Made by a program: the position numbers and the translations under genes
Notes under the pieces: generated by a model
What the model saw: only the letters and a program-made list of their open reading frames with translations
Told to the model about the DNA's origin: nothing
Databases searched by the model: none
Part shown: piece by piece, positions 1 through 64,000 of the stretch
How positions within the stretch are numbered: the first letter of the stretch is position 1
How the letters are laid out: the number at the start of each line of letters is the position of its first letter
Source: a virus
DNA: 64,000 nucleotides
Reading direction: 5' to 3' (one strand)
Virus record (IMG/VR): IMGVR_UViG_3300032070_000613
Span: 64,001 to 128,000 of that record

Positions 1-17
1 CGGAGATCCTGTCTCAG

Positions 18-3000
18 ATGGGTAGTGGAGGACAGAGTAATGACAGCGGGGCCAATAATAATGCTGTGCAGAACTATGTGGGTGGACTGGCGGACCTGAA
101 TTATGCTCTACGTGATGAGCAGATAAAAAAGCAGCTCTATCTCAGATTTTATCAGTGGTATAAAGATCGATTACGGAATCTATCCGCGGAGCTCCAGCTC
201 ACTCTGGGATTCAAATTCGCTCATAGTAACTCTCTGGGTTTGAATAATGGTCAGTATACTTTGGACGATGAATATGTAGAGGATGAGGATTATACTCTCA
301 CTAAAGATGAGGATATTGATCAGATCAGTAATGGTTTCTCGGATTTTTTCCCGGTAGGGTATGATGGGACGGCCCCTAAATATTATGACAGGTTTGGGAG
401 GGAGTATCTCTCCTACAACTCTGTCTATTGCTGCAATATCAAACGTACTAATGCGGATCGATCTGTGTCTACTGTGGGTATGATAAAGTCTGAAAATCCT
501 TATTGGAATAGAGGTCTCGATTTCGTGGTATGGGATGATGCGTATGTCACTAAAAATCTGGTAGCTAATTATAGTGTAGATGTGCCCGCTGCGGACAGGA
601 CTTTTAGTAGTGGGACGTATACTTTCCTGAAGAGGGTATCTGTAGGGGATAAAGTACGCGTATCAAAATATAAGGATTATTATGAGATAGATCAGATAGT
701 GTCTCCTCCGGGAAAAAATTATGAATATCTGATCCTCAAGACAGCGTTCACGTCTGGGTTGAAGAAGAAAAAAAAGAAAAGGGGTATAAAGACTTTTGAT
801 GTGCATTTGGGGAGTGACGGTCAGTCGGTTATGAAAAACAGAGCGGGTACTCATATTTATTTTGATCAGCTGATGGATGCGCTCCCGCCTGATGGATTCA
901 GTATTTATGTGCAGCGGCAGGAAAAAGAGCCATTCCCTATGGCGGATGATTACGGCAGTCTGGGGGCCTCCGCGTATGGTGAGCAGATCGAGGGTCAGGT
1001 CACCAATACGCGCCGTATCAAAAAGCCTTTTTTGAAATTGCTACTCGCGTTGTTGTTCCCTCTATCAGATTCGATAGCGGAGGAGACCAAGAATTTTAAA
1101 ATTCAAGTGAAGAAAGACTCCGAGGGTCCCTGGGAGGATCTTGATCCTATCGATTTGAGTAAACTCAGTTTCAAAGAGGAACGCAATGTAGATGATGTTT
1201 TGGATAGTCTGCGATATGATTTTACAGAGATAGCATCCCTGCCTGGAAAAAAGTTCTATGATATCAAAGAAGATGAAACTAAAGGATTTCACCAGCAGTT
1301 TTATTTGAGTTTTGAGAAGATTTATGATGCGGATACCCCTGGTGGATATTTCGAGGGCATCGTGCTGCGGGCGAAAGACAGGGCATGGTGGTTTAGGATA
1401 GTGGATGGTGGTACTGAGGATATCATAGACAATTATGGGTTTGACTCCTCTAATGAGTACAGAAATTTTTATGATCCCGATAACATTTTCAAAAAAATGT
1501 TGAAGGAAAAACAGGCCTGGGAGACAGAGAGTCTCATAATAAAAGATCTCTATGACCATAGTGATAAATTAGCGCGTGCTTTTGATCAGGGAGACATGAA
1601 TCGGGCTAATAGTAGATATCAGGGATATCTCGCTAAACAGGACATTTCCACTCTTTTTACTACTACTTTCTCGGTCACCAAAGAGATATCAGGTATAATC
1701 TCCGATATTCTCACTACCGGTATAAATATTCCATCAGGCACGTTTGTCACTGTGAGCAGCACCGGTGGCACTCTACCAGTCCCTTTGAAAGAAGGCACCG
1801 TCTACTATGTGATAAATACGGGTGATAAAAAATGTAGACTGGCTACCGTGACGAGTAATAATCAGCAGGGGTCGGATGTCAATATCACTGCTGGGGGGAC
1901 TAAAGATAGCAGTAAAAAAACGGATACTGTACCATATTCGCTGAAAATGGACCAAGCTAATCCTGAGGGTATCTCTGATGTACTCACCGCCAGTATACCC
2001 GCCTATGAGCCGCAGCTGGGATTTTTGATAGATGGTCAGGGCCCCGTGTATAGGACTCTCTATCCTGATCTGGTCCACCCAGAGGATAGTGCCTCTCGGT
2101 CTATTGCTGCCACCTACCAGCAGACGAGTATGGCTCTCGGTATATATAGTGGTGCGTGGCAGAAAGAGCAGTTTTTCAAGAATCTCAATTATACGAATAA
2201 TAGTACATGGAAAAATGATTATATCCGGTGGGTGCTCGGTTTTTCTCCTGGTTTGATTTATCAAAAAGATGCCAAGCAGATGTATGAGCAGAATCTCGGA
2301 GTGATTACGGTAGGTTTAAAAGAGCTGCCCGCTTTGAGATTCAGACTGGTCCCTAGCACTGTTTTCTCGGTAGAGAACGCCACGCTGACGGTGTCCTGGG
2401 ACAATAGCGGCAAATATATACGAGTCATTTTTGATGTGGTCAATATAGCTGATCCATCTGATGTAGATATCGGTGTCTCTGTCGTGTTCAAGCTCTATGA
2501 CATAGTCTCAGTAAAAGGTATCGATACTCTCATATATAAAATGTTGGGAGAGGTCTGCGCTGATATTAATGCCTATAGATTTTATAAGTATAGTGGGGTG
2601 CCTTTATTTTCCTGTGAGGACATTTTTGCATATTACGAATACAATATCACTTCGAAAATGCTCGCTGTATACGGCATCCCGGTAGATGTCGCGACAGGGG
2701 CCGTTTTGAGTGTGACTACGGTGGAGGACCATCGTAGCTCAGACCCGAGAGTGTTGTTTCTCAATAAAGGTATAGAGGATAGGCTCTATACCCATGTGAT
2801 TCGTAACATACCGGCGTTTAATCTCGGATATACGGGGGATTACTATAGACAGAGTCTGGATGGTCCTGCTATACAGATCATCAATATAGCGCCTATGCCA
2901 AATATGTCCTATAGCGTAAATTTAGATGGAGCAGGTAAAAAGCAGTTGGTAATAAAGTATGGGGCTCCGTCACTGAATTTGTCGGCGGTGTTTCCTATTT

Positions 3001-6000
3001 ATAATGCATCGACTGACACCTACAAGACACTGAGTGAGCTGGCCCAGAGTATCAATGGATATCTTTATCGTACGTATAATATTTTTCGTGCCACTGTTTT
3101 GTATACTACTTATCCCGCGGCCAATCTATCCGCTGATTGTTTGTCTCTGTGTAATGATTTTATCCCGGCTACACTGTCAGCGGGGCATCTGACAAACATT
3201 GTGTATGTGCATGTACAGACCGGTCTGGATGATATCGACCCGGAGATCAATCAGGGTATTTACCGGGTGTTTTATGATACAGATGCCAGGAAAAAATTAG
3301 AGATACGATTCAATGAGATAATAGTAAATGGGTCTCGCATTGAGGAAACCCGTAATACCGGTGCTCGTTTCGTGATTGATTTTCAAAATCCCGATGGGAC
3401 TTTCAAAACTCTTACGAAGTTCTGTACTGATGTGTCAGTCACTGAATATAAACATACAAAATTATTTACGGCTACGCCTGCCCATACAGACAGTCCTGAG
3501 GCCACTCAGTATATAATCGTGGATAATACCGATCGATTCCTGGGGTTTGATAAATCTGATACTGTGTATATGGATACGTATACAGTGGATATCAATGACC
3601 CCGCGACAGCTCGGAGTGTGCTCAACACTCAAAATGCATATTTTTCTCATCCGATATATACCTCCAACGGTAATCCTAATAAATTACCCATAGACGGTAT
3701 ACCGGTGTCAGGTGAGTGGGACACTACTGTGAGTGAGCAGGTGCTCTCATTGAGCTGTAAAAACGGTACTACCTGGGAGGTGACTTTCAATGATTATGAG
3801 AGTGGCTCGAATAAAAGTTTCAAACCTACCCAGGAGATAATCAATCTGATAGATACTGCGCATAGTTTGACTGAGGGGCAGTTCCAGAGTATAGGTAATG
3901 TCGAGGACCGCCCTGTAGTAGCGATGATTAAAGAGCTCGTACTGAGGAGGATCCCCTACGCAGATGTTACTATAATATCAGAAATTTTTACCGTTGATAT
4001 ATCTACTGATGAGTTGTCGGTGGCATTGCCTGATTGGTCTGTAGGAGATGTGGTAAAATTTATTACGACGGGTACGTTACCTGATCCATTTGTCGTGAAT
4101 AATATTTATTATGTGATCAGCAAAACCGGTACTGGTAATAGTATCAAATTAAAAGTGTCATCTACATCTGGAGGGCCAGTAATAGACATAACGACTGTAG
4201 GGACAGGTATCCATACTGTTACGAGACAGTCTGTAAATGTACTGAAGATCAGTCTGAGGGAAAATGACACGATCAATAAACTGGCGGCGGCTATAAATAA
4301 CGCCAGATTTAATACTGATGGACAGGTAGATTCTGATCCTGATAAAGGCATCATCCAATATTTTACTGCGACCGTTTTGGGAGATACTGCCATCCAGGGA
4401 GAATATAAAAGCTATGAGCTCGCGGCTGAGTATTTGCCCATAATCAGGAGTTTCTCTGTGGTGAGCGCTACAGGGAGTACTTTTAAACAGAATTATCTCA
4501 TAGGATGGGAGATTGCTACTACCAATCTCACGGTAGATCAGACGGATGCTCTGACCATGTCCGCTAAAAGATACAGTCCAGGAGACACATATAAATTCAC
4601 GGTGAGCCCTCCTGATGTGGCATATACTGATACTCTGTTAAATAATCCTCAGGGATTCAGGAGGGACATCCTGGCTTTTGACGTGTACTGCTGGGACATC
4701 AGTGGCTATTTTGAGATAAAGGACAACTGGATTTATTTCAGGAGCGCCCTGGTAGGATATACCGCGGAATCCGACATGGGACAGCCTGATAAAACGATAG
4801 GGCATGGTATACCCCTGGCAGGGTCCGGACACGCGCTAGCCCCTGCGAATGAAAGTATAGGGGCTCTGGTCGCCAGGATGAATGCTGATAGTGTAGTGAA
4901 AAAGTATTTCTATGTGAAACTCAATTTTTCCAGATATCAGGATGCTACACAGAAAACGCTGCCGGAAAATCCTGGATTTTTTGAGTATGGCTATCTGCCT
5001 AATTATCATGTTACAGTGCCCCAGTCTCAGCTGGATAAGGTCATGCTCAGGAACGACTCCGTGATGACGCTGGGGCCGGGAGTAGGATATCAGTTTACTG
5101 CGTCGTCCTATGCTATAAATGACGCAGCGGACACGATGGATTTGTCGTGTAGCTGGCAATATAGCTATGAATATTCTAAAGAATATGTTTTGACATCAGC
5201 ATTACTGGATACTATATCTGAGCTGGTAGGAGTGATAAATACGGAGACAGCGCCGTATGTATCGACTTCTATTTTTGAGGCATATGTAGTGGGTACTCAC
5301 GGGTCTGATGCGAGTAATACTTTGATGACTGGTACTGGTGTCATAGAGGAAAAAGATGAACACTTCACAGCCAATGTATTTACAAATCAATTATCAGTAT
5401 CTAGAACGGACTGGGCTGTAAATGATGTCGTGAGATTCAGCTCTACATTTCTGCTGCCGACACCATTGGTAGCAGGCACTGATTATTATGTAGTGAGTAA
5501 AACAGGTACAGGTACGAGTATAAAGTTGAGAGTCTCTACTACATTTGGAGGGAGTCCTGTAGATATTCTCACTCCTGGAGCTGGTATCCATACTATCCAT
5601 AGGAGATACACCAATATCTACATAGCGACAGCAGTGAGTGCCATACAGATAAAAGTGAGGAATCTCACTGGAGTAAATTTCAGTATATCTAGCGCCAGTT
5701 TTAATAGGTCTCCAGCTAGGAATAGTCTCATTTTACGCTGCAGAATATCATATAATGATACTTCTTCTTTTCTAGGTCAGAATATTAATATGACTATGAA
5801 AGATCTGGCTCAGACCATATCTGATTTGAGGGGCTATACGGATTCGATCTTTCCTCCTTTATTCAGCTCCACCGTGATAAATGATATGTATCTCTATATG
5901 GGAGCTGATCGATTGTTGGATGTTGTTACTGGGACTATATCTCCGGGGACTGTGCTCTACGCCCACCTGAATGATCTCGTCGCTATGTATATGCTGAATA

Positions 6001-6644
6001 TGAATGCTCAGGCTAACTACACTGTGACGAATACTGTTTTTACAGCAGCATCCTATAAAAGATTTCACGAAACGCTACCCGCGGATAAAGATCTCCATAG
6101 CTGGATCGATAGCGTAATCATGGGGGACTATACGACAGGGATGGTCCAGATAGACATACTGCCTATAAAGGTAGAGGCCGTGGACTATGGACTGCTGGAG
6201 ATCATTCCTAAGACTCAGATGGTCACGGGTAATACGCCTGCGCATGGATATTTTGGTATACTGGGGGATATCCAGTGGATACAGATATCCGATCAGAATT
6301 TGCATGTACAGCTGAATTATATAAAGGAGAGGCTGGGGCAGCCCTGGAAGGATGCTCAGGGTAATGTACTCCTGGATAACTATACTCCAGAGAGATTTGA
6401 TACGCGCCCCGGCTATAATAATTTTTATGCGATTGATATGTCTAATTTTTTGGGGTATATGAAGACAGTGCGGTATAATCAGATCAAAAACAGTTTCGTC
6501 AATGAGGCCATAGTAAATAATAATTATTTCTGGCTGTACATGAAATTTCATAAGGAGTTCGGATGCGATCAGAGAGTGATAGCTCTGCAAAAACAGATAG
6601 CCTCAAAGAGCCAGGACCAGGAGACGATCGGGGATCTGGGCTGA
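18..6644 (+). CDS. Giant (>2200 aa) putative virion structural protein, probably 5'-truncated by the window edge
   Basis: The frame is open back to the window start (GAG ATC CTG TCT CAG ATG). It is beta-rich, has three copies of a ~75-aa module (F.V..D.L......W.V.DVV.F..T..LP.P.....YYV.SKTGTG.SIKL.VS.T.GG..DI.T.G.GIHT), and lies upstream of baseplate genes. Confidence 0.75.
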   Translation: MGSGGQSNDSGANNNAVQNYVGGLADLNYALRDEQIKKQLYLRFYQWYKDRLRNLSAELQLTLGFKFAHSNSLGLNNGQYTLDDEYVEDEDYTLTKDEDIDQISNGFSDFFPVGYDGTAPKYYDRFGREYLSYNSVYCCNIKRTNADRSVSTVGMIKSENPYWNRGLDFVVWDDAYVTKNLVANYSVDVPAADRTFSSGTYTFLKRVSVGDKVRVSKYKDYYEIDQIVSPPGKNYEYLILKTAFTSGLKKKKKKRGIKTFDVHLGSDGQSVMKNRAGTHIYFDQLMDALPPDGFSIYVQRQEKEPFPMADDYGSLGASAYGEQIEGQVTNTRRIKKPFLKLLLALLFPLSDSIAEETKNFKIQVKKDSEGPWEDLDPIDLSKLSFKEERNVDDVLDSLRYDFTEIASLPGKKFYDIKEDETKGFHQQFYLSFEKIYDADTPGGYFEGIVLRAKDRAWWFRIVDGGTEDIIDNYGFDSSNEYRNFYDPDNIFKKMLKEKQAWETESLIIKDLYDHSDKLARAFDQGDMNRANSRYQGYLAKQDISTLFTTTFSVTKEISGIISDILTTGINIPSGTFVTVSSTGGTLPVPLKEGTVYYVINTGDKKCRLATVTSNNQQGSDVNITAGGTKDSSKKTDTVPYSLKMDQANPEGISDVLTASIPAYEPQLGFLIDGQGPVYRTLYPDLVHPEDSASRSIAATYQQTSMALGIYSGAWQKEQFFKNLNYTNNSTWKNDYIRWVLGFSPGLIYQKDAKQMYEQNLGVITVGLKELPALRFRLVPSTVFSVENATLTVSWDNSGKYIRVIFDVVNIADPSDVDIGVSVVFKLYDIVSVKGIDTLIYKMLGEVCADINAYRFYKYSGVPLFSCEDIFAYYEYNITSKMLAVYGIPVDVATGAVLSVTTVEDHRSSDPRVLFLNKGIEDRLYTHVIRNIPAFNLGYTGDYYRQSLDGPAIQIINIAPMPNMSYSVNLDGAGKKQLVIKYGAPSLNLSAVFPIYNASTDTYKTLSELAQSINGYLYRTYNIFRATVLYTTYPAANLSADCLSLCNDFIPATLSAGHLTNIVYVHVQTGLDDIDPEINQGIYRVFYDTDARKKLEIRFNEIIVNGSRIEETRNTGARFVIDFQNPDGTFKTLTKFCTDVSVTEYKHTKLFTATPAHTDSPEATQYIIVDNTDRFLGFDKSDTVYMDTYTVDINDPATARSVLNTQNAYFSHPIYTSNGNPNKLPIDGIPVSGEWDTTVSEQVLSLSCKNGTTWEVTFNDYESGSNKSFKPTQEIINLIDTAHSLTEGQFQSIGNVEDRPVVAMIKELVLRRIPYADVTIISEIFTVDISTDELSVALPDWSVGDVVKFITTGTLPDPFVVNNIYYVISKTGTGNSIKLKVSSTSGGPVIDITTVGTGIHTVTRQSVNVLKISLRENDTINKLAAAINNARFNTDGQVDSDPDKGIIQYFTATVLGDTAIQGEYKSYELAAEYLPIIRSFSVVSATGSTFKQNYLIGWEIATTNLTVDQTDALTMSAKRYSPGDTYKFTVSPPDVAYTDTLLNNPQGFRRDILAFDVYCWDISGYFEIKDNWIYFRSALVGYTAESDMGQPDKTIGHGIPLAGSGHALAPANESIGALVARMNADSVVKKYFYVKLNFSRYQDATQKTLPENPGFFEYGYLPNYHVTVPQSQLDKVMLRNDSVMTLGPGVGYQFTASSYAINDAADTMDLSCSWQYSYEYSKEYVLTSALLDTISELVGVINTETAPYVSTSIFEAYVVGTHGSDASNTLMTGTGVIEEKDEHFTANVFTNQLSVSRTDWAVNDVVRFSSTFLLPTPLVAGTDYYVVSKTGTGTSIKLRVSTTFGGSPVDILTPGAGIHTIHRRYTNIYIATAVSAIQIKVRNLTGVNFSISSASFNRSPARNSLILRCRISYNDTSSFLGQNINMTMKDLAQTISDLRGYTDSIFPPLFSSTVINDMYLYMGADRLLDVVTGTISPGTVLYAHLNDLVAMYMLNMNAQANYTVTNTVFTAASYKRFHETLPADKDLHSWIDSVIMGDYTTGMVQIDILPIKVEAVDYGLLEIIPKTQMVTGNTPAHGYFGILGDIQWIQISDQNLHVQLNYIKERLGQPWKDAQGNVLLDNYTPERFDTRPGYNNFYAIDMSNFLGYMKTVRYNQIKNSFVNEAIVNNNYFWLYMKFHKEFGCDQRVIALQKQIASKSQDQETIGDLG
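3980..5605 (+). repeat. Two close copies (~3980-4225 and ~5360-5605) of a ~75-aa beta module; a more diverged third copy lies at ~1660-1900
   Basis: YYVISKTGTGNSIKLKVSSTSGGPVIDITTVGTGIHT vs YYVVSKTGTGTSIKLRVSTTFGGSPVDILTPGAGIHT; third copy GGTLPVPLKEGTVYYVINTG. Confidence 0.85.
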
Positions 6645-6805
6645 AAAGAGCCCCTGCCTGGCAGATAGTGGAGGCTGGAGAGAGTAATGGTTTTGCAAAA
6701 GAGTTTGCAGAGCCTATACTCATATTGATGGCCAGTCTGTTGAAAAAAGAAGTAGAGGCGATGGAGCAGCAAATAAAAAGGGAAAAACATGTCCGTGCGC
6801 GTTAA
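6563..6805 (+). CDS. Small hypothetical protein filling the gap between the giant ORF and the next gene; start uncertain
   Basis: Coding-like helical text (WQIVEAGESNGFAKEFAEPILILMASLLKKEVEAMEQQIKREK) spans the 144-nt gap. The called ATG overlaps the upstream gene by 82 nt. Confidence 0.45.
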   Translation: MRSESDSSAKTDSLKEPGPGDDRGSGLKRAPAWQIVEAGESNGFAKEFAEPILILMASLLKKEVEAMEQQIKREKHVRAR

Positions 6806-8534
6806 GTTTGATCTGATACCAGAGATAGTAAAGCCTAAACTGGATGGTTTAGATATCACTACTATCACTTTTTCTGATATGCTCCCCAACTCTACTCTGG
6901 CTAAAAAATCCGGGGTCCTGGCTACTAACAAAACGTCTCAGCCCAGCGGTCAGCAGCAAAAACAAAAAGGATATAAATGGGACAGCTGGTCCATGGACCT
7001 GAGCCTGTCTAATATGGCGGCTGCTGCAGAAGCTATAGAGATTTTCCTGCAGAAAGTAGATCAGCTGTCTAAAGTAATCACTCAGACTCTCAAAGTAATG
7101 CGGCTGCTCAGTGGTAATGTGAAATCCATAGCGATGTTTTTGAATTTCCTCATTAAAAAGGTAGCAGAGGCGCTGAAAACTTTTCTGAATTCTTTTTCAT
7201 CTACTGGCGTCTACATGAGTGTGGTGTGGCCGAGTATCGATCCTAAAGCCACTCCCAAATACACTATCCCGGTATATGGGGGATATCGAGAATTCATCAG
7301 CCGTGTGAATTTTGTTCTGACGAGCAGTAAGGATCCAGACGCCCCTAAATTTGATGATCCGAAAGATAAAGTGGGCGGTGTGATCCTAGCCATGATAGGT
7401 GGTGTCAGTGATCCCGAATTTCTTACGGACGCACTAGATAATTTCAGGAAATTGAGCCAATTTTTTGGATTTGCGTCTCCGCAGCCCTCCCCACCAAAAA
7501 ATTTAAAAGCTGTATCAGGATTTTACAAGAAGCCTACAGTATCTGAAAAGGTCATGGGAGTACAGCTGACCTGGAGTGCGCCGGATACCCCTGTGACTAA
7601 ATTCAGGATATATAAATCTACTACTACCAGGTCCAGAGCTAAAAATGCAAAAGAGGATGGTGAGGACATAGTAGTGAGAGTTTTTGGGGAAAAATTATGG
7701 GATGATCCCGCCGCGGAGTATGTGGAGATACCTCACATCTTCGGTAAATTTTATTTCAGATATACTGATTTCAAAGTAGAGAGTGGTAAGAAATATTATT
7801 ACAAAGTGTATAGTATGATGGGGGATAAATATTTTGAGACCAATCCCTCTAAAGAGGATATAAACAGTCCTGTAGCCAGCCCTATAGTATCATCCCAGCC
7901 CCGTAACTGTATATCTACGGATGAGTTGAAAAATTATACGACTCTGGGTATCAACGGGGAATTGCTGACACCATTCGATATGGAGGGAGACTGGCAGTCT
8001 GTCACTGTGCGTAGGCTGCTCGGTAAATCTCTGGATAGTATGTTCACGCAGATAGACGCTCTGGCGGACAAACTGACGGGACTGGTAAATACGGGCAGTA
8101 AGGCCATGACTGACTATCTCAAATATTATAGCGATAGAGTGGCATCTCTACTGGATTTAATATCGGAGTTTAGGACTATCGTGGAGAGGCTCTCCGCATA
8201 TAGTCTGCGTGGGACGTTCATGCTCCTCAGATTGAATATAGAAGAGGGAGGCATGAGACATTTCGTAGATAGATTCAATCAGGCCTGCCAGATAGATAAT
8301 ACTAAAGTGGATGATAAAAAAGGTCCCGCAGTGATTTCTAATAATTCAGGGATAGCCAAATATACTGAGAGAGGGATAATGCTCGGCGTGGTCCTTTTAA
8401 CAGGGATCCCCGTAGTCACTACAGCGAGACTCCTGGAGGAGGTATCCCCCAGTGAGGTAGATTCTCTGAAGAAAAATATTGAGAATACTGAGAAAGCGAT
8501 CACTACACTCATGAAGATGCTGGGACTGGGGTAA
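6789..8534 (+). CDS. Virion-module protein: central FN3-like domain flanked by two homologous helical regions
   Basis: FN3 signature PPKNLKA...VQLTWSAP...FRIYKS...YTDFKVESGKKYYYKVYS; duplicated motifs GGYREFISRV/GGMRHFVDRF and GGVILAMIG/LGVVLLTG. Confidence 0.7.
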   Translation: MSVRVKFDLIPEIVKPKLDGLDITTITFSDMLPNSTLAKKSGVLATNKTSQPSGQQQKQKGYKWDSWSMDLSLSNMAAAAEAIEIFLQKVDQLSKVITQTLKVMRLLSGNVKSIAMFLNFLIKKVAEALKTFLNSFSSTGVYMSVVWPSIDPKATPKYTIPVYGGYREFISRVNFVLTSSKDPDAPKFDDPKDKVGGVILAMIGGVSDPEFLTDALDNFRKLSQFFGFASPQPSPPKNLKAVSGFYKKPTVSEKVMGVQLTWSAPDTPVTKFRIYKSTTTRSRAKNAKEDGEDIVVRVFGEKLWDDPAAEYVEIPHIFGKFYFRYTDFKVESGKKYYYKVYSMMGDKYFETNPSKEDINSPVASPIVSSQPRNCISTDELKNYTTLGINGELLTPFDMEGDWQSVTVRRLLGKSLDSMFTQIDALADKLTGLVNTGSKAMTDYLKYYSDRVASLLDLISEFRTIVERLSAYSLRGTFMLLRLNIEEGGMRHFVDRFNQACQIDNTKVDDKKGPAVISNNSGIAKYTERGIMLGVVLLTGIPVVTTARLLEEVSPSEVDSLKKNIENTEKAITTLMKMLGLG

Positions 8535-8540
8535 AATTTT

Positions 8541-9983
8541 ATGATTGCAAATATAAAGAAAGATTCGGTACATGGTTTTCAATCCATAGGTGAACTGCAG
8601 CACCTGGTGGATCTGGCCTCTAATAATAAAGAGGAATTTGACTATACTCTCGATTATTTAAAAGCTAAAATGGCGAATCAGGCTGCTGCGATAAAATCAA
8701 AAAGAGAAAGTCTGATCACTTTTCTGAAGCAATACGATCTGGATCCAGGTATGTTCCCGATAATAGCTGACGTATATAGCGATGATATCTATCCGGATAC
8801 CACGGCTGAGCAGAATATAGGTACCGTAGAAGTAGAACAAGCCATGGGGGCTAAAAAATTTCCTAATAAATTTTTTGATATCCTGTATCAAAAATTGGCA
8901 GTCACAATACAGAACGGGATCAATAATCGTATAGATGAATTGAGAAAGATGAAACTCTATGCATCACAGCTGGAATATCAGTATGCTAAAATCACTAATC
9001 TGAAAAAGGACTATGCGGATATCCAGGAGGCTCATGGGGATGCCTATAGGGCAGTACGAAAAGATCTGGAGGATTTTTATTCTCTGTGGGATAACCTGGG
9101 ACATTTTAAATATATACTCACTATCGCGCCCGGATCATTCACGTCTAATGATAGAGCAAAAAGCCACGATAGTGCTGTGGCATACTACAGCACCTATTAT
9201 ATAGGGCAAAAGAAAACCATAAAAACTCAGTCAGATAAACTACAGGAAAATTTTGATGATGTCTCTAGATATGATGGAGTCGGTAGCACGGTACATCCCG
9301 AGAACATAGTGCCCGATTTATTGGCTATATCGAAATATTTCAGCGACCAGGGGGATGCCGTGTCCTCTGATAGTGTGCCGCAGCACTACGTGGATGCTCT
9401 GCAGGTAAAAAGCGCTGTAGTCGCTAAAGTGGATATTTTTTTGAAAACTATAACTACCTATACGACAGGAATCAAGAAGGCTCTGGATGCGTTATGCAGC
9501 ACGACGGGGCTGGGTAATAAAGAGTTGGAGAGTATTTATTCTAATGTCATTGAGATGGCCAGGTCGCCCGTGAATGCCCGTATATTGGATCCCTCTACTA
9601 CGAATGAGCTGGCTGCTAAAAATAAGACGGGACTGGATAAATTGGAGCAGGAAGTAAATAATTTTCAGTTTAATCTGCAGCGAGGTATAGAAAAACTGGA
9701 CGCTAATTTCCTCAAATTTCAAAAAAATGCCCTGATCACGATGGCTAGTATGATAGGTTTTCCAGTCACCTATATAAAAGATAGGGGTCAATCTCTGGAG
9801 GATACCGTACGGGAGAAGGTGAGGAGTCAGTATGGAAAGATACCTTTCTGCGACGAAGTGCTATATAGTGATGGTACGTTTGTTAAAAAGTCGGAGATAG
9901 ATCCAAAAACCGGCAAGAAGAAAACTGATGCTGATGCCAAAAGTTTATTGGAAAAGGCGCTGTTACAAGAGCCGCCTAAATAA
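8541..9983 (+). CDS. Hypothetical coiled-coil protein
   Basis: 480-aa helical ORF in an operon-like arrangement; no motif recognised. Confidence 0.65.
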   Translation: MIANIKKDSVHGFQSIGELQHLVDLASNNKEEFDYTLDYLKAKMANQAAAIKSKRESLITFLKQYDLDPGMFPIIADVYSDDIYPDTTAEQNIGTVEVEQAMGAKKFPNKFFDILYQKLAVTIQNGINNRIDELRKMKLYASQLEYQYAKITNLKKDYADIQEAHGDAYRAVRKDLEDFYSLWDNLGHFKYILTIAPGSFTSNDRAKSHDSAVAYYSTYYIGQKKTIKTQSDKLQENFDDVSRYDGVGSTVHPENIVPDLLAISKYFSDQGDAVSSDSVPQHYVDALQVKSAVVAKVDIFLKTITTYTTGIKKALDALCSTTGLGNKELESIYSNVIEMARSPVNARILDPSTTNELAAKNKTGLDKLEQEVNNFQFNLQRGIEKLDANFLKFQKNALITMASMIGFPVTYIKDRGQSLEDTVREKVRSQYGKIPFCDEVLYSDGTFVKKSEIDPKTGKKKTDADAKSLLEKALLQEPPK

Positions 9984-9988
9984 AATTC

Positions 9989-10002
9989 AATACTCTCTTA
10001 AT
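9989..10002 (+). promoter_or_regulatory. Putative phage late-promoter motif AATACTCTCTTAAT
   Basis: Intergenic, 14 nt before the gp25-like gene; similar motif at 31505, 33681 and 45557. Confidence 0.55.
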
Positions 10003-10016
10003 ATAGATGGCTTTAT

Positions 10017-10763
10017 ATGTCATACGATCCTAAATTACAGAATAAATGTGATCATAAAATAAACTGGGAGAGCTATCCGCTCGAGTCTGATCGGATCACA
10101 GTCAATTTAAAGTATCCGGTGTCCTCAGTCTATGGCCTGTCTCTGAGGATAAATAATGCTGTCATAGCGCCAAACAGATATACAGTAATATCATATAAAC
10201 AGGCACAGTCTCTAAATCCAGCGTCTAGTGTCAGAATGAGCTATAAAGTACCGGATTGGGAACCTCTGATAGAAGTAAACTATACTACCTACGCGAACAA
10301 CTGCCCTAAGTGTCTCGCAGTCAAATATGTCGATGACGTCATCTATACTCCCTCCGGGGATTTTCAAATGGCCCAGAAAGAATATCTTTTAATGCAGACG
10401 GTCGAGAAAGCTATCATCACTAAAATAGCCTCTAATCCTTTCCACGACTGGTATGGGACTGGGCTGCAGTCGCTGATAGGTACGAAGATAACAGACCTGA
10501 GTTTTATGAAAAATAAAATCATAGAGCAGGTGTCCGCCTCGATAGAAAAAATTAAAAATGTACAGAAACAACTCGTGGCCTCGAATAGGAAAGTGGATCC
10601 AGGGGAGCTTTTCGGGCAGCTTTTGAATGTCGATGTACAGCAGATGGATGATCCGACTATCATAATGGTGACCGTGGTGTTTACGTCACAAAGCAATAAA
10701 CAGATGGAATTCTCTCAACTGATAGACCTATCCTCTGTGAGAGAAAGGGTCGCATTCGCATGA
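10017..10763 (+). CDS. Baseplate wedge protein, gp25/GPW-like, with CxxC
   Basis: C-terminal LMQTVEKAIITKIASNPFHDWYGTGLQSLIG...VDVQQMDDPTIIMVTVVF resembles gp25; directly upstream of, and ATGA-coupled to, the baseplate J-like gene. Confidence 0.75.
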   Translation: MSYDPKLQNKCDHKINWESYPLESDRITVNLKYPVSSVYGLSLRINNAVIAPNRYTVISYKQAQSLNPASSVRMSYKVPDWEPLIEVNYTTYANNCPKCLAVKYVDDVIYTPSGDFQMAQKEYLLMQTVEKAIITKIASNPFHDWYGTGLQSLIGTKITDLSFMKNKIIEQVSASIEKIKNVQKQLVASNRKVDPGELFGQLLNVDVQQMDDPTIIMVTVVFTSQSNKQMEFSQLIDLSSVRERVAFA

Positions 10764-13700
10764 TACCAGCACCAGTAATCCTATATCCTAAAACTGACTG
10801 GACCACTACAGCAGATACCTACTCATCGGATAACCTGATCCAGATGATATCAGGAGATATCCCTGTAGTACCGGCAGACATAGTAATCAATACTTTTTTC
10901 AGTATACGATATCGCTATAGGATCGAGAATACCTCGGGCCCAGGCACCTGGACGGCTTTCTCGTATGTGGGTATCACTGTCGGTAGTACAAACGCTAATA
11001 TGACTGCCATCCCCTGGTCATTCAATAGTGATGGAGTCTTTCAGTATGTGGCGGGGGACACCCTGCATTTCGAGTACAAGACAGTGAAATTGAGCAGCTA
11101 CTACGGAGAAGTAGGCCCTATCCTGGATGAGAGCTCAGTATCTAATCTCATCGTGAATATCGTGACACCCTCGGAGATTACAGCCTCCGCGGACCCCGTC
11201 ACTGGAGTAAAAATAAAACGATATACGGACCATATCAAAGTGATCGCCCCTCAATCAGGGATATTCCTGAATCCGGACTGCGATTTCGCGGGATGCAATT
11301 TTTACCTGAGCCTCACCGCGGGCGGCGGGACTACTGGCTACGTCCTGATGAATAACGTGCTGGTCACTAGTGTGGACGACTCGGAAACAGAAGACGTAGT
11401 CATACAGGATACATCGACTACGGACACTGTAAATAATTTGACGGTACAGACTCTGAAGACTCGTCAGGTGACAAACCTGTACTATACGTATACTCTCGAT
11501 AAGGCGGTCATAGCCCATCTGGTCGTCGATGGAAAAATACCGAATATTTTTCTATCAGACGGTCAGACCCTGAGCGAGGATGTCGTCTACTATTTCATAG
11601 TGACAGCTATGATATTTGATAAAACTCTGAATGAGACGGTAGAGAGTCCTTATTCTATAGAGCTCGAGGGCACGTTTTTAAGATACACCACGACCTATCA
11701 GACTCTGCCTAAAAGATCACGCAGTGATATACTGTTTTCCATATCTCAGGACATGATGACTAACAATGAGCTGATCAGTGTCATACCGGGATCTGTCATC
11801 AGAGATATGCTCGACCCGGTCTCTTTGGAGTTTGAGAAATTTTATGTGATTGAAGATTTCATTTTTACCACCCTATCCATAGATACTCTGTTAAATTTTG
11901 ACGACCAGGATGGAGATGGGGAGAGTGATCCTGTGGAGCTCAACCCCCGTAAGAGCGCCCTGATGAATGCTCTGGGTATCACAGACCCGGTCAATCTGCA
12001 GCTGCTGATAGATGAGCAGTTCGATAAACTGGCGGCTAATTTTAATATCAAAAGGAAACTCGCTACGAAAGCCGTGGGTACGGTATTGTTCTATACGAAC
12101 ATACAGCCCACTCAGAATATCCTGATCTCAGACGGCCTCATCGTATCCTCCCAGGCTAACCTGGACCTGAATATAGCCTCTATCTCTTTCTCTGTGCAGG
12201 GTAGTCAGATAATCGATATAACGAATCTGGTACATTACTATAACCCCACTACGAAGCAATATGAATTAGAAGCCAATATACAGGCGCAGCTAGTGGGGAG
12301 TAGGGGTAATGTCCCTGCAGGATCAATCATAGTATCGAATAGTCTCCCGCCTACTATAGCGGTGACAAATAGCGCTCCTACGCGTTTTGGTACGGACAGG
12401 GAGACGAACCAGGACCTGGCGAATAGAATAAAATTAGCCAAAATATCTTTCGACTCTGGCACAGAGGGTGGATATAGTGATACCGCCTACAATGTGCCGG
12501 GGGTCCTACAAGCCCGTATCCAGAAAGCTGGAGACCCTCTGATGATGAGGGACTACGATCCTGAGACAAAAAAGCATATAGGCGGTAAAGTAGACGTTTA
12601 TGTAAAGGGTATAAACAATGTCCAGCTGATGGACCAGGTAGCTTTCAAATATGATTATCCTACGGATACCTTCGGGAATAAAGTGGGGGAGCAGGCATCT
12701 ATAATAAATGCCAATGAATATACAGTGAGGACCACGAACTCAAAAGTGACCGACCTCAGCCCTATAGTCTCTGTGAGTAAAGTCCGAAACCTCACAAAAG
12801 CTAAAGACTACAGTCTGGTAGGACTACAGATCATAGGAGATGGAGATACGATAGTACTCGAAAAGAACTACCAGAACCTGTCCATAGGTATGGCTACTCT
12901 GGACGTGATAGAAATAAATTATCTGTATAGGAGCTCGAATAGCATCGTCCTGACCAGTCAGCCTGTAGAAGAGATAGTGTCTGTGGTGTCCTCTACTGGA
13001 GTCGTGATAGATACATCTAAATATACTCTGGTAAAGATTGAGGACCCCCTGCAGAACGGTAGATCGAGTATAGCCAGTGACTCTATTAAATTTTTCTTTA
13101 ATGAAAATGATGACATACCGGAGTTTATCCAGATCACTAATGAATCCCATACTATGCTTTTGGATACGCCCACCAGGCTGTCTCTAAAAGGTGTAGATAT
13201 TTCCACTATAGTGGTCGGGCCTGGGAGTGGTACGGGTCCCGCCTATTTGCTGGACGTCGATTACTCTGTGACAGTGGGCAGTGAGTCTGCCTATACGTAT
13301 CTCAATTTACTCCAGCATGGTAAAATCCGTCATGGGGACACCGTCCTGGTGTCATATAAAGCCAGTGAAAATTACAGTGTCACCTATATCCACAATGGTT
13401 TGATACCGGAGGTGCAGGACGCGATAGATGTCATGAAGCATGCCTGCGCGGATACTGTCGTGAAAGAATCTGTGAGGAATCTCATAGATCTCAGTTTTAG
13501 AGTAGTCCGTGAGACGGGTACTGGTAAAGGTGGTGAGACGAATTACAGTCTGCTCAAATCTCGTATACAGACGGCGGTAGCCAACTATCTGGCCAATTTA
13601 AAAATGGGAGATACGTTCACTCAGGGTGAACTCATCAGCGTCATACATGGAGTGGATGGAGTGAAAGAAATAAAGATACCCATGACGCGCATGATGAAGC

Positions 13701-14146
13701 GTAATGGATCTTTTATATCTCTGGATGATCTGGGTCATTTGACTTTCGAGGTATATCAGAAAACCAGCGGTAGTGGAGTCACATCGTATCGTACGATGGA
13801 AAATGTGCTCAGCTATAAGACATCGAATGGCGGGGGAGACCCCAATTTGTTTCGAGGGATATACGAGGACAATATCCTCCTCACCACAGTCACCTCAGCG
13901 TCGGACGTCGCCAAAGGACAGGGCAGAGGCTATATACAGGCTGATGGGAGGATCGTGGTGAGTACGACGGACGGGTACGCTCCTCAGTCTAAATATTACA
14001 AAGCGTCCTATTACACATACTATGCCGCGGATGAGAATATTGTACAGGATCTCGTGACCAATGAGGTGGAGTATCTGGATGTGGATAGTGTCAGTATGAG
14101 GGATATAGAGATTTTGGATGAGAGAGTAACAAAACGAGGACTATAA
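10760..14146 (+). CDS. Baseplate J-like (gp6-type) wedge protein
   Basis: PGSVIRD, DKLAANFNIKRKLATKAVGTVLF, GSRGNVPAGSI, GTDRETNQDLANRI, GGKVDVYV, IHGVDGVKEI. Confidence 0.88.
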   Translation: MIPAPVILYPKTDWTTTADTYSSDNLIQMISGDIPVVPADIVINTFFSIRYRYRIENTSGPGTWTAFSYVGITVGSTNANMTAIPWSFNSDGVFQYVAGDTLHFEYKTVKLSSYYGEVGPILDESSVSNLIVNIVTPSEITASADPVTGVKIKRYTDHIKVIAPQSGIFLNPDCDFAGCNFYLSLTAGGGTTGYVLMNNVLVTSVDDSETEDVVIQDTSTTDTVNNLTVQTLKTRQVTNLYYTYTLDKAVIAHLVVDGKIPNIFLSDGQTLSEDVVYYFIVTAMIFDKTLNETVESPYSIELEGTFLRYTTTYQTLPKRSRSDILFSISQDMMTNNELISVIPGSVIRDMLDPVSLEFEKFYVIEDFIFTTLSIDTLLNFDDQDGDGESDPVELNPRKSALMNALGITDPVNLQLLIDEQFDKLAANFNIKRKLATKAVGTVLFYTNIQPTQNILISDGLIVSSQANLDLNIASISFSVQGSQIIDITNLVHYYNPTTKQYELEANIQAQLVGSRGNVPAGSIIVSNSLPPTIAVTNSAPTRFGTDRETNQDLANRIKLAKISFDSGTEGGYSDTAYNVPGVLQARIQKAGDPLMMRDYDPETKKHIGGKVDVYVKGINNVQLMDQVAFKYDYPTDTFGNKVGEQASIINANEYTVRTTNSKVTDLSPIVSVSKVRNLTKAKDYSLVGLQIIGDGDTIVLEKNYQNLSIGMATLDVIEINYLYRSSNSIVLTSQPVEEIVSVVSSTGVVIDTSKYTLVKIEDPLQNGRSSIASDSIKFFFNENDDIPEFIQITNESHTMLLDTPTRLSLKGVDISTIVVGPGSGTGPAYLLDVDYSVTVGSESAYTYLNLLQHGKIRHGDTVLVSYKASENYSVTYIHNGLIPEVQDAIDVMKHACADTVVKESVRNLIDLSFRVVRETGTGKGGETNYSLLKSRIQTAVANYLANLKMGDTFTQGELISVIHGVDGVKEIKIPMTRMMKRNGSFISLDDLGHLTFEVYQKTSGSGVTSYRTMENVLSYKTSNGGGDPNLFRGIYEDNILLTTVTSASDVAKGQGRGYIQADGRIVVSTTDGYAPQSKYYKASYYTYYAADENIVQDLVTNEVEYLDVDSVSMRDIEILDERVTKRGL

Positions 14147-14147
14147 A

Positions 14148-17100
14148 ATGGCTATCAATCAAGGTGAAAATGTATCGACGTCCTATGAGGGTAGTGGGTA
14201 TGCTTTCGATAAAGTTTATTTTCAGCCTGGGAAGCCTATTCTCAGCTCTGAATTGAATTTATCACAGGAGCAGCTCGAGACACTGACTCAGAAATCCACG
14301 GCGCATATGCCGTCCGGATGGCTCAGCTATCGTCCTATCTATACCGCCAAAGATCTCGGGAACAGTTTCTATACGCAGGACCCTGACGCTCCCAAGCCCG
14401 AGGTGGCTCTGGTGAATGGATGGCCTGTGTATGTCACGAATACCAATACTCCTTTAAAGCATATAAATAAAATATCGTTTGATGATAATGATCTCCGCTC
14501 CGGGTCTCGTGTGGATGGAGTGTTTCTGGAGGTATGGAGATCTCTCATATCTCCTCAGGATTCATCTGAGACAGTCGATGGTACAGTAAAACCCCAGCCG
14601 ATAGTGAGAGTGAGTACTCTCAATAGTGTGTGGATCTACAATGAAAACATCGGGTGGTCGGTAGGAGAGAACGGTACTATTCTGAAAACCATCGATGGAG
14701 GCAACAACTGGAAAACCATAAACACTCCCATCAATGTCAATTTCAAAAAAGTAAAATTTCTGGATTTGGATATAGGCTATGCCGTATCTGATAAAGGGCA
14801 TATCATCAAGAGTGTGGATAGTGGTGAGTCCTGGTTTTCATTAGATACTCCTATCACGGATGATCTGAATGATTTGTATATCATAGATGCTCAACATGTC
14901 TGCGTGGTCGGCAATAATGGTACCATACTGCTGTCGATTGATGGTACGCATTTCAATTTGGTATCTCAGACCGCGGGTAACATTGATAATCTGTATGGAG
15001 TGACTTTTTTTGATACCTCGGTGGGATGGACGGTGGGAGACAACGGTGCCCTACTGATGACGAAAGATGGGGGAAACTCCTGGCAGAAATATATCGTCAA
15101 CGATTCATCTACCAGCACGGTAATCACCGAGAAACTGCTGTCTGTAGCTTTTTACAATCTGAATGACGGTATCATAGTGGGAGCCGATGGTCTGCTGCTG
15201 CGGTCTACCGACAGTGGATTCACGTGGGCTAATATGTCATCGAGGATATGGCATGATGGGTCATATCAGACTATACAGGAGATATTCCCGGGTAGCACTA
15301 TAGATTTCAACAGAGTGTTTATCAGGGAAGAGTTTCCGATACGTTTTACTATCGCGGTATATCCTGACTCTAAGAATTTTTTCAAAAATCTGCTGTATAA
15401 GATATCTCCCACGAACTATCCGAACTCTCTGGTTTTGGAGTTCACGGGGACGCAGGATAATATCAACTACGTAAAAGTCCTCGATCTGGATAGCTACGCT
15501 ACCTCAGAAGCCCTACGGGATGCTATCAACAATCTGACGAGCGCCTATAGAGCGGACGACGCCTCGCTGCCTGATGTGCAGCGTCAGAAGGTGCGCGTAT
15601 TCGAGGCCTCTATAGAATATGAATCTTTCTCCAAACCGTCTGATTTCCGGCCTACGTCGGGGAGTTTCTCCAGTATCAATCCTGCGCAGATATCTTTTTC
15701 CGTAGAGGATAAAGCATGGATAGCTGGCAGCAATGGAGTAGCTCTCGTCAGCAGCAACAGTGGATCTAAATGGGAGGTCCTCGACCTCAGCACGGGATAT
15801 GATTTACAGGATGCGTATTTTGTATCGGATACCAAAGGATGGTTTTCGGGGGCCCAGGGCACTATCATAGGCTATGACGGTGGACTAGTCTCCCCCATAG
15901 AGACGCAGAGTACTGATCTGATCACCAGAGTGCAGGGTAGAATTTTCCCAGAGGGTAACGTACTCTCCATGGCTGAAGATTATTTGAAAGATAATATCAT
16001 AGATCCTCAGGTGGGTGTAGAGACTACCAAGAGAGTGCAGATACAGTATAGGATCAGGATAGTCAGCGGTATAGATCCTTTTAATCATCCTGAGGCTGGG
16101 CTGGGGCATGACTACGTGTATAGTATGGGTCCTAGCACCAGTGTGACCTCCGCAGGTAACTATACCTTTACGAATATGGGTCAGGAGAATGGGGACTATG
16201 GTCTCTGGCGTGCCCGGTGTCGGAGTACGTATGATGGGTATAGCTGGGCCATACCGATGTTTTTTGTTTCTCGCAGGAACTCAGGTGCTTTCAATGTCGA
16301 TAACAATATCAACGGGTCCACCTATTTTGATCTGAGTGCTATACGTCCTGATGGATTGACGTACGAGCAGATCACTGATGATGATGTGACTGACATACGC
16401 AGGCAGGTGGTCATACAATCTTATAGTCATTTTCTGCAGAAAAATCTGGAGAAGCTGCTATCGAATAATCTCAAAACTAGTCTGAGTGATAAAGATCAAC
16501 GGGGTCTGCAGTATGGTACCTCTATTTTGATGGCTGATCAATATACCGGTACTACAGATATTGAAAATCTCGTCCGAGGAGGAGTGTCTTCAGCCGCGGT
16601 CATCGTGGAGGATCAGAAACTGCTGGACCCGAATATACAGATCACGGAGGCGGAGCTGACATTCGGACCGCGGGATAACGGTCTGTATCATAATGACCCG
16701 GCATATTATAGTGCCTATGTAGTGAGGGACGGTACGCCTACAGCGGAGCCTGTGCAAGGTACGTGGGAAGGGCTGGGCACGAATACGGTCATTTTTCATA
16801 TAGCTGATAATTTCACTCCAGCGGGTGGGACTCTGGATGGGATACAGTATCAGGTGACTGCTCATTACATTGATTACTCTCGTGTAGGTCTCACGAGAGT
16901 GCCGCAGACTCCCATATCCGTGAAGTATCAAGCGGATCCTGTAAACTCTGCTCAGACCTATTATTTCAATGGTGTGGATGCTCGTGGTGATAGGCGGATA
17001 CTCGAGTATCTGACTGAGAATGTGTCTGGGTATATGGATTATACGTATATCTATTCCGCCAAAACGGTACTCGATAATGTACAGGATCAGAATCTTTATG

Positions 17101-18581
17101 AGCTTTTGGGGCATACGGCTATAAATGATCCTGACGCTCAAAAGAGTTTGAGAAAATATGAGGGGCAGCAGTTTCGAGGGTCGCTGGTAGAGTATCATTA
17201 TTTCATGCAGACGACGGTCTCTACTGACGTACTCCGTATCCCGAAAAATTTAAATGGGTATGCTATTTATGGTGTGCGCTCCGTCCATAATGTGACTGGG
17301 GCCTCATACAAAATCTCCATAGATTTCGCGGGAGATCTCTCCATGCGGGATAGAGAGATAGTGGGAGTCACTCTCGATAAAGATAACATCGTCGTCTATC
17401 TGGATGAGGCTTTTACCATACCTGCTAATGCTATCCTGGAGGTGACTCTGGAGGCGTGCGTACCGGGGAGTGCTCTCGGTGGTGCTACAGCAGATACAGG
17501 TATCACGGTGTCTAGCACTGGAGAGAATCAGGATGCTCTGAGGACCTCGTTTACGTCTAATTTTAATGTAGCGTCTAGAGGAGTGGGTGGGATGTATGTA
17601 GGAGTGCTATATCCTGTTACTCTTACTGGTCTCACTACAATTTTTCCTATAGACCTCGATACTTCTGCGGTATCAGGGCTGGTCGGTGGTACTATACTGG
17701 GTATGATATCGTGTGAGACCAAGGAGAAAACTTATCAGCCATATTTGTGGTATCAGGCGTCGTCACTCCCTCCTCAGAATAATTATTTCACGATGGTGCC
17801 TGTGTCTTCTATTGATCAGCTGGGGACGTCATCGATTATAGTGACTATAGATCCCAGGAAAGCCGTGCAAGCTGGGACGATACTAGTGCCTCTCCTGGTG
17901 AAACTGGCGACGCTGCCGTATCTGGCCGCCTCGTCTGTAGCTACTGCGTTTTATAAGTTTGTGCCGTATCAGACAGTGGGCAATTTGCCTGCTGAGCTCA
18001 CTGTAGAGATCCTGAACATGTCCGATTTCGTATATATCACTAATCTAGGTACTGGAGCCAGTGAGGTGATACGTGGGGAGCCTTATGAGATACCCGCGGA
18101 GCATATAGCAGTGAATGATGACTCCGTGCAGAATGATAATACATTCTCAAACGTGGATGATCTCGATTTTAATAATTTCAGGATAGATACCGGATTCGTG
18201 AAAATGCCTGGTATCCTGTCTCAATATGTGGGAGAGGATATTACTTTATCGAGCCCTAATAACATAGGGGACAAAGTCGGCAGGTCTTTTTATGCGGTCA
18301 GTTCTGTGGATGTCGTAGCGCAGTCTGAGAGTATGACTATAGGTACTCCCAGGAAAGTTTTTGTGCCTATGGTCGCTAGAGTACGATCGGATGTCACGTA
18401 TCCATTCGTAAGGGGTGAGATAGTCCTGCTGATTTTCAGTAAAGTCTATAAAGCCCGTCTCGATAACAAGACAGGATATTTTGAGGATACTGATACGGAG
18501 TATGCTCCTGGGTATATAGAAAACGCTGAGACTGCAGTTTCAGTGTATAGATTGGTTAATAGGCCTCTCGTCCGGAAATAA
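14148..18581 (+). CDS. DUF4815-like baseplate/fibre-attachment protein with an inserted Ycf48/BNR-type beta-propeller
   Basis: N-terminal FDKVYFQPGKPILSSELN; repeated GW.VG.NG.IL.T.DGG..W blades (~14590-15900); paralogous to 47179..50508; SD GAGGA before the ATG. Confidence 0.75.
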   Translation: MAINQGENVSTSYEGSGYAFDKVYFQPGKPILSSELNLSQEQLETLTQKSTAHMPSGWLSYRPIYTAKDLGNSFYTQDPDAPKPEVALVNGWPVYVTNTNTPLKHINKISFDDNDLRSGSRVDGVFLEVWRSLISPQDSSETVDGTVKPQPIVRVSTLNSVWIYNENIGWSVGENGTILKTIDGGNNWKTINTPINVNFKKVKFLDLDIGYAVSDKGHIIKSVDSGESWFSLDTPITDDLNDLYIIDAQHVCVVGNNGTILLSIDGTHFNLVSQTAGNIDNLYGVTFFDTSVGWTVGDNGALLMTKDGGNSWQKYIVNDSSTSTVITEKLLSVAFYNLNDGIIVGADGLLLRSTDSGFTWANMSSRIWHDGSYQTIQEIFPGSTIDFNRVFIREEFPIRFTIAVYPDSKNFFKNLLYKISPTNYPNSLVLEFTGTQDNINYVKVLDLDSYATSEALRDAINNLTSAYRADDASLPDVQRQKVRVFEASIEYESFSKPSDFRPTSGSFSSINPAQISFSVEDKAWIAGSNGVALVSSNSGSKWEVLDLSTGYDLQDAYFVSDTKGWFSGAQGTIIGYDGGLVSPIETQSTDLITRVQGRIFPEGNVLSMAEDYLKDNIIDPQVGVETTKRVQIQYRIRIVSGIDPFNHPEAGLGHDYVYSMGPSTSVTSAGNYTFTNMGQENGDYGLWRARCRSTYDGYSWAIPMFFVSRRNSGAFNVDNNINGSTYFDLSAIRPDGLTYEQITDDDVTDIRRQVVIQSYSHFLQKNLEKLLSNNLKTSLSDKDQRGLQYGTSILMADQYTGTTDIENLVRGGVSSAAVIVEDQKLLDPNIQITEAELTFGPRDNGLYHNDPAYYSAYVVRDGTPTAEPVQGTWEGLGTNTVIFHIADNFTPAGGTLDGIQYQVTAHYIDYSRVGLTRVPQTPISVKYQADPVNSAQTYYFNGVDARGDRRILEYLTENVSGYMDYTYIYSAKTVLDNVQDQNLYELLGHTAINDPDAQKSLRKYEGQQFRGSLVEYHYFMQTTVSTDVLRIPKNLNGYAIYGVRSVHNVTGASYKISIDFAGDLSMRDREIVGVTLDKDNIVVYLDEAFTIPANAILEVTLEACVPGSALGGATADTGITVSSTGENQDALRTSFTSNFNVASRGVGGMYVGVLYPVTLTGLTTIFPIDLDTSAVSGLVGGTILGMISCETKEKTYQPYLWYQASSLPPQNNYFTMVPVSSIDQLGTSSIIVTIDPRKAVQAGTILVPLLVKLATLPYLAASSVATAFYKFVPYQTVGNLPAELTVEILNMSDFVYITNLGTGASEVIRGEPYEIPAEHIAVNDDSVQNDNTFSNVDDLDFNNFRIDTGFVKMPGILSQYVGEDITLSSPNNIGDKVGRSFYAVSSVDVVAQSESMTIGTPRKVFVPMVARVRSDVTYPFVRGEIVLLIFSKVYKARLDNKTGYFEDTDTEYAPGYIENAETAVSVYRLVNRPLVRK

Positions 18582-18589
18582 AATAGCAA

Positions 18590-19699
18590 ATGGATAACAC
18601 AAATCTCATATATGAAATCCGTAATGCGGATGGCACTATAGATTATGTAGTAAATCTGGGGGCCGTCCTTTATAATGAGCGTGTGCTGAATATCAGCAAT
18701 CTGATCATTCCTCTACGCAGTCAGTCTTTTTTTACGCTCCCTGAGGATAAAGGTAAATTTGCCGCGGTCAATGTTTATTATAATCCGGATGATGGAGTGT
18801 TCGTTTTTGATCCGGTTATAAAATCAGATATTTTTATCCAGAACGTATCCTCAGATGCTCTCTCTAACTATCTCCCTATAGCTCAATTCATCATTCAGGA
18901 AGCCTATGGTAGTTTCGACGTACTCGTCGTCAATCAATTTTCTAAAATGTCGACTTTTTCCATCACCCAGCAGTTTGAGCAGGGTGATAGAGGCTCACAG
19001 GGGCCCGTAGGAGACACGGGACTCGCCGGATATGTGGGAGTGAGGGGATTGACGGGTCTCGATGGTTTGGCGGGGTTTACGGGCTTCCAGGGAGTCACTG
19101 GGATGGGGACGCAGGGTGCGAGGGGTCCTCAGGGGGAGACTGGTTTATATCCGTCTACAGAGTTACTTTATTACAGTAAATTCAAATCTGATAGTATACA
19201 GCTCGTGGATTATTCTGTTTTTGAAAGAGATCTCGTATGGGGTTCTACGGGGGCGGGGTATACGGGGATAGGATATACGGGTGTAGGTTTAGGGGATACA
19301 GGAGAATTTTTTGTTCCTCAGACTTTATCAGCCTATGTAGTTGAGGATGGTATCGTTGATCAGTGTCAGTCGATTACGTATAGAGGTGGGGTGTCTTCTT
19401 ATACGTGTACGGGATTTATAGGGTTCACGGGGACTATTCAGGCGTGGGTGCGTTTAGACGTGCCACCGCAGGCGGATTTTTCTTATGTAGTGAGTACGAG
19501 TAGTTCTTTGAGATATACGTTCACGGATATTTCTACGATGTCTCCTACTCGGTGGGAGTGGGATTTAGGGGATGGTGGAGGGACTGTTACGGCATCCAGT
19601 TTTTCATATTTGTATTCGGCGCATGGGGATTATATAGTGACGCTCCGGGCGTATAATGCCGCGGGAGTTTCTGAGCGTTCTAAAGTCATTACTGTTTAG
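18590..19699 (+). CDS. Fibre-associated protein: N-terminal domain, short collagen, partial LamG-like segment, PKD domain
   Basis: G-x-x run GDRGSQGPVGDTG...GPQGETG; GTIQAWVR; PKD WEWDLGDG...YSAHGDYIVTLRAYN. Confidence 0.75.
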   Translation: MDNTNLIYEIRNADGTIDYVVNLGAVLYNERVLNISNLIIPLRSQSFFTLPEDKGKFAAVNVYYNPDDGVFVFDPVIKSDIFIQNVSSDALSNYLPIAQFIIQEAYGSFDVLVVNQFSKMSTFSITQQFEQGDRGSQGPVGDTGLAGYVGVRGLTGLDGLAGFTGFQGVTGMGTQGARGPQGETGLYPSTELLYYSKFKSDSIQLVDYSVFERDLVWGSTGAGYTGIGYTGVGLGDTGEFFVPQTLSAYVVEDGIVDQCQSITYRGGVSSYTCTGFIGFTGTIQAWVRLDVPPQADFSYVVSTSSSLRYTFTDISTMSPTRWEWDLGDGGGTVTASSFSYLYSAHGDYIVTLRAYNAAGVSERSKVITV

Positions 19700-19710
19700 T
19701 AGGTTTTTAT

Positions 19711-20367
19711 ATGGCTATTGTAGCTGATTTCACGGTATCGAGTAGAGTGGGTGACAGTTTCAACACTGTTACTTTCGCTGATGCTTCTACGGGTGTTATT
19801 ACGTCCAGGAAGTGGATATTGGGTGATGGGGAGGTAGTGGAGGGGAATGAGACTACCGTAAAACACACTTATTTGGCTGCGGGTACGTATGATGTGACAC
19901 TCGTTGTACAGGATAGTACGGATCAGGATAGTGAGACTAAAGTCGGGTATATCATAGTCAACGATATTAGGCCTACGCCGAATTTCATTATCATGCAATC
20001 TTTTGAGAGATCTTCTGGATCATACTGGAGGTTTTATATAGACACTGCGTTTCATCTGGTTTTTGAGACGCATCAATATATTTATCGTTCGAACGATAGG
20101 GTGATAGATATCAGGCAGTGGGCTTTAGTGCAGTTTGATTTTCTTTCTGAGAAAATGCACTGGGGATCGTATTTGGGTCATTATAAGGAGATAGGGTCTC
20201 ATAAATCAGTGAATGCGTCTCCTTTGGTTCTTTCGAGGTCGGGGACGGACATAGCTCCTGACAGTACTGTAAAGTTAGATGAGCTTAAAGTGTGGTCGGT
20301 AGAGAAAAATTTGAGTGAGTATCACAGCGCCACTCGAGGTCGAGCGGGCTATTTAGATTTGAGGTGA
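19711..20367 (+). CDS. PKD domain plus C-terminal partial LamG-like segment
   Basis: ADFTVS...WILGDG...HTYLAAGTYDVTLVV; WALVQFD...KLDELKVWS. Confidence 0.75.
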   Translation: MAIVADFTVSSRVGDSFNTVTFADASTGVITSRKWILGDGEVVEGNETTVKHTYLAAGTYDVTLVVQDSTDQDSETKVGYIIVNDIRPTPNFIIMQSFERSSGSYWRFYIDTAFHLVFETHQYIYRSNDRVIDIRQWALVQFDFLSEKMHWGSYLGHYKEIGSHKSVNASPLVLSRSGTDIAPDSTVKLDELKVWSVEKNLSEYHSATRGRAGYLDLR

Positions 20368-20371
20368 GTAC

Positions 20372-20860
20372 ATGGTCACTGCAGACATTCTTTTATACAA
20401 GAATGGGGAGACGGGGCCGAGCGGAGAGAGCGGCCTTTTTTTGTATGCTGCCCCATTATCCGCTCAGTTTAAAGTCAGTGTGACGAGCGGTATTCCCACG
20501 GCGTTTCATTGGGATTTTGGGGATGGGGGGATTAGTGATGTGCGGGAGCCTTATCATACTTTCAGTTCTTATGGGCGGCATCGGATAGTATTGACTACGA
20601 CTGATTCTGTTGGTACGGATATTTTTATTTTCGATCTTATTCTAGGCAAATTAGATTTTTATGCTGATGTTGTGAGGGGATTGAGTCCTTTGACGGTGCG
20701 GTTTGAGGATCAGAGTGTAGCGCCGCTTGGGTGTCATTTCACCGGGGCTGTCTGGAATTTTGGGGATGGTTTGACGGGTATGGCTCCTAGCATTAGTCAT
20801 GTTTATACTGAGAATGGTAAATATAATGTGAGTCTGAGTGCTTTATTTACTGATGTGTGA
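20372..20860 (+). CDS. Tandem PKD-domain protein
   Basis: Two W.FGDG...H.Y/F...G.Y/H motifs. Confidence 0.8.
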   Translation: MVTADILLYKNGETGPSGESGLFLYAAPLSAQFKVSVTSGIPTAFHWDFGDGGISDVREPYHTFSSYGRHRIVLTTTDSVGTDIFIFDLILGKLDFYADVVRGLSPLTVRFEDQSVAPLGCHFTGAVWNFGDGLTGMAPSISHVYTENGKYNVSLSALFTDV

Positions 20861-20895
20861 TGGATGCCTAAATGAATCAATGAATGAGCTGTAGT

Positions 20896-23640
20896 ATGTA
20901 TCGTTTTCCAATCACAATAGATAAGACAAAAGTCAAAGGTACAAATACCAATTTCGTGTATTTGTTTTCAGAACTCTGCTCTTCTATTCCTTCCGGATTC
21001 TGGTCCCATGTTGTTGATACTGTTTCAGGTTTAGATATTCGATTTTTTGATACAGATGGTCTTACAGAACTCAAACGAGAGATAGTATTTTTTGATGTTG
21101 GTGGTCATAAAATAGAGTCATGGGTACTGGTCCCTTCCCTGAATGACGCTTCCGACAAAGTTATTTACTGTCAGTATGGGGTATTAACAAAAGCAAATGA
21201 CTATGACCTCTGGACGATTATCGGGGCCGTCGCAGTATACCATTTTCAAGGAACATCCGACAGCACTCCCAATGCGAATAATGGAACAAACCACGGGGTC
21301 AATTTTCAGGCCGGAAAGATCGGAAACTGTGCGAATTTCGATAGGGTCGACAGCGATTGGATCGACGTACCGAATGCTCCGTCTCTTTTATGTCACACTT
21401 GGAACTATGGGATCACCGCCTGGGTGAAAAATAAAGTTGGGTCGTTGGCGGGGGGAAATACGTATGCGCAGATGTGGAGTGACCCTGTTTCGATGATGAA
21501 TTTTGTAGTTTATGGAGACCCGACCTGGGCCCATATTCTATTAATGATGACGGACACCGGGTCATTTAAATGGGGAGGACACTTTGATTCTCTTAAACCC
21601 TTGACGGAGGACGTCTGGCATCACCTCACGGAGGCAAAAGCTGATGCATTAGTACGCCTTTTAATTGACGGAGAACCAAAAAACACAAATCTTGATTACG
21701 TCGGAGTGCCGTTCCCAACAAATTTAAATCTTGAGATAGGTCGTAGTCGCGCTCCAACTTACATGGATGGAATGATTGACGAGTTACGAATATACTCAGA
21801 TGGTACAATTCCGACAGCAGACTGGACGAATACAGAATACAATAACCAAAACGATCCAGCAACATTTTCTTATTGTGGTCCGGAAGAACATGAAGACATC
21901 AGAATTTTATCTGCTGGTGGTGCTTTTAATTTAGGACCCTACGGTGCTCACAGAAGGATAATGGTTTCTGATGATAATGGGGTAACGTGGAGTACCATTT
22001 ATATAGATGATATTGATGATAAGTTTGTAAGTATCACTAAAGGCGATGGTCAAATAGTTCTTGCTTTAACAGTATCAGGAAAAATTTTTAGATCTACAGA
22101 TAATGGAATAAGTTGGACTGATCTCGGGGATGTTACCGGACCATGCATGCCATTCTTTTTATCTAATAATCCTACAGGACAAGTAAAACATTTAAGTGGG
22201 AGTACTTTTTTAGCTGGTGGGACTCATTTATATAGAACTACTAATAATGGAGATACGTGGACACAGATTAATTTTACGATTCCTGTAGGTTTAGATTTAT
22301 TGCCTGGAATGTATATAGGAGCTATTAAGAAATTAGATAATGGTGATATTTTAATAACTTCAGATATTGACCCGTTTTCTCAATATACACCTAAGATGTA
22401 TTGTTTAAAGTCAGTGGATAATGGATTAACATTTTCCCATATTCCATTGTTAGATACAACATTCACATACCGTCTGCTTTTAAATATAACAGATTTAGGT
22501 AGTGGTAGAATTCTTATAGCTGGGCCTGTATTTGATATTGGCGATCCTAATTTTTATGCATCGGTATATTTGACTACTGATTATGGGTCTACTTGGAATA
22601 GAGTGTGTAAGGAACTTGATACATTACCTCCGGGTAGCGCTTTTACAGATATAGTTAACATAGGATCTGGGACTTTATTTGCTGTCGGATTCAAAAAATA
22701 TTATTTTGGAAGCAATTATTTTTTAGTTGAGGTATCTCATGATAATGGTAGTACATGGTTAAAGGTCAGTGGATATAATAATGGAAAAATTATCTGTGCA
22801 TCTTATATACCATCGATAGGGTTAACTTTTGTCGGAATTGGTGATTACTCAACATTAGGGTATCTTGCAGAGTCAGCCGATCTTGAAGATGGATATAGTT
22901 GGATAGGACTTACCCCCACTGATAAACCAGAAAGAACAAACTCCATAATATTTTTTACTCCCACGTTTCCATCTCTTATCGCCGATTTTATAGGCACCCC
23001 ATTATCAGGTTATTCCCCTTTAACAGTTCAATTTACAGATACTTCTACCGGTTCTCCCTCTACATGGGACTGGGATTTCGGTGATGGTTCTGTATCTACG
23101 GAGCAAAATCCTTCTCATGTCTATACAGTAGCTGGGGTCTATACCGTGACATTGTCTGTCAATGGGGGAGCTAGTACTAAAACAAGAACAGATTATATCA
23201 CTGTTAATATAGCGGCTGATTTTACAGGGTTCCCTATTGAAGGGGAAGCGCCTCTATCTGTTGTTTTTACTGATACCTCTACAGGCTCTCCGGATACGTG
23301 GTTGTGGGAATTTGGAGACGGTACTACATCTACTAGTCATAATCCCACCCATATCTATACGACATCTGGAGCATATACCATCAAATTGACGGCATCTAAA
23401 GGGGCTATTTCAGATATTAAAATAAAAACTGAATATATCATAGTTCTGGTCAATTATCCTACTTTAGTCACTGAAGATTATGCTGTCTCACCGGAAAGAC
23501 TTGATGTCAGGACAATGCATGCCAGTTCTGTAGGGAATTATCTGTTTATAAAAAAAGGTATAAGAATAATTCTTAAGTCTCAAGATACGGGCGATAGCGG
23601 ATTTATACGACCGAACGGACCGACGGTTGTATTTGATTAA
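20896..23640 (+). CDS. Putative fibre/receptor-binding protein: DUF2341 + LamG + BNR (Asp-box) propeller + 2 PKD + conserved C-terminal peptide
   Basis: Start placed at MYRFPITIDKTKV by homology with paralogs (the track starts at 20884); DIRFFDTDG..ELKREI; IDELRI; repeated S.DNG.TW; two WD/EFGDG motifs. Confidence 0.82.
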   Translation: MYRFPITIDKTKVKGTNTNFVYLFSELCSSIPSGFWSHVVDTVSGLDIRFFDTDGLTELKREIVFFDVGGHKIESWVLVPSLNDASDKVIYCQYGVLTKANDYDLWTIIGAVAVYHFQGTSDSTPNANNGTNHGVNFQAGKIGNCANFDRVDSDWIDVPNAPSLLCHTWNYGITAWVKNKVGSLAGGNTYAQMWSDPVSMMNFVVYGDPTWAHILLMMTDTGSFKWGGHFDSLKPLTEDVWHHLTEAKADALVRLLIDGEPKNTNLDYVGVPFPTNLNLEIGRSRAPTYMDGMIDELRIYSDGTIPTADWTNTEYNNQNDPATFSYCGPEEHEDIRILSAGGAFNLGPYGAHRRIMVSDDNGVTWSTIYIDDIDDKFVSITKGDGQIVLALTVSGKIFRSTDNGISWTDLGDVTGPCMPFFLSNNPTGQVKHLSGSTFLAGGTHLYRTTNNGDTWTQINFTIPVGLDLLPGMYIGAIKKLDNGDILITSDIDPFSQYTPKMYCLKSVDNGLTFSHIPLLDTTFTYRLLLNITDLGSGRILIAGPVFDIGDPNFYASVYLTTDYGSTWNRVCKELDTLPPGSAFTDIVNIGSGTLFAVGFKKYYFGSNYFLVEVSHDNGSTWLKVSGYNNGKIICASYIPSIGLTFVGIGDYSTLGYLAESADLEDGYSWIGLTPTDKPERTNSIIFFTPTFPSLIADFIGTPLSGYSPLTVQFTDTSTGSPSTWDWDFGDGSVSTEQNPSHVYTVAGVYTVTLSVNGGASTKTRTDYITVNIAADFTGFPIEGEAPLSVVFTDTSTGSPDTWLWEFGDGTTSTSHNPTHIYTTSGAYTIKLTASKGAISDIKIKTEYIIVLVNYPTLVTEDYAVSPERLDVRTMHASSVGNYLFIKKGIRIILKSQDTGDSGFIRPNGPTVVFD

Positions 23641-23666
23641 ATAAAAATGTTAGTTTTATTTAATTT

Positions 23667-24281
23667 ATGAACAAATGTATACATGTTGTTTGTGTTAATA
23701 ATTATAGACTAGATATAGTATGTAAAACTATTCCTTCTCTTCAATTTTACGCTAAAAGGATCGGTGCTAATTTTAATTTGATAACTGATCGTAAATATCC
23801 AGAATGGCCCGTGACCTATGAAAAAATGCAGGTATATGATATAGGAAAAAAATATGACTGCAACATACTGTTAGATTGTGACATATTATTAGATCAAAAA
23901 ATGTATGATATTACAGAGATAGTACCTTCAAATTGTATTGGTACCTGGATGGTATATGATCCTGCTATTACAATTAAAGAGGATGAATTTATTAAACTGG
24001 ATGGGTCTGATAGGATACCTGTGACTAATTGTATTGTTACCAGGCAGTCTCAGCATGAATTTTGGAAGCCTTTTGATAGCATATCGATGGTGACAGCTTT
24101 GTCTAGAATGAAAAGGGAATTTGTTATAGATGAGTATTGTGTAGGAAGAAATACTAAAAAAAATAATTTTTCTATAGTTGGAATTATAGAAAAAAGAGCG
24201 GAAAATAAACTGTTTTTTCATGGAAATATTACAACAGAAAGTAATTCTGAATTTTTTTCACAATTAAATAACATTAAATAG
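23667..24281 (+). CDS. GT-A fold glycosyltransferase (GT8/GT34-like)
   Basis: YAKRIGANF...YEK...YDCNILLDCDILL (DxD motif); homologous to the N-terminal half of the next gene; AT-rich. Confidence 0.7.
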   Translation: MNKCIHVVCVNNYRLDIVCKTIPSLQFYAKRIGANFNLITDRKYPEWPVTYEKMQVYDIGKKYDCNILLDCDILLDQKMYDITEIVPSNCIGTWMVYDPAITIKEDEFIKLDGSDRIPVTNCIVTRQSQHEFWKPFDSISMVTALSRMKREFVIDEYCVGRNTKKNNFSIVGIIEKRAENKLFFHGNITTESNSEFFSQLNNIK

Positions 24282-24290
24282 GATGGATTT

Positions 24291-25871
24291 ATGAAAACAG
24301 CAGTAGTTACCGTTACGATTGGTGTCAAATTTGAAGAGATGAGCAAACTAACACATCCATCTATTAAAGTTTATGCTGATAAGATTGGGGCTGAGTTTAT
24401 AGTTCTTAATAAACAAAATCAGTTGTCTCCCACCCCTCATTTTGAGAAATTTCAGCTATATTATTTATTAAATAAATATGATAGGATCATTTATCTGGAT
24501 ACTGACCTTATATTACGAAAAGATTGTCCAAATTTATTTGATATAGTTCCAGAATCAAAATTTGGAGCTTTTAATGAAGGAGCCTTTTGTGAACGAGTTC
24601 AAGCTTTTCAAATGGCTCAGCAGCAGCACAAAATTTTTATCAGAAATTGGAATGGGAAGTATTTCAATTCCGGTGTGATGGTTATCTCGCGTATGCACAA
24701 ATTTTTATTTAAGTTACCTGAAAATACTGATCTTAATTTCTACGAACAAAGTTATTTAAATCTCATGTTACATAGCAACCAAGTAGAAATGTTCGATTTG
24801 GATTCAAATTTTAATAGAATGAGTTGTATCGATAGCAAAACAGGATTGCACAGATTAAATAGTTATATTGTTCATTATGCTGGTGCGCCGGATTCAATGG
24901 ATGTAAATCAGATTATCCGAGCAGATTTTGAAGTTTGGGAGAAAGATAATTATCCACGAAAAAGAAATATTTTATATAGACCTCAAGGTGGTCTTGGAGA
25001 CGTAATATGCTCTGAGCCTACTGCTAGACATTTGTTGAACACCATGTATAAAGATACAAACTTTTTAATAGAAACTTGGTTTCCTAGAGTATTTAGCCAT
25101 TTACCTTGTAGAGTTTTTAAAGTAGGTCAGTTTCAACCAGAGCGGGATATTCCATATTATGTTATAGTTTCTATGACTCCGCCGGAGCATATATCGTGGC
25201 AGTTTATGTCAGTAAATTTAATGCACACTATCGATTTTTCAAGTCTTATCAGTTGTCGTAAGATTTTACCTGACAATGAAAAGAATATTAAATTAGCTGT
25301 TAGTTTAGAAGATATAAAGGAAATCACTGAGATTATTGGTATAACATCTTTGATTGATTTTGTTTTAATACATCCGGGTAAAGGTTGGCCTAGTAAAACT
25401 TTTCCGAATAATTTCTGGTCTGATATAATCGATGGATTGGTGAAAGCAAATAAAAAAGTTATTTTAATAGGAAAATACGTATCAGGTGAACAAGGAGTGA
25501 CTGATATCAAATTCGATCATGAGAATGTACTCGATCTTAGAAATTTAACCAGTCTAGGTGGATTAATTGGTTTAATCAGCCAAGCTAAAATTCTTATCTC
25601 AAATGATTCAGCCCCCATACATATTGCGGGTGCTTTTGATAATGAAATAATATTAATTCCAACGTGTAAGCATCCTGATTGGTGCTTGCCCTATCGTAAT
25701 GGTAACAAATATTACAAAACTCAAGCTTTATATAAAAAAGCTTTATGGGATACATATGATTCAGCCCCTACTAATATTAATGGTGAGGCAGTAGATCGAG
25801 TTAATGGTAATTATGAAGATTATTTACCAGATCCTCAAACTGTCATAGATGCCGTTATTAAAATAGGATAG
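24291..25871 (+). CDS. Bifunctional glycosyltransferase: GT8-like (GT-A) domain fused to a GT9 heptosyltransferase-like (GT-B) domain
   Basis: IIYLDTD, YFNSGVMV, EQSYLN, IVHYAG (GT8-like); GGLGDV, LIHPG.GWPSK, DLRNLTSL, ISNDSAPIHIAGA (GT9-like). Confidence 0.85.
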   Translation: MKTAVVTVTIGVKFEEMSKLTHPSIKVYADKIGAEFIVLNKQNQLSPTPHFEKFQLYYLLNKYDRIIYLDTDLILRKDCPNLFDIVPESKFGAFNEGAFCERVQAFQMAQQQHKIFIRNWNGKYFNSGVMVISRMHKFLFKLPENTDLNFYEQSYLNLMLHSNQVEMFDLDSNFNRMSCIDSKTGLHRLNSYIVHYAGAPDSMDVNQIIRADFEVWEKDNYPRKRNILYRPQGGLGDVICSEPTARHLLNTMYKDTNFLIETWFPRVFSHLPCRVFKVGQFQPERDIPYYVIVSMTPPEHISWQFMSVNLMHTIDFSSLISCRKILPDNEKNIKLAVSLEDIKEITEIIGITSLIDFVLIHPGKGWPSKTFPNNFWSDIIDGLVKANKKVILIGKYVSGEQGVTDIKFDHENVLDLRNLTSLGGLIGLISQAKILISNDSAPIHIAGAFDNEIILIPTCKHPDWCLPYRNGNKYYKTQALYKKALWDTYDSAPTNINGEAVDRVNGNYEDYLPDPQTVIDAVIKIG

Positions 25872-25875
25872 TTAT

Positions 25876-28800
25876 ATGGCGTGGTCAACTCTTACTTCTG
25901 GTGATAATACCCAAGGCGTAGTTGCTTCTGCAGCTCTCTTTTCTCATAAGGGTCTTATAGGAGAAATCCTAAAACCCGGCTCTTTCCAGCAAGCTGCTTT
26001 AAAATACAATCATGCTGCTATTATAGATAATCAAGGAATGATATGGACTTGGGGAACTAATACTTATGGTCAGATAGGAAATAATTCAGTAACAGCTGCT
26101 ACGTCACCTATCTCTATAGTTAGAACAGGCTCATATATTTTTGTTAAAACAGGTTATAGTTTTAGTTTAGCTATTGATGCCTCTACAGGTAATATATGGT
26201 CATGGGGTTATAACAACTATGGCCAGTTAGGGGATAGTACTACAACAAATAGATCGTCATCGGTGATCATAGTCAGAACGGCATCTTATTCTCAAATATC
26301 CGCTGGATATGATCATTCTCTGGCCATAGATGCTACCACCGGTAATATATGGGCATGGGGTTATAATAATGTTGGTCAGTTAGGTGATGGAACTACTAAT
26401 AATAAATCTTCTCCTATAGCCATAGTTCGAACTGCCTCTTTCTCACAGATATCCGCAGGTTATCAATATAGCTTAGCAATAGATGCTACTACCGGTAATA
26501 TATGGGCATGGGGTTATAATAATGTTGGTCAATTTGGAGATGGAACTACTAATAATAAATCTTCTCCTATATCTATAGCTAGAACATCATCTTATTTTAA
26601 AATATCTGCTGGATATAACCACAGTCTATCTATCGATGCCTCTACTGGGAATGTGTGGGCATGGGGTAGTAATGGGGCTAATCCAAATAGCACTAATTAT
26701 CTTGGTAAATTGGGTAATGCTCCAACAGTTTATAGTTACAAATCAATGACGTTTGGTTATTATTCTTTTATTCTTTTAGATTCAACAGGTACAATTTGGA
26801 CTGGCGGTGGTAATACTTATGGTCAAGTAGGTGATGGTACAGTTATTGATCGTTCATCTCCTGTCTTGATTTTGCGATCGGCTTCTTACTCTAGTGTCAC
26901 GGCTGGAGCGTATACGGCAATGGCTATTGATGGCTCTACTGGTAATATTTGGGCATGGGGTTATAATAGTTCAGGACGATTAGGTGATAATACTACACAA
27001 AACAGGTCTTCTCCTGTAGCTATAGCTAGAACAGCATCATATTCTGTATTAGCTCCTTTGTATAATAGTAATCATTGTTTAGCTATTGATGCTTCGACTG
27101 GAAATATCTGGGCATGGGGATACAATAATTATGGACAGCTTGGAATAAATACCACGACAAATAGGTCTTCTCCTGTAACAATAGTTAGAACTGCTTCCTA
27201 TGTAGCAATAGCTGCAGGACCAGATTACAGTTTGGCCATAGATGCTACTACTGGTAATATATGGGCATGGGGCAGAAATTCGTATGGACAGCTAGGAGAT
27301 AATACTACAACAACAAAATCTTCTCCAGTCGCAATAGTTCGCACAGATTCTTATATAGCTATATCTGCAGCAGGAGATAGTTCTGGGCTTGGTTATGGTG
27401 TTAGCATGGCTTTGAATAGTTCAGGTACCGTTTACTGCTGGGGATATAATAATTATGGTCAGATAGGAGATAACACCATAACAAATAGATCTTCTCCAGT
27501 TGCTATAGCTAGTAATTTATCTTTCTCACAAATATCAGCAGGTTCTTATCAGTGTTTTGCCATAGATATTTCTACTGGTAATATATGGGGTTGGGGTGCT
27601 AATTCTGGTTCAGACTTGGGTGATGGAACATTCATAAATCGATCTTCTCCTGTTATGCTAGCAAGACAAATATCGTTTTCTGCGGTTAAAGGTGCTCCTG
27701 TTATTCCATCAGCTATTGAAGCAGAAACTGGATTTTTATGGATATGGGGACAAAATCTATATTATTATGATAGTCAATTACAATATTTAGTTTCTGGAAA
27801 TTTTACAGATGTAGGTTGGTACTATACTTCATATACAGTGCCTCAGTTTATTAGTAAGAATATAGCATTAGATAACCAATCATCTCCTGTAGCTATTACA
27901 AGAACAGCTTCTTACTCCAATATTTCAGCAGGATATCAACATAGTTTAGCCGTAGATGCTACCACCGGTTCTGTTTGGTCTTGGGGACAAAATATTGCTG
28001 GCGAATCTGCTATTGGGTATAATAATTCATCAGTATTAGTCCCCACAGCTATAGCAGGAAGTCGTTCTTATAAAAGTTTAAAAATAGCATATCAATCTAC
28101 TTGGTTACTTGATTCATCTGATTATTTATATGAAGCTAAGGTTTTAGCTACTCCACCAAAAATTAAAAATGGTACTTTCTCTGATATGTGTTTAGGGACC
28201 TGGTGTTCCTATGTAATTGATAAAAATACAGGAAATATATTAGTGCAAGGAACTAATGAGTATGGACAATTAGGAGACAACACCACAGAGAATAGGTATG
28301 TTTTGGCATCAACTGCGAGAACAGCATCTTATTCTAAAATTGTTTGCTCGATGCAACCTCCGACTGCTACGACAATGTCAGCTATGGCTATCGACGCCTC
28401 GACTGGAATGATTTGGAGTTGGGGATATAATAATTACGGTCAGTTAGGAGATGGCACTAGAACTGATCGTTCGTCTCCTGTAGCAATACAAAGAACAGCT
28501 TCTTATATCAGCATAGCACGGGGATATGCTCATAGTTTAGCTATTGATGCGTCTGATGGATCAATATGGTCATGGGGACATAATGAGGAGGGTCAGTTAG
28601 GAGATAATACTACACGACATAGATCTTCTCCTGTATCTATAGTTCGATCTGGATCGTATAAAACTGTTACAGCAGGATTTACGTCTAGTTTTGCTATTGA
28701 TGCTTCGACGGGTATGGTATGGGCTTGGGGGCTTAATGTAGGTGGTCAGCTTGGCGATAATACTATAATAAATAAATCTTCTCCTGTATCTATAGCGAGG

Positions 28801-30474
28801 GTCGGGTCGTATTCAGAAGTTGTTTCAGGGTATTATACTAGTGGAGTGATCGATGCATCTACTGGTATGGTTTATATGTCTGGTAGTAATACTAATGCTA
28901 GTCTTGGGAATGGTACAAATATTAATAGATCTTCTCCAATAGGTATCAGTCGAATAGGATCTTATAGAAATCTTACTATCAGTAATGACCAATATATTAA
29001 TGGGGTCGGAGTAATTGATGCGGCAACAGGGTATGCTTTTGTGTGGGGTTTAGGTCTTGATGTACCTTTCCCAGGGACGTTACTTGCAAATGATTTTAGA
29101 TCGGGGCTTCTATGGTTTAATATTTCTCCTCAGCAAGTTATAAATACTAATTCGTTTGCTCAAATAGCTGCCGGATCTAGTGCATCTCTCTTTTTACCGC
29201 AGAATTATTCTGTATGGGCAAATTTTACCAAAGATACTATACATACAAATACAATGTCAGATGTTCATTTTACATCCACTTTTATTAACAATCCTGTTAG
29301 TTGGACATGGTACTTTGGAGATAGCACTTCAGTAGATGCAAACCCTACTCATGCTTTTACTATCTTTGGTTCACCTTTGCCTATTTCTTTAGTAGCACAA
29401 GGATCATTTGGAGATCCCTATACGGCTACTGATTCTATTAGTATATACTCACCTACTCAGATATCCAACAAAAACACAGTTTATATGTGTGGTTGGGGTA
29501 ATGCCTGGGCTTCGAATGGCTATGGGAATATTAATTTAAATTATCTCGCCCCACTAACTGCAACAGCAATAGATATAGGATATAGACAATTTACTAATCT
29601 ATTTATAGAGAAAGATACTAACTTTGTATGGGGGTTCGGTAATAATAATGCAGGTCAATTAGGAGATAATAGCTTAACTAATAGGACTATTCCTACTTTG
29701 ATTAAATCTGAATCATTTAGTAAAGTAGTTTGTGGCTATAATAATTCTGCTGTTATTGATTCTAATTATATGCTATATGTGACTGGATTAAATACCTATG
29801 GTCAAATTGGTGATGGAACAACTATTAATAGGTCTACTCATGTAGCTGTAGTTCGCACAGGATCTTATGCTGATACTGTTCTTAGTCTGTATCATTCGTT
29901 AGCTTTAGAAAAATCAACAGGAAATATCTGGGCGTGGGGTTATAATAACTACGGTCAGTTAGGTGATAATACTACACAAAATAGATCATCTCCTGTAGCT
30001 ATAGTTAAAACAAGTTCTTTTATTAAAGTTACAGCTGGAGATTATTTCTCAGCTGTTTTGGAAGATACAGGTATAGTATGGACATGGGGTTATAATAATT
30101 CCGGGCAATTAGGAATAAACAATGTTTCATCAATGTCATCTCCTATGAGCATAACACGATCTTCATCATACAGCGATATATCAGCTGGTAATTCGCATAT
30201 GCTAGCACTGGATGGTTATACTGGAATGATTTGGACTTGGGGTCTTAATACATCGGGTCAGTTAGGAGACGGCACTATTCAGAATAGATCTTCTCCTATA
30301 GCTATAATTAGAACAGCATCATATATAGCAATTGCGGCGGGGGTATCTACATCGTATGCTGTGGATTCTACTGGTCTTGTTTTTGGATGGGGTATTAATT
30401 CAAATAATGAAATTGGTAATTATTCTGCCATTAATTATTCATCTCCAGTTATAATAGCTAAGGTTACTTTTTAA
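25876..30474 (+). CDS. RCC1/BLIP-II repeat protein (~27 blades, about four propellers) with one PKD domain
   Basis: ~51-aa repeats AIDA.TGNIWAWG.N.YGQLGD.TT.NRSSPV.I.RTASY..I.AG..HS; PKD WTWYFGD...NPTHAF. Confidence 0.9.
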   Translation: MAWSTLTSGDNTQGVVASAALFSHKGLIGEILKPGSFQQAALKYNHAAIIDNQGMIWTWGTNTYGQIGNNSVTAATSPISIVRTGSYIFVKTGYSFSLAIDASTGNIWSWGYNNYGQLGDSTTTNRSSSVIIVRTASYSQISAGYDHSLAIDATTGNIWAWGYNNVGQLGDGTTNNKSSPIAIVRTASFSQISAGYQYSLAIDATTGNIWAWGYNNVGQFGDGTTNNKSSPISIARTSSYFKISAGYNHSLSIDASTGNVWAWGSNGANPNSTNYLGKLGNAPTVYSYKSMTFGYYSFILLDSTGTIWTGGGNTYGQVGDGTVIDRSSPVLILRSASYSSVTAGAYTAMAIDGSTGNIWAWGYNSSGRLGDNTTQNRSSPVAIARTASYSVLAPLYNSNHCLAIDASTGNIWAWGYNNYGQLGINTTTNRSSPVTIVRTASYVAIAAGPDYSLAIDATTGNIWAWGRNSYGQLGDNTTTTKSSPVAIVRTDSYIAISAAGDSSGLGYGVSMALNSSGTVYCWGYNNYGQIGDNTITNRSSPVAIASNLSFSQISAGSYQCFAIDISTGNIWGWGANSGSDLGDGTFINRSSPVMLARQISFSAVKGAPVIPSAIEAETGFLWIWGQNLYYYDSQLQYLVSGNFTDVGWYYTSYTVPQFISKNIALDNQSSPVAITRTASYSNISAGYQHSLAVDATTGSVWSWGQNIAGESAIGYNNSSVLVPTAIAGSRSYKSLKIAYQSTWLLDSSDYLYEAKVLATPPKIKNGTFSDMCLGTWCSYVIDKNTGNILVQGTNEYGQLGDNTTENRYVLASTARTASYSKIVCSMQPPTATTMSAMAIDASTGMIWSWGYNNYGQLGDGTRTDRSSPVAIQRTASYISIARGYAHSLAIDASDGSIWSWGHNEEGQLGDNTTRHRSSPVSIVRSGSYKTVTAGFTSSFAIDASTGMVWAWGLNVGGQLGDNTIINKSSPVSIARVGSYSEVVSGYYTSGVIDASTGMVYMSGSNTNASLGNGTNINRSSPIGISRIGSYRNLTISNDQYINGVGVIDAATGYAFVWGLGLDVPFPGTLLANDFRSGLLWFNISPQQVINTNSFAQIAAGSSASLFLPQNYSVWANFTKDTIHTNTMSDVHFTSTFINNPVSWTWYFGDSTSVDANPTHAFTIFGSPLPISLVAQGSFGDPYTATDSISIYSPTQISNKNTVYMCGWGNAWASNGYGNINLNYLAPLTATAIDIGYRQFTNLFIEKDTNFVWGFGNNNAGQLGDNSLTNRTIPTLIKSESFSKVVCGYNNSAVIDSNYMLYVTGLNTYGQIGDGTTINRSTHVAVVRTGSYADTVLSLYHSLALEKSTGNIWAWGYNNYGQLGDNTTQNRSSPVAIVKTSSFIKVTAGDYFSAVLEDTGIVWTWGYNNSGQLGINNVSSMSSPMSITRSSSYSDISAGNSHMLALDGYTGMIWTWGLNTSGQLGDGTIQNRSSPIAIIRTASYIAIAAGVSTSYAVDSTGLVFGWGINSNNEIGNYSAINYSSPVIIAKVTF
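26327..26572 (+). repeat. Recent 153-nt-period duplication of an RCC1 blade
   Basis: atagatgctacYaccggtaatatatgggcatggggttataataatgttggtca...gatggaactactaataataaatcttctcctata occurs twice almost identically. Confidence 0.85.
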
Positions 30475-31469
30475 TGTCTTCCTTAATATTAAGAGGTGGG
30501 CCGGGACTCAGAATTCTTTTAACAGAGAATGCTATAGCAACAGCTGATTTTTCCGGTACACCACTTTCAGGTGATGCTCCATTAACAGTTAATTTCACTG
30601 ATTTGTCTACGGGATCCCCTGCTTCATGGGACTGGGATTTCGGAGATGGCTCTTCGCATTCTACAGAGCAGTATCCTACTCACATTTATACGGTAGCTGG
30701 AGTTTATACAGTAATCCTATCTATTAATGGAGGGGCCAGTACTAAGACACAAACAGACTATATTACTGTAAATTTAGTAGCTGATCTTTCCGGCACCCCA
30801 ACTACCGGTAAAGTGCTTTTAACAGTTAATTTTACGGATCTGTCTACAGGAGTCCCTACATCATGGGACTGGAATTTCGGAGACGGTAGCTCTCACAGTA
30901 CAATTAAAAATCCGCAACATATCTATTCCACAGCAGGAACATATACGGTAATTTTGACCGCATCAAAAGGGGTGATATCTTCGATAGTAACAAAAACGAA
31001 TTATGTCACTGCTCGCATTAGATCTGGATTTTCAGGATTACCTGTTATTGGTCAGCTCCCTCTTATTGCTCAGTTCACTGATGAATCTTTAGGAGGAGGA
31101 ATCACTTCTTGGGCATGGGATTTTGGTGACGATACTTCTGTTATTAGATCGCAAAGTCCTCGTCATTATTATATGCGTCCCGGATCATACACCGTCAGCC
31201 TGACCGTTTCTAATGGAGTAGAATCCGACATTGAGACTAAAACAGGATATATAACCGTATCTCCATATACATTGAGTTTTTCCGGCACTCCCAGAACCGG
31301 TAATCCCCCCATAGCAGTACAATTTATAGATACCAGTACAGGAATAACTCCTGACGAAAAACTGTGGGAGTTTGGGGATGGGGACACATCTACAGAACAA
31401 AATCCGGTGCACGTCTATCGCAGATCTCAAGTTTATTCTGTAAAAATGACTGTGCGAAAAAATCTGTAA
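30474..31469 (+). CDS. Four-PKD-domain protein
   Basis: Four ADF.G.P..G..PL.V.FTD.S.G....W.W.FGDG units; TAATG overlap with the RCC1 gene. Confidence 0.88.
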   Translation: MSSLILRGGPGLRILLTENAIATADFSGTPLSGDAPLTVNFTDLSTGSPASWDWDFGDGSSHSTEQYPTHIYTVAGVYTVILSINGGASTKTQTDYITVNLVADLSGTPTTGKVLLTVNFTDLSTGVPTSWDWNFGDGSSHSTIKNPQHIYSTAGTYTVILTASKGVISSIVTKTNYVTARIRSGFSGLPVIGQLPLIAQFTDESLGGGITSWAWDFGDDTSVIRSQSPRHYYMRPGSYTVSLTVSNGVESDIETKTGYITVSPYTLSFSGTPRTGNPPIAVQFIDTSTGITPDEKLWEFGDGDTSTEQNPVHVYRRSQVYSVKMTVRKNL

Positions 31470-31504
31470 ATTTTTTGTGTTTTAAAAATGAATAAGAAAG
31501 TCAG

Positions 31505-31518
31505 AATAATCATTTAAA
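31505..31518 (+). promoter_or_regulatory. Degenerate copy of the putative late-promoter motif (AATAATCATTTAAA)
   Basis: Intergenic, 28 nt before 31547; weaker match to the consensus. Confidence 0.35.
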
Positions 31519-31546
31519 TTAATCAGATTGATTCTATAGGTTTGAT

Positions 31547-33016
31547 ATGTATTATTTTTCTATCACTATAGATAAGACAAAAGTTCAAGGAACTAATTCT
31601 AATTTTATATATTTATTTGATGAATCTGCTAATAATGTTCCCGTCGGTTTTTGGTCGCATGTTGTAGATTCTAATGGTCTTGACATTCGTTTTTACGATA
31701 CAGATAGTTTAACGGAGCTCAAACGTGAAATTGTGCTATATTCATCTATTACAAATACAGTTGAAGCATGGATACAGATCCCCTCTATTAGTGATATTGT
31801 AGACAAAGTAATTTGGTGTAAATATGGAGAAAGCGTTATATCGAATTCTTCAGAAGTTTGGACAGACTCTGGAATAACTCAAGTCAATCATTTGAAATCT
31901 GATGGTTCTAATGTTGCTGATAGTGCTCATGGTATAACAGGTACACTTTTTCCCCCTGCTACATCATGCTCCGGTGTTATCCATGAAGGAGTGGACTGTA
32001 CATCTGGGAGGATTCGTATTCCTCATAGTGTATATAGTAACCCTGGAAGTAATTCTTTTGCCGTTTCATTTTGGATGAATCTTGTAAATATTGCGGCATA
32101 TGATCCAATTATTCAAAAACAGAACTTTGGAAGTGAGCAGTGGGGAGTATATCGAGGTGGTTCTGATAGCTATGGAATGCCCGGGAAAAAATTGAATTTA
32201 TTTCTTTCAGCGACATCAGGTTTTAGAGGCGGTTATACAGTCAATAATTACTCAGATGGAAACTGGCATCATGTTGTTGCTATATTTGATCAAGGTTTAG
32301 ATACACTCAAATGCTATGTTGATGGGTACATAGTAGGCATGGTGATTGACCATGTTACTCCTCCGTGGCCCAATCCCGACAATACTGGGTATGAGGTGAT
32401 AAATTCCAGTTTATCTTCTGATACAATAAAAGTTGATGAAATAAGATTCTATAAAACATTGCCAACTGAAGATGATATTTTAACACAATTTAATAATCAA
32501 AATGATCCCGCTACATTTTCTTTATGCGGTCCCGAAGAATCAAATTTAGTAGCTGATTTTTCAGCTACTCCCTTGTCAGGAGTGGCTTCTTTATCAGTTC
32601 AATTCACGGATACCTCTCTAGGTACTCCTACGAGCTGGTCCTGGGACTTTGGAGATGGTATCACATCAACAGAACAGAATCCTATCCATGTTTATGGTGC
32701 TGCGGGCGTTTATACAGTAGTCCTCAGGGCGATTCGAGGGTCTTTTGAAGACACTGAAACAAAATCTGAATATATAAAAATAGGTTTTACGGACAGCATA
32801 ACAAAATATGCCTATATAATTTTAACGCCGCGTCTATCTACAGATGATGCGGCCATACCACCGAGCAGGCCTGAGCTAGGAGTCATGTATGCAGATGGAG
32901 TAGGCAATTATCTATTTATAAAAAAAGGAATACGTGTAATCCTACCCGCTCAGAGTTCTATTGAAGAAGGTAGCGGATTCGTACGATCGAGTGGCCCTAG
33001 CGTAATTTTTGATTGA
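31547..33016 (+). CDS. DUF2341 + LamG + PKD fibre protein with conserved C-terminal peptide
   Basis: Paralogous N-terminus to 20896 and 37488; FAVSFWM, DGNWHHVVA, VDEIRFY; C-terminal VGNYLFIKKGIR. Confidence 0.82.
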   Translation: MYYFSITIDKTKVQGTNSNFIYLFDESANNVPVGFWSHVVDSNGLDIRFYDTDSLTELKREIVLYSSITNTVEAWIQIPSISDIVDKVIWCKYGESVISNSSEVWTDSGITQVNHLKSDGSNVADSAHGITGTLFPPATSCSGVIHEGVDCTSGRIRIPHSVYSNPGSNSFAVSFWMNLVNIAAYDPIIQKQNFGSEQWGVYRGGSDSYGMPGKKLNLFLSATSGFRGGYTVNNYSDGNWHHVVAIFDQGLDTLKCYVDGYIVGMVIDHVTPPWPNPDNTGYEVINSSLSSDTIKVDEIRFYKTLPTEDDILTQFNNQNDPATFSLCGPEESNLVADFSATPLSGVASLSVQFTDTSLGTPTSWSWDFGDGITSTEQNPIHVYGAAGVYTVVLRAIRGSFEDTETKSEYIKIGFTDSITKYAYIILTPRLSTDDAAIPPSRPELGVMYADGVGNYLFIKKGIRVILPAQSSIEEGSGFVRSSGPSVIFD

Positions 33017-33026
33017 AAGGGAAAAA

Positions 33027-33674
33027 ATGCTGCAATCAAATTCAGATAAAATAAAAGCTAGCACCGTACCGAATTTCTCGGACGACTCCGTACGGATAAA
33101 AGCGGGATCTTTTGTCTATGACAATAAATGGATCAATTTTAGTGGTACTGTTTTTAAGGTAAGAGATTATATAACCTCCGTCCTGGTAGGCACCCGGACT
33201 CGTTTCTTTAAAGATAGAAACTACGCGGTCTATCTCCTCATAGGGCTAGACCCCACACAAGGCATCCGAGTGATAGAGGGACAGCATGTCCCTTTTTCGA
33301 CGCTACAGGGAGTCCCGCCTCCAGATTCATATGATTTCCTGCCTCTGGTGGGAGTCATAAGTATCCAGGATGGTACGAGAGATCTCAATTTCGGATATCT
33401 ACCTTTGAAAAATGAAAATATCATATTGTTTTCCGGCTATGGTAATATCCTCGATAAAGACCTCAAAGGCGTACAGGGAGACGCGAATTATACATACGGA
33501 GAAACAGGTCTCGTAGGAGGGACTGGATTAAAGGGATCCACAGGTAATCAAGGCATTCTTGGTGTCACTGGACAGAGGGGTCATACTCCTACCCCACAAC
33601 GTGGATATACGGGTATAGTCGGGATGACTGGTATCTCTTGGAATATCCACGTACCATTTGAGGAATTTTATTAA
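33027..33674 (+). CDS. Short-collagen fibre protein, paralog A
   Basis: ATG at 33027 follows GAAAGGG (the track starts at TTG 33009); C-terminal G-x-T-G repeats; paralogous to 33711. Confidence 0.75.
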   Translation: MLQSNSDKIKASTVPNFSDDSVRIKAGSFVYDNKWINFSGTVFKVRDYITSVLVGTRTRFFKDRNYAVYLLIGLDPTQGIRVIEGQHVPFSTLQGVPPPDSYDFLPLVGVISIQDGTRDLNFGYLPLKNENIILFSGYGNILDKDLKGVQGDANYTYGETGLVGGTGLKGSTGNQGILGVTGQRGHTPTPQRGYTGIVGMTGISWNIHVPFEEFY

Positions 33675-33680
33675 GAGAAT

Positions 33681-33694
33681 GATAATCTCTTAAT
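33681..33694 (+). promoter_or_regulatory. Putative late-promoter motif GATAATCTCTTAAT, inside an inverted repeat (ATTAAGAG...CTCTTAAT)
   Basis: Intergenic, 16 nt before 33711. Confidence 0.55.
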
Positions 33695-33710
33695 TTATCC
33701 CTCTATTCAT

Positions 33711-34349
33711 ATGTCCCTCATAACGAAGCAGAAAAAAGATTTTACTTTAAAAACTAAAGACTCGCGTGAACATGGTGAAAATATCGTTTTCATCAAAGGC
33801 GGATCTGTAGTTTTAGAAGACAAATGGATGTTTTTCCCGGACCTCCGTATTGATGTACAGCAATTAATATTAAAGTACGTCAGCGAGACCTCGAGAAGAA
33901 TATTCAATAATTTTAACGATATCCTCTATGTTTTAATAGTTTTGGATAAAACCGGTCAAGTCAAAGTCATCCCCAGCGTATCCTATAATAAAAGCTCTTT
34001 CGGTGATGTAAAAGCTTTCCCGGATCTATCTGGTAAACTCCCTCTGATTTTAGTGCGCCTGACTCAGGATGGTAGCGCCGATCTAAAGGCTTTTAAACCT
34101 ATTCTGCCAGATGACATGGAACTCTATCAGGGCTACGGTAATTACACGAAGATGGGCCCTAAAGGGGAAGAAGGATATAAAGGTATTACGGGGATGATAG
34201 GCATGACGGGTCTACAGGGCATCACGGGCTATTATGGACTGACCGGTTTCCAGGGAGCTACAGGATTACAAGGAAATGTGTTACAGGGAGTGACGGGTGT
34301 AGAGGGGTTGGTCGGAGCAAATTTATACGCTGTGGTAGTAGATCGTTAA
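33711..34349 (+). CDS. Short-collagen fibre protein, paralog B
   Basis: IKGGSVVLEDKW, QDGSADL and YQGYGN match 33027; followed by a G-x-x run. Confidence 0.78.
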   Translation: MSLITKQKKDFTLKTKDSREHGENIVFIKGGSVVLEDKWMFFPDLRIDVQQLILKYVSETSRRIFNNFNDILYVLIVLDKTGQVKVIPSVSYNKSSFGDVKAFPDLSGKLPLILVRLTQDGSADLKAFKPILPDDMELYQGYGNYTKMGPKGEEGYKGITGMIGMTGLQGITGYYGLTGFQGATGLQGNVLQGVTGVEGLVGANLYAVVVDR

Positions 34350-34363
34350 AGGAGTTATGCCAA

Positions 34364-36064
34364 ATGAATATAGATCCTCGTCATATTAAGCAAATATCAG
34401 ATACTAAGGCAACATTATCTGGTGCTGGTCCAAAAAGATTAAAAAAGAAGCAGATCGCTATTCAAGAAGATCTCTCTGCTAAAAGATTGTCTTTCAGAAC
34501 ATCTCTGAATGAATATGTCGAATGCGCAAATGTAGCTGATGCCACAGGCATTACCGGTCCTGCTGGTATACCAGGACCTACAGGGCCCTCAGCGGGTCCT
34601 CAGGGAGATACAGGATTACCAGGTCCTACGGGTATAGCAGGGACTTATGGGTTAACAGGATTGCCAGGGATACAGGGGCCTACAGGAGCTTTTGGTGGTG
34701 CTCCTGGAGAGACAGGATTGCTTGGGGCTACTGGCGTCCGCGGCATGACAGGTATTAACGGTCTTATAGGCAGTACTGGATCGCAAGGTTTAACGGGTGC
34801 GTCTGGTGTGACAGGTATTTCTGGAGTGACTGGTGATCAAGGAAATACGGGCGTCCAAGGTTTAACTGGTTCTCAAGGAGCTACTGGAGTATCTGGCGTT
34901 ACAGGATTGTTTGGTGTGACTGGAGATCAGGGGAATACAGGAGTACAGGGTGCGACTGGTGTAGGTCTGCAAGGAGTCACAGGAATTGGTGTCACAGGTC
35001 TCAGTGGGGTAACCGGCTCTCGAGGAGAGACGGGATCTCAGGGTCTCACCGGATTGATTGGAATCACAGGGCTCGAAGGGAGTACGGGTGTCCAGGGAAT
35101 AACTGGTGAACCTGGTTTGACCGGTATGCCTGGAATCACTGGTCAACAAGGCGCACAAGGGCTCACAGGTATCATAGGGATTACAGGAGCTCTTGGGACT
35201 ACAGGTTTTGTAGGAATTACAGGTTTTCAGGGAATAACAGGTCTGCAAGGATCCCAAGGGATAACTGGAGAACAGGGTGCTACAGGAGCTCTTGGGACTA
35301 CAGGTTATATAGGAATCACGGGTCAACAGGGAGCTCAGGGGCTCACAGGTGTTATTGGGCTGACCGGATCTCAAGGCATTACGGGAGAGCCTGGTCTAAC
35401 AGGAATTTTAGGCATTACAGGGATTGTTGGAGTTCAAGGTTTAACGGGAGATCAGGGATCTCAAGGATTGACTGGTACTATTGGATTAACAGGAACTATT
35501 GGAATTACAGGACAGCAGGGAGTATTTGGATTAACGGGATATGCTGGTATCACAGGTCCTGAGGGAGCTGGTGGTAATACGGGAGCACAGGGAGTAACTG
35601 GGAATCAAGGAGAAACAGGAGCTGGAATTCAAGGATCGACGGGATTGCGGGGATCAACCGGGATGTCTGGTATTGGTAGTGCAGGAGGCGTCACAGGAAT
35701 GATCAATATCACATTCAACGGTAATAGCAATCCTGTGTCTACAGGCGAAAAAACCATAATAAATCTACCGTTTAATTTACAGCTGGATGGCTGGAGATTT
35801 CTAGCGAATGCGACAGGGAGTATTTCTGTTGATATGGCCATCTCTAGCTATACTAATTATCCTTTTACAGGGCCTCTTATGCATGCCGGTTCTACAGGTC
35901 CTTATATATCTGCTGGAATAAAAAATGAAGATACAGATCTGAGTGATTGGGTTAATGCAACGGGAGCGGCAGGAGAACTAATCAGAGTTAGTGTAGGATC
36001 CGTGACAGGGATTTCTATGGCATATCTTTCTTTAAATTATCATCAACTCTATAATGTCATTTAA
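34364..36064 (+). CDS. Long Thr-rich collagen-like fibre protein with a C-terminal globular domain
   Basis: Several hundred residues of G-x-T-G-x-x repeats; SD AAGGAG upstream; the last codons and stop are supplied by the inserted element. Confidence 0.9.
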   Translation: MNIDPRHIKQISDTKATLSGAGPKRLKKKQIAIQEDLSAKRLSFRTSLNEYVECANVADATGITGPAGIPGPTGPSAGPQGDTGLPGPTGIAGTYGLTGLPGIQGPTGAFGGAPGETGLLGATGVRGMTGINGLIGSTGSQGLTGASGVTGISGVTGDQGNTGVQGLTGSQGATGVSGVTGLFGVTGDQGNTGVQGATGVGLQGVTGIGVTGLSGVTGSRGETGSQGLTGLIGITGLEGSTGVQGITGEPGLTGMPGITGQQGAQGLTGIIGITGALGTTGFVGITGFQGITGLQGSQGITGEQGATGALGTTGYIGITGQQGAQGLTGVIGLTGSQGITGEPGLTGILGITGIVGVQGLTGDQGSQGLTGTIGLTGTIGITGQQGVFGLTGYAGITGPEGAGGNTGAQGVTGNQGETGAGIQGSTGLRGSTGMSGIGSAGGVTGMINITFNGNSNPVSTGEKTIINLPFNLQLDGWRFLANATGSISVDMAISSYTNYPFTGPLMHAGSTGPYISAGIKNEDTDLSDWVNATGAAGELIRVSVGSVTGISMAYLSLNYHQLYNVI

Positions 36065-36280
36065 AAATGACGTTGTGGGAGTCTAGGGAGCTTATTCAAT
36101 AAAATGAATATGCAGACGTTACAACCAAAGTTCAAGAACGTACCTACGGATGCTTCACTAGTCCGTAGCTCTACAACTCTACCATTAAACAGGAACGAAA
36201 GCGCCAGTGTGGTAGAGAAAGTACTGAGTTGTAACAATCCCGAAGTGAATCTACGGAAACAGGTATCCGGACTTACAGTC
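36047..36280 (+). ncRNA. omegaRNA (HEARO-type) scaffold of IscB copy 1; boundaries approximate, guide expected immediately upstream
   Basis: CTACGGATGCTTCACTAGTCCGTAG stem, CTCTACCA/TGGTAGAG, ACAACTC/GAGTTGT, GTTACA/TGTAAC, TTCACT/AGTGAA pseudoknot, TAAACAG; highly conserved with copy 2. Confidence 0.82.
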
Positions 36281-37462
36281 ATTGTACCTGTACTCTCTTT
36301 GGAGGGGAGTCCTCTAATGCCGTGCACTCCAGTTAAAGCACGGCACCTTTTAGAAAAAAGGAGAGCCCATGTCGTAAAACTAAATCCTTTTATTATTAGA
36401 TTGAATTTCAAGTGTGAAAGCATAGTTCAGGAAATCAGTTTCGGAATGGATGCCGGATACAAAAATATTGGATATTCAGCGATTACAGATACAAAAGAAA
36501 TTTTATCAGGTGAAATAGCTCTGGATAATAAAACTAAAAGCAGAATGAACGAAAGAAAAATGTATAGAAGAAATAGAAGGTATCGTCTGAGGTATAGAAA
36601 ACCAAGATTCGATAATAGGGTAAAACCCGAGGGATGGCTCCCTCCCTCTATAAAGAGAAAATTTGATACCCATATAAATTTCATAAAAGGGCTCAAAAAA
36701 ATGTTACCTATCAAAAAGGTCACAGTTGAGATAGGAAATTTTGATATTCAAAAGATAGAGAATCCCGATATCTCTGGAGTCCAGTATCAGCAGGGTGATT
36801 TATACGGGTATTATAATTTGAAACTCTATCTTTTGGAGAGGGAAAAAGGAAAGTGTCAACTCTGCGGGAAAAAATTCACTAAAGAAAATAAACCCCACAT
36901 GCACCATATAAAACAAAGGAGTGAGGGTGGTACTAGTAGAGCTGAGGGTATCGCTCTTATACATAAAAGTTGTCATGAAGATTTGCATAAGAAAAAATTA
37001 TTTCATAAATTGAAACCAGCTAAAGCTTATAAAGCAGAAACTTTTATGTCTATAGTTGGAGGGATGTTCAAGAAATTTTTAGATTGTGATGTTACTTACG
37101 GATATGAGACGTGTGCTAAAAGAAAAGAGTTAGGTTTAGAGAAATCTCATGTGAATGATGCCTTTGTTATAGCCGGAGGGACTATTCAAACTAGATGCCT
37201 ACCTAGTATGATAGAGCAAAAGAGAATTAATAACAGGACTCTGCAGACGAATAGAAAAGGTTTTTCTTCTTCTATTAGGAAACAGAGGCATAAAATACAA
37301 AATAGAGATTTTATTTGGATTAGTGGTAAAAAATATTTGAGTGGAGGCGTGGCTAGTAGAGGGACTCAGGTATATTATTTTGATGGGAGTGAGAAGAAAC
37401 TCATCCCTTCTAAAAAGATTGAAAAAATTTATAATACTGATAATTTGATTTGGCTAGATTAA
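36104..37462 (+). CDS. iscB: IscB RNA-guided endonuclease (PLMP, split RuvC, RRXRR bridge helix, HNH)
   Basis: PLMP; GMDAG (RuvC-I); RRNRRYRLRYRKPRFDNR; VEIGNFD (RuvC-II); CQLCG...HHI...GG...CHEDLH; SHVNDA (RuvC-III). Confidence 0.95.
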   Translation: MNMQTLQPKFKNVPTDASLVRSSTTLPLNRNESASVVEKVLSCNNPEVNLRKQVSGLTVIVPVLSLEGSPLMPCTPVKARHLLEKRRAHVVKLNPFIIRLNFKCESIVQEISFGMDAGYKNIGYSAITDTKEILSGEIALDNKTKSRMNERKMYRRNRRYRLRYRKPRFDNRVKPEGWLPPSIKRKFDTHINFIKGLKKMLPIKKVTVEIGNFDIQKIENPDISGVQYQQGDLYGYYNLKLYLLEREKGKCQLCGKKFTKENKPHMHHIKQRSEGGTSRAEGIALIHKSCHEDLHKKKLFHKLKPAKAYKAETFMSIVGGMFKKFLDCDVTYGYETCAKRKELGLEKSHVNDAFVIAGGTIQTRCLPSMIEQKRINNRTLQTNRKGFSSSIRKQRHKIQNRDFIWISGKKYLSGGVASRGTQVYYFDGSEKKLIPSKKIEKIYNTDNLIWLD

Positions 37463-37487
37463 ATGTCGTTATAGAGTTAAAAACAAT

Positions 37488-40148
37488 ATGTACCGTTTTC
37501 CTATAACAATTGATAAAACCAAAGTCCAGAGCGTCAATAACAGCACGAGCTTTATTGACGTATCAGGCAAAGTTTGGACTGCCGCTGGTAACGCCAAGCT
37601 GAGTACCGGAGACTATGAATTTGCTCCAGCTTCTGGTGTATTTGATGGCAATGGTGATTACATATCTACGCCAAGTCACACCGACTTTAACATGACGGTT
37701 TCTGATTGTACGATAGATTTTTGGTTTAAAGCAAACTCATTTACTAATGGTTATCCTTTTTATACTACATCGGATACGCCAAACCCTACTTATGATAATA
37801 ATACCATGATATACCCATATAGTGATGGGCGTATTGGTATAGGTAAGCAAGGGTTAAATGAGATTGCATCTGCTGCAGGTACAATAACTACAGGAGTATG
37901 GACCCACGTAGCTGTAACAAGAACACAGGCTACAGGAGTTACTAAGATATATGTTAATGGCGTAGAGAAGGCAAGCAATACTACCGCTGTTTGGTCAAAT
38001 TCATCCAAATCTACTTATATTGGCGGTATGCCAACTGTCCGATTTTTTAATGGCATGATTGATGAGTTTAGAATCTCGAAGGACATCGTTCGTTGGACTT
38101 CCGATTTTTCCGTTCCTACAGCCAGGCACACTTTAGATTCATATACAAAAGTTTTACTTCATTTTGGCGATGATATTACTAACTTTCCGTTTTTATTCAA
38201 TGAAGGATGTAGCAGTATTCCTTCCGGATTCTGGTCGCACGTCGTCGATACTGTTTCAGGTTTAGATATTCGATTTTTCGATACAGACGGAGTAGCTGAA
38301 TTAAAGAGAGAGATCGTTCTATATAATTCTGGAACGAGTAAGGTTGAAGTATGGGTACAAATCCCATCACTGGGTACCGCTTCCAACAAAATTATTTACT
38401 GCCAGTATGGGGGTGCTACTAGAGCTAGTGACTATGATTTATGGAACGTTTTCACGCCCAAAGGAATTTATCACCTACAGAGTTTATCTGATTCTTCCAC
38501 GCAGAGTGTTAACCTGACCAATGTGGGCGCTTCTTCTACTACAGGAAAGATAGAAAATGGGTATAATTTTGATGGAAGCCACTATGTTTATAGGACGGAT
38601 ACAGATGATAAACAAGATATAACAGGCTCATTTACCATGAGTGTTTGGGTAAATCCTACTAGTTTACCTAGTATAGTAGGAACTATCATAGCTAAAAGAC
38701 TAAATGGTAGCGGAACACATAATTATATATTTGATGTTACATCCACTGGAAATGTAATTATCTATAACAACGGCCTTACTCCAGGATCTTTGACATCAAC
38801 GACAACCATATCAACTGGAATTTGGTCTTATGTAGCTGCTGTTTACAATGGCTCTACAGTAAAATTGTATATCAACGGAATTGAACGAGGGTCTCAATCT
38901 GTAACAGGAGCTCCTGTAGCCGATTCTGGACCCTTTGGGATAGGGGCAGATTATCCAGGCTCGTGGACAGATTTCTTTTCTGGAAAAATAGACGAAGCAC
39001 GAGTTTTTGCATCCGCTTTTTCGGCTGATTGGATAAAAACGGAATATAACAATCAGAATGATCCCTCTACTTTTTCATTATGTAGTGCAGAAGAAGATGT
39101 TACAAGAGTATACAAATTTCCTATAACAATTGATAAGACTAAGGTCCAAGGTACAAATACAAATTTCGTGTATTTGTTTTCTGAACTCTGCTCATCTATC
39201 CCTGCCGGTTTCTGGGCCCATGTAAAAGATTCAGGAGGATTAGACATAATATTTTTTGATACAGACGGTGTGACTGAGTTAAAAAGGGAAATAGTCCTGT
39301 ATTCTACCGGCACGAATAAGGTCGAGGCATGGGTACAAATCCTATCACTGGGTACCGCTTCCAACAAAATTATTTACTGTCAGTATGGGGGCGCTACCAG
39401 AGCCAATGATTCTACTCTATGGTCAGATGCCGAAGTAGTCAGTACATTCCACTATCAGGGAAATGCTAATGATTCTGGAGATAGCAACAACGGGACAGTA
39501 ACAGGAGCTGTACAAAATGACGGTAAAATACAGAAATGTTATAGTTTCGATGGTACAGGTAATAAAATCGCATCCGCTCATAATGCAAATCTAATACCAG
39601 CGAATATTTCACTATCTGCCTGGGTATATTGTAGGAGTTTTGTTGGAGCTACCGGTGGATATATGTGTGTCGTTAATAAAGGGCATGATGATGGTCTACA
39701 TGGGTATGATTTTGAAGTAAAAGAAAATGGAACTAAATTTAATGTAGCTTGGTATATGGCACATAATGGAGACTACTCCACTCCACTTTCTTCTACTAAT
39801 ACCTACGACAAAAATGCGTGGTACCATCTCGCTGTAACTTTTGACGGAACAGATGAAAAGATTTTTGTTAATGGAACATCGGACGGCACTAGAACAGATG
39901 CTTTATCATCTACACAGAATACGGGGAATTTCACTGTAGGTCGATTTGCAACTGATGGCGTGGGTCTCAACAGATATTTTGATGGACTCATAGAAGAAGT
40001 AAGAGCCTATAATGTGGCTAAAACTACTGATTGGTTTAAAACAGAGTATAACAATCAAAACGATCCCGCCACATTTTCATCCTGTGGCGCAGAATCATCT
40101 GTCATAGGAGAAGAAATTTTTACCGTATGGATACCAGGAATAATTTAA
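37488..40148 (+). CDS. Fibre protein with two DUF2341+LamG cassettes and an extra inserted LamG
   Basis: Two Y.FPITIDKTKVQ...EYNNQNDP.TFS.C units and three LamG cores (TIDFWF, TMSVWV, SLSAWV). Confidence 0.85.
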   Translation: MYRFPITIDKTKVQSVNNSTSFIDVSGKVWTAAGNAKLSTGDYEFAPASGVFDGNGDYISTPSHTDFNMTVSDCTIDFWFKANSFTNGYPFYTTSDTPNPTYDNNTMIYPYSDGRIGIGKQGLNEIASAAGTITTGVWTHVAVTRTQATGVTKIYVNGVEKASNTTAVWSNSSKSTYIGGMPTVRFFNGMIDEFRISKDIVRWTSDFSVPTARHTLDSYTKVLLHFGDDITNFPFLFNEGCSSIPSGFWSHVVDTVSGLDIRFFDTDGVAELKREIVLYNSGTSKVEVWVQIPSLGTASNKIIYCQYGGATRASDYDLWNVFTPKGIYHLQSLSDSSTQSVNLTNVGASSTTGKIENGYNFDGSHYVYRTDTDDKQDITGSFTMSVWVNPTSLPSIVGTIIAKRLNGSGTHNYIFDVTSTGNVIIYNNGLTPGSLTSTTTISTGIWSYVAAVYNGSTVKLYINGIERGSQSVTGAPVADSGPFGIGADYPGSWTDFFSGKIDEARVFASAFSADWIKTEYNNQNDPSTFSLCSAEEDVTRVYKFPITIDKTKVQGTNTNFVYLFSELCSSIPAGFWAHVKDSGGLDIIFFDTDGVTELKREIVLYSTGTNKVEAWVQILSLGTASNKIIYCQYGGATRANDSTLWSDAEVVSTFHYQGNANDSGDSNNGTVTGAVQNDGKIQKCYSFDGTGNKIASAHNANLIPANISLSAWVYCRSFVGATGGYMCVVNKGHDDGLHGYDFEVKENGTKFNVAWYMAHNGDYSTPLSSTNTYDKNAWYHLAVTFDGTDEKIFVNGTSDGTRTDALSSTQNTGNFTVGRFATDGVGLNRYFDGLIEEVRAYNVAKTTDWFKTEYNNQNDPATFSSCGAESSVIGEEIFTVWIPGII

Positions 40149-40171
40149 TAAAATATGGATCGTGAAAAATA

Positions 40172-43100
40172 ATGGATATAAACGTTTTAAATAAAATCAA
40201 TAATAAAAAATTCAAGAGCGGTATCGAATATCAAAAGCAGCTCCTGCAGATCACACGCTCTATTCAGGATATGCTGCTGCAAGGCCTCCCCAGCAACTAC
40301 TCCAAAGATCATAATACAAACCTGGCTGAATTTTTCAGAGCAGTATCTAAAGAATTCGCCCGACTCCAAACATCATCCTCCGACGTAAATGAAGACAAAT
40401 ATAATGATGAAACACGTGTAGAATATCTATATCAGATCCTGGGAGACTCGCTCTTCCTGGGAGAAAAAGCAATCAATGAAAACCTCAACGACGCAGCCTA
40501 TAGAGATTTCCTGCTCAAAGTAAGAAACGCCTACTATGAAGGCAGCCGCAAACAAAACCTGGAAGACGCCGTCTCAGATATCATAGGCCTCCCCGTCACT
40601 ATAAAAGAACTCTATCTGGACCTGAGAAAAAAGAACTCTTTCTATGGCCTCAAAGATACACACAAAATGTTCTTCGATATCCTCATGGATGACGTCACCG
40701 CCGCCTCATCCATAGGCCTCATACTCGAAGATATAAAATTTTTCATAGACCTCATAAAACCCGCCCACACTATCTACGACACCCGCCTGATATGGACAGA
40801 CACCCTCACTAACAGAGACGGTGAATGTAAACCGTCCTATATAAAAGAGGACATGGACTATGTAATATACGGCACGTCCCGTATCTACCAAGTCACCTAC
40901 CTCGCTAGCAAAATTTATAAATTCTCGGGCACAGACCCAGCAGAAACCTGGGTAGAAGGCACTATCCAGACCATAGACCTGAATAAAGGAATATTCTATC
41001 TAACCGACAATAGAATACTCGTCTATAACGCTGACACCCTCCTCTATTTGAGAGACGGTACCGGAGACCACGAAATACTCCCTGAGGCATTCTCTGTAGG
41101 AGACGTGATCAAATACTATGCCACTAAAGATGCCGCGGCCAGCTCTGAGATCATAGACAGCACCTGGGGATACACGGGAATAATAGATGATTTTTATCTA
41201 TCAGAAAATTTGATCACACTAACGGATGGATCAGGAATAATTTTCAATAACGATACTCTGGCCTATACGAGAGACTATAACGGAGAATATCGTATAGAGG
41301 TAGAGGATCTGACCTCAAATCGTGAGATAGCGTATAAAGCTGAAAGAAATACTCAATCCTATAAGTTCTATAGGAAACCAGCAGCAGTACAGAGTAATTT
41401 TTTCAAACAATTCGATAGCGCCGTCATAGAAAAGCCCTCTTTTCAAGACTACGTAGAAAAAAATAAAGAGATACCCCCAGGGACTCATGAAGGATATGAC
41501 GTCTATGTAATAGACGGCGTAGCGACAATAAAAAATATCTCTACGATGTTTTATAAGAGGGATGACTCCAAAAGTAATAAAGAAATTGAGATCAACAAAT
41601 ACACACTCTATATAGACAATGAGCTCCAGAAACAATTCGAGATGGATGACGCCCCGAGGACGCTGACTCAGGATGAAGCTAAAAATGTTTTTATTACCGC
41701 CTACGGATATACTGGGCTGCAGGAGCCCGACGTCAATTATAGAATAGACATAACAACGACCGGGGAGCTGATCCAGGACGGTCCCTCATCTACAGTGCAG
41801 ACTATAGGCGATCATACTGAGATGTGCGATCGAAAAGCTGCCTGTCAGCTGGTACCCCTGTATGAGGATACCCGTAAATATTTCACATGGCCTGATCTGC
41901 AGCTGACCTCCGGATTTTTTGATATAACATTTGGATTTACTGGCGGCGTGGGTATAGAGGACACCATAGACGATACCCTACCTATCACAGAAGATGTCGT
42001 GGATGAAGATGTAGACACGATAGAAGACATCGTGGAATACGGTATGGGCTCGGGTGATGACGCATATGATGTACCGGGAGCCTATTATACTTTTACGGGT
42101 ATCAGTGAGCTATCCTCGAGTACTATATATTTCGGACCGAATCCTTTAAACGTACCCACATGGCATTATATATCCTCTGATCCTAATTTATACCAGATGC
42201 CCTACCTGCCTATGCTGGGGGCTGACGGACTCCCTGCAGAGGCCAGCGATGTGACAGTGTATGTCAGCGGTAAAAAGGTAGATGATGCTATATCCTCTAT
42301 CGATCCCTGGAATGGTATAGTCTCTCTGAATTTTATACCGCCCTACGATACTAAACTCAGGATTGATTATTACTATTCCAAGAGATATCCGGATCCAGTT
42401 TATTATCTGAAACAGGTGATTTCTAAAACAATCCAGGCCGCGCCAAATAATATAGCAGGCATTTTTAACGTGATCAATCCAGGCGGTCTGGTATCACACC
42501 TCACGTGGCCTTTTGCAGTGACGGATCCGGCACTCTACGGAGATGACCAGGACTATCAGATGAACAAGTTCCCGATGCTGAATAATAAAGGGGAACTCGT
42601 CACAAAAGAAGAAATATCGGTTTTCGTGGGATCCGCTATAGTATCCGGCACAATAAAAGTCACCGAAACCGACGAAACCGGCAGCACTCTGAAAAATATG
42701 AGTGGTGAGGACTGGACTCCCGTGGCAGATGGTGACGTGATCATCATACAGGCAGAGAACTATCTGGATAATACGCTGATCTATGTAATCGAAAGCGTAG
42801 ATGCTGTAAACGACACTCTCCGCCTGCCGAATTCTCTACCAGTGCTGGACGCCAGCTATCCCTATACTATTATACGTTTCATAGAGGTACCGGACGCCGT
42901 GGACGACGTCCGTCCTCTGCTGGGACACGTGCGACTGAATTTCATACCCCCAGTGAATAGCTATATACGGGTCAATTATTATTATACTCCGTATGAGAGA
43001 GATTATCTCATGATGCCTGATGCTCCTGTCACGGGTCTCACTCCTGGAGTGGACTATGGAGCTAGTAGCTATACGCCTGATACGTTCTATGGATCGAAAA

Positions 43101-45145
43101 ACAACTATACCATGTCTGTGGATGCCTCCCCTGACCTGATGGACGTGCCCTATTGGAGTTTTGATGAGTTGCTGAAAGTGGGATATCGATACAGGGCTTT
43201 TGATCTAGCGCACTCCGCGGCACTGGACTCCGAGCAGCTCCGACTGGATGATTATGTGGCTCATAAAAACAGGGCGTCTTTTAATAACAGGCCTGGTCTG
43301 TTAGACAGATATGATTTGATGTTCAGCCCGGAATTTTTGACGGATAAAGATAAAAATGTCATCCTGAATGATAAATATCTGCAGAAGGACCTGCCCGCGG
43401 TCACGGTCCTCAATCCCGGCACGCCTGTATTTGAGAAAAGCTTTACTGATGATGCGCATCACACGAATGCTCTCTATCCCGTATCAGAGGATACCTATGA
43501 TCCTGATTTGATGGATGGAAAAGATTTGAGAGCCAGTTTTACTATTATAGATCCGGATGATTCAGGGATCATCGATTATAATCCTGTCTGTCAGATTTTA
43601 GACAATCGTCAGATAAATCTTTATTCTGATTTCAAACAGGTAGAGTACCCTAACGGAGGTTTTGACGCGCCACTGTCCACGATAGATGAGGGTGGTACCT
43701 CGATACCTTTCAAAACTACTTTCATTGATCAATACTACCCCAACCGAGAACTCCGTCTCACGGATTATATGGACTATATCAATCAGGTGCCTACTGAGTA
43801 TCGTTTTGGTAGCCTGAGAGTTTTGAATGGATCTACTATTGTTAAAAATGTAATAAGTGAGACCGGACTAAAAACTTTCAAAGCTCTGAATGTCGGGGAT
43901 ATGGTCACGGTAAAAGGTATACCTTATGAAGAAGAGACAGGATATACCGGCTATGTAGGATATTCGAAAGCTCAAGATTTACTAGGATACGTGATGGAGT
44001 ATAGTCTTGGATATGGTGAGACAGGACTAGGAGAGACTGGTTTCAATGTAAGAAGATATAAAGATCTGGACCACACTCTGGTAGATATAATCGATTTTGA
44101 GACCGCTCAGATCAGTCCGGTTTTTAAAGGACCGGGTGGTACGTATGATTATGAGCTGACCCGCAGCAAGACATATGCTGTTGATGTATCCCTTTTTGGT
44201 GGATATGGTGAGACTGCGCCTGAGTTTATGGTAGGTAATCTCAACAGGACTCTGGTCCTCAATGGGCTGCTCGGTTACACATACAGTCTACCAGACGCTA
44301 TCCTGCAGCATTTGCCGGGATATGGGGATACGGGTACTAATTTTGAGTTGCATTTTCCGGATCCTGATCCAGATCCCTATCCCGCGAATCCGGATAATCC
44401 ATGGATACCAAATCCTACGGGTATATCCTATTTCGATATGGGATATCAAATAGAGTACAGATTCACGGGGAGCATCACTGGTGGGTATACTGGGGTCTAC
44501 TCAGTGCGGTCTAATCGTATCAATGCCACTACAGGCCTCGTGCGGACGTCTCAAATCATCGATGAAGAAGGTAATAGCTACGGATATACCGGGCTGCTAT
44601 CAGGGTTTACAGGGCCTTCTGGAGCGTTAGATCTGGGGATCACAGGGCCGGTGGGGGATGTCAATCCTCGTGTGTATAAACTCAGTGACTCGTATGTGAT
44701 ACCGTCTGGGGATACGGGAATTTTTATATCTTACAGTGAATCTGAGTATCGGGTGCAGTGGAGGAACTGGGACCAGGACATGATAATAGTCGGGCTCGGG
44801 ACTACGGGTAGTGTGATGATTGAGGATCCTGTGAACCTCATGGATGATATAGGTGATGGTATCAAGCGTAGTTTCTGGAGTGTGTCTGGGGCTGTGTTGA
44901 GAGAGATGCGTTTCCAGGGGACTGTGATAGAGACTGCCGAGAAAATTTATGATAGTGTGCTGGCGTCGTCTTACTCGAACGGTCTGATCTTGTTGACTCA
45001 GGATCAGGTGGATTTGATAAATGCTGGGCATCCTCCGGCTCATTTGAATGATGTCAGCTATCAGCTCAATAGGAGGATCATACGGGAGTTGCTGCATGAC
45101 GGGTCGATAAAGGTGACTGAGGTGCAGGAATTCATACCATTGTGA
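40172..45145 (+). CDS. Large baseplate wedge protein (gp7/tail-protein-I-like N-terminus)
   Basis: LPSNY...YRDFLLKVRNAYYEGS...IKPAHT N-terminal block; duplicated IDPWNGIVSLNFIPP/VRPLLGHVRLNFIPP module; C-terminal G-x-T-G cluster. Confidence 0.65.
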   Translation: MDINVLNKINNKKFKSGIEYQKQLLQITRSIQDMLLQGLPSNYSKDHNTNLAEFFRAVSKEFARLQTSSSDVNEDKYNDETRVEYLYQILGDSLFLGEKAINENLNDAAYRDFLLKVRNAYYEGSRKQNLEDAVSDIIGLPVTIKELYLDLRKKNSFYGLKDTHKMFFDILMDDVTAASSIGLILEDIKFFIDLIKPAHTIYDTRLIWTDTLTNRDGECKPSYIKEDMDYVIYGTSRIYQVTYLASKIYKFSGTDPAETWVEGTIQTIDLNKGIFYLTDNRILVYNADTLLYLRDGTGDHEILPEAFSVGDVIKYYATKDAAASSEIIDSTWGYTGIIDDFYLSENLITLTDGSGIIFNNDTLAYTRDYNGEYRIEVEDLTSNREIAYKAERNTQSYKFYRKPAAVQSNFFKQFDSAVIEKPSFQDYVEKNKEIPPGTHEGYDVYVIDGVATIKNISTMFYKRDDSKSNKEIEINKYTLYIDNELQKQFEMDDAPRTLTQDEAKNVFITAYGYTGLQEPDVNYRIDITTTGELIQDGPSSTVQTIGDHTEMCDRKAACQLVPLYEDTRKYFTWPDLQLTSGFFDITFGFTGGVGIEDTIDDTLPITEDVVDEDVDTIEDIVEYGMGSGDDAYDVPGAYYTFTGISELSSSTIYFGPNPLNVPTWHYISSDPNLYQMPYLPMLGADGLPAEASDVTVYVSGKKVDDAISSIDPWNGIVSLNFIPPYDTKLRIDYYYSKRYPDPVYYLKQVISKTIQAAPNNIAGIFNVINPGGLVSHLTWPFAVTDPALYGDDQDYQMNKFPMLNNKGELVTKEEISVFVGSAIVSGTIKVTETDETGSTLKNMSGEDWTPVADGDVIIIQAENYLDNTLIYVIESVDAVNDTLRLPNSLPVLDASYPYTIIRFIEVPDAVDDVRPLLGHVRLNFIPPVNSYIRVNYYYTPYERDYLMMPDAPVTGLTPGVDYGASSYTPDTFYGSKNNYTMSVDASPDLMDVPYWSFDELLKVGYRYRAFDLAHSAALDSEQLRLDDYVAHKNRASFNNRPGLLDRYDLMFSPEFLTDKDKNVILNDKYLQKDLPAVTVLNPGTPVFEKSFTDDAHHTNALYPVSEDTYDPDLMDGKDLRASFTIIDPDDSGIIDYNPVCQILDNRQINLYSDFKQVEYPNGGFDAPLSTIDEGGTSIPFKTTFIDQYYPNRELRLTDYMDYINQVPTEYRFGSLRVLNGSTIVKNVISETGLKTFKALNVGDMVTVKGIPYEEETGYTGYVGYSKAQDLLGYVMEYSLGYGETGLGETGFNVRRYKDLDHTLVDIIDFETAQISPVFKGPGGTYDYELTRSKTYAVDVSLFGGYGETAPEFMVGNLNRTLVLNGLLGYTYSLPDAILQHLPGYGDTGTNFELHFPDPDPDPYPANPDNPWIPNPTGISYFDMGYQIEYRFTGSITGGYTGVYSVRSNRINATTGLVRTSQIIDEEGNSYGYTGLLSGFTGPSGALDLGITGPVGDVNPRVYKLSDSYVIPSGDTGIFISYSESEYRVQWRNWDQDMIIVGLGTTGSVMIEDPVNLMDDIGDGIKRSFWSVSGAVLREMRFQGTVIETAEKIYDSVLASSYSNGLILLTQDQVDLINAGHPPAHLNDVSYQLNRRIIRELLHDGSIKVTEVQEFIPL

Positions 45146-45158
45146 GAAGGATATTTTT

Positions 45159-45524
45159 ATGATACAGGTTTCTGAAAAGATAAAGAAAATGGCCATGAAA
45201 ATAGTTTCGGGTTGGTTGGATGTTGAGGCTAATACTGATATGGCATGGGTGGAATATGTAAAAGGGGATCCTAAAGGAATGAAGACACAGATATGCAAAA
45301 GCTGCAGAGAGGGCAAGCACATGTCGTACGGGAGTCATCATTTACCTACAAATTTTAAAGTAGAGTTGCAAAAAGTAAAAAATAATCCAGAAGATTTAGA
45401 AGAATATATTTATGATGTCGGGAGATATAGCTGTAAAAATGTAGGCATGCTAGATGGAAAACAAGTACAATGTATGTGCAGTGCATCGTCATTAGCTGAA
45501 GGGACACTAACTTTACCATTTTAA
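45159..45524 (+). CDS. Small Cys/His-rich hypothetical protein
   Basis: CKSC...H...C...CMC; SD AAGGA. Confidence 0.6.
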   Translation: MIQVSEKIKKMAMKIVSGWLDVEANTDMAWVEYVKGDPKGMKTQICKSCREGKHMSYGSHHLPTNFKVELQKVKNNPEDLEEYIYDVGRYSCKNVGMLDGKQVQCMCSASSLAEGTLTLPF

Positions 45525-45556
45525 TACAAAAATAAACATTGTTTCTATTTTAGTTT

Positions 45557-45570
45557 AATAATCTCTTGAT
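45557..45570 (+). promoter_or_regulatory. Putative late-promoter motif AATAATCTCTTGAT
   Basis: Intergenic, upstream of the tail-collar-like gene. Confidence 0.55.
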
Positions 45571-45622
45571 AATTAATGCTTATTATGTAGCATATAAAAA
45601 ACCAAATTAAAAGGAATGTCGT

Positions 45623-46201
45623 ATGAGTTTTTTTAAAGAGAGCGTAAAAAAGATGGGTAATCTTTTTCACATGGGATCTATTATGAAAGAACGAGAGACT
45701 TTCAGATGTATGAAAGGTCAACTCTTTTTAAAAGCCTACGAGAATGGAGTGCTGGTACATGAGTATACCAGCTCCAATATCATTGTTAATACGGCTTCTA
45801 TTCTGATCGCCCGTCTTTTGAAAGACAGCTCGGAGCCCACGTGGGGTATATCCTATTTGGGGATCGGTAGCGGTAGTGGTGAATGGGACCCGTTTGATCC
45901 TCCTGCTCCTACGACTTCTCAGACTCGCCTCGAGAATGAATTTTACAGAAAAGCTATTGATCTAGCCACATTCGTGCATCCAGAGACTGGAGAGCCTACC
46001 ACTGTTTTCACGAACATCGTGGATTATTCCGTATCGTTTGGGGAAGGTGAAGCTGTAGGGCCTCTGCTGGAGATGGGGCTGTTTGGAGGAGATGCTACAT
46101 CTGAGCTCGGATCGGGTACGATGGTGAACTGGAGGACATTCCCGGTGATCAATAAAACGAGTACGATGACGCTGACGATTATTTTCCGTATTACCGCGTA
46201 A
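45623..46201 (+). CDS. Tail-collar/fibre N-terminal-domain (gpH-like) protein
   Basis: NIIVNTASILIARLL, ISYLGIGSG, QTRLENEFYRK, EAVGPLLEMGLFGG, RTFPVINKT. Confidence 0.75.
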   Translation: MSFFKESVKKMGNLFHMGSIMKERETFRCMKGQLFLKAYENGVLVHEYTSSNIIVNTASILIARLLKDSSEPTWGISYLGIGSGSGEWDPFDPPAPTTSQTRLENEFYRKAIDLATFVHPETGEPTTVFTNIVDYSVSFGEGEAVGPLLEMGLFGGDATSELGSGTMVNWRTFPVINKTSTMTLTIIFRITA

Positions 46202-46204
46202 TCA

Positions 46205-47170
46205 ATGAAGCATCTACTCAAAAAAATTTCCGCGTCGAAATCCAATATCATCGCTCATATAAAAATGGGCGATGATACTTTTAATTTGACTACTCGAGAG
46301 GATAAGGTACAGGCCACCTATAACGGCTGTGATGTGCTGAGTGCTTCCAAAACGAAGGAGTCTACTGAGAAAATAACGCATGTCGTTCAGGATTTTATAG
46401 GATATTATTTAAAAGATTCTAAAAATGCTAGTGTATCTGTTTTTAAGAATAAAGAGAGTGGAGATTTTGACTCGTTGATGGAGCAGCTGAAAGATATCCC
46501 GGGTATCAAAAAAATAGTCATTAAAACGCTCCCTGATAATGCTCGTGATATAGAGAAGACTTTGCATCCTGATTTTAGTCCTGAAAAAGGTATAAGAAAC
46601 AGTGCTATCATAAAATGTTTAGAGGATTTTTCTAACATCGTAGGGGAGATATGCACGCTGCTTAATGTGTCTCGAAATGATGCCCTGACGATCACTCAGG
46701 GCAGGCTAGTGGGTACGATGTGGGGCGCGAAGCCGATGCAGGAGATGCTCGAATCGATACATCAGGAGATAGCTGATAACGATAAATGGGACCGTATAGA
46801 ATTTTTTTCTAATATTATTATCAAGTCTATTGATAGGCTCATACACAAGCTGGCGACTGAGTTGAGTAGCGTGTGTATGGAGGAGAAGAAAGTCATTTAC
46901 AATATTCTTATCCCTAACATACTTGATGGTTATGAGCAATTTAAGCAGGTAGTCGGCAGCGCTCTGATGTCTTTATCTTCTTTAGTTTATATAGATGTTA
47001 TTTTCAAAAAGATGACTAGTTACCCGGCCACGTTGTTTATGAGTAGCAGTATGCTGGGAGATTTGAATCAGGATTATCAGAAGCTTTTGGGATTGCTCAA
47101 GGACATGCCTCGGATAGAGCGGCAGGTCATTTATCCGCTCGATATGATGAGACTGCAAAATTTTAAATAG
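46205..47170 (+). CDS. Hypothetical helical protein
   Basis: 321-aa ORF in tight operon spacing. Confidence 0.65.
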   Translation: MKHLLKKISASKSNIIAHIKMGDDTFNLTTREDKVQATYNGCDVLSASKTKESTEKITHVVQDFIGYYLKDSKNASVSVFKNKESGDFDSLMEQLKDIPGIKKIVIKTLPDNARDIEKTLHPDFSPEKGIRNSAIIKCLEDFSNIVGEICTLLNVSRNDALTITQGRLVGTMWGAKPMQEMLESIHQEIADNDKWDRIEFFSNIIIKSIDRLIHKLATELSSVCMEEKKVIYNILIPNILDGYEQFKQVVGSALMSLSSLVYIDVIFKKMTSYPATLFMSSSMLGDLNQDYQKLLGLLKDMPRIERQVIYPLDMMRLQNFK

Positions 47171-47178
47171 GATCATAT

Positions 47179-50100
47179 ATGGCAGATTATTTTGGTGATC
47201 AGCAAAACAGGGTGCTCAGCGTTACTCAGCGTAGTCTGGATAACGTGGTTTTTCAATATCGAAAGCCTCCGCTGACTTCCGAATGGAATCTCATTAATCA
47301 GATCAGCAATGAAAAAATACAGGAGATCACTAAAGCTTCATATCCATCGGGATGGATGACGGTCGGTGAAATTTTACAGGATTGGTCTGAGAGTGACGTA
47401 CAGACAGGACAGGTCAATTGTTCCGCGACATATACGGCTAATAGTTTTAAATTGTTCTCTAAAAAAGATAACGTGGCTATCGTAAATGGATGGCCTCTCC
47501 TGATAGAGGGGACGAATTCGCCGGATTCGAATAATATTATTACGCTGGGGACTCCTGCGGGGCAGCTTTATGATTTTGTATTTCTAGAGGTATGGAGAAA
47601 ACTAGTAGGGAAAGATGATCCGATATATCCCTGCGGCAATGTTTTGTCAAATCCTTATTCTGATAATGAAATAGAATGGCCTGCCATAGGTACTGAGACT
47701 ACAAAGAGAGTGCAGCTCCAATATCGGATTCGAGTAACGGGTATAAATAGTCCGGTAAATCCTACTCATGACGGTTTTGATATAGAAGATATCCATCCTG
47801 TAGGTGGTAGGACAGATGGAGAATATACACCATATAAATTTGCAAAATATGGCGCATCTGATATTGGTCTGTATATCTCTGGTGATGGGTCGAGTACGAG
47901 TCAAACTGTTTTGAATACTGTCGATGGCTATGTGTATGCTATCCCGATGCTCATGGTGTGCCGTCGTCAGAAATGGGATGATATTTTTACAGCGTCTACG
48001 ATGCGTCGGACATTTGTAGATAAAGCGGGGCTAGTAGATGGATATGTCCCTGACCGTCCTGACGGTGCCCTAGCGGATGTGATCTATAAAGATGATATCG
48101 TAGATTTCAGACATAAAGTTTTGAGCTCCGGTAAAGATGTGGAGATGCTGCTGGATCAGACAGTATCCAAACTGGTAGCTGGAGAGCTCACTACGGCTGT
48201 GAAAAGAGGTTTTGGTACTGATGGTGATACGAATATTACTGCTAGTATAGGTGGTGGGACTCTCACTAAAGTAGAATGCTTAAATGCTAGCTCTGGGATA
48301 CCTACTATAGGTACTGGTAGTGGGACTACTGATTATGATTTTAAGCGTAGAGTTTTCTCTAATGCGGAATATACACACGATCATAATGTGATCAGAGTCC
48401 CTGTAAATGGATCTGGTGTGTGGGCTGTCGGTACTTTTTCAGTAGCATCTGTTTTGTCTACCGCTCCTACAGGGACAGTGGTGTCTGTTGATGGTTTTTA
48501 TATGCCTGATGAGAGCAGTCCTATTCCTACGGGGGTCACTGCTACTGCAACTACTATCACTATAGCGAATACCGGTATAAACCCCATTGTGGGTTCTTCT
48601 AAGAAACTCATGATGGAATTTACGTTTAAATATGACTCATCGAGTGCAGGATTTAAAGATGTACCGCGGGAGTTTTTGGAGGCGGGTAAAGGTACCCTCC
48701 TCCCGATAGCTACATGGGATAATGACGTCCCGCTGCGTTTCAATAATGGTGGATATCTCCTGAATTACGGTCTCAATCCTGGGCTGCATCTCCCGGGTAA
48801 AACAGATCCGAGAGATTTTTTGAGATATAAAGGCGGTAACTACACTGAAAATTCCGCATTTGGTCATGAGATGGTAGTATATCGTACTACAAACGGGTCC
48901 GGTATAGTCATTATTAATTTGTCTGATAGTAAATATAATGGCTATCATATTTTGGGTGTGAAATCCATAGAGCCGGAGAACACGCCAGGCACCTACTATC
49001 TACCAGTAGATTTCACAGTACAGAGGGTCCTTACTACCAGTAGCCCATATGTGATCGAATTGTATAGTATCGCTACGGTATTATACCCTAATAGAAATGT
49101 AAGAATTGTACTTTATGTTGGTAGCAAAATCCCTGATGATTATGATTTCGACAAAGTTACTCGAATACCTCATACTGACTCTTTAAAATTTTTCGAACTG
49201 TCTAAACAAGGTAAAGGAGTGATCGATACTTATGAAGTGATAGAAGCTGTAGGCTCTGAGAATCCTTTATCCTCAGGTGTTTTCTGGATAGATACGGGAG
49301 ATAAACCCATAATCGCGCTGCTCACAAAGGCAGTAGCATCAACTCCGACTACGCAGCCTATTGTTGGATCTCCTTTTGTTTGGAAATATGATAGCACAGC
49401 TTTTTCCGTATCTATAAATAATCCTATGATTAATCAGGAAATACCAGTGTTGGTTTCCTCGGTTTATACATCCTCGTTGATGCCTACAAAGATGGCGATT
49501 ACAATTTCTACAGAAGCCGGTAATCCGTCCGGAAGAATACGTGTACCTTTATTGGTACATAGCTATGTCACTCAGACTGAGACCCCCTATAATTTCTTTT
49601 ATAAGACGAATGCTTATCAGGGGCTACTCGATAGCGGCACGGCGTACTATGGTAAAGTCATAAAAGAGGGTCCTGCGATAATAACGACGTTGGGATCTGG
49701 TGCGGTGTCTAATTATACCTATGCGACAGTGGGTAAAGCAATTTTTCAATCATCTAGTAGGACTGTAGCGGGAGTCATATATAGCGGTAGTCTGCCTAAG
49801 TGGACAGCTTATGTAAGAGCCGGTGACTATATCCATCAAGCGGCTAGCAGTCAATACTATCGTATTTTGTCTGTGGACAGCGATATTCAATTGACTCTGG
49901 CAGAAACATTTGTAGGTAGTGGCGGGACGCCGGTAAATTATGAAATAATACGGATAGATGTCCCCCACGATAACATTTCGAACGTAGTCGATCGTCTGCC
50001 TGCATTGAATATAACAGCTTTGACCACTGATGACTTGGTAGACTACCGGTGCTATTCGGATAATTTTTTCACTAGCCCTTTTTTCTTTCATGGTATATAT

Positions 50101-50508
50101 CTCACTCAACCAAAACAGAAAATGCAGGACCCTCTGAATACTCTGACTAATGATTTTGTTTTGGGATCCAGTAGTACGAGTAAGAGGGGTAGAAATAATT
50201 TCCTTTTGACTAACGGCCAGAATAGTATATTCAAATTATCTGATACGCCTCGACCTCAGATACTGTACGAATATGCAATAAATTTGCCGGAGTCGGGTCA
50301 CAACAGAAAAGTCTATCAGATATATCTATTCAATCAATCTGCGAAAGATACTGGGGAGTCTGATCTAACGGGTAGACTCTATCTCATGGTAATCAGCGGT
50401 GAGACAAAACCCGTAGATCCGACCGAGACATCCCTGAATGGATTTTTTAATAGAGATACTGTAGATATTTATGAACTCGTGGGCAGACCGATCATTAAAA
50501 TGGGATGA
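47179..50508 (+). CDS. DUF4815-like baseplate/fibre-attachment protein, paralog of 14148..18581
   Basis: Shared blocks VFQ..KP.L.SE.NL, VNGWP, VFLEVWR, ETTKRVQ.QYRIR, DGY..AIPM, RPDG, and a C-terminal Y.LV.RP. Confidence 0.75.
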   Translation: MADYFGDQQNRVLSVTQRSLDNVVFQYRKPPLTSEWNLINQISNEKIQEITKASYPSGWMTVGEILQDWSESDVQTGQVNCSATYTANSFKLFSKKDNVAIVNGWPLLIEGTNSPDSNNIITLGTPAGQLYDFVFLEVWRKLVGKDDPIYPCGNVLSNPYSDNEIEWPAIGTETTKRVQLQYRIRVTGINSPVNPTHDGFDIEDIHPVGGRTDGEYTPYKFAKYGASDIGLYISGDGSSTSQTVLNTVDGYVYAIPMLMVCRRQKWDDIFTASTMRRTFVDKAGLVDGYVPDRPDGALADVIYKDDIVDFRHKVLSSGKDVEMLLDQTVSKLVAGELTTAVKRGFGTDGDTNITASIGGGTLTKVECLNASSGIPTIGTGSGTTDYDFKRRVFSNAEYTHDHNVIRVPVNGSGVWAVGTFSVASVLSTAPTGTVVSVDGFYMPDESSPIPTGVTATATTITIANTGINPIVGSSKKLMMEFTFKYDSSSAGFKDVPREFLEAGKGTLLPIATWDNDVPLRFNNGGYLLNYGLNPGLHLPGKTDPRDFLRYKGGNYTENSAFGHEMVVYRTTNGSGIVIINLSDSKYNGYHILGVKSIEPENTPGTYYLPVDFTVQRVLTTSSPYVIELYSIATVLYPNRNVRIVLYVGSKIPDDYDFDKVTRIPHTDSLKFFELSKQGKGVIDTYEVIEAVGSENPLSSGVFWIDTGDKPIIALLTKAVASTPTTQPIVGSPFVWKYDSTAFSVSINNPMINQEIPVLVSSVYTSSLMPTKMAITISTEAGNPSGRIRVPLLVHSYVTQTETPYNFFYKTNAYQGLLDSGTAYYGKVIKEGPAIITTLGSGAVSNYTYATVGKAIFQSSSRTVAGVIYSGSLPKWTAYVRAGDYIHQAASSQYYRILSVDSDIQLTLAETFVGSGGTPVNYEIIRIDVPHDNISNVVDRLPALNITALTTDDLVDYRCYSDNFFTSPFFFHGIYLTQPKQKMQDPLNTLTNDFVLGSSSTSKRGRNNFLLTNGQNSIFKLSDTPRPQILYEYAINLPESGHNRKVYQIYLFNQSAKDTGESDLTGRLYLMVISGETKPVDPTETSLNGFFNRDTVDIYELVGRPIIKMG

Positions 50509-50511
50509 AAA

Positions 50512-51660
50512 ATGATATCAACAAAAAATGTATGCAATGTTTTGAGAATGGTGTCTGCTGGAAAAGATCCTGCCGATCCAGGGCAAGCTCCGGGGATCCT
50601 TTCTGTCTCAAGGCCTATAGAGAAAAGCTATGTCCTCTATATGTATTATGCTCCAGAGGATAAAGCTATTGATTTCAAAAACATTTCAAATGATCTAGAA
50701 AATTCTGCGAAAAGCGATGCTCTTGTACAGAAACTTGAGAGCAAAGGTGAAAAAGGTATAACGGAGTTTAGCGCGGGATATTTCTCTTGGAGAAAAGTAG
50801 TCGTAGTAACGAATAAATACGACCAAACTAAAAAAAATTACATAGTTTACTCAGCGGATGTAGATAATATGGGTAAAATTATACCAGGCAAAGAAGAAAT
50901 AACCCCGGACACTAAATATCCTACGACAGATGAAATCAAAAACACGTTTAACATTTTTAAAGATGGTGTTCTGAACATACAGACTGATTCTCCAGGCAGC
51001 TATGAGGTCTATTATTTCAATGGAGATCCTCAGGCAAATATCGTACAGCGTCTATTGGCGAAACCTGAGGAGGCTACCAGGGGTGAGCGTTACAATGATT
51101 TTGTGAAGAAAATGGATCAGTTTAGGATTTGGACGGGAAATGGACTTATTAGACCTGATTTCCGTAAATCTAGAAATGATGGAGTAAAAGGGAATTATTA
51201 CCCAGGCGGTAAGGATGCTTTTAACGAAATGATTCTATCGCAGGTTAAAAATAAAAAGAAGAAAACTCTTTTTAAACCCTATGAGCCTGAAAATCCGTCT
51301 CTGGGTGAAAAGGTGGAGGAGAAAGAAGAGAAATCTATTTTCGAGCCTGTGACGAGAAGTACCGAACCCGTAAAGGGGGATTATCTGGATACGCCCTCGC
51401 AAGGAGTAAAAATGGCCAATAAAAAATCCGTACGTAATGTGATGTTCGCCTATCTGAAAGACGCCGCCTATAGTACAGTGACTCCTGGTACGACTACTCA
51501 AATGCAAGGTATGCCAAAACCGGGTGAGATGGTATCACCAATGACTACGGATACTGTTAAAAATAAAAGAGAATTTGAAAAAAGGAATAAGGCTATCGAG
51601 GATATGAAGAAAAGAATGAGTCCGACGACTACCGGAACCGGCACTCCTGGCAAATATTAA
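50512..51660 (+). CDS. Hypothetical protein (possibly an internal head protein) with an in-frame internal start at 51412
   Basis: Charged/low-complexity C-terminal half; AAGGAG-N5-ATG at 51401-51414. Confidence 0.6.
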   Translation: MISTKNVCNVLRMVSAGKDPADPGQAPGILSVSRPIEKSYVLYMYYAPEDKAIDFKNISNDLENSAKSDALVQKLESKGEKGITEFSAGYFSWRKVVVVTNKYDQTKKNYIVYSADVDNMGKIIPGKEEITPDTKYPTTDEIKNTFNIFKDGVLNIQTDSPGSYEVYYFNGDPQANIVQRLLAKPEEATRGERYNDFVKKMDQFRIWTGNGLIRPDFRKSRNDGVKGNYYPGGKDAFNEMILSQVKNKKKKTLFKPYEPENPSLGEKVEEKEEKSIFEPVTRSTEPVKGDYLDTPSQGVKMANKKSVRNVMFAYLKDAAYSTVTPGTTTQMQGMPKPGEMVSPMTTDTVKNKREFEKRNKAIEDMKKRMSPTTTGTGTPGKY

Positions 51661-51729
51661 TGGGAAAACTTCGATTTTTGGAAAAATAAATTTATTTGAA
51701 AAACGTATAGCATTTTTTGAAAAAATTAC

Positions 51730-51758
51730 TTTATTTTTGGCGTCCACGATAGTATATT
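51730..51758 (+). promoter_or_regulatory. Possible sigma70-type promoter for the replication module (TTTATT-17-TATATT)
   Basis: Lies in the longest intergenic gap, AT-rich upstream; good -10, weak -35. Confidence 0.35.
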
Positions 51759-51839
51759 GAAAAAACGCCGAGCGGTCGCCGACCTATTCCGAGTAGGGCT
51801 GCGGCTGAAGTTTTTGGAACTATACCCAGGGATTTCCTG

Positions 51840-53588
51840 ATGGGATTTGCTGAAAAGCCCTCCAATGCTGCTTTTCTGCTACAGTTGCGGCAGAGTAAAA
51901 AAGCGGCCCTCAAACCCTGCCCTCTCCTGAAATCCTCCACGGTACTGCGTACCTATCAGGTTGTCGGATGCATACATCTCATATCTCTGTCCAGGATGGT
52001 CCTGGGAGACGGAACCGGACTCGGAAAAACGATTTGCGGAATCGCTGCCTATGCATATCTCCTACAGAAAGACCCTACATTAAAATTACTCGTAGTCACC
52101 CCCAAATCCGCTATGGATCAATGGGCTGAAGAATTCGATAAATTTTCGTCAGGTATCACTACCCACGTACTATCCAACGTGTACGGTAAAATAAAGGGCA
52201 AGGATGAATACGGGCATGTGAAGCTACTCGAGGAGAGGGGCACTCCCTACACGATCCTACGGGGCTTCCAGGCGCGTCAGGCGCAATACAATACGGTCTC
52301 AGCTCACGTGCTGATCTGCAACTACAATGCCGTCATGGATGATTACGTTTTTCTGATACAAAACCGTATGCCGAATTATATGGTGATCCTGGATGAAATA
52401 CAGGCTATAAAAAACCATAAATCCCAAACTCATTTTGGCGCGAATGAAATAGCCCAGTCCGCTAAACGTGTGTATGGCCTCAGCGCTACTCTGATAAAAA
52501 ATAAACTGGAAGAAGCCTATAACATATACAACGTCGTAGTGCCAGGACTTTTCGGGGGAAGAAATAAATTTCTGGCTGAGTATACCGTCCGTAAAAAGAT
52601 GGTGATTTTCAGAAAGGGTAAAAGAAGACGATTTAATAAAATTGTGGGATACCAAAATCTTAAAAAATTCAAAGACGTCATAGAGCCTTTTTTCCTCATT
52701 CGACGCACCCGTGAGGTCGCGGATGAACTCCCTCGCCTCATATCGAAAAAACTCATATTGGAATGCACCAAAGAGCAGGACGCTCTCTATAAACTGGCCC
52801 TGAGTGGAGAGCTCTATAAACGTCTGATCAAGGACAAGTTTTTCAAATACGACAAGTATATGTCAGGCAACAGCTCCCCTACGACAAAAGAACTGGAAAC
52901 TCTGGAAAAACTCCGTGAGAAATATGATGAGTCCCTGACGAAAGATGGGATGCAGAAAAATAAAATAGCGGGGCTGTCCTACTGTCAGATGGTGAGTAAC
53001 GGACCGGGATGGATACATGAACCGGGAGAGAGTTCGAAAGAGACTGAGTTCTCAAGACTTTTCGAGCAGGAACTGATGGGGGAGAAAGTCATAGTATTCA
53101 GCAGGTTTAAATCCGGCATCCCCCGTCTGGAAAAAATATTGGACGGACTGGACGAACCAGCTAAACACGTGAAAATCACTGGGGATGACACGTCAGACGA
53201 ACGTAATATCGCCAAAAAAATATTCCAGGACACGGAGAGCGGCGTCAATGTGATTTTTATCACGCAGGCAGGATCCGCGGCTATCAATCTGCAGGCCGCT
53301 AAAATAATCCTGTTCTATGACACTCCATGGTCCTATGGAGACCTGTATCAAACCATAGGACGTGCCCAACGCATAGGCAGCGTGTATGAGCACATATGTC
53401 TCATGCACATGATAAATAGAGATACTATAGACGAGCATGTTTTAAGGATCCTGGAATCAAAAAAGAGCCTGATCAATGAAGTCATGGGAGATATCGCTGA
53501 GGGTGCTATCGAGTTTAAAGATGATGCAATATTGTTTAAGGACGAAGAAAGTTCTATAGACGCTTTATATTCTTCGGTTTTTGGATAG
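51840..53588 (+). CDS. SNF2-family helicase/ATPase
   Basis: GDGTGLGKT, LDEIQ, LSATLIKN, KVIVFS, INLQAA, QTIGRAQRIG. Confidence 0.93.
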   Translation: MGFAEKPSNAAFLLQLRQSKKAALKPCPLLKSSTVLRTYQVVGCIHLISLSRMVLGDGTGLGKTICGIAAYAYLLQKDPTLKLLVVTPKSAMDQWAEEFDKFSSGITTHVLSNVYGKIKGKDEYGHVKLLEERGTPYTILRGFQARQAQYNTVSAHVLICNYNAVMDDYVFLIQNRMPNYMVILDEIQAIKNHKSQTHFGANEIAQSAKRVYGLSATLIKNKLEEAYNIYNVVVPGLFGGRNKFLAEYTVRKKMVIFRKGKRRRFNKIVGYQNLKKFKDVIEPFFLIRRTREVADELPRLISKKLILECTKEQDALYKLALSGELYKRLIKDKFFKYDKYMSGNSSPTTKELETLEKLREKYDESLTKDGMQKNKIAGLSYCQMVSNGPGWIHEPGESSKETEFSRLFEQELMGEKVIVFSRFKSGIPRLEKILDGLDEPAKHVKITGDDTSDERNIAKKIFQDTESGVNVIFITQAGSAAINLQAAKIILFYDTPWSYGDLYQTIGRAQRIGSVYEHICLMHMINRDTIDEHVLRILESKKSLINEVMGDIAEGAIEFKDDAILFKDEESSIDALYSSVFG

Positions 53589-53610
53589 TTTGCAATAGTT
53601 TGAGGAAAAA

Positions 53611-54324
53611 ATGTCCGCTGAAAAGATACCGTGTCCCTACTGCAAAGGGGCGTTATTTATAAATACGGGATATACAGAGAAAATCCAAAATGGACGACTC
53701 ACTCTTTATCCATTTGCCCAACCCTGCTACTGTGAGCTGAATCATTCTATAGGTAAAAAATTCGGGATGCTCTATGCACTCCCAGACGCTACTCCTGAGG
53801 ACTCCGAGGCAGTCCACAAAAAATATAATGAGAAAGGTAAAAATAAAGGCAATTTTATTTTTTACGGTGATGAGCCTGCTTTTCGATATACTGTCAAGAG
53901 CTATTTCTTGAAAGGGTTCACGCATAGCAGCTATGAACTGCTCGAGGGCGTGAATATCGTAGATAAATATAATCGCCCCGACTCCGACACCGGCGCACGT
54001 TTATCCATAGGGCTACTAGATCAGTATGATCTGGTCGTCATACTTTTCACGTCGAGGTCAGAGCCCCCTACCCTGAAAGCCTGCGTAGCGGATGTCGTGA
54101 AAAACAGGCTGAGGATAGAGCGTCCCACGTGGATATATGCTCCGGATAAAACTTTAGATACTACAAAGGAGTACAGCAAAGATCTGGCACCTTTTCTGGA
54201 AACGTTTTTGTATGTGGAGATAGGATCGACGACCTATGCTGGTTTTTCCAACGGTGACTCTGAAAAAGTAAAGAACCAGAAAGCCCGTGAATTACAGGAC
54301 GCTCTGGGGAGTTTAAAACGATGA
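53611..54324 (+). CDS. DnaC/IstB-like helicase loader, Zn-finger, apparently lacking Walker A
   Basis: CPYC...CYC; NFIFYG; YDLVVI; VVKNR....PTWI; directly upstream of dnaB. Confidence 0.55.
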   Translation: MSAEKIPCPYCKGALFINTGYTEKIQNGRLTLYPFAQPCYCELNHSIGKKFGMLYALPDATPEDSEAVHKKYNEKGKNKGNFIFYGDEPAFRYTVKSYFLKGFTHSSYELLEGVNIVDKYNRPDSDTGARLSIGLLDQYDLVVILFTSRSEPPTLKACVADVVKNRLRIERPTWIYAPDKTLDTTKEYSKDLAPFLETFLYVEIGSTTYAGFSNGDSEKVKNQKARELQDALGSLKR

Positions 54325-55868
54325 CAGAACTAGATACCATTTTCAGATCTATAGTAAATTTCCGTAACGCTAAAAATGAAGAGACGGTCTCTCAAAAAGA
54401 TCTGCTCAAGAATTTCAGGGCACTCCAGCAGATAGTGCCGGAGCCCCCGGAGGAGAACGTCTATAAAATCCTGTATTATTTCATATGGGACTATGTAAAA
54501 TCCAGTGACACTGAAGAGACCGAGCTGCCCTCATATGAATTTATCAGGAATCATTTTCAGGTCAAAGAAGGGAACGAAGCTGTCGTAGGAGTGCTGGATA
54601 GGATCAAAAGCCAGCAGCCCTATGTAGGTCAGGACTATAGAAAAATATTACGGTCATATAATAAAGATCAGAATGCCCTGAAATTAGAAAGAGTGCTGAG
54701 TAACTCAGGGAAAATAGCTTCGACAGGGATGGAAATAGGGCACGGCAAAAACAAAGTCAGATTAGAAGGGGTCCTGGATGCGATAAGCTATTTCGCCCGA
54801 GAGACGAAGGACCTCCAAAGGAGTATCACTCATATAAAGACTGAGTCTCAGATAGTCAGTGATGAGGACTCCAATGAGGTCATAGCTGAATATAAAAAAG
54901 CGGAGGCGGATCCCACTGAAGGTATCGGTATCAATACGTGGCTCAGAGAAATAGATGATGATACCAACGGTTTAAAAAATAACGAACTCATGATGGTCAT
55001 GGCATATACGGGTCACTGTAAAACCACTTTTTCGATGAATATGGCCTATAGGGCTCTCTATGGTGGCTGGAATACCGCCTATGTGACATTAGAGATGTCG
55101 TTTGATGAAATACGCAGGCATATGTTTACTCTGCACTCCTGTAACCCCCGGTTTAAAGAAAAATATCCAATATATAAAGACCTAGTAGGTAATATCTCCT
55201 ATAATGATGTGCTATACGGCCATCTGCATGATGATGAAAGAAAATATTGGTATGAGATATGCAAAGATTTTAATAAAGCCTATAGTGAAGAAGCTGATAA
55301 ATACGGCAGGCTTTTTGTCTGGAGGCCTGAAAAAACGATCACTACCGTATCTGATATAGAGTTTAAACTCAGGACCTATCAGCAAGAGTTGCAGATGATG
55401 GGTCGGAATCTGGAGTTTGTGATCATCGATTATATCAGCCTGATGGGAGCTGATAAAGAGGAGCGTACGAGGGACCCGAATGAAACTACAAATAATATCA
55501 TAAAGTCCCTCAAGCAGCTGTGCCTCACGTTTAATAATGGTAAAGGTATCCGTATTCTGTCTCCCCACCAGGCGAATCGTGAGAGCTACAAAGAGGCCAG
55601 GAAAAATGAGGGACTATATAATCTGACCGGTATGTCCAATGCTCATGAGGCTGAGCGCTCCTGCGATATAGTCATATCCATTTACAAATTTGATGAGGAT
55701 GGAGATAATAATCGTTTGAAATTCTGCTGTCTGAAAAACCGCAGGAACAAACATTTCAGGCCCTTTGATGCGTGCATAGATTTTGAGTCCGGGTTCATTT
55801 ACAACTATGCTCATGCTATAGAGCAGTCGGACAGCCTGGTAGATGTCAGCGCGGTGGTGAAAGCATGA
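54321..55868 (+). CDS. dnaB: DnaB-like replicative helicase
   Basis: IDDDTNGL, AYTGHCKT (variant Walker A), VTLEMS, VIIDYISL, PHQANR, ERSCD, KNR. Confidence 0.88.
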   Translation: MTELDTIFRSIVNFRNAKNEETVSQKDLLKNFRALQQIVPEPPEENVYKILYYFIWDYVKSSDTEETELPSYEFIRNHFQVKEGNEAVVGVLDRIKSQQPYVGQDYRKILRSYNKDQNALKLERVLSNSGKIASTGMEIGHGKNKVRLEGVLDAISYFARETKDLQRSITHIKTESQIVSDEDSNEVIAEYKKAEADPTEGIGINTWLREIDDDTNGLKNNELMMVMAYTGHCKTTFSMNMAYRALYGGWNTAYVTLEMSFDEIRRHMFTLHSCNPRFKEKYPIYKDLVGNISYNDVLYGHLHDDERKYWYEICKDFNKAYSEEADKYGRLFVWRPEKTITTVSDIEFKLRTYQQELQMMGRNLEFVIIDYISLMGADKEERTRDPNETTNNIIKSLKQLCLTFNNGKGIRILSPHQANRESYKEARKNEGLYNLTGMSNAHEAERSCDIVISIYKFDEDGDNNRLKFCCLKNRRNKHFRPFDACIDFESGFIYNYAHAIEQSDSLVDVSAVVKA

Positions 55869-56410
55869 AAGACTTATCGAGTCTCATAGAGCATATAAAA
55901 AATAACGTGTCCCTGCGGGACATGCTGGTCGCTAAAAATCGTATACGAGGCGGTCTCTCGGAGGAGCAGTTTTCGTGTCCGTTCCATGGAGCGGATAGAA
56001 AGAAAAGCGCCAGATATTACAAGCATACTGATACGGCGTATTGCTGGGTGTGCAAAGAGAAATGGGACGTCATATCCTACACCCAAAAAGATGAGGAGAT
56101 GTCTTTTGCTCAGGCTATAAATTATCTGATCAGAGAGTATAGGATAGATATCTCGAAGCTACCTGACGCCCCGGAGGCTGAGGCAGAGAGGATAAAAGCT
56201 AAAGATGTAATAAAGATAGATGCCAGGAAATTGAGTGTGGAAAAATTGTCTCAGGCTATACAGGCGGTGCGGGATGAGGTCCCCGCAGTCACCTATGATA
56301 AATTTGTTTATACGTATATGATGCTCAAATATATAGTGCCTGATGAGAAATTTACGGAGACGTTCGGGAAATTTAAAGAGGCGATGCTGCGGATTTTTAA
56401 TAAAAAATAA
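55865..56410 (+). CDS. Stand-alone CHC2 primase zinc-finger protein (no TOPRIM domain)
   Basis: CPFH..DRKKS...YCWVC...DVISY...MSFAQAI; only 181 aa. Confidence 0.85.
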   Translation: MKDLSSLIEHIKNNVSLRDMLVAKNRIRGGLSEEQFSCPFHGADRKKSARYYKHTDTAYCWVCKEKWDVISYTQKDEEMSFAQAINYLIREYRIDISKLPDAPEAEAERIKAKDVIKIDARKLSVEKLSQAIQAVRDEVPAVTYDKFVYTYMMLKYIVPDEKFTETFGKFKEAMLRIFNKK

Positions 56411-56425
56411 CATGGGGATCAAATT

Positions 56426-59053
56426 ATGTCTGGAATAGCGATAGCCACTGGATTACTGAGCGATTTTACTGAAATAAAAGTAAAAGAGCTTTTGGAAAAA
56501 AGAAAATGGATGGAGGGTAAGAAATTTATTCTCCTCACTAAAATAGCGGATATAGAGCAGTATATAGATCACTGTATTGAAAAAGGGCTGTGTGTACTGG
56601 ACCTCGAGACTACCGGCCTCAATACTCGTATCAATAAAGATGGGGAGTCCTGTTCTAAAATAGTGGGTATGTGTCTGGCGACGAATGCAGACGAGGGAGT
56701 ATATATCCCTGTAGCTCATGAGGACAAAGAATTCAATGTACCCCTGAAGTTGGTCCTCAGAGAGATCGCCCGTCTCTGTGCCAACTGCCGGTGTATCTTT
56801 CATAATTTTAAATTTGATGGTCAGATGCTCAGGAATTACGGGATAGTTATAGAGGATGATGATAAATATGAGGATACGTATCTGATGGCTGCTATCTGGG
56901 ATGCCTCATTGAAACCTCAAGAGAGAGGTTTAAAATTCCTGGTAGAAAAATTTATAGGTCGTGAGATGATAGAGATAAACGAGCTGGGTATCGAGGGGAG
57001 TAAAAAAAATACTGTAGCATTCGATATGGTACCACCTCAGAAAGCCGTATACTACGGGGCTAGTGATGGTATGTGTACGTTCGCTCTTTATGAATTTTTA
57101 AAAGCTAAAATAGATGAGCAGGATCCCACCGGTAAAAAGGGCCCCTGGGCTATTTATGGGATAGAGAAGCGCTGCATGTTTGTTACGATGGAGATGGAGC
57201 GTAGTCTGGCTAAAATTGATCGTGTTTATTTTGAGAAATGCAAAGAAGATGTGATCGATCGCATGAATAAACTCGTGACTGGTATCTATAATATAGCTGG
57301 TAGGGAGTTCGATGTAAATAGCCCCAAGCAGCTGGGTACACTGCTGTTTGAAGAGTTGAAAATACCGTATCCTATTAAAGAGATGACAAAAACCGGTCTC
57401 TATATCACCAGTGAGAAGATTCTAGAATTGCTGGAGGGAAAATATCCGATCATCGATATGATATTGACCTATCGTGGATATGGAAAAGTAATGGGTACCT
57501 ATATTGAAAATTTTCTTAAAAATGCGGATGAGAATGAAGAGGTGAAATTCAGTCTGAATCAAATAGGGGCTGACACAGGGCGCTATAGTGCGTCGGGAGG
57601 TCAGGGACTCAATGAGGACGGCTATAGTGGAGTAAACTGTGAAAATATCCCGAACTATGATCCTGATAATCCTAACTCTGTAAATTTAAGAAGAGGTGTG
57701 ATAGCGCGTCCCGGCTATAAAATGGTCTCCATTGACTACAGTGGAGAAGAGCTGAGGATCGCGGCGAACTATTCCAGAGAGCCAAAATGGATAGATGAAT
57801 TTTTAAACGGCACTGGAGATTTACATACAAAAACAGCTCAGGCTGTGACGGGTAAACAAAAAGTATCTAAAATGGAGCGTAGGAATTCGAAGACCTTAAA
57901 CTTCCACATTCTGTACGGGGGCGGGGCTGGAGGATTCGCGGCGAGGGCGAAACTCCCCTATCATGTAGCTAAAAAAATGCTGATAGATTTCTTTAGAGAA
58001 TATTCCTCTTTGAAAAGATGGATAGATAAAGAAGCCAAAGCAGCCAAACTGCGGGGATACAGCCTGACAGCACTAGGCAGGAGACGTCCTCTGGGAGAAT
58101 TCTATAATAATCCTGATCCTAAAATAGCTGCTAAAGGAGACCGCTGCGCAATTAACAGCGCTGTCCAAGGTGCAGCGGCGGATCTCATAAAAATTGCTCT
58201 TTATAGAGTTTGGAAATGGATACGAGATAGTGGCCTACAAAATGATATACGTATACTCGCTCCGATCCATGATGAGATATTGTTCGAGGTAAAAGAGGAT
58301 AAGCTCGATGCTCTGATACCTGAGATGTGTAATATAATGCGTCTACCGGATATCACGAAAGCATTAAAATGGCCCGTGCCTTTAGATGTGGATGCGGAGT
58401 ATGGGGACAGTTTCTATGTCGATCATAATTTCTGGGAAGAACAGAAAGAAAAACAAAAAATGACGCCAGCGGAAACTCCTAAACCAGATAGCACGGAGAC
58501 TCCGGTGGATAGGCCCCCAGTAGCTCCACCTGTAGAAACTATACCACAGCCTGAACCGGATCCCGTGGAGGAAATAAAACCTGCAATCATTAAGGAGGCC
58601 CAAGAGAAAAAAAATGATAATGTTTCTGTAATCTCTGTGGTAATGCCTGATAAAATGCCGAGTACGGTCACAGCCAGTGACATGATGCCGTATTTTTATA
58701 ATGTCACGGTAAAGAAGTCTGTGACTGAGGGGGTCGATAAAAAGAAGGATATACAGGATATTTTGAATCAGACAGGGGTATCAAAAGACTCCAAGCCTGC
58801 TTTTCAAGACGCCCATATAAAAGATAGGATCGATGAAAGAGGGTATTTTAACTATCCTCTCGAGATCGACTCCATATCGGCACGGAAACTGAAATTTATT
58901 TTTGACACGCTCGTATCGGCTGGAGACAACGTCTTTATAGGTCCGAAGTATAAAGTTTGTCTCTTAAGCAAGGAAGGAGAGGTCTATTTCAGGTCGTCCG
59001 AGATCGTGGCCATAGACGCTTTTGTAGCGCTGTGTCTCGCGTTTAACATATAA
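56426..59053 (+). CDS. polA: Family A DNA polymerase with 3'-5' exonuclease and a C-terminal extension
   Basis: DLETTG, HNFKFD, YGASD (exonuclease); TGRYS, DYSGEELRI, RRNSKTLNFHILYG, QGAAAD, IHDEI (polymerase). Confidence 0.95.
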   Translation: MSGIAIATGLLSDFTEIKVKELLEKRKWMEGKKFILLTKIADIEQYIDHCIEKGLCVLDLETTGLNTRINKDGESCSKIVGMCLATNADEGVYIPVAHEDKEFNVPLKLVLREIARLCANCRCIFHNFKFDGQMLRNYGIVIEDDDKYEDTYLMAAIWDASLKPQERGLKFLVEKFIGREMIEINELGIEGSKKNTVAFDMVPPQKAVYYGASDGMCTFALYEFLKAKIDEQDPTGKKGPWAIYGIEKRCMFVTMEMERSLAKIDRVYFEKCKEDVIDRMNKLVTGIYNIAGREFDVNSPKQLGTLLFEELKIPYPIKEMTKTGLYITSEKILELLEGKYPIIDMILTYRGYGKVMGTYIENFLKNADENEEVKFSLNQIGADTGRYSASGGQGLNEDGYSGVNCENIPNYDPDNPNSVNLRRGVIARPGYKMVSIDYSGEELRIAANYSREPKWIDEFLNGTGDLHTKTAQAVTGKQKVSKMERRNSKTLNFHILYGGGAGGFAARAKLPYHVAKKMLIDFFREYSSLKRWIDKEAKAAKLRGYSLTALGRRRPLGEFYNNPDPKIAAKGDRCAINSAVQGAAADLIKIALYRVWKWIRDSGLQNDIRILAPIHDEILFEVKEDKLDALIPEMCNIMRLPDITKALKWPVPLDVDAEYGDSFYVDHNFWEEQKEKQKMTPAETPKPDSTETPVDRPPVAPPVETIPQPEPDPVEEIKPAIIKEAQEKKNDNVSVISVVMPDKMPSTVTASDMMPYFYNVTVKKSVTEGVDKKKDIQDILNQTGVSKDSKPAFQDAHIKDRIDERGYFNYPLEIDSISARKLKFIFDTLVSAGDNVFIGPKYKVCLLSKEGEVYFRSSEIVAIDAFVALCLAFNI

Positions 59054-59083
59054 ATACAAATTCATACCCGGGGAGACTAGTGT

Positions 59084-59779
59084 ATGATAATCGTTAAAAC
59101 TGTTAAAGAGTTCGTGAAACAAAATGAGAAACATCTCATATGGTTTTTGCAATATAAAACGGGTATCAACGATAGAGAAATGATCGATGATACTCTGCAG
59201 GAATTTTATATGCGTCTGTACCAGACAAAAGCTCTGGAGTCCTATGATGAAAAACGAGGTACTTTTGATACCTATATCGGCAATCTTTTCTGCTGGATGC
59301 TACCTTTCTTATCCAGGAAAAATTTCAAATACAGGCACACTCTGATGCCTAAACGGTATCGGGATAAATATCTGGATAAAAATGAGAAAGGCATTAGTAA
59401 TAATCATATGTATGATTATAGGATGATGTCCTATGTGAATAAGGATAACAGCAAAATGTGGGTGGATGGGGATGATGTTTTTAACTACGTCCACGAGAAT
59501 AGTGCCACATTTAAAATCAGCAAAGCATACGAAACATCTTATTTTGATACAGATGAAGATCCAGCCCTATCCGGATATCTGGAGAGTTTTAAAACATATA
59601 TCCGTGAGACAGAGTCCCCCAGGAGTGCGGAGAAAATGATACTGTTTTTGGAGCAGAGGGTGGCGGGATGCAAAGGCGTCGAGATAGCAGGTATGATGAA
59701 AGTATCAAATAACATGGTAAAAATCATCAAACATACTCTAAAAAGGAAATATGATACATGGCAGACGATAGACGCATAG
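59084..59779 (+). CDS. Sigma70/ECF-like phage sigma factor
   Basis: DDTLQEFYMRL...YDEKRGTFDTYI (region 2-like); GCKGVEIAGMMKVSNNMV (region 4 HTH-like). Confidence 0.65.
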   Translation: MIIVKTVKEFVKQNEKHLIWFLQYKTGINDREMIDDTLQEFYMRLYQTKALESYDEKRGTFDTYIGNLFCWMLPFLSRKNFKYRHTLMPKRYRDKYLDKNEKGISNNHMYDYRMMSYVNKDNSKMWVDGDDVFNYVHENSATFKISKAYETSYFDTDEDPALSGYLESFKTYIRETESPRSAEKMILFLEQRVAGCKGVEIAGMMKVSNNMVKIIKHTLKRKYDTWQTIDA

Positions 59780-59952
59780 ATAAAAATCTGACACGAGAGG
59801 CTATCGTAGCTGAGATAGCCGTACTCCAGGATATCATTAAAAAATATCAGGCTGGAGAGCCTGTGATTGGAGTATACTCATATCCAGCTGCTCTCCAACG
59901 TTTGATGTATTTACGCCATAAACTGACACAGATCAAAAAGAAAATAAAATGA
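59758..59952 (+). CDS. Small hypothetical protein
   Basis: Fills the gap and is ATGA-coupled to the next gene. Confidence 0.55.
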   Translation: MADDRRIDKNLTREAIVAEIAVLQDIIKKYQAGEPVIGVYSYPAALQRLMYLRHKLTQIKKKIK

Positions 59953-60464
59953 CATACTATACCGGGGTCGGCTCTCGTCAAACGCCTACAGATATCTCAA
60001 CCCTAATGACCGACATCGCTAAATTTCTTAGCGAGACTGGTTATGTTTTGAGATCGGGTGGAGCGAAGGGGGCCGATTCTTTTTTTGAAGCGGGCGTATC
60101 AGACCCGACAAAGAAAGAGATTTATCTCCCGTGGAAAGATTTTAATGGCAATAAATCCCCTCTGTTCAGAGTCACGGATGAAGCCCTCAAACTGGCTAGC
60201 AAATACCATCCTGCATGGAATAAATTATCCTACGGAGCTCGCAAGCTCATGGGCCGTAATGGCTATCAGGTCCTGGGATCTAATTTGAAAACTCCGAGTA
60301 ATTTTTTGATAGTCTGGACAGAGGATGGAAAAGAAATAGGCGGGACCGCTCAGGCTATGAGAATAGCTAAAGACTATAAAATACCTGTGTATAATTTATT
60401 TTTTGAAGAATGCAGAAATTTAATGAATTATTGGATAGCCAATAAAAAAGTAAAAATAGTATGA
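59949..60464 (+). CDS. SLOG/DprA-like Rossmann-fold protein
   Basis: YTGVGSR.TP, LRSGGAKGAD, RN..QVLG, GGTAQA..IA....IPVYNL. Confidence 0.8.
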   Translation: MTYYTGVGSRQTPTDISTLMTDIAKFLSETGYVLRSGGAKGADSFFEAGVSDPTKKEIYLPWKDFNGNKSPLFRVTDEALKLASKYHPAWNKLSYGARKLMGRNGYQVLGSNLKTPSNFLIVWTEDGKEIGGTAQAMRIAKDYKIPVYNLFFEECRNLMNYWIANKKVKIV

Positions 60465-61627
60465 CCGATGAAATAGACATCAGTGACATCCTGGAAGATG
60501 AGGTGGAGGAGAGTCCCGCTCAATCCCAAGTGACTCCGGCTATCCCCGACTCTCCAGACAGCCCCGCCCGGAAAGAAATAGCGCAGCTGAGAGATCGTCT
60601 GAGAGTATCTCACGAGCACTGCCGTGATCTTTTCGTGGATATGAGGACTGTGGACTACATAGCTACTCCCGATGACTCCTATATCGAATTTCTGGATAAA
60701 AATTATTACGACAAAAGGCTGTATTTTAAAGTGGACCCTCAGAGACCGAATGATCCTAAAATCATAATAGCCCAGCAGCAATTTTGCAAGCTGCTAGGTA
60801 TCCCCTATAAATTTTTTGCCGCTAACAGGCCCTCCCTGAAAATGAACATCGTGAAGACCTGGCAGGCAGGCCTGACCGCGGATGAGAGTAAAGCCCAGAG
60901 CGTCCTCAAAATTCGGGAGTCTAAAGATTGCTCTATCATCAGAGCATTCATACCAGTAACTAAATGCTGCGTACCTCTCTATGAACTCATAGACATAATC
61001 CTGAATGGCGTGACTATCCCTCTCACAATGGAGTTCGTGTACGGGGATGAAAGGGATGATTTGATATTACACGCCCGTTTTCTTTTTAACAAAGAATATA
61101 CGGTACTGGGATCTAAGGTGTGCGTGGGATTTTCTTTGATAGCGTCTGAGCTGGATGCCTCCCCATTCATAATAGAAATCTTTTTACATGATAAAGAGTT
61201 TGCAACTTCGTATATTAGTACATATGGCGGGGACCCCTTTTTCAAGTCTAAATATGACGGTATCAAAGCGGATCAAATTAAAGATCTGATCCCTAAAATG
61301 TTAAACAGAATCGATAGTGAAGCTCCCGAAATGATAGAAAGGGTAGAGAAGAAAGTATCCGATACTATGCAGAGCGGATTTTTTTGTGCGGAAACTGAGT
61401 GCGTATCGCTACTGAAAGCTAAGGGTATCAACGGCAAAGTGAAAAAAGCGGTATATCATCAGATTACTGAGTGCCAGGATAAAATCAAAACTCCCTGGGA
61501 TATTGCTCGTCACGTGGGTCTGGTGGCTAAAGATTTAGATTCGATAAAGAGGCTCGCTGTAGAGCGGGCTATAGGTCAATATTTGCGACTAACTTTTTCT
61601 AACCCTACAACGTCATATAAAAAATGA
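60461..61627 (+). CDS. DUF932-like protein; the last codons come from the inserted element
   Basis: QFCKLLGIPYKFF...IRAF pattern; acidic N-terminus. Confidence 0.55.
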   Translation: MTDEIDISDILEDEVEESPAQSQVTPAIPDSPDSPARKEIAQLRDRLRVSHEHCRDLFVDMRTVDYIATPDDSYIEFLDKNYYDKRLYFKVDPQRPNDPKIIIAQQQFCKLLGIPYKFFAANRPSLKMNIVKTWQAGLTADESKAQSVLKIRESKDCSIIRAFIPVTKCCVPLYELIDIILNGVTIPLTMEFVYGDERDDLILHARFLFNKEYTVLGSKVCVGFSLIASELDASPFIIEIFLHDKEFATSYISTYGGDPFFKSKYDGIKADQIKDLIPKMLNRIDSEAPEMIERVEKKVSDTMQSGFFCAETECVSLLKAKGINGKVKKAVYHQITECQDKIKTPWDIARHVGLVAKDLDSIKRLAVERAIGQYLRLTFSNPTTSYKK

Positions 61628-61840
61628 CGATGTAGGAGTCTAGGGAGCTTATTCAGTAACATGAATATGCAGACGTTACAACCAAAGTTCAAGAACGTAC
61701 CTACGGATGCTTCACTAGTCTGTAGCTCTACAACTCTACCATTAAACAGGAACGAAAGCGCCAGTGTGGTAGAGAAAGTACTGAGTTGTAACAATCCCGA
61801 AGTGAATCTTCACTGGAAACGGGTATCCGGACTTAAAGTC
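61603..61840 (+). ncRNA. omegaRNA (HEARO-type) scaffold of IscB copy 2; boundaries approximate
   Basis: Same stems as copy 1; CCGTAG->CTGTAG turns a G-C pair into G-U. Confidence 0.82.
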
Positions 61841-63022
61841 ATTGTACCCGTACTCTCTTTAAAAAGGAGTCCTTTAATGCCTTGCGGTTTGATCAAAGCT
61901 CGTCACTTAATTAAAGGAGGTAAAGCAAAAGTAGTTAAACTGAACCCACTAGTCATTCAGCTTAAATTTGACTGTGAAAACCAGATCCAAGATGTTTCTT
62001 TAGGTATTGATTCAGGCTATAAAACTATTGGATTCTCGGCTGTTTCTGAAATAAGAGAAGTTAGCGCTGGTGAGCTGAATCTAGATAATGGAACATCAAA
62101 AAAGTTAATAGAAAAGAAAATGTATCGAAGGCATAGAAGAAACAGGCTGAGATACAGAAAACCAAGATTTAATAACAGAAAAAAATCTTCTGGGTGGCTT
62201 CCTCCTTCTATTCAGAGAAAATTTGATACGCACCTCAATCTGATAAAAAAGATAAAAGCTATAGTACCGGTTAAGAAGCTAACCATAGAGATAGGGGAAT
62301 TTGATATTCAAAAGATAATGAACCCTGAGATTTCAGGCAAAAAATATCAGCAAGGTAATTTATTTGGGTATAATAATATGAGGTCTTTTTTGATAGCTCG
62401 TGAGAAAGGGAAATGTCAGTTATGTGGAAAAAAGTTCAGTAGAGATGATCCCTCTCATATGCATCATATAAAACCAAGGATTATGGGAGGTACTGATAGA
62501 CCCGATGATTTAGCTTTGGTACATAAAAGCTGTCATGATAAGATTCACAAGGAAAAACTTTTTAACAAACTCAAAAAAGCCAAGGAGTATAAAGCTGAGA
62601 CTTTTATGGCTATTGTAGGGGCTAAATTTAAAAAAGTTTTGGATTGTGATATTACATATGGGTATGAGACTAAGACTAAAAGAGATTTATTGGAGATAGA
62701 TAAAAGCCATATCAATGATGCATTTGTAATAGCTGGTGGATCTACGCAGAAAAGATGCAAGCCTTATAAAATAGAACAGAAAAGGATCAACAACCGGACT
62801 CTGCAGACTAATAGGAAAGGTTTTTCAAAATCTATTAGGAAACAGAGGCATAAAATACAAAACAGGGATTTCATTTGGATTGATAGTAAAAAATATTTGA
62901 GCGGGGGCGTGGCTTGTAGAGGGACTCAGGTATATTATTTTGATGCGAATGAGAAGAGGCTTATATCTTCAAAAAAGATAGAAAAAGTTTATCATACAGG
63001 GAGTTTAGTGTGGCTAAATTAA
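61661..63022 (+). CDS. iscB: IscB RNA-guided endonuclease
   Basis: PLMP; GIDSG; RRHRRNRLRYRKPRFNNR; IEIGEFD; CQLCG..HHI..GGTDRPD..CHDKIH; SHINDA. Confidence 0.95.
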   Translation: MNMQTLQPKFKNVPTDASLVCSSTTLPLNRNESASVVEKVLSCNNPEVNLHWKRVSGLKVIVPVLSLKRSPLMPCGLIKARHLIKGGKAKVVKLNPLVIQLKFDCENQIQDVSLGIDSGYKTIGFSAVSEIREVSAGELNLDNGTSKKLIEKKMYRRHRRNRLRYRKPRFNNRKKSSGWLPPSIQRKFDTHLNLIKKIKAIVPVKKLTIEIGEFDIQKIMNPEISGKKYQQGNLFGYNNMRSFLIAREKGKCQLCGKKFSRDDPSHMHHIKPRIMGGTDRPDDLALVHKSCHDKIHKEKLFNKLKKAKEYKAETFMAIVGAKFKKVLDCDITYGYETKTKRDLLEIDKSHINDAFVIAGGSTQKRCKPYKIEQKRINNRTLQTNRKGFSKSIRKQRHKIQNRDFIWIDSKKYLSGGVACRGTQVYYFDANEKRLISSKKIEKVYHTGSLVWLN

Positions 63023-63096
63023 ATGACGTTGTAGAGCTAAAAAAAATTGAAGAAATTTTTGATGCTATTATCCTCAAACACATAATAAATGATATT

Positions 63097-63519
63097 ATGA
63101 AGAGTAGAAAGGTGTCCCCTCAGGATGAAGTCACCTATCAGCTCGTAGAGAAGGAATATAAGGGTACGACGTATGTAATAAAAGCAGAGCACGTACCGAT
63201 AGAGCATCTGATCAAATATTCGTCATCGAACTGTAAGAAATGTAATAGTAAAGGGTACAGCATCATCTATGTGAGTAAATCCAAAATAGCTAACCCTCAG
63301 GATTTCGTAGTGCTGGCGGATAGATCCGTAGAAAAAATGTCAGATGAGGAGAAAAAGCTCTGGCTCGAAGTGGAAAAGAAAAAGCCTACGTGGAGGGTCA
63401 TGCTCCCCTGTAAGTGTACCATAAAAAATATATCTAAAAAAGAGCACACGATCGTGGCCAATGATATGGGGAATATCGTGGCTAGACTATCGTATGAAAT
63501 AAAACAGGAGCAACTATGA
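63097..63519 (+). CDS. Hypothetical Zn-finger protein
   Basis: CKKC...CKC; start moved from 63010 (inside the element) to the in-frame ATG at 63097. Confidence 0.65.
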   Translation: MKSRKVSPQDEVTYQLVEKEYKGTTYVIKAEHVPIEHLIKYSSSNCKKCNSKGYSIIYVSKSKIANPQDFVVLADRSVEKMSDEEKKLWLEVEKKKPTWRVMLPCKCTIKNISKKEHTIVANDMGNIVARLSYEIKQEQL

Positions 63520-63719
63520 AAATAGATTTTCTTTTGGCTCTCCTATCAGGAGCTCAAATGATTTTTACGGTAAGGATGCTCACAGTCTGCGAGCAGCGCC
63601 CATCAATATCTGTTGCTATAATGTTGTTTGTACCTCCTATAGTGTTAGTGCTGTGTTCAGTGAGTCTGCTCCGTAGAATACTTATTCTTTTTAACAAAAA
63701 ATATTTACATATTAACTAA
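63516..63719 (+). CDS. Small membrane protein
   Basis: Two hydrophobic segments; SD AGGAG. Confidence 0.6.
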   Translation: MKIDFLLALLSGAQMIFTVRMLTVCEQRPSISVAIMLFVPPIVLVLCSVSLLRRILILFNKKYLHIN

Positions 63720-63727
63720 GGATCCCT

Positions 63728-64000
63728 ATGAGCATCTCAGTTGAATTACAGAAGAAATTGGATCAGCTGGATAGGTATGATGATGCCTACTATAATAAAG
63801 AAGTCATCATCTCTGATGATGGCTATGATCTATTTAAGGAGAGTGTCCTCAAACAGCTCCCACCAGACCATCCTCGTCTGGATAAAATAGGGCACGCTCC
63901 CAGTAGCGCGTGGCCTAAGGTAAAACATTTCATTTTCATGGGGTCCCAGAATAAAGTAGATACTGAGGACAAAATACGGGACTACGTGAAAAAGAGTCTC
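63728..64000 (+). CDS. ligA: NAD-dependent DNA ligase, N-terminal fragment (runs off the window)
   Basis: Hand translation MSISVELQKKLDQLDRYDDAYYNKEVIISDDGYDLF...KVKHFIFMGSQNK matches domain Ia (YY...ISD..YD) and H...M.S..K; not in the ORF track. Confidence 0.88.
   Translation, partial: MSISVELQKKLDQLDRYDDAYYNKEVIISDDGYDLFKESVLKQLPPDHPRLDKIGHAPSSAWPKVKHFIFMGSQNKVDTEDKIRDYVKKSL

Follow-up and report, generated by a model that had tools for sequence, protein, structure and literature searches.

IscB is the likely ancestor of Cas9, and to our knowledge its biology has so far been explained wholly within the IS200/IS605 cycle, in which single-strand excision is scarless, the TAM is the target of TnpA, and homing restores the copy. 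Structurally, the IS200/IS605 (ISC) elements that carry IscB end in a subterminal hairpin on each side, lack inverted repeats and do not duplicate their target (PMC4810608, PMC13565253), and the guide lies at the 5' end of the IscB omegaRNA (PMC13565253). TnpB also occurs with IS5-family (ISL2, IS1031) and IS630 DDE transposases and terminal inverted repeats (TIRs) (PMC10691335, PMC13565253). Carriers of this TIR/DDE kind are described for TnpB and Fanzor and, in the literature searched, not for IscB. In the window (the whole 64,000-nucleotide stretch of DNA analysed here), which belongs to a large sediment phage, we found two IscB elements, element 1 and copy 2, that are probably non-autonomous TIR transposons with an omegaRNA and iscB as cargo, inserted at NTAR with duplication of the target, and for which we propose a mover, an RNA and a homing step below. 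The initial annotation had gone as far as suggesting an undescribed element class, which is too strong, since TIR/DDE transposons that carry TnpB or Fanzor have been described before (PMC10691335, PMC13565253).

Element 1 lies between TCAA and TTAA and carries only an omegaRNA and an intact iscB (Table 1). Its TIRs match at 16 of 18 nucleotides, which none of 200 shuffles equalled; the best inverted-repeat alignment of its ends spans 20 nt with 2 mismatches and was likewise reached by 0/200 shuffles. For copy 2, whose symmetry reaches 12 nt into the flanks, 0/200 shuffles gave as good an inverted repeat. When folded as single-stranded DNA, the left ends of both copies form a hairpin (z -3.2 to -5.9), and the right ends form no significant hairpin on either strand (z +1.9, +1.2, +0.5, -0.3). 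The initial annotation had seen a TIR-bounded element of this length, with only an omegaRNA and iscB inside and no self-contained hairpin at its right end; the shuffles, the folding, and the HEARO and domain matches bear this out. The internal arm a', almost invariant across the family, repeats the right TIR in direct orientation. One contig of sequencing run X2 stops exactly at 36046, and none of the assembled contigs of the sequencing runs joins across element 1.

Table 1 Features of element 1 and copy 2 (positions in the window).
Feature	Position	Strand	Remarks
Native left flank, 3' end of collagen-like gene	36031..36046	+	Empty alleles L152-L156 natively carry ...TATCATCAA
Left flanking 4-mer TCAA	36043..36046	+
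Element 1	36047..37476	+	1430 bp
Left TIR CTCTATAATGTCATTTAA	36047..36064	+	18 nt; also predicted 5' strand of first omegaRNA stem
Stop codon of interrupted collagen-like gene	36062..36064	+	Comes from left TIR
Internal arm a' ATGACGTTGTGGGAG	36067..36081	+	Pairs with left TIR, partly by G-U/G-T, giving omegaRNA 5' hairpin
omegaRNA scaffold, Rfam HEARO RF02033	36069..36254	+	88.7 bits, E 1.3e-16
iscB, ~405 aa	36245..37462	+	PLMP/RRXRR RuvC and HNH domains; putative GTG start
Right TIR TTAAATGTCGTTATAGAG	37459..37476	+	18 nt; overlaps iscB stop codon; no nearby hairpin partner
Right target-duplication copy TTAA	37477..37480	+	One mismatch to left TCAA
Purine triplet AAA 3' of duplication	37481..37483	+	Right flanks tabulated over insertions
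Copy 2	61599..63040	+	CTAA, 1434-bp element (61603-63036: TIR, omegaRNA, iscB, TIR), CTAA

Functionally, the cargo has the composition of an IscB/OMEGA effector, with an RRXRR (PLMP-RuvC) protein containing an HNH insertion (PF14239, 5e-59; PF01844, 1e-8) and a HEARO RNA upstream. Residues of catalytic type (acidic, His/Cys) are invariant in the alignment of the 10-member clade, and the omegaRNAs of element 1 and copy 2 (85.4 bits) both score above the RF02033 gathering score of 83. In the alignment of element 1 to this model, the two inner hairpins of the canonical 5' domain are deleted (model positions missing). The canonical GTCAA... HEARO 5' domain, without a TIR, is kept in relatives from cellular genomes and in most viral relatives, and the CTAAAG-loop end hairpins typical of the canonical relatives are missing here. 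The exact omegaRNA word had 0 matches in IMG/VR and 0 in 185,579 prokaryote genomes.

Across metagenomes and IMG/VR, the left arm is present in 12 copies, with IscB proteins 55-91% identical, and the TIR core CTACAAC...GTTGTAG is found in eight full members. The inverted repeats of the clade are 12-18 bp long and conserved in at least nine relatives, and insertions of the element at four or more different sites are seen in close relatives. The covariation of the ends between the two copies that the initial annotation had pointed out (CTATA/TATAG in element 1 vs CTACA/TGTAG in copy 2) is real, and it is stronger among the relatives, where the inner part of the TIR changes end to end (GTCAT/ATGAC vs GAAAC/GTTTC, the latter pair in L137 and L139) while arm a' stays constant; it is not strict, however, as the site 4 element of L141 has CTACA on the left and TATAT on the right, and its ends match poorly (6/10). 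An exact-arm scan of IMG/VR for CTACAACGTCAYNTAA gave more than 100 chance matches, none with omegaRNA features. Among other copies, L004 shows its left hairpin in duplicate and has ends that are not well defined, and L005 is flanked by inverted sequences of 51 nt; these flanks were considered as a TIR of the element 1 kind and set aside, since their appearance is that of a solo end hairpin belonging to a canonical element next to L005.

Related phages yielded three empty alleles, for site 1 (element 1), site 2 (copy 2) and a further site 4, and in 3/3 the left boundary is the outer tip of the repeat. At site 1, the empty allele (L152-L156) reads ...AAC TAT CAT CAA CGA TAA T ATG, giving a native gene end of ...NYHQR*, and not the clean stop of the allele ...AAT TAT CAT TAA that the initial annotation had reconstructed with TTAA as the target. 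TCAA is the native 4-mer, with the right TTAA differing from it by one base; both flanking 4-mers align onto the single TCAA of the empty allele, and once one 4-mer is removed the downstream ATG follows after 7 nt in both alleles. No close homologues were found for the collagen-like C-terminal domain at this site; distant collagen-like homologues stop 2-3 residues past a Y[FRH] motif, which fits the boundary, and the proteins flanking sites 1 and 2 have no close relative in IMG/VR. At site 2, the empty alleles (L147-L151) read TTTTCTAA/GGAC... (slash, insertion point), placing the left boundary after CTAA. To the right of this insertion, collinearity with the empty allele is lost: ~29 nt are absent and ~100 nt have diverged strongly, identity being 28-52% over the 100 nt that follow the element and 88-100% thereafter. 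Site 4 provides a clean pair, in which the phage studied here is the empty allele (GAGTAAAATAGATAG/GAATTTTT) and L141 the filled one, reading ...TAGATAG (CCCTAC...TTATATAG) ATAG GAATTTTT with the element in parentheses; the flanks are 94-100% identical between the two alleles, with no flank divergence. An empty-allele check, proposed with the initial annotation, finds the boundary at the repeat tip with a single 4-mer at sites 1 and 4, but collinearity fails on the right side of site 2.

At sites 1 and 4, the filled alleles carry one 4-mer more than the empty ones. When nine independent insertions are compared, the two flanking 4-mers agree at 27 of 36 positions (permutation p = 0.0026), and four of the nine pairs are identical (p = 0.027), namely ATAG/ATAG (site 4), CTAA/CTAA, ATAA/ATAA and CTAA/CTAA; three further pairs have one mismatch, and two are discordant (ACGG/GTAG in L136, CAGG/ATAG in L140). 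The right 4-mer is always NTAR. Two elements that are 89.5% identical differ in their right 4-mer, which in each case equals the left flank of the element concerned or comes close to it (TTAA with TCAA, ATAG with ATAG). Because the left and right 4-mers match beyond a shared consensus, we read them as a true target-site duplication of 4 bp at NTAR; and because the right 4-mer of site 4 is contiguous with native flank while the left 4-mers are native at three sites, one copy is extra. The 4-bp duplication of the initial annotation is thereby confirmed, at sites 1 and 4 and by the covariation, and its YTAA target has to be widened to NTAR. A 2-bp duplication of TA, of IS630 type, would fit site 4, yet it makes the terminal bases of the element vary with the flank, so the 4-bp reading is the more economical.

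Much of the layout is that of ISC elements such as ISC2-1_KR, ISGst5 (GstIscB) and OgeuIscB: a HEARO-type omegaRNA lies directly upstream of an IscB of ~400 aa (PLMP/RuvC/HNH) and overlaps it, the element is ~1.4 kb, non-autonomous and followed by a conserved short motif on its 3' side, and a co-oriented gene ends where the element is inserted, which allows the flank to serve as guide. Unlike them, this clade has inverted repeats of 12-18 bp, a 4-bp NTAR duplication, no right-end hairpin, and an omegaRNA whose 5' domain appears to be replaced by a stem from the left repeat. Three traits of an IS200/IS605 element (hairpins at both ends, duplication-free insertion, no TIRs) are thus absent, and two of a TIR transposon (repeats at the exact boundaries, a duplication of fixed length, 4 bp) are present. 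The TnpB elements with DDE transposases (DDE-1 to DDE-6: IS630, ISL2, IS1031; Altae-Tran et al. 2023) and the eukaryotic Fanzor TIR transposons likewise place an OMEGA nuclease in a symmetrical-ended transposon that makes target-site duplications, with nuclease and guide RNA adjoining one end and the flank supplying the guide; theirs, however, is a guide at the 3' end, often with a DDE transposase encoded in the element, whereas here an IscB goes with a 5' guide RNA apparently fused to the left repeat and with no encoded transposase.

With respect to ends and target, IS5 duplicates YTAR (PMC5009759). The IS5 group, with its MITEs and mobile insertion cassettes, resembles this clade in its short TIRs and TA-centred 4-bp duplication, and its non-autonomous derivatives are mobilised in trans; unlike IS5, the first target base here is often A (ATAA/ATAG), so that the likeness in target is only approximate (NTAR). 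We also take the repeat sequence of the element to be unrelated to the IS5 repeat. The piggyBac junction reads ttaa/ccctagaaagata (PMC6642342), to which the L135 junction, ttaa/ccctacaacgtca, is identical at 9 of 13 positions; as in piggyBac, with its CCC...GGG ends, 4 bp are duplicated, and ...GGG is the terminus of three members (L135 and L140, and L006 with GTAGG). This is a resemblance only, and unlike in piggyBac and the related prokaryotic IS1380, the target here is not strictly TTAA.

The search for a mover covered a 141-kb contig of this phage (only ~30% of it) and five other IscB-bearing phage records, which are fragments. Y1 TnpA (PF01797), the finding of which would have spoken for canonical transposition, had no match in any of the six; IS1380 and IS4/IS5 transposase models had none in the contig, nor did the IS4/IS5 model in the five related records. 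The piggyBac model, too, had no match in the contig, but since it matched 0/14 control genomes, this blank is uninformative. No transposase with matching ends was found among the phage records searched, so that a DDE mover of the element is a proposal. As a contrast, a TnpB element in the sister phage is bounded by two hairpins, CCCACG...CGTGGG, and its insertion brings no duplication. Taken with the three allele pairs, the conservation of the repeats, the covariation of the left and right 4-mers, the right end free of a hairpin and the blank for Y1 TnpA in the contig, this contrast supports the central proposal of the initial annotation, a non-autonomous TIR element with a 4-bp duplication and not an IS200/IS605 element.

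Could these nevertheless be atypical IS200/IS605 (ISC) elements moved by a Y1 HUH TnpA, the repeat being the outer arm of one end hairpin that resembles the other end, and the 4-mers TAM and TEM? In the literature searched, all IscB elements described belong to that family (PMC4810608, PMC10691335), TAM and TEM are alike by design (Meers et al., 10.1101/2023.03.14.532601), a strong hairpin is indeed present at the left end, and the right 4-mer is invariably NTAR; moreover, TnpB elements of the canonical IS605 type are mobile in this phage lineage, so that a Y1 TnpA can probably be drawn on. We nevertheless consider this reading distinctly unlikely: a TAM/TEM assignment in either orientation conflicts with left 4-mers that are native at 3/3 sites and with the covariation of 4-mers between the ends (p = 0.003), which a transposon-encoded motif would not show, while the right 4-mer of site 4 runs straight into native flank, the right end is without a hairpin, and the CTAAAG-loop hairpins of the canonical relatives are absent. 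A related proposal, that repeat and 4-mers are remnants of a palindromic, terminator-like target hit by a canonical GTCA.../ATGA ISC element, draws on the canonical termini (5'-GTCA and right-flank ATGA; PMC4810608) being readable inside the repeats (GTCAT ... ATGAC), on the symmetry of copy 2 extending into its flanks, and on the inverted flanks of L005. It has next to no chance of being correct: at the position of the repeat, the three empty alleles carry CGATAAT (site 1), GGACTGAGG (site 2) and GGAATTT (site 4), so the arms are not native, which refutes the model; no empty palindrome of such a kind occurs in the 141-kb contig, and the arm is common to copies in many different contexts.

It is also conceivable, though unlikely, that no transposase is involved and that the element spreads by IscB-guided cutting with recombinational repair (homing), at times by illegitimate recombination, its repeat having an RNA or regulatory role, for example as an omegaRNA stem or in pairing with the 3' end of a transcript. 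Consistent with this, none of the transposase types searched for turned up in the six phage records, the divergence of the right flank at site 2 resembles a co-conversion tract, the left repeat belongs to an RNA stem that tolerates G-U pairs, and each of the three empty alleles either departs from the guide or is without the purine motif. Homing accounts for spread at one site, however, not for new sites, and here at least four sites are occupied, each time bounded exactly by the repeat tips and accompanied by an additional 4-mer; changes in the right repeat follow those in the left one where a', the RNA partner of the left repeat, stays the same, and site 4 is without any flank divergence.

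The inverted repeats, the boundaries at their tips, the 4-bp duplication, and the presence or absence of the element at three sites are real, and IscB, the likely Cas9 ancestor, seems to have switched carrier here, since inverted repeats and a duplicated 4-base target replace hairpin ends and scarless insertion. Mechanistically, we posit for this TIR transposon that the element is moved in trans by a DDE-type, cut-and-paste transposase, encoded by the host or outside the sampled part of the phage genome, with a target preference that would resemble that of the IS5 group (YTAR) or of piggyBac (TTAA, CCC ends). The left repeat appears to have become part of the omegaRNA, where it would supply the 5' strand of the first stem and take the place of the 5' domain that bears hairpins in the canonical HEARO. 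Read-through from the co-oriented upstream gene would then make the flank, ending in the duplicated 4-mer, the 5' guide of the RNA, and from the known architecture of IscB omegaRNAs, the native left flank in Table 1 is presumed to be a 16-nt guide-coding segment of the precursor. An RRA motif follows the target duplication in 9/9 insertions and, judged from sequence, is a candidate TAM; by cutting empty alleles, in which a purine-rich motif follows the 4-mer, IscB could allow the element to home into co-infecting relatives or to be restored after excision. A bolder version, which we regard as highly improbable, is that the phage IscB clade is an OMEGA module that switched from HUH 'peel-and-paste' to double-strand TIR/TSD transposition, the first omegaRNA stem being the transposase-binding repeat, and, most radically, that there is no separate transposase and the IscB-omegaRNA complex or an unknown phage factor recognises the ends and inserts at NTAR-RRA.

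If this clade does keep its guide RNA and nuclease under TIRs and target-site duplication, the logic of using the flank as guide would be compatible with a different transposition chemistry, something that had been seen earlier only for TnpB and Fanzor. The compact 5' end of the omegaRNA may also interest engineers. Additionally, the filled and empty phage alleles form a natural set for testing RNA-guided homing between co-infecting phages, and bear on how the demands of a TAM and of a transposase target can be squared if the duplicated target forms the end of the guide.

Both IscB elements lie in a 141-kb sediment phage contig from IMG/VR, estimated to be ~30% complete, whose positions 64001-128000 form the window, and we are highly confident that they are terminal inverted repeat (TIR) elements with a 4-bp target-site duplication (TSD) rather than IS200/IS605 elements. 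Between the repeats of copy 1, no further credible gene was found besides the omegaRNA and the IscB ORF; in an alignment of relatives, IscB is intact and catalytic-type residues are conserved in the nuclease.

IscB element features and 4-mers flanking the nine insertions (plain coordinates, window positions; G000, whole phage contig; L-numbers, other contigs or records)
Feature	Position	Left 4-mer	Right 4-mer	Remark
Copy 1, junctions	36043-37480	TCAA	TTAA	TCAA / CTCTATAATGTCATTTAA ... TTAAATGTCGTTATAGAG / TTAA
Copy 1, omegaRNA	36069-36254			Rfam HEARO, 88.7 bits vs gathering score 83
Copy 1, iscB	single ORF between repeats			RRXRR (5e-59) and HNH domains
Copy 2	61603-63036	CTAA	CTAA	
Third omegaRNA copy, without protein	L003:1503-1750 = G000 137431-137680			9.4 kb past window end
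L135		TTAA	ATAA	
L136		ACGG	GTAG	
L137		ATAA	ATAA	
L139		CTAA	CTAA	
L140		CAGG	ATAG	
L006		ATAA	ATAG	
Site 4 (L141)		ATAG	ATAG	

The two copies are mosaics, with omegaRNAs 96-100% identical, central iscB 58-74% identical, and the last 200 nt (IscB C-terminus and right repeat) 80-94% identical, a pattern that points to recombination, or to the RNA and the C-terminal (TAM-reading) part evolving in concert. The third omegaRNA copy, which shares 88% identity with copy 1, has the same left repeat, after GTAA, and neither iscB nor a right repeat; a TTGACA-N17-TATATT-like promoter lies ~60 nt upstream, a structured-looking non-coding run lies downstream, and the locus is also present in metagenome contig L141. 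Outside the window, a 645-aa ORF (G000 5149-7086), whose RRXRR/RuvC-like N-terminal part is 33% identical to IscB residues 10-162, lacks HNH and is an IsrB-like, third OMEGA-type gene of the same phage.

When the left 135 nt are aligned in inverted orientation with the right 190 nt, the terminal pair scores best, and its score is reached in 0/200 shuffles for each copy. In single-stranded DNA, the left repeat (arm a) pairs with an internal arm a' to give the left ends a strong hairpin (z -3.2 to -5.9), and the right ends fold on neither strand (z +1.9 to -0.3), which, with the shuffles, upholds the initial annotation in its reading of inverted repeats instead of two end hairpins. The inner part of the repeat differs in step at both ends (GTCAT/ATGAC in copy 1, GAAAC/GTTTC in L137 and L139) while a' is nearly invariant across the family, so the symmetry reflects an end-to-end constraint rather than following from the RNA hairpin. 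The proposed co-variation of the ends is seen in these matched changes but is not absolute, since L141 pairs a CTACA-type left end with a TATAT-type right end.

Empty alleles were found at three sites. The cleanest empty/filled pair is site 4, where L141 carries an element just after a ligase gene, 89.5% identical to copy 1, and this phage, with flanks 94-100% identical, has no insertion: the empty allele reads GAGTAAAATAGATAG / GAATTTTT and the filled one GAGTAATAGATAG[ CCCTACAACG...CATTATATAG ]ATAG GAATTTTT, with one extra ATAG. At the copy 1 locus (site 1), five empty contigs (L152-L156) have a LamG gene directly after the collagen-like gene in conserved gene order, and their ...AACTATCATCAACGATAATATG corresponds to ...AATTATCATCAA[element]TTAAAAACAATATG in the window. 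In a three-way alignment, left TCAA and right TTAA both map to the empty allele's single TCAA, and once one 4-mer is removed, the ATG is 7 nt away in both alleles. The empty site 1 reconstructed earlier, with a protein ending ...NYH*, proved wrong, as the native protein in relatives ends ...NYHQR*. PKD, LamG and collagen-like genes surround this site, and a giant structural gene holds, at 26000-30400, a long array of 153-nt (51-codon) RCC1-like repeats (WGxNxxGQLG). In an independent sediment run (X2), a 3.3-kb assembled contig stops exactly at 36046, the element's left boundary, and the right junction is spanned by a contig of lower depth (35 vs 23); the break could reflect a mixed filled/empty population, which contigs alone cannot tell.

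At the copy 2 locus (site 2), the upstream protein has 388 aa here and 382-383 aa, ending ...TFSKD*, in members of its 90% cluster, and in the empty contigs L147-L151 the next gene follows 7 nt on, without IscB. The junction, TTTTCTAA / GGACTGAGG... when empty and TTTTCTAA / CCCTACAACG... in the window, shows that the left repeat came with the insertion and is not native flank, and that the left CTAA is native. To the right, identity to the empty allele is 28-52% over the first 100 nt, then 88-100%, and ~29 nt are missing, so that this boundary is unreadable. In both copies, the upstream genes now end at stop codons furnished by the left repeats; the gene downstream of copy 2 (63010-63040) lacks the native RBS and start codon of the empty allele (MSEQKAP...) and may now start at a GTG within the iscB 3' end, preceded by GGGAG.

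In IS200/IS605 elements, the target motif at one side has a similar counterpart at the other that belongs to the transposon (Meers et al., 10.1101/2023.03.14.532601), and two such motifs could mimic a duplication. However, when right 4-mers were permuted among elements (n=9 insertions), the observed match at 27/36 positions was reached by 0.26% of permutations, and the four identical pairs among nine by 2.7%; right 4-mers of closely related elements differ, each following its own left flank; and the left 4-mer is native in 3/3 empty alleles. For these reasons the flanking 4-mer is a TSD, with consensus NTAR, which excludes IS200/IS605 membership (PMC4810608, PMC13565253). The 4-bp duplication first proposed from copy 1 is thus confirmed by the permutations, the extra ATAG at site 4 and the site 1 alignment; the pairs in L136 and L140 are discordant exceptions.

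The IscB elements also differ in appearance from canonical IS605-type TnpB elements of the same phage lineage. In a sister phage (L147/L148), such an element (L147:2058-3326), which has a CCCACG...CGTGGG hairpin close to each end, has inserted precisely between window positions 59779 and 59780 with zero added bases, showing that canonical elements are mobile in the lineage and of the expected appearance; a further copy, 86% identical, lies at G000 27199-28470. The insertion point, empty in this phage, is right after the TAG stop of a 231-aa gene, and a TTTAT-like motif lies on the tnpB 5' side.

ISC/IscB elements have been described without inverted repeats or duplications (PMC4810608), and in a 2023 survey the IS200/IS605 superfamily takes in all known OMEGA systems (PMC10691335). 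That survey also reports DDE transposases and inverted terminal repeats for six branches of TnpB (PMC10691335), DDE-associated branches being named ISL2, IS630 and IS1031 in a 2026 review (PMC13565253), and many eukaryotic TIR transposons host Fanzors (PMC10691335, PMC13565253). In a full-text literature search, no IscB element of this kind turned up in connection with inverted repeats, target-site duplication or DDE transposase; given this and the TnpB precedents, we class the IscB element as the counterpart of DDE-associated TnpBs, in this case phage-borne and non-autonomous, the repeat apparently being merged with the guide RNA.

Scanning metagenomes for a word conserved in the omegaRNA yielded 12 contigs, which, with L006 from IMG/VR, all keep the left tip CCCTAYAAYG. 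Its complement stands at the right end of seven full members, as CGTTGTAG in five and with one-base differences in L136 (AGTTGTAG) and L140 (CGCTGTAG); no right repeat was detectable in L143. IscB proteins of this repeat-bounded family are 55-91% identical. Other relatives, in IMG/VR (50-56% identity) and cellular genomes (48-55%), have a canonical HEARO 5' domain (GTCAA...), whose inner hairpins often bear CTAAAG loops, and lack a significant terminal repeat; in the Rfam alignment, copy 1 has the hairpin-bearing 5' domain deleted. The form bounded by repeats seems to be a derived clade, to date seen only in sediment phage contigs. In another phage (L005), 51-nt inverted flanks (2673-2723 and 4180-4230), each containing a terminator-like hairpin with compensatory changes, surround a canonical GTCAA-type IscB element and may represent an adjoining solo end of a related element.

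Y1, IS1380, piggyBac and IS4/IS5 models had no match in the 141-kb contig (the piggyBac model without a working positive control), nor did Y1 and IS4/IS5 models in five other IscB-bearing phage records, all fragments. The element is polymorphic for presence at several sites among related phages, and a cut-and-paste (DDE-type) transposase would act on it in trans. Its NTAR target resembles the YTAR of IS5 (PMC5009759), and the junction ttaa / ccctacaacgtca in L135 resembles the piggyBac junction ttaa / ccctagaaagata (PMC6642342), both as likeness, not membership.

The left repeat would serve also as the first omegaRNA stem, which in copy 1 needs G-U pairs, and the upstream flank, made by read-through from the co-oriented gene, would be the guide. 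An RRA motif lies 3' of the right 4-mer in 9/9 insertions and is a candidate TAM or part thereof, and IscB would cut empty alleles. These have CGA in place of RRA and one guide mismatch at site 1, two guide mismatches at site 2, and a 2-nt indel 10 nt from the 4-mer at site 4, as would be expected of uncut survivors, a pattern that at n=3 proves nothing. To the right of copy 2, the diverged tract resembles one left by co-conversion; site 4 flanks have no such tract. Taken as a whole, an explanation in which a DDE mover acts in trans and the element also homes is, in our judgement, reasonably likely.

Follow-up and report, generated by a model that had tools for sequence, protein, structure and literature searches.

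An IscB–omegaRNA cassette without a transposase gene between two conserved phage genes, and its possible spread by RNA-guided homing

Known IscB systems and the phage cassette

OMEGA nucleases are thought to serve the biased inheritance of their own element. To our knowledge, the only demonstration to date of TnpA-free homing between separate replicons concerns TnpB on laboratory plasmids. According to PMC13565253, a review citing Mears et al. (2025), IS605 is spread through plasmid populations by TnpB in the absence of TnpA. In this form of "gene drive", the OMEGA nuclease cleaves the orthologous empty site of a second replicon, and the element is copied into it during repair. A comparable route is proposed here for E2, a natural phage IscB element found in the window (the whole stretch of DNA analyzed, 64,000 nucleotides of an IMG/VR virus record); the evidence for E2 is comparative, whereas that for the plasmid drive, in the same summary, is experimental.

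E2 lies between two codirectional conserved genes of a large phage. Its protein shares the PLMP/RuvC/HNH architecture of GstIscB from ISGst5 (Meers et al. 2023) and of OgeuIscB (PDB 7XHT, 7UTN). As in other IscB elements of the ISC and IS200/IS605 types, the iscB gene is immediately preceded, on the same strand, by a HEARO-class omegaRNA whose 5′ end coincides with the element boundary and whose guide position abuts the native flank. Like most iscB loci, E2 lacks a nearby tnpA, and it runs in the same orientation as its upstream gene, a bias already known for IscB elements (Meers et al.). The motif at its right flank is compatible with a 3′ TAM of the NWRRNA type, which is the TAM of OgeuIscB (PMC12660989).

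Several attributes set E2 apart from the ISC and IS200/IS605 IscB elements. The first omegaRNA stem is a single 13-bp hairpin, and the hairpin-bearing noncoding end is missing: the right end lies just 14 nt past the IscB stop, where the canonical relatives (L018–L021) have ~100 nt of noncoding DNA with a hairpin. E2 resides in a phage genome and is bounded by an 18-bp inverted repeat, and its ends supply the stop codon of the upstream gene and, apparently, the SD and start of the downstream gene.

E2 also resembles the homing endonuclease genes, free-standing or intron-borne, that T-even phages carry (SegF, SegB, I-TevI): among close relatives, the insertion between conserved phage genes occurs in some genomes and not in others. 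The divergence of its flanks, which peaks beside the insertion and has almost vanished a few hundred bases away, recalls T-even co-conversion and localized marker exclusion. Unlike SegF, SegB and I-TevI, E2 would recognize its target through a flank-derived guide RNA and not through a protein, and it is known from sequence comparison. The locus offers a viral IscB from nature for which the occupied allele (the window) and the empty allele (the relatives L031 and L032) are both available, which makes the homing idea directly testable. The tiny omegaRNA stem, the missing noncoding end and the gene-preserving junctions may inform the minimal requirements of IscB systems.

Table 1. Coordinates of E2, its parts, its flanks and the sister copies (positions in the window)
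Feature	Coordinates	Strand	Remarks
E2 element	61603–63036		1434 bp
CTAA, left copy	61599–61602		
CTAA, right copy	63037–63040		
Upstream conserved phage gene	60461–61627	+	ORF; stop TGA 61625–61627 within the element's first hairpin
Predicted 16-nt guide GACTAACTTTTTCTAA	61587–61602	+	native flank; includes the left CTAA
omegaRNA scaffold, HEARO class	61603–61870	+	Rfam RF02033, 85.4 bits, E 8e-16
P1, first omegaRNA stem, single hairpin	61603–61636	+	5′ arm 61604–61616, loop 61617–61623, 3′ arm 61624–61636
Left "TIR"	61603–61620		5′ arm of the first omegaRNA stem
iscB coding sequence	61802–63022	+	stop TAA 63020–63022; start uncertain, GTG 61802 or ATG 61661
SD-like GGGAG and GTG	62999–63012	+	GGGAG 62999–63003, GTG 63010–63012; within the last IscB codons
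Downstream conserved gene, 169 aa	63010–63519	+	164 aa in element-free relatives, start MSEQKAPLES...
Right "TIR"	63019–63036	+	inverted 16/18 copy of 61603–61620; equals P1 3′ arm as a direct copy
Right-junction motif CTAAAAAAAAT	63037–63047	+	9/11 match to E1 TTAAAAACAAT; contains the right CTAA
Divergent right-flank patch	63037–63108	+	in frame, homologous to the 5′ end of the downstream gene; 33–56% identity to close relatives
E1, sister IscB copy	36047–37476		16/18 inverted repeat; right flank TTAAAAA
E3			stand-alone omegaRNA 10 kb away; consensus promoter, compensatory stem changes

The cassette and its components

E2 is a compact IscB–omegaRNA cassette of the OMEGA or ISC type without a transposase gene. 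The first-pass annotation had described a 1434-bp element with CTAA on both sides and with YTAAAAA at the right flanks of both E2 and its sister copy E1, all of which can be read directly in the sequence. YTAAAA occurs in this genome at a frequency of 0.0017 per position, so its presence at both right junctions is not due to chance. The longer right-junction motif could be a target or TAM sequence, as YTAAAA conforms to NWRRNA, or else the element could actually end with these bases.

The E2 protein comprises an N-terminal PLMP region, a split RuvC domain and an inserted HNH domain. It matches the Pfam families RRXRR (4.7e-56) and HNH (2.3e-12) and the IscB chains in the PDB (E 1e-34 to 1e-40, with OgeuIscB at 1e-34). 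Alignment A4 shows conservation of its RuvC and HNH residues, with D, E, HH and H..D invariant. Translation from ATG 61877 would remove a conserved N-terminal strand.

Matches to RF02033 exceed the gathering score in E1, E2 and E3, and the first 200 nt of the E2 scaffold are 95% identical to those of E1. Folded as RNA, the first stem of E2 reaches −20.8 kcal/mol (z −4.6). In E1 the stem requires G–U pairs and folds well only as plus-strand RNA, and the canonical relatives have a bigger P1 (GTCAAC...GTTGAT) at the same position. A promoter scan of the E2 omegaRNA found no promoter of its own, so the RNA probably arises through read-through transcription of the upstream gene followed by processing.

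IscB guides are generally 16 nt long. The proposal that the E2 guide is taken from the native left flank holds up as a prediction: the flank abuts the scaffold as it does in canonical IscB omegaRNAs. Homology of the left flank to the relatives runs to 61602, one base short of the first stem, and copy-to-copy similarity among the canonical relatives begins exactly at the first stem. In the occupied site the guide match is followed by CCCTAC, which is neither YTAAAA nor NWRRNA. The empty allele of L031 and L032 agrees with the predicted guide at 14 of 16 positions and lacks the YTAAAA motif, having GGACTGA there. With two guide mismatches and GGACTG at the TAM position, the known empty alleles may not be cleavable.

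Neighboring genes and element-free alleles

The view of E2 as an independent mobile insertion is borne out by sister phages that lack it. Element-free alleles are found in close relatives, as DNA in L031 and L032 and as five proteins, and only one of the six members of the 90% cluster carries E2. This comparison confirms an insertion with its left boundary exactly at 61602|61603. The empty allele consists of TFSKD-stop, an SD and an ATG (MSEQKAP...; DNA TCTAAGGACTGAGGTCAAATGTCGG...). The left CTAA of E2 is native coding sequence that is present in the empty alleles, and at the right side of E2 ~25 nt of the native junction are gone (stop, SD, ATG and first codons). Judged by the alignments, the gain or loss of E2 is recent, since it is missing from genomes that are 96–100% identical in the adjoining DNA. 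L031 and L032 are relatives of the E2 haplotype and not its direct ancestor.

The upstream gene, labeled "DUF932-like" in the first-pass annotation, gave no significant match to Pfam. With E2 in place its C terminus changes from ...TFSKD-stop to ...TFS|NPTTSYKK-stop, the frame running eight codons into the hairpin and then reaching TGA. NPTTSYKK had been taken for an end created by the element, and the homologs agree: none ends this way, the five closest ending in RLTFSKD-stop and the distant ones in F[SAG]K[DE]-stop.

The downstream gene is the conserved neighbor in L006, L008, L031, L032 and L033, and in the window it has lost its own stop/SD/ATG junction. Homology of its protein extends upstream of ATG 63097, and no alternative in-frame ATG, GTG or TTG follows the TAA at 61590–61592 in any reconstruction. 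The gene now apparently starts at GTG 63010, with an SD inside the right end of E2, since this is the sole in-frame start available. Both neighboring reading frames are still open despite E2.

Divergence from the relatives is concentrated in tracts on either side of the element. On the left, identity is 96–98% over 60470–60900 and then 81–89% to the junction; on the right, sliding identity is back to 87–100% from about 63110. Against a backbone of 96–100%, the tracts amount to ~700 nt at ~86% on the left and ~70–90 nt at ~45% on the right. A three-way comparison places the divergence of the right patch at the distant-lineage level seen between L031 and L033, and residues of the left tract (HARF, FKSK, LNRID, AIGQ) agree with the distant homologs and not with the empty-allele clade. 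Comparable dips in identity occur at ~64730 and ~65600, and these phage genomes are mosaic generally; the trough at E2 could be ordinary recombination that coincides with the element.

Megablast of the region against 50,697 GenBank phages gave no match. In IMG/VR, an exact-peptide search with the upstream gene and a scaffold-motif search found nothing, the rebuilt-empty-site pattern had three matches that were all unrelated, and an alignment query retrieved relatives at 51% identity only.

Routes by which E2 may have arrived

The reading that we prefer, at about even confidence, is that recombination with another phage brought in E2 along with flanking DNA, in a process resembling RNA-guided homing. 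IscB would cut homologous genomes in which the guide match is followed by the TAM, probably YTAAAA, and the occupied site, with CCCTAC in place of the TAM, would be spared. The break would be repaired off the element-bearing genome during co-infection, with the cassette and flanking DNA copied. This copying step would be a "non-restorative" form of homing, and the present E2 copy would most likely have arrived by it. Such a history is consistent with the polymorphic presence of E2 and with flanks whose divergence centers on it.

A broader proposition can be put forward only tentatively, and we lean somewhat against it. The IscB–omegaRNA cassettes of giant phages may have abandoned transposase-dependent mobility and become natural RNA-guided gene drives between co-infecting phages, with ends reshaped for harmless insertion and with the inverted-repeat ends and E3 as part of this lifestyle. 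For insertion to be harmless, the first hairpin would give the upstream gene its stop, and the last IscB codons would give the downstream gene its SD and start.

It is unlikely, in our estimate, that E2 is a canonical nonautonomous element of the IS200/IS605 (ISC) type, mobilized by a Y1 TnpA acting in trans from the host or from an unsequenced part of the phage. Such an element would have inserted without a scar beside a TAM (TTTAR on the minus strand, equal to YTAAA on the plus strand), the CTAA match would be coincidental and IscB would merely restore or retain the element; the expected donor empty site would be the left flank joined directly to CTAAAAAA. IscB with a HEARO RNA is the hallmark cargo of this family, ~98% of iscB genes have no tnpA nearby (Meers et al.), and the A/T-rich motif is common to both right flanks, as a TAM should be. 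Three loci in one genome also point to real transposition at some time. A hairpin is found near the boundary at the omegaRNA end, where the E2 DNA folds with z −5.2, but hairpins are present at one end only: at the right ends of E1 and E2, DNA folds on either strand are no better than shuffles, and the noncoding DNA there is far shorter than in the canonical relatives. The left hairpin of E1 is moreover poor as minus-strand DNA, the strand used by TnpA. Joining the flanks without a deletion gives TFSN-stop and a downstream gene without a start, and the joined flanks differ from the empty allele of the relatives by ~25 nt plus the diverged patch. Y1 TnpA (PF01797) had no match in the 141-kb record, which is ~30% complete; a transposase could be encoded by the host or by the part of the phage genome outside the record.

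Quite improbable is a cut-and-paste transposon with 18-bp TIRs, one that duplicates a 4-bp YTAA-like target under a DDE-type transposase and carries IscB and the omegaRNA as cargo. E1 and E2 each terminate precisely in inverted repeats that match at 16/18 positions (in E2, CCCTACAACGTCATATAA on the left and TTAAATGACGTTGTAGAG on the right), and for each copy 0 of 5000 shuffles were as good. The flanks are also similar and T-rich when read inward, and CTAA at E2 forms a perfect pair. However, the left "TIR" amounts to no more than the P1 5′ arm, and the right one is at the same time a direct repeat of the P1 3′ arm. DDE_Tnp_1, DDE_3 and resolvase, the families searched, are absent from the 141-kb record, and no other elements with such ends were found in IMG/VR, where the right-end motif had 28 matches, about the number expected by chance (an estimate), none with an IscB or omegaRNA.

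The 4-base repeat is weaker evidence than the inverted ends because the flanks of E1 read TCAA and TTAA (a 3/4 match, with no perfect repeat), the left flanks of all three copies end in AA, and the left CTAA is native, as is the left CAA of E1, which is likewise coding sequence. At fixed boundaries, a random pair of 4-mers matches in this genome with P = 0.005. Deleting E2 and one CTAA does yield ...ACT TTT TCT AAA AAA AAT TGA, as the first-pass annotation had it, but the TFSKKN-stop that was offered as a native end matches none of the observed alleles, the relatives having TCTAAGGACTGAGG... and not TCTAAAAAAAATTG. The site reconstructed in this way also contains an in-frame TAA and leaves the conserved downstream gene without a start codon. 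At E1, the same model gives a neighboring gene ending in ...YHQKQYVPFSYNN-stop, against the invariant H-x-x-stop of the homologs, which was seen in all seven inspected. For this neighbor, a fibre C-domain gene, a word-index search found nothing and an exhaustive search gave the homologs; the E1-free allele is in P0061/P0211.

Target-site duplication is unsupported because of the TCAA/TTAA pair at E1 and because no simple reconstruction restores the conserved end of the E1 neighbor. The suggestion that E2 lends independent support to a TIR/TSD model does not survive the mismatch with the empty allele and the imperfect repeat at E1. Most likely the CTAA repeat is no transposition scar, the left copy being native coding sequence and the right copy part of the YTAAAAA motif, and the tidy 4-base "duplication" is not evidence of IscB switching to a cut-and-paste carrier.

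A domesticated or immobile cassette, in which IscB and its guide RNAs, including E3, would be kept to attack rival phages or the DNA of the host and the flank features would be leftovers of an old insertion, is very unlikely: purifying selection acts on both IscB copies (dN/dS ~0.14, E2 against E1) and the solo omegaRNA E3 has compensatory stem changes and a consensus promoter, but the absence of E2 from nearly identical genomes points to recent gain or loss, its guide is the end of the adjacent gene, as a selfish element would have, and no second target for any of the three guides (E1, E2, E3) was found in the record.

Other origins were considered for the end sequences and rejected. The hairpin is not a native terminator split by the insertion, given homologs without NPTTSYKK and a hairpin in all three copies, and the left 4-mer is not a transposon-encoded motif, since the empty alleles and P0061 have it as native sequence. 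Derivation of the right end from the native SD–ATG region (TCAAATGTCGG versus TTAAATGTCGT) was put down to chance, as this end pairs at 16/18 with the left arm and recurs in E1. Covariation between the left and right ends of E1 and E2 came to a single compensated position and was not significant. Homing alone leaves the three loci (E1, E2, E3) and the 16/18 inverted ends unexplained. Between the E1 and E2 proteins, dN is 0.09 over the C-terminal ~80 residues, with the remaining gene saturated. Together with the near-identical omegaRNAs of the two copies, this conserved C terminus would fit one shared scaffold and one shared TAM.

IscB protein, omegaRNA and element ends

The E2 element is secure as a member of the IscB/OMEGA group. 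Its ORF matches the Pfam families RRXRR (4.7e-56) and HNH (2.3e-12) and solved IscB structures (OgeuIscB, E ~1e-34), and an alignment of E2, its sister copy E1 and two viral relatives shows no variation at the RuvC and HNH residues. The Rfam family of IscB omegaRNAs, HEARO (RF02033), scores above gathering at 61587-61812 in E2, and also in E1 and in E3, an omegaRNA without an IscB gene outside the window. The E1 and E2 proteins are 67% identical (dN/dS ~0.14). Identity between these copies is mosaic, with 95% in the omegaRNA, 55-75% in the central coding part and 85-92% over the last ~80 codons, where dS (0.8) is lower than in the center (~2). The pattern points to gene conversion that joined the ends of both copies, or to a swapped middle.

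Among relatives from bacteria and archaea, whose IscB is 36-55% identical, between-copy similarity starts exactly at the first stem, GTCAAC. That stem is multi-hairpin in these canonical relatives, whereas E2 has one 13-bp hairpin in its place. The first stem of E1 requires G-U pairs, making it good as plus-strand RNA and poor as minus-strand DNA.

Positions of the elements, their ends and neighboring genes
Feature	Position	Remark
E2	61603-63036	1434 bp
CTAA repeats flanking E2	61599-61602 and 63037-63040	read in sequence
18-nt ends of E2	61603-61620 and 63019-63036	inverted repeat, 16/18
Gene upstream of E2	60461-61627 (+)	
Gene downstream of E2	63010-63519 (+)	
E1	36047-37476	architecture like E2; inverted repeat likewise 16/18
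E3	L003:1431-1750 (G000:C1 ~137360-137680)	left flank ends GTAA

The 16/18 inverted repeat is far beyond chance, matched by 0 of 5000 shuffles. The "left TIR" of E2 is the 5' arm of the first omegaRNA hairpin, and the "right TIR" is additionally a direct copy of the 3' arm. The inverted repeat might let the ends pair in single-stranded DNA or RNA, or might be recognised by some protein. The motif YTAAAA (frequency 0.0017 per position) stands at the right junction of both E1 and E2, and this shared presence is not chance. The left flank of E1 is TCAA and its right flank TTAAAAAC. The 4-base repeat at E2 is by itself weak evidence because its P of 0.005 applies with boundaries fixed, it is not reproduced in E1, and AA ends the left flanks of all three elements.

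Element-free alleles and the junctions

The first-pass annotation took CTAA as a target-site duplication and rebuilt an empty site from it. The sequence features it listed are all present: CTAA on both sides of 1434 bp, a deletion product ending TFSKKN-stop, and YTAAAA at both right junctions. It had also asked whether homologs of the upstream protein end NPTTSYKK without the element. Among the 54 homologs found none does, so E2 is an insertion; the closest (at least 92% identity; P0001, P0212-P0215) end RLTFSKD-stop and the distant ones F[SAG]K[DE]-stop.

The empty allele was recovered as DNA from two metagenome contigs, L031 and L032. It reads CTGCGACTCACCTTTTCTAA GGAC TGA GGTCAA ATG TCG GAA CAG AAA GCA, that is, SKD-stop, a Shine-Dalgarno sequence (SD) and the downstream gene (MSEQKAPLES...). 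The window's left flank stays homologous to these alleles, at 85-90%, up to 61602. The boundary 61602/61603 is therefore exact, and the left CTAA belongs to the native coding sequence.

The right junction appears to be no simple insertion scar. Compared with L031, ~25 nt of the native junction are absent at E2 (the rest of the Lys codon, Asp, stop, SD, ATG and first codons), and the next ~70-90 nt (63037 to ~63108) are 33-56% identical, rising to 87% by ~63110 and 93-100% beyond. A three-way comparison places this patch as far from L031 as the distant relative L033 is; outside it, identity to L031 is 87-100% for the window and 50-70% for L033. The downstream protein is a conserved neighbor in all relatives examined. 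Because homologous sequence is already found ahead of the first ATG (63097), its start would have to be GTG 63010, inside the last IscB codons, with GGGAG six bases upstream.

Three reconstructions of the empty site (one CTAA kept, flanks joined, flank taken from AG) all place TAA (61590-61592) in the downstream frame and offer no ATG, GTG or TTG ahead of its conserved part. Judged from its reading frames, the rebuilt site could thus not be a functional ancestral allele, and its TFSKKN-stop ending differs from that of L031 and L032.

E1 provides a second test of the duplication. An exhaustive protein search found homologs of the C-terminal domain of the fibre gene upstream of E1, and 7 of 7 inspected end H/N-x-x-stop. 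P0061, 98% identical, ends YHQR-stop and others YHQI-stop, YHKT-stop and similar, against YHQ/LYNVI-stop in the window (36043-36064; slash, element boundary). By this comparison CAA is native, and with it the left TCAA. The duplication model reconstructs E1 as YHQKQYVPFSYNN-stop; dropping the left 4-mer gives YH-stop, joining the flanks HQLKTICTVFL-stop, and YHQS-stop is obtained only with the flank starting at AG of GAG. As reconstructed, E1 does not support a 4-bp duplication and, like E2, seems to have replaced a native gene junction. A target-site duplication is thus not confirmed: the left CTAA at E2 is native, E1 has TCAA on its left, and the E1 reconstruction conflicts with H/N-x-x-stop.

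At the right junction of E1 (37474-37490), the next gene, with its ATG at 37488, lacks a recognisable SD. In the nearest viral relative (L004:3640-3680, IMGVR_UViG_3300048803_000071; IscB 56% identical), the omegaRNA first stem is likewise a single hairpin, and the downstream tape-measure gene has its ATG within the final four IscB codons, preceded at a distance of six bases by GGAG, a layout like that of GTG 63010.

A foreign tract around E2

Identity to L032 is 96-98% at 60470-60900, then 81-89% over ~700 nt up to E2, ~50% immediately to its right, and 95-100% again within ~300 nt. In the left tract, the residues HARF, FKSK, LNRID and AIGQ are common to the window and distant homologs and all empty alleles share other states, which points to a tract foreign to the backbone. 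Because such divergence could not arise in place beside 96-100% identical DNA, the E2-bearing tract was probably imported by recombination, with the reservation that these genomes are mosaic elsewhere as well (dips at ~64730 and ~65600). A 231-aa ORF (59084-59779) has no counterpart in L032, to which homology begins abruptly at ~59776, and therefore these phages differ by a further insertion or deletion.

Possible routes of spread

The preferred reading, held with about even confidence, is that E2 is a compact IscB/omegaRNA cassette, expressed by read-through, that spreads or maintains itself by cutting alleles lacking the element, with recombinational repair. In the sequenced record, searches for Y1 TnpA, DDE_Tnp_1, DDE_3 and resolvase found no transposase. 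The guide would be supplied by the upstream gene's native end; E2 is co-oriented with this gene, and expression would come by read-through from upstream; a search for a promoter for E2 found none. A co-orientation bias of IscB elements was reported by Meers et al. IscB would cut element-free alleles beside a TAM, and repair would carry the flanks along. YTAAAA is a reasonable guess for the TAM because it stands at both right junctions, the C-terminal end is strongly conserved between E1 and E2, and it is compatible with NWRRNA, the TAM of OgeuIscB (PMC12660989). Carrying CCCTAC, the occupied site would escape cutting. The empty alleles known so far may be resistant, since they have two guide mismatches and GGACTG at the TAM position. 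Such homing falls in the category of "transposon non-restorative homing," demonstrated for TnpB on plasmids (PMC13565253); a non-exhaustive literature search found no described natural phage example for IscB.

Canonical IS200/IS605 mobilisation, with TnpA supplied in trans, is unlikely. This family is a known carrier of IscB and would suit the three separate loci, but the far end of E2 lacks a hairpin and has very little non-coding DNA, and no TnpA was found in the record. Since a hairpin at both ends and a TnpA were looked for and not found, membership in IS200/IS605 as a transposon is not shown. Cut-and-paste carriage by terminal inverted repeats with a 4-bp duplication is rather more doubtful, given the failed empty-site test and a sequenced record in which no DDE_Tnp_1, DDE_3 or resolvase was found. 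A domesticated weapon is improbable, and the inverted repeat is accounted for by none of these readings.

E3 lies ~9.4 kb past the window end and is a stand-alone HEARO omegaRNA (90 bits) that is not followed by an IscB gene. No second match to its guide TAAGCACAAGCAGTAA was found within the record. The IscB of E1 or E2 could use E3 in trans as an additional guide. Compared with E1 and E2, one stem of E3 shows compensatory changes. A consensus sigma70-like promoter (TTGACA-17-TATATT) is located ~45 nt upstream of E3, which heads a Ro60-linked RNA array.
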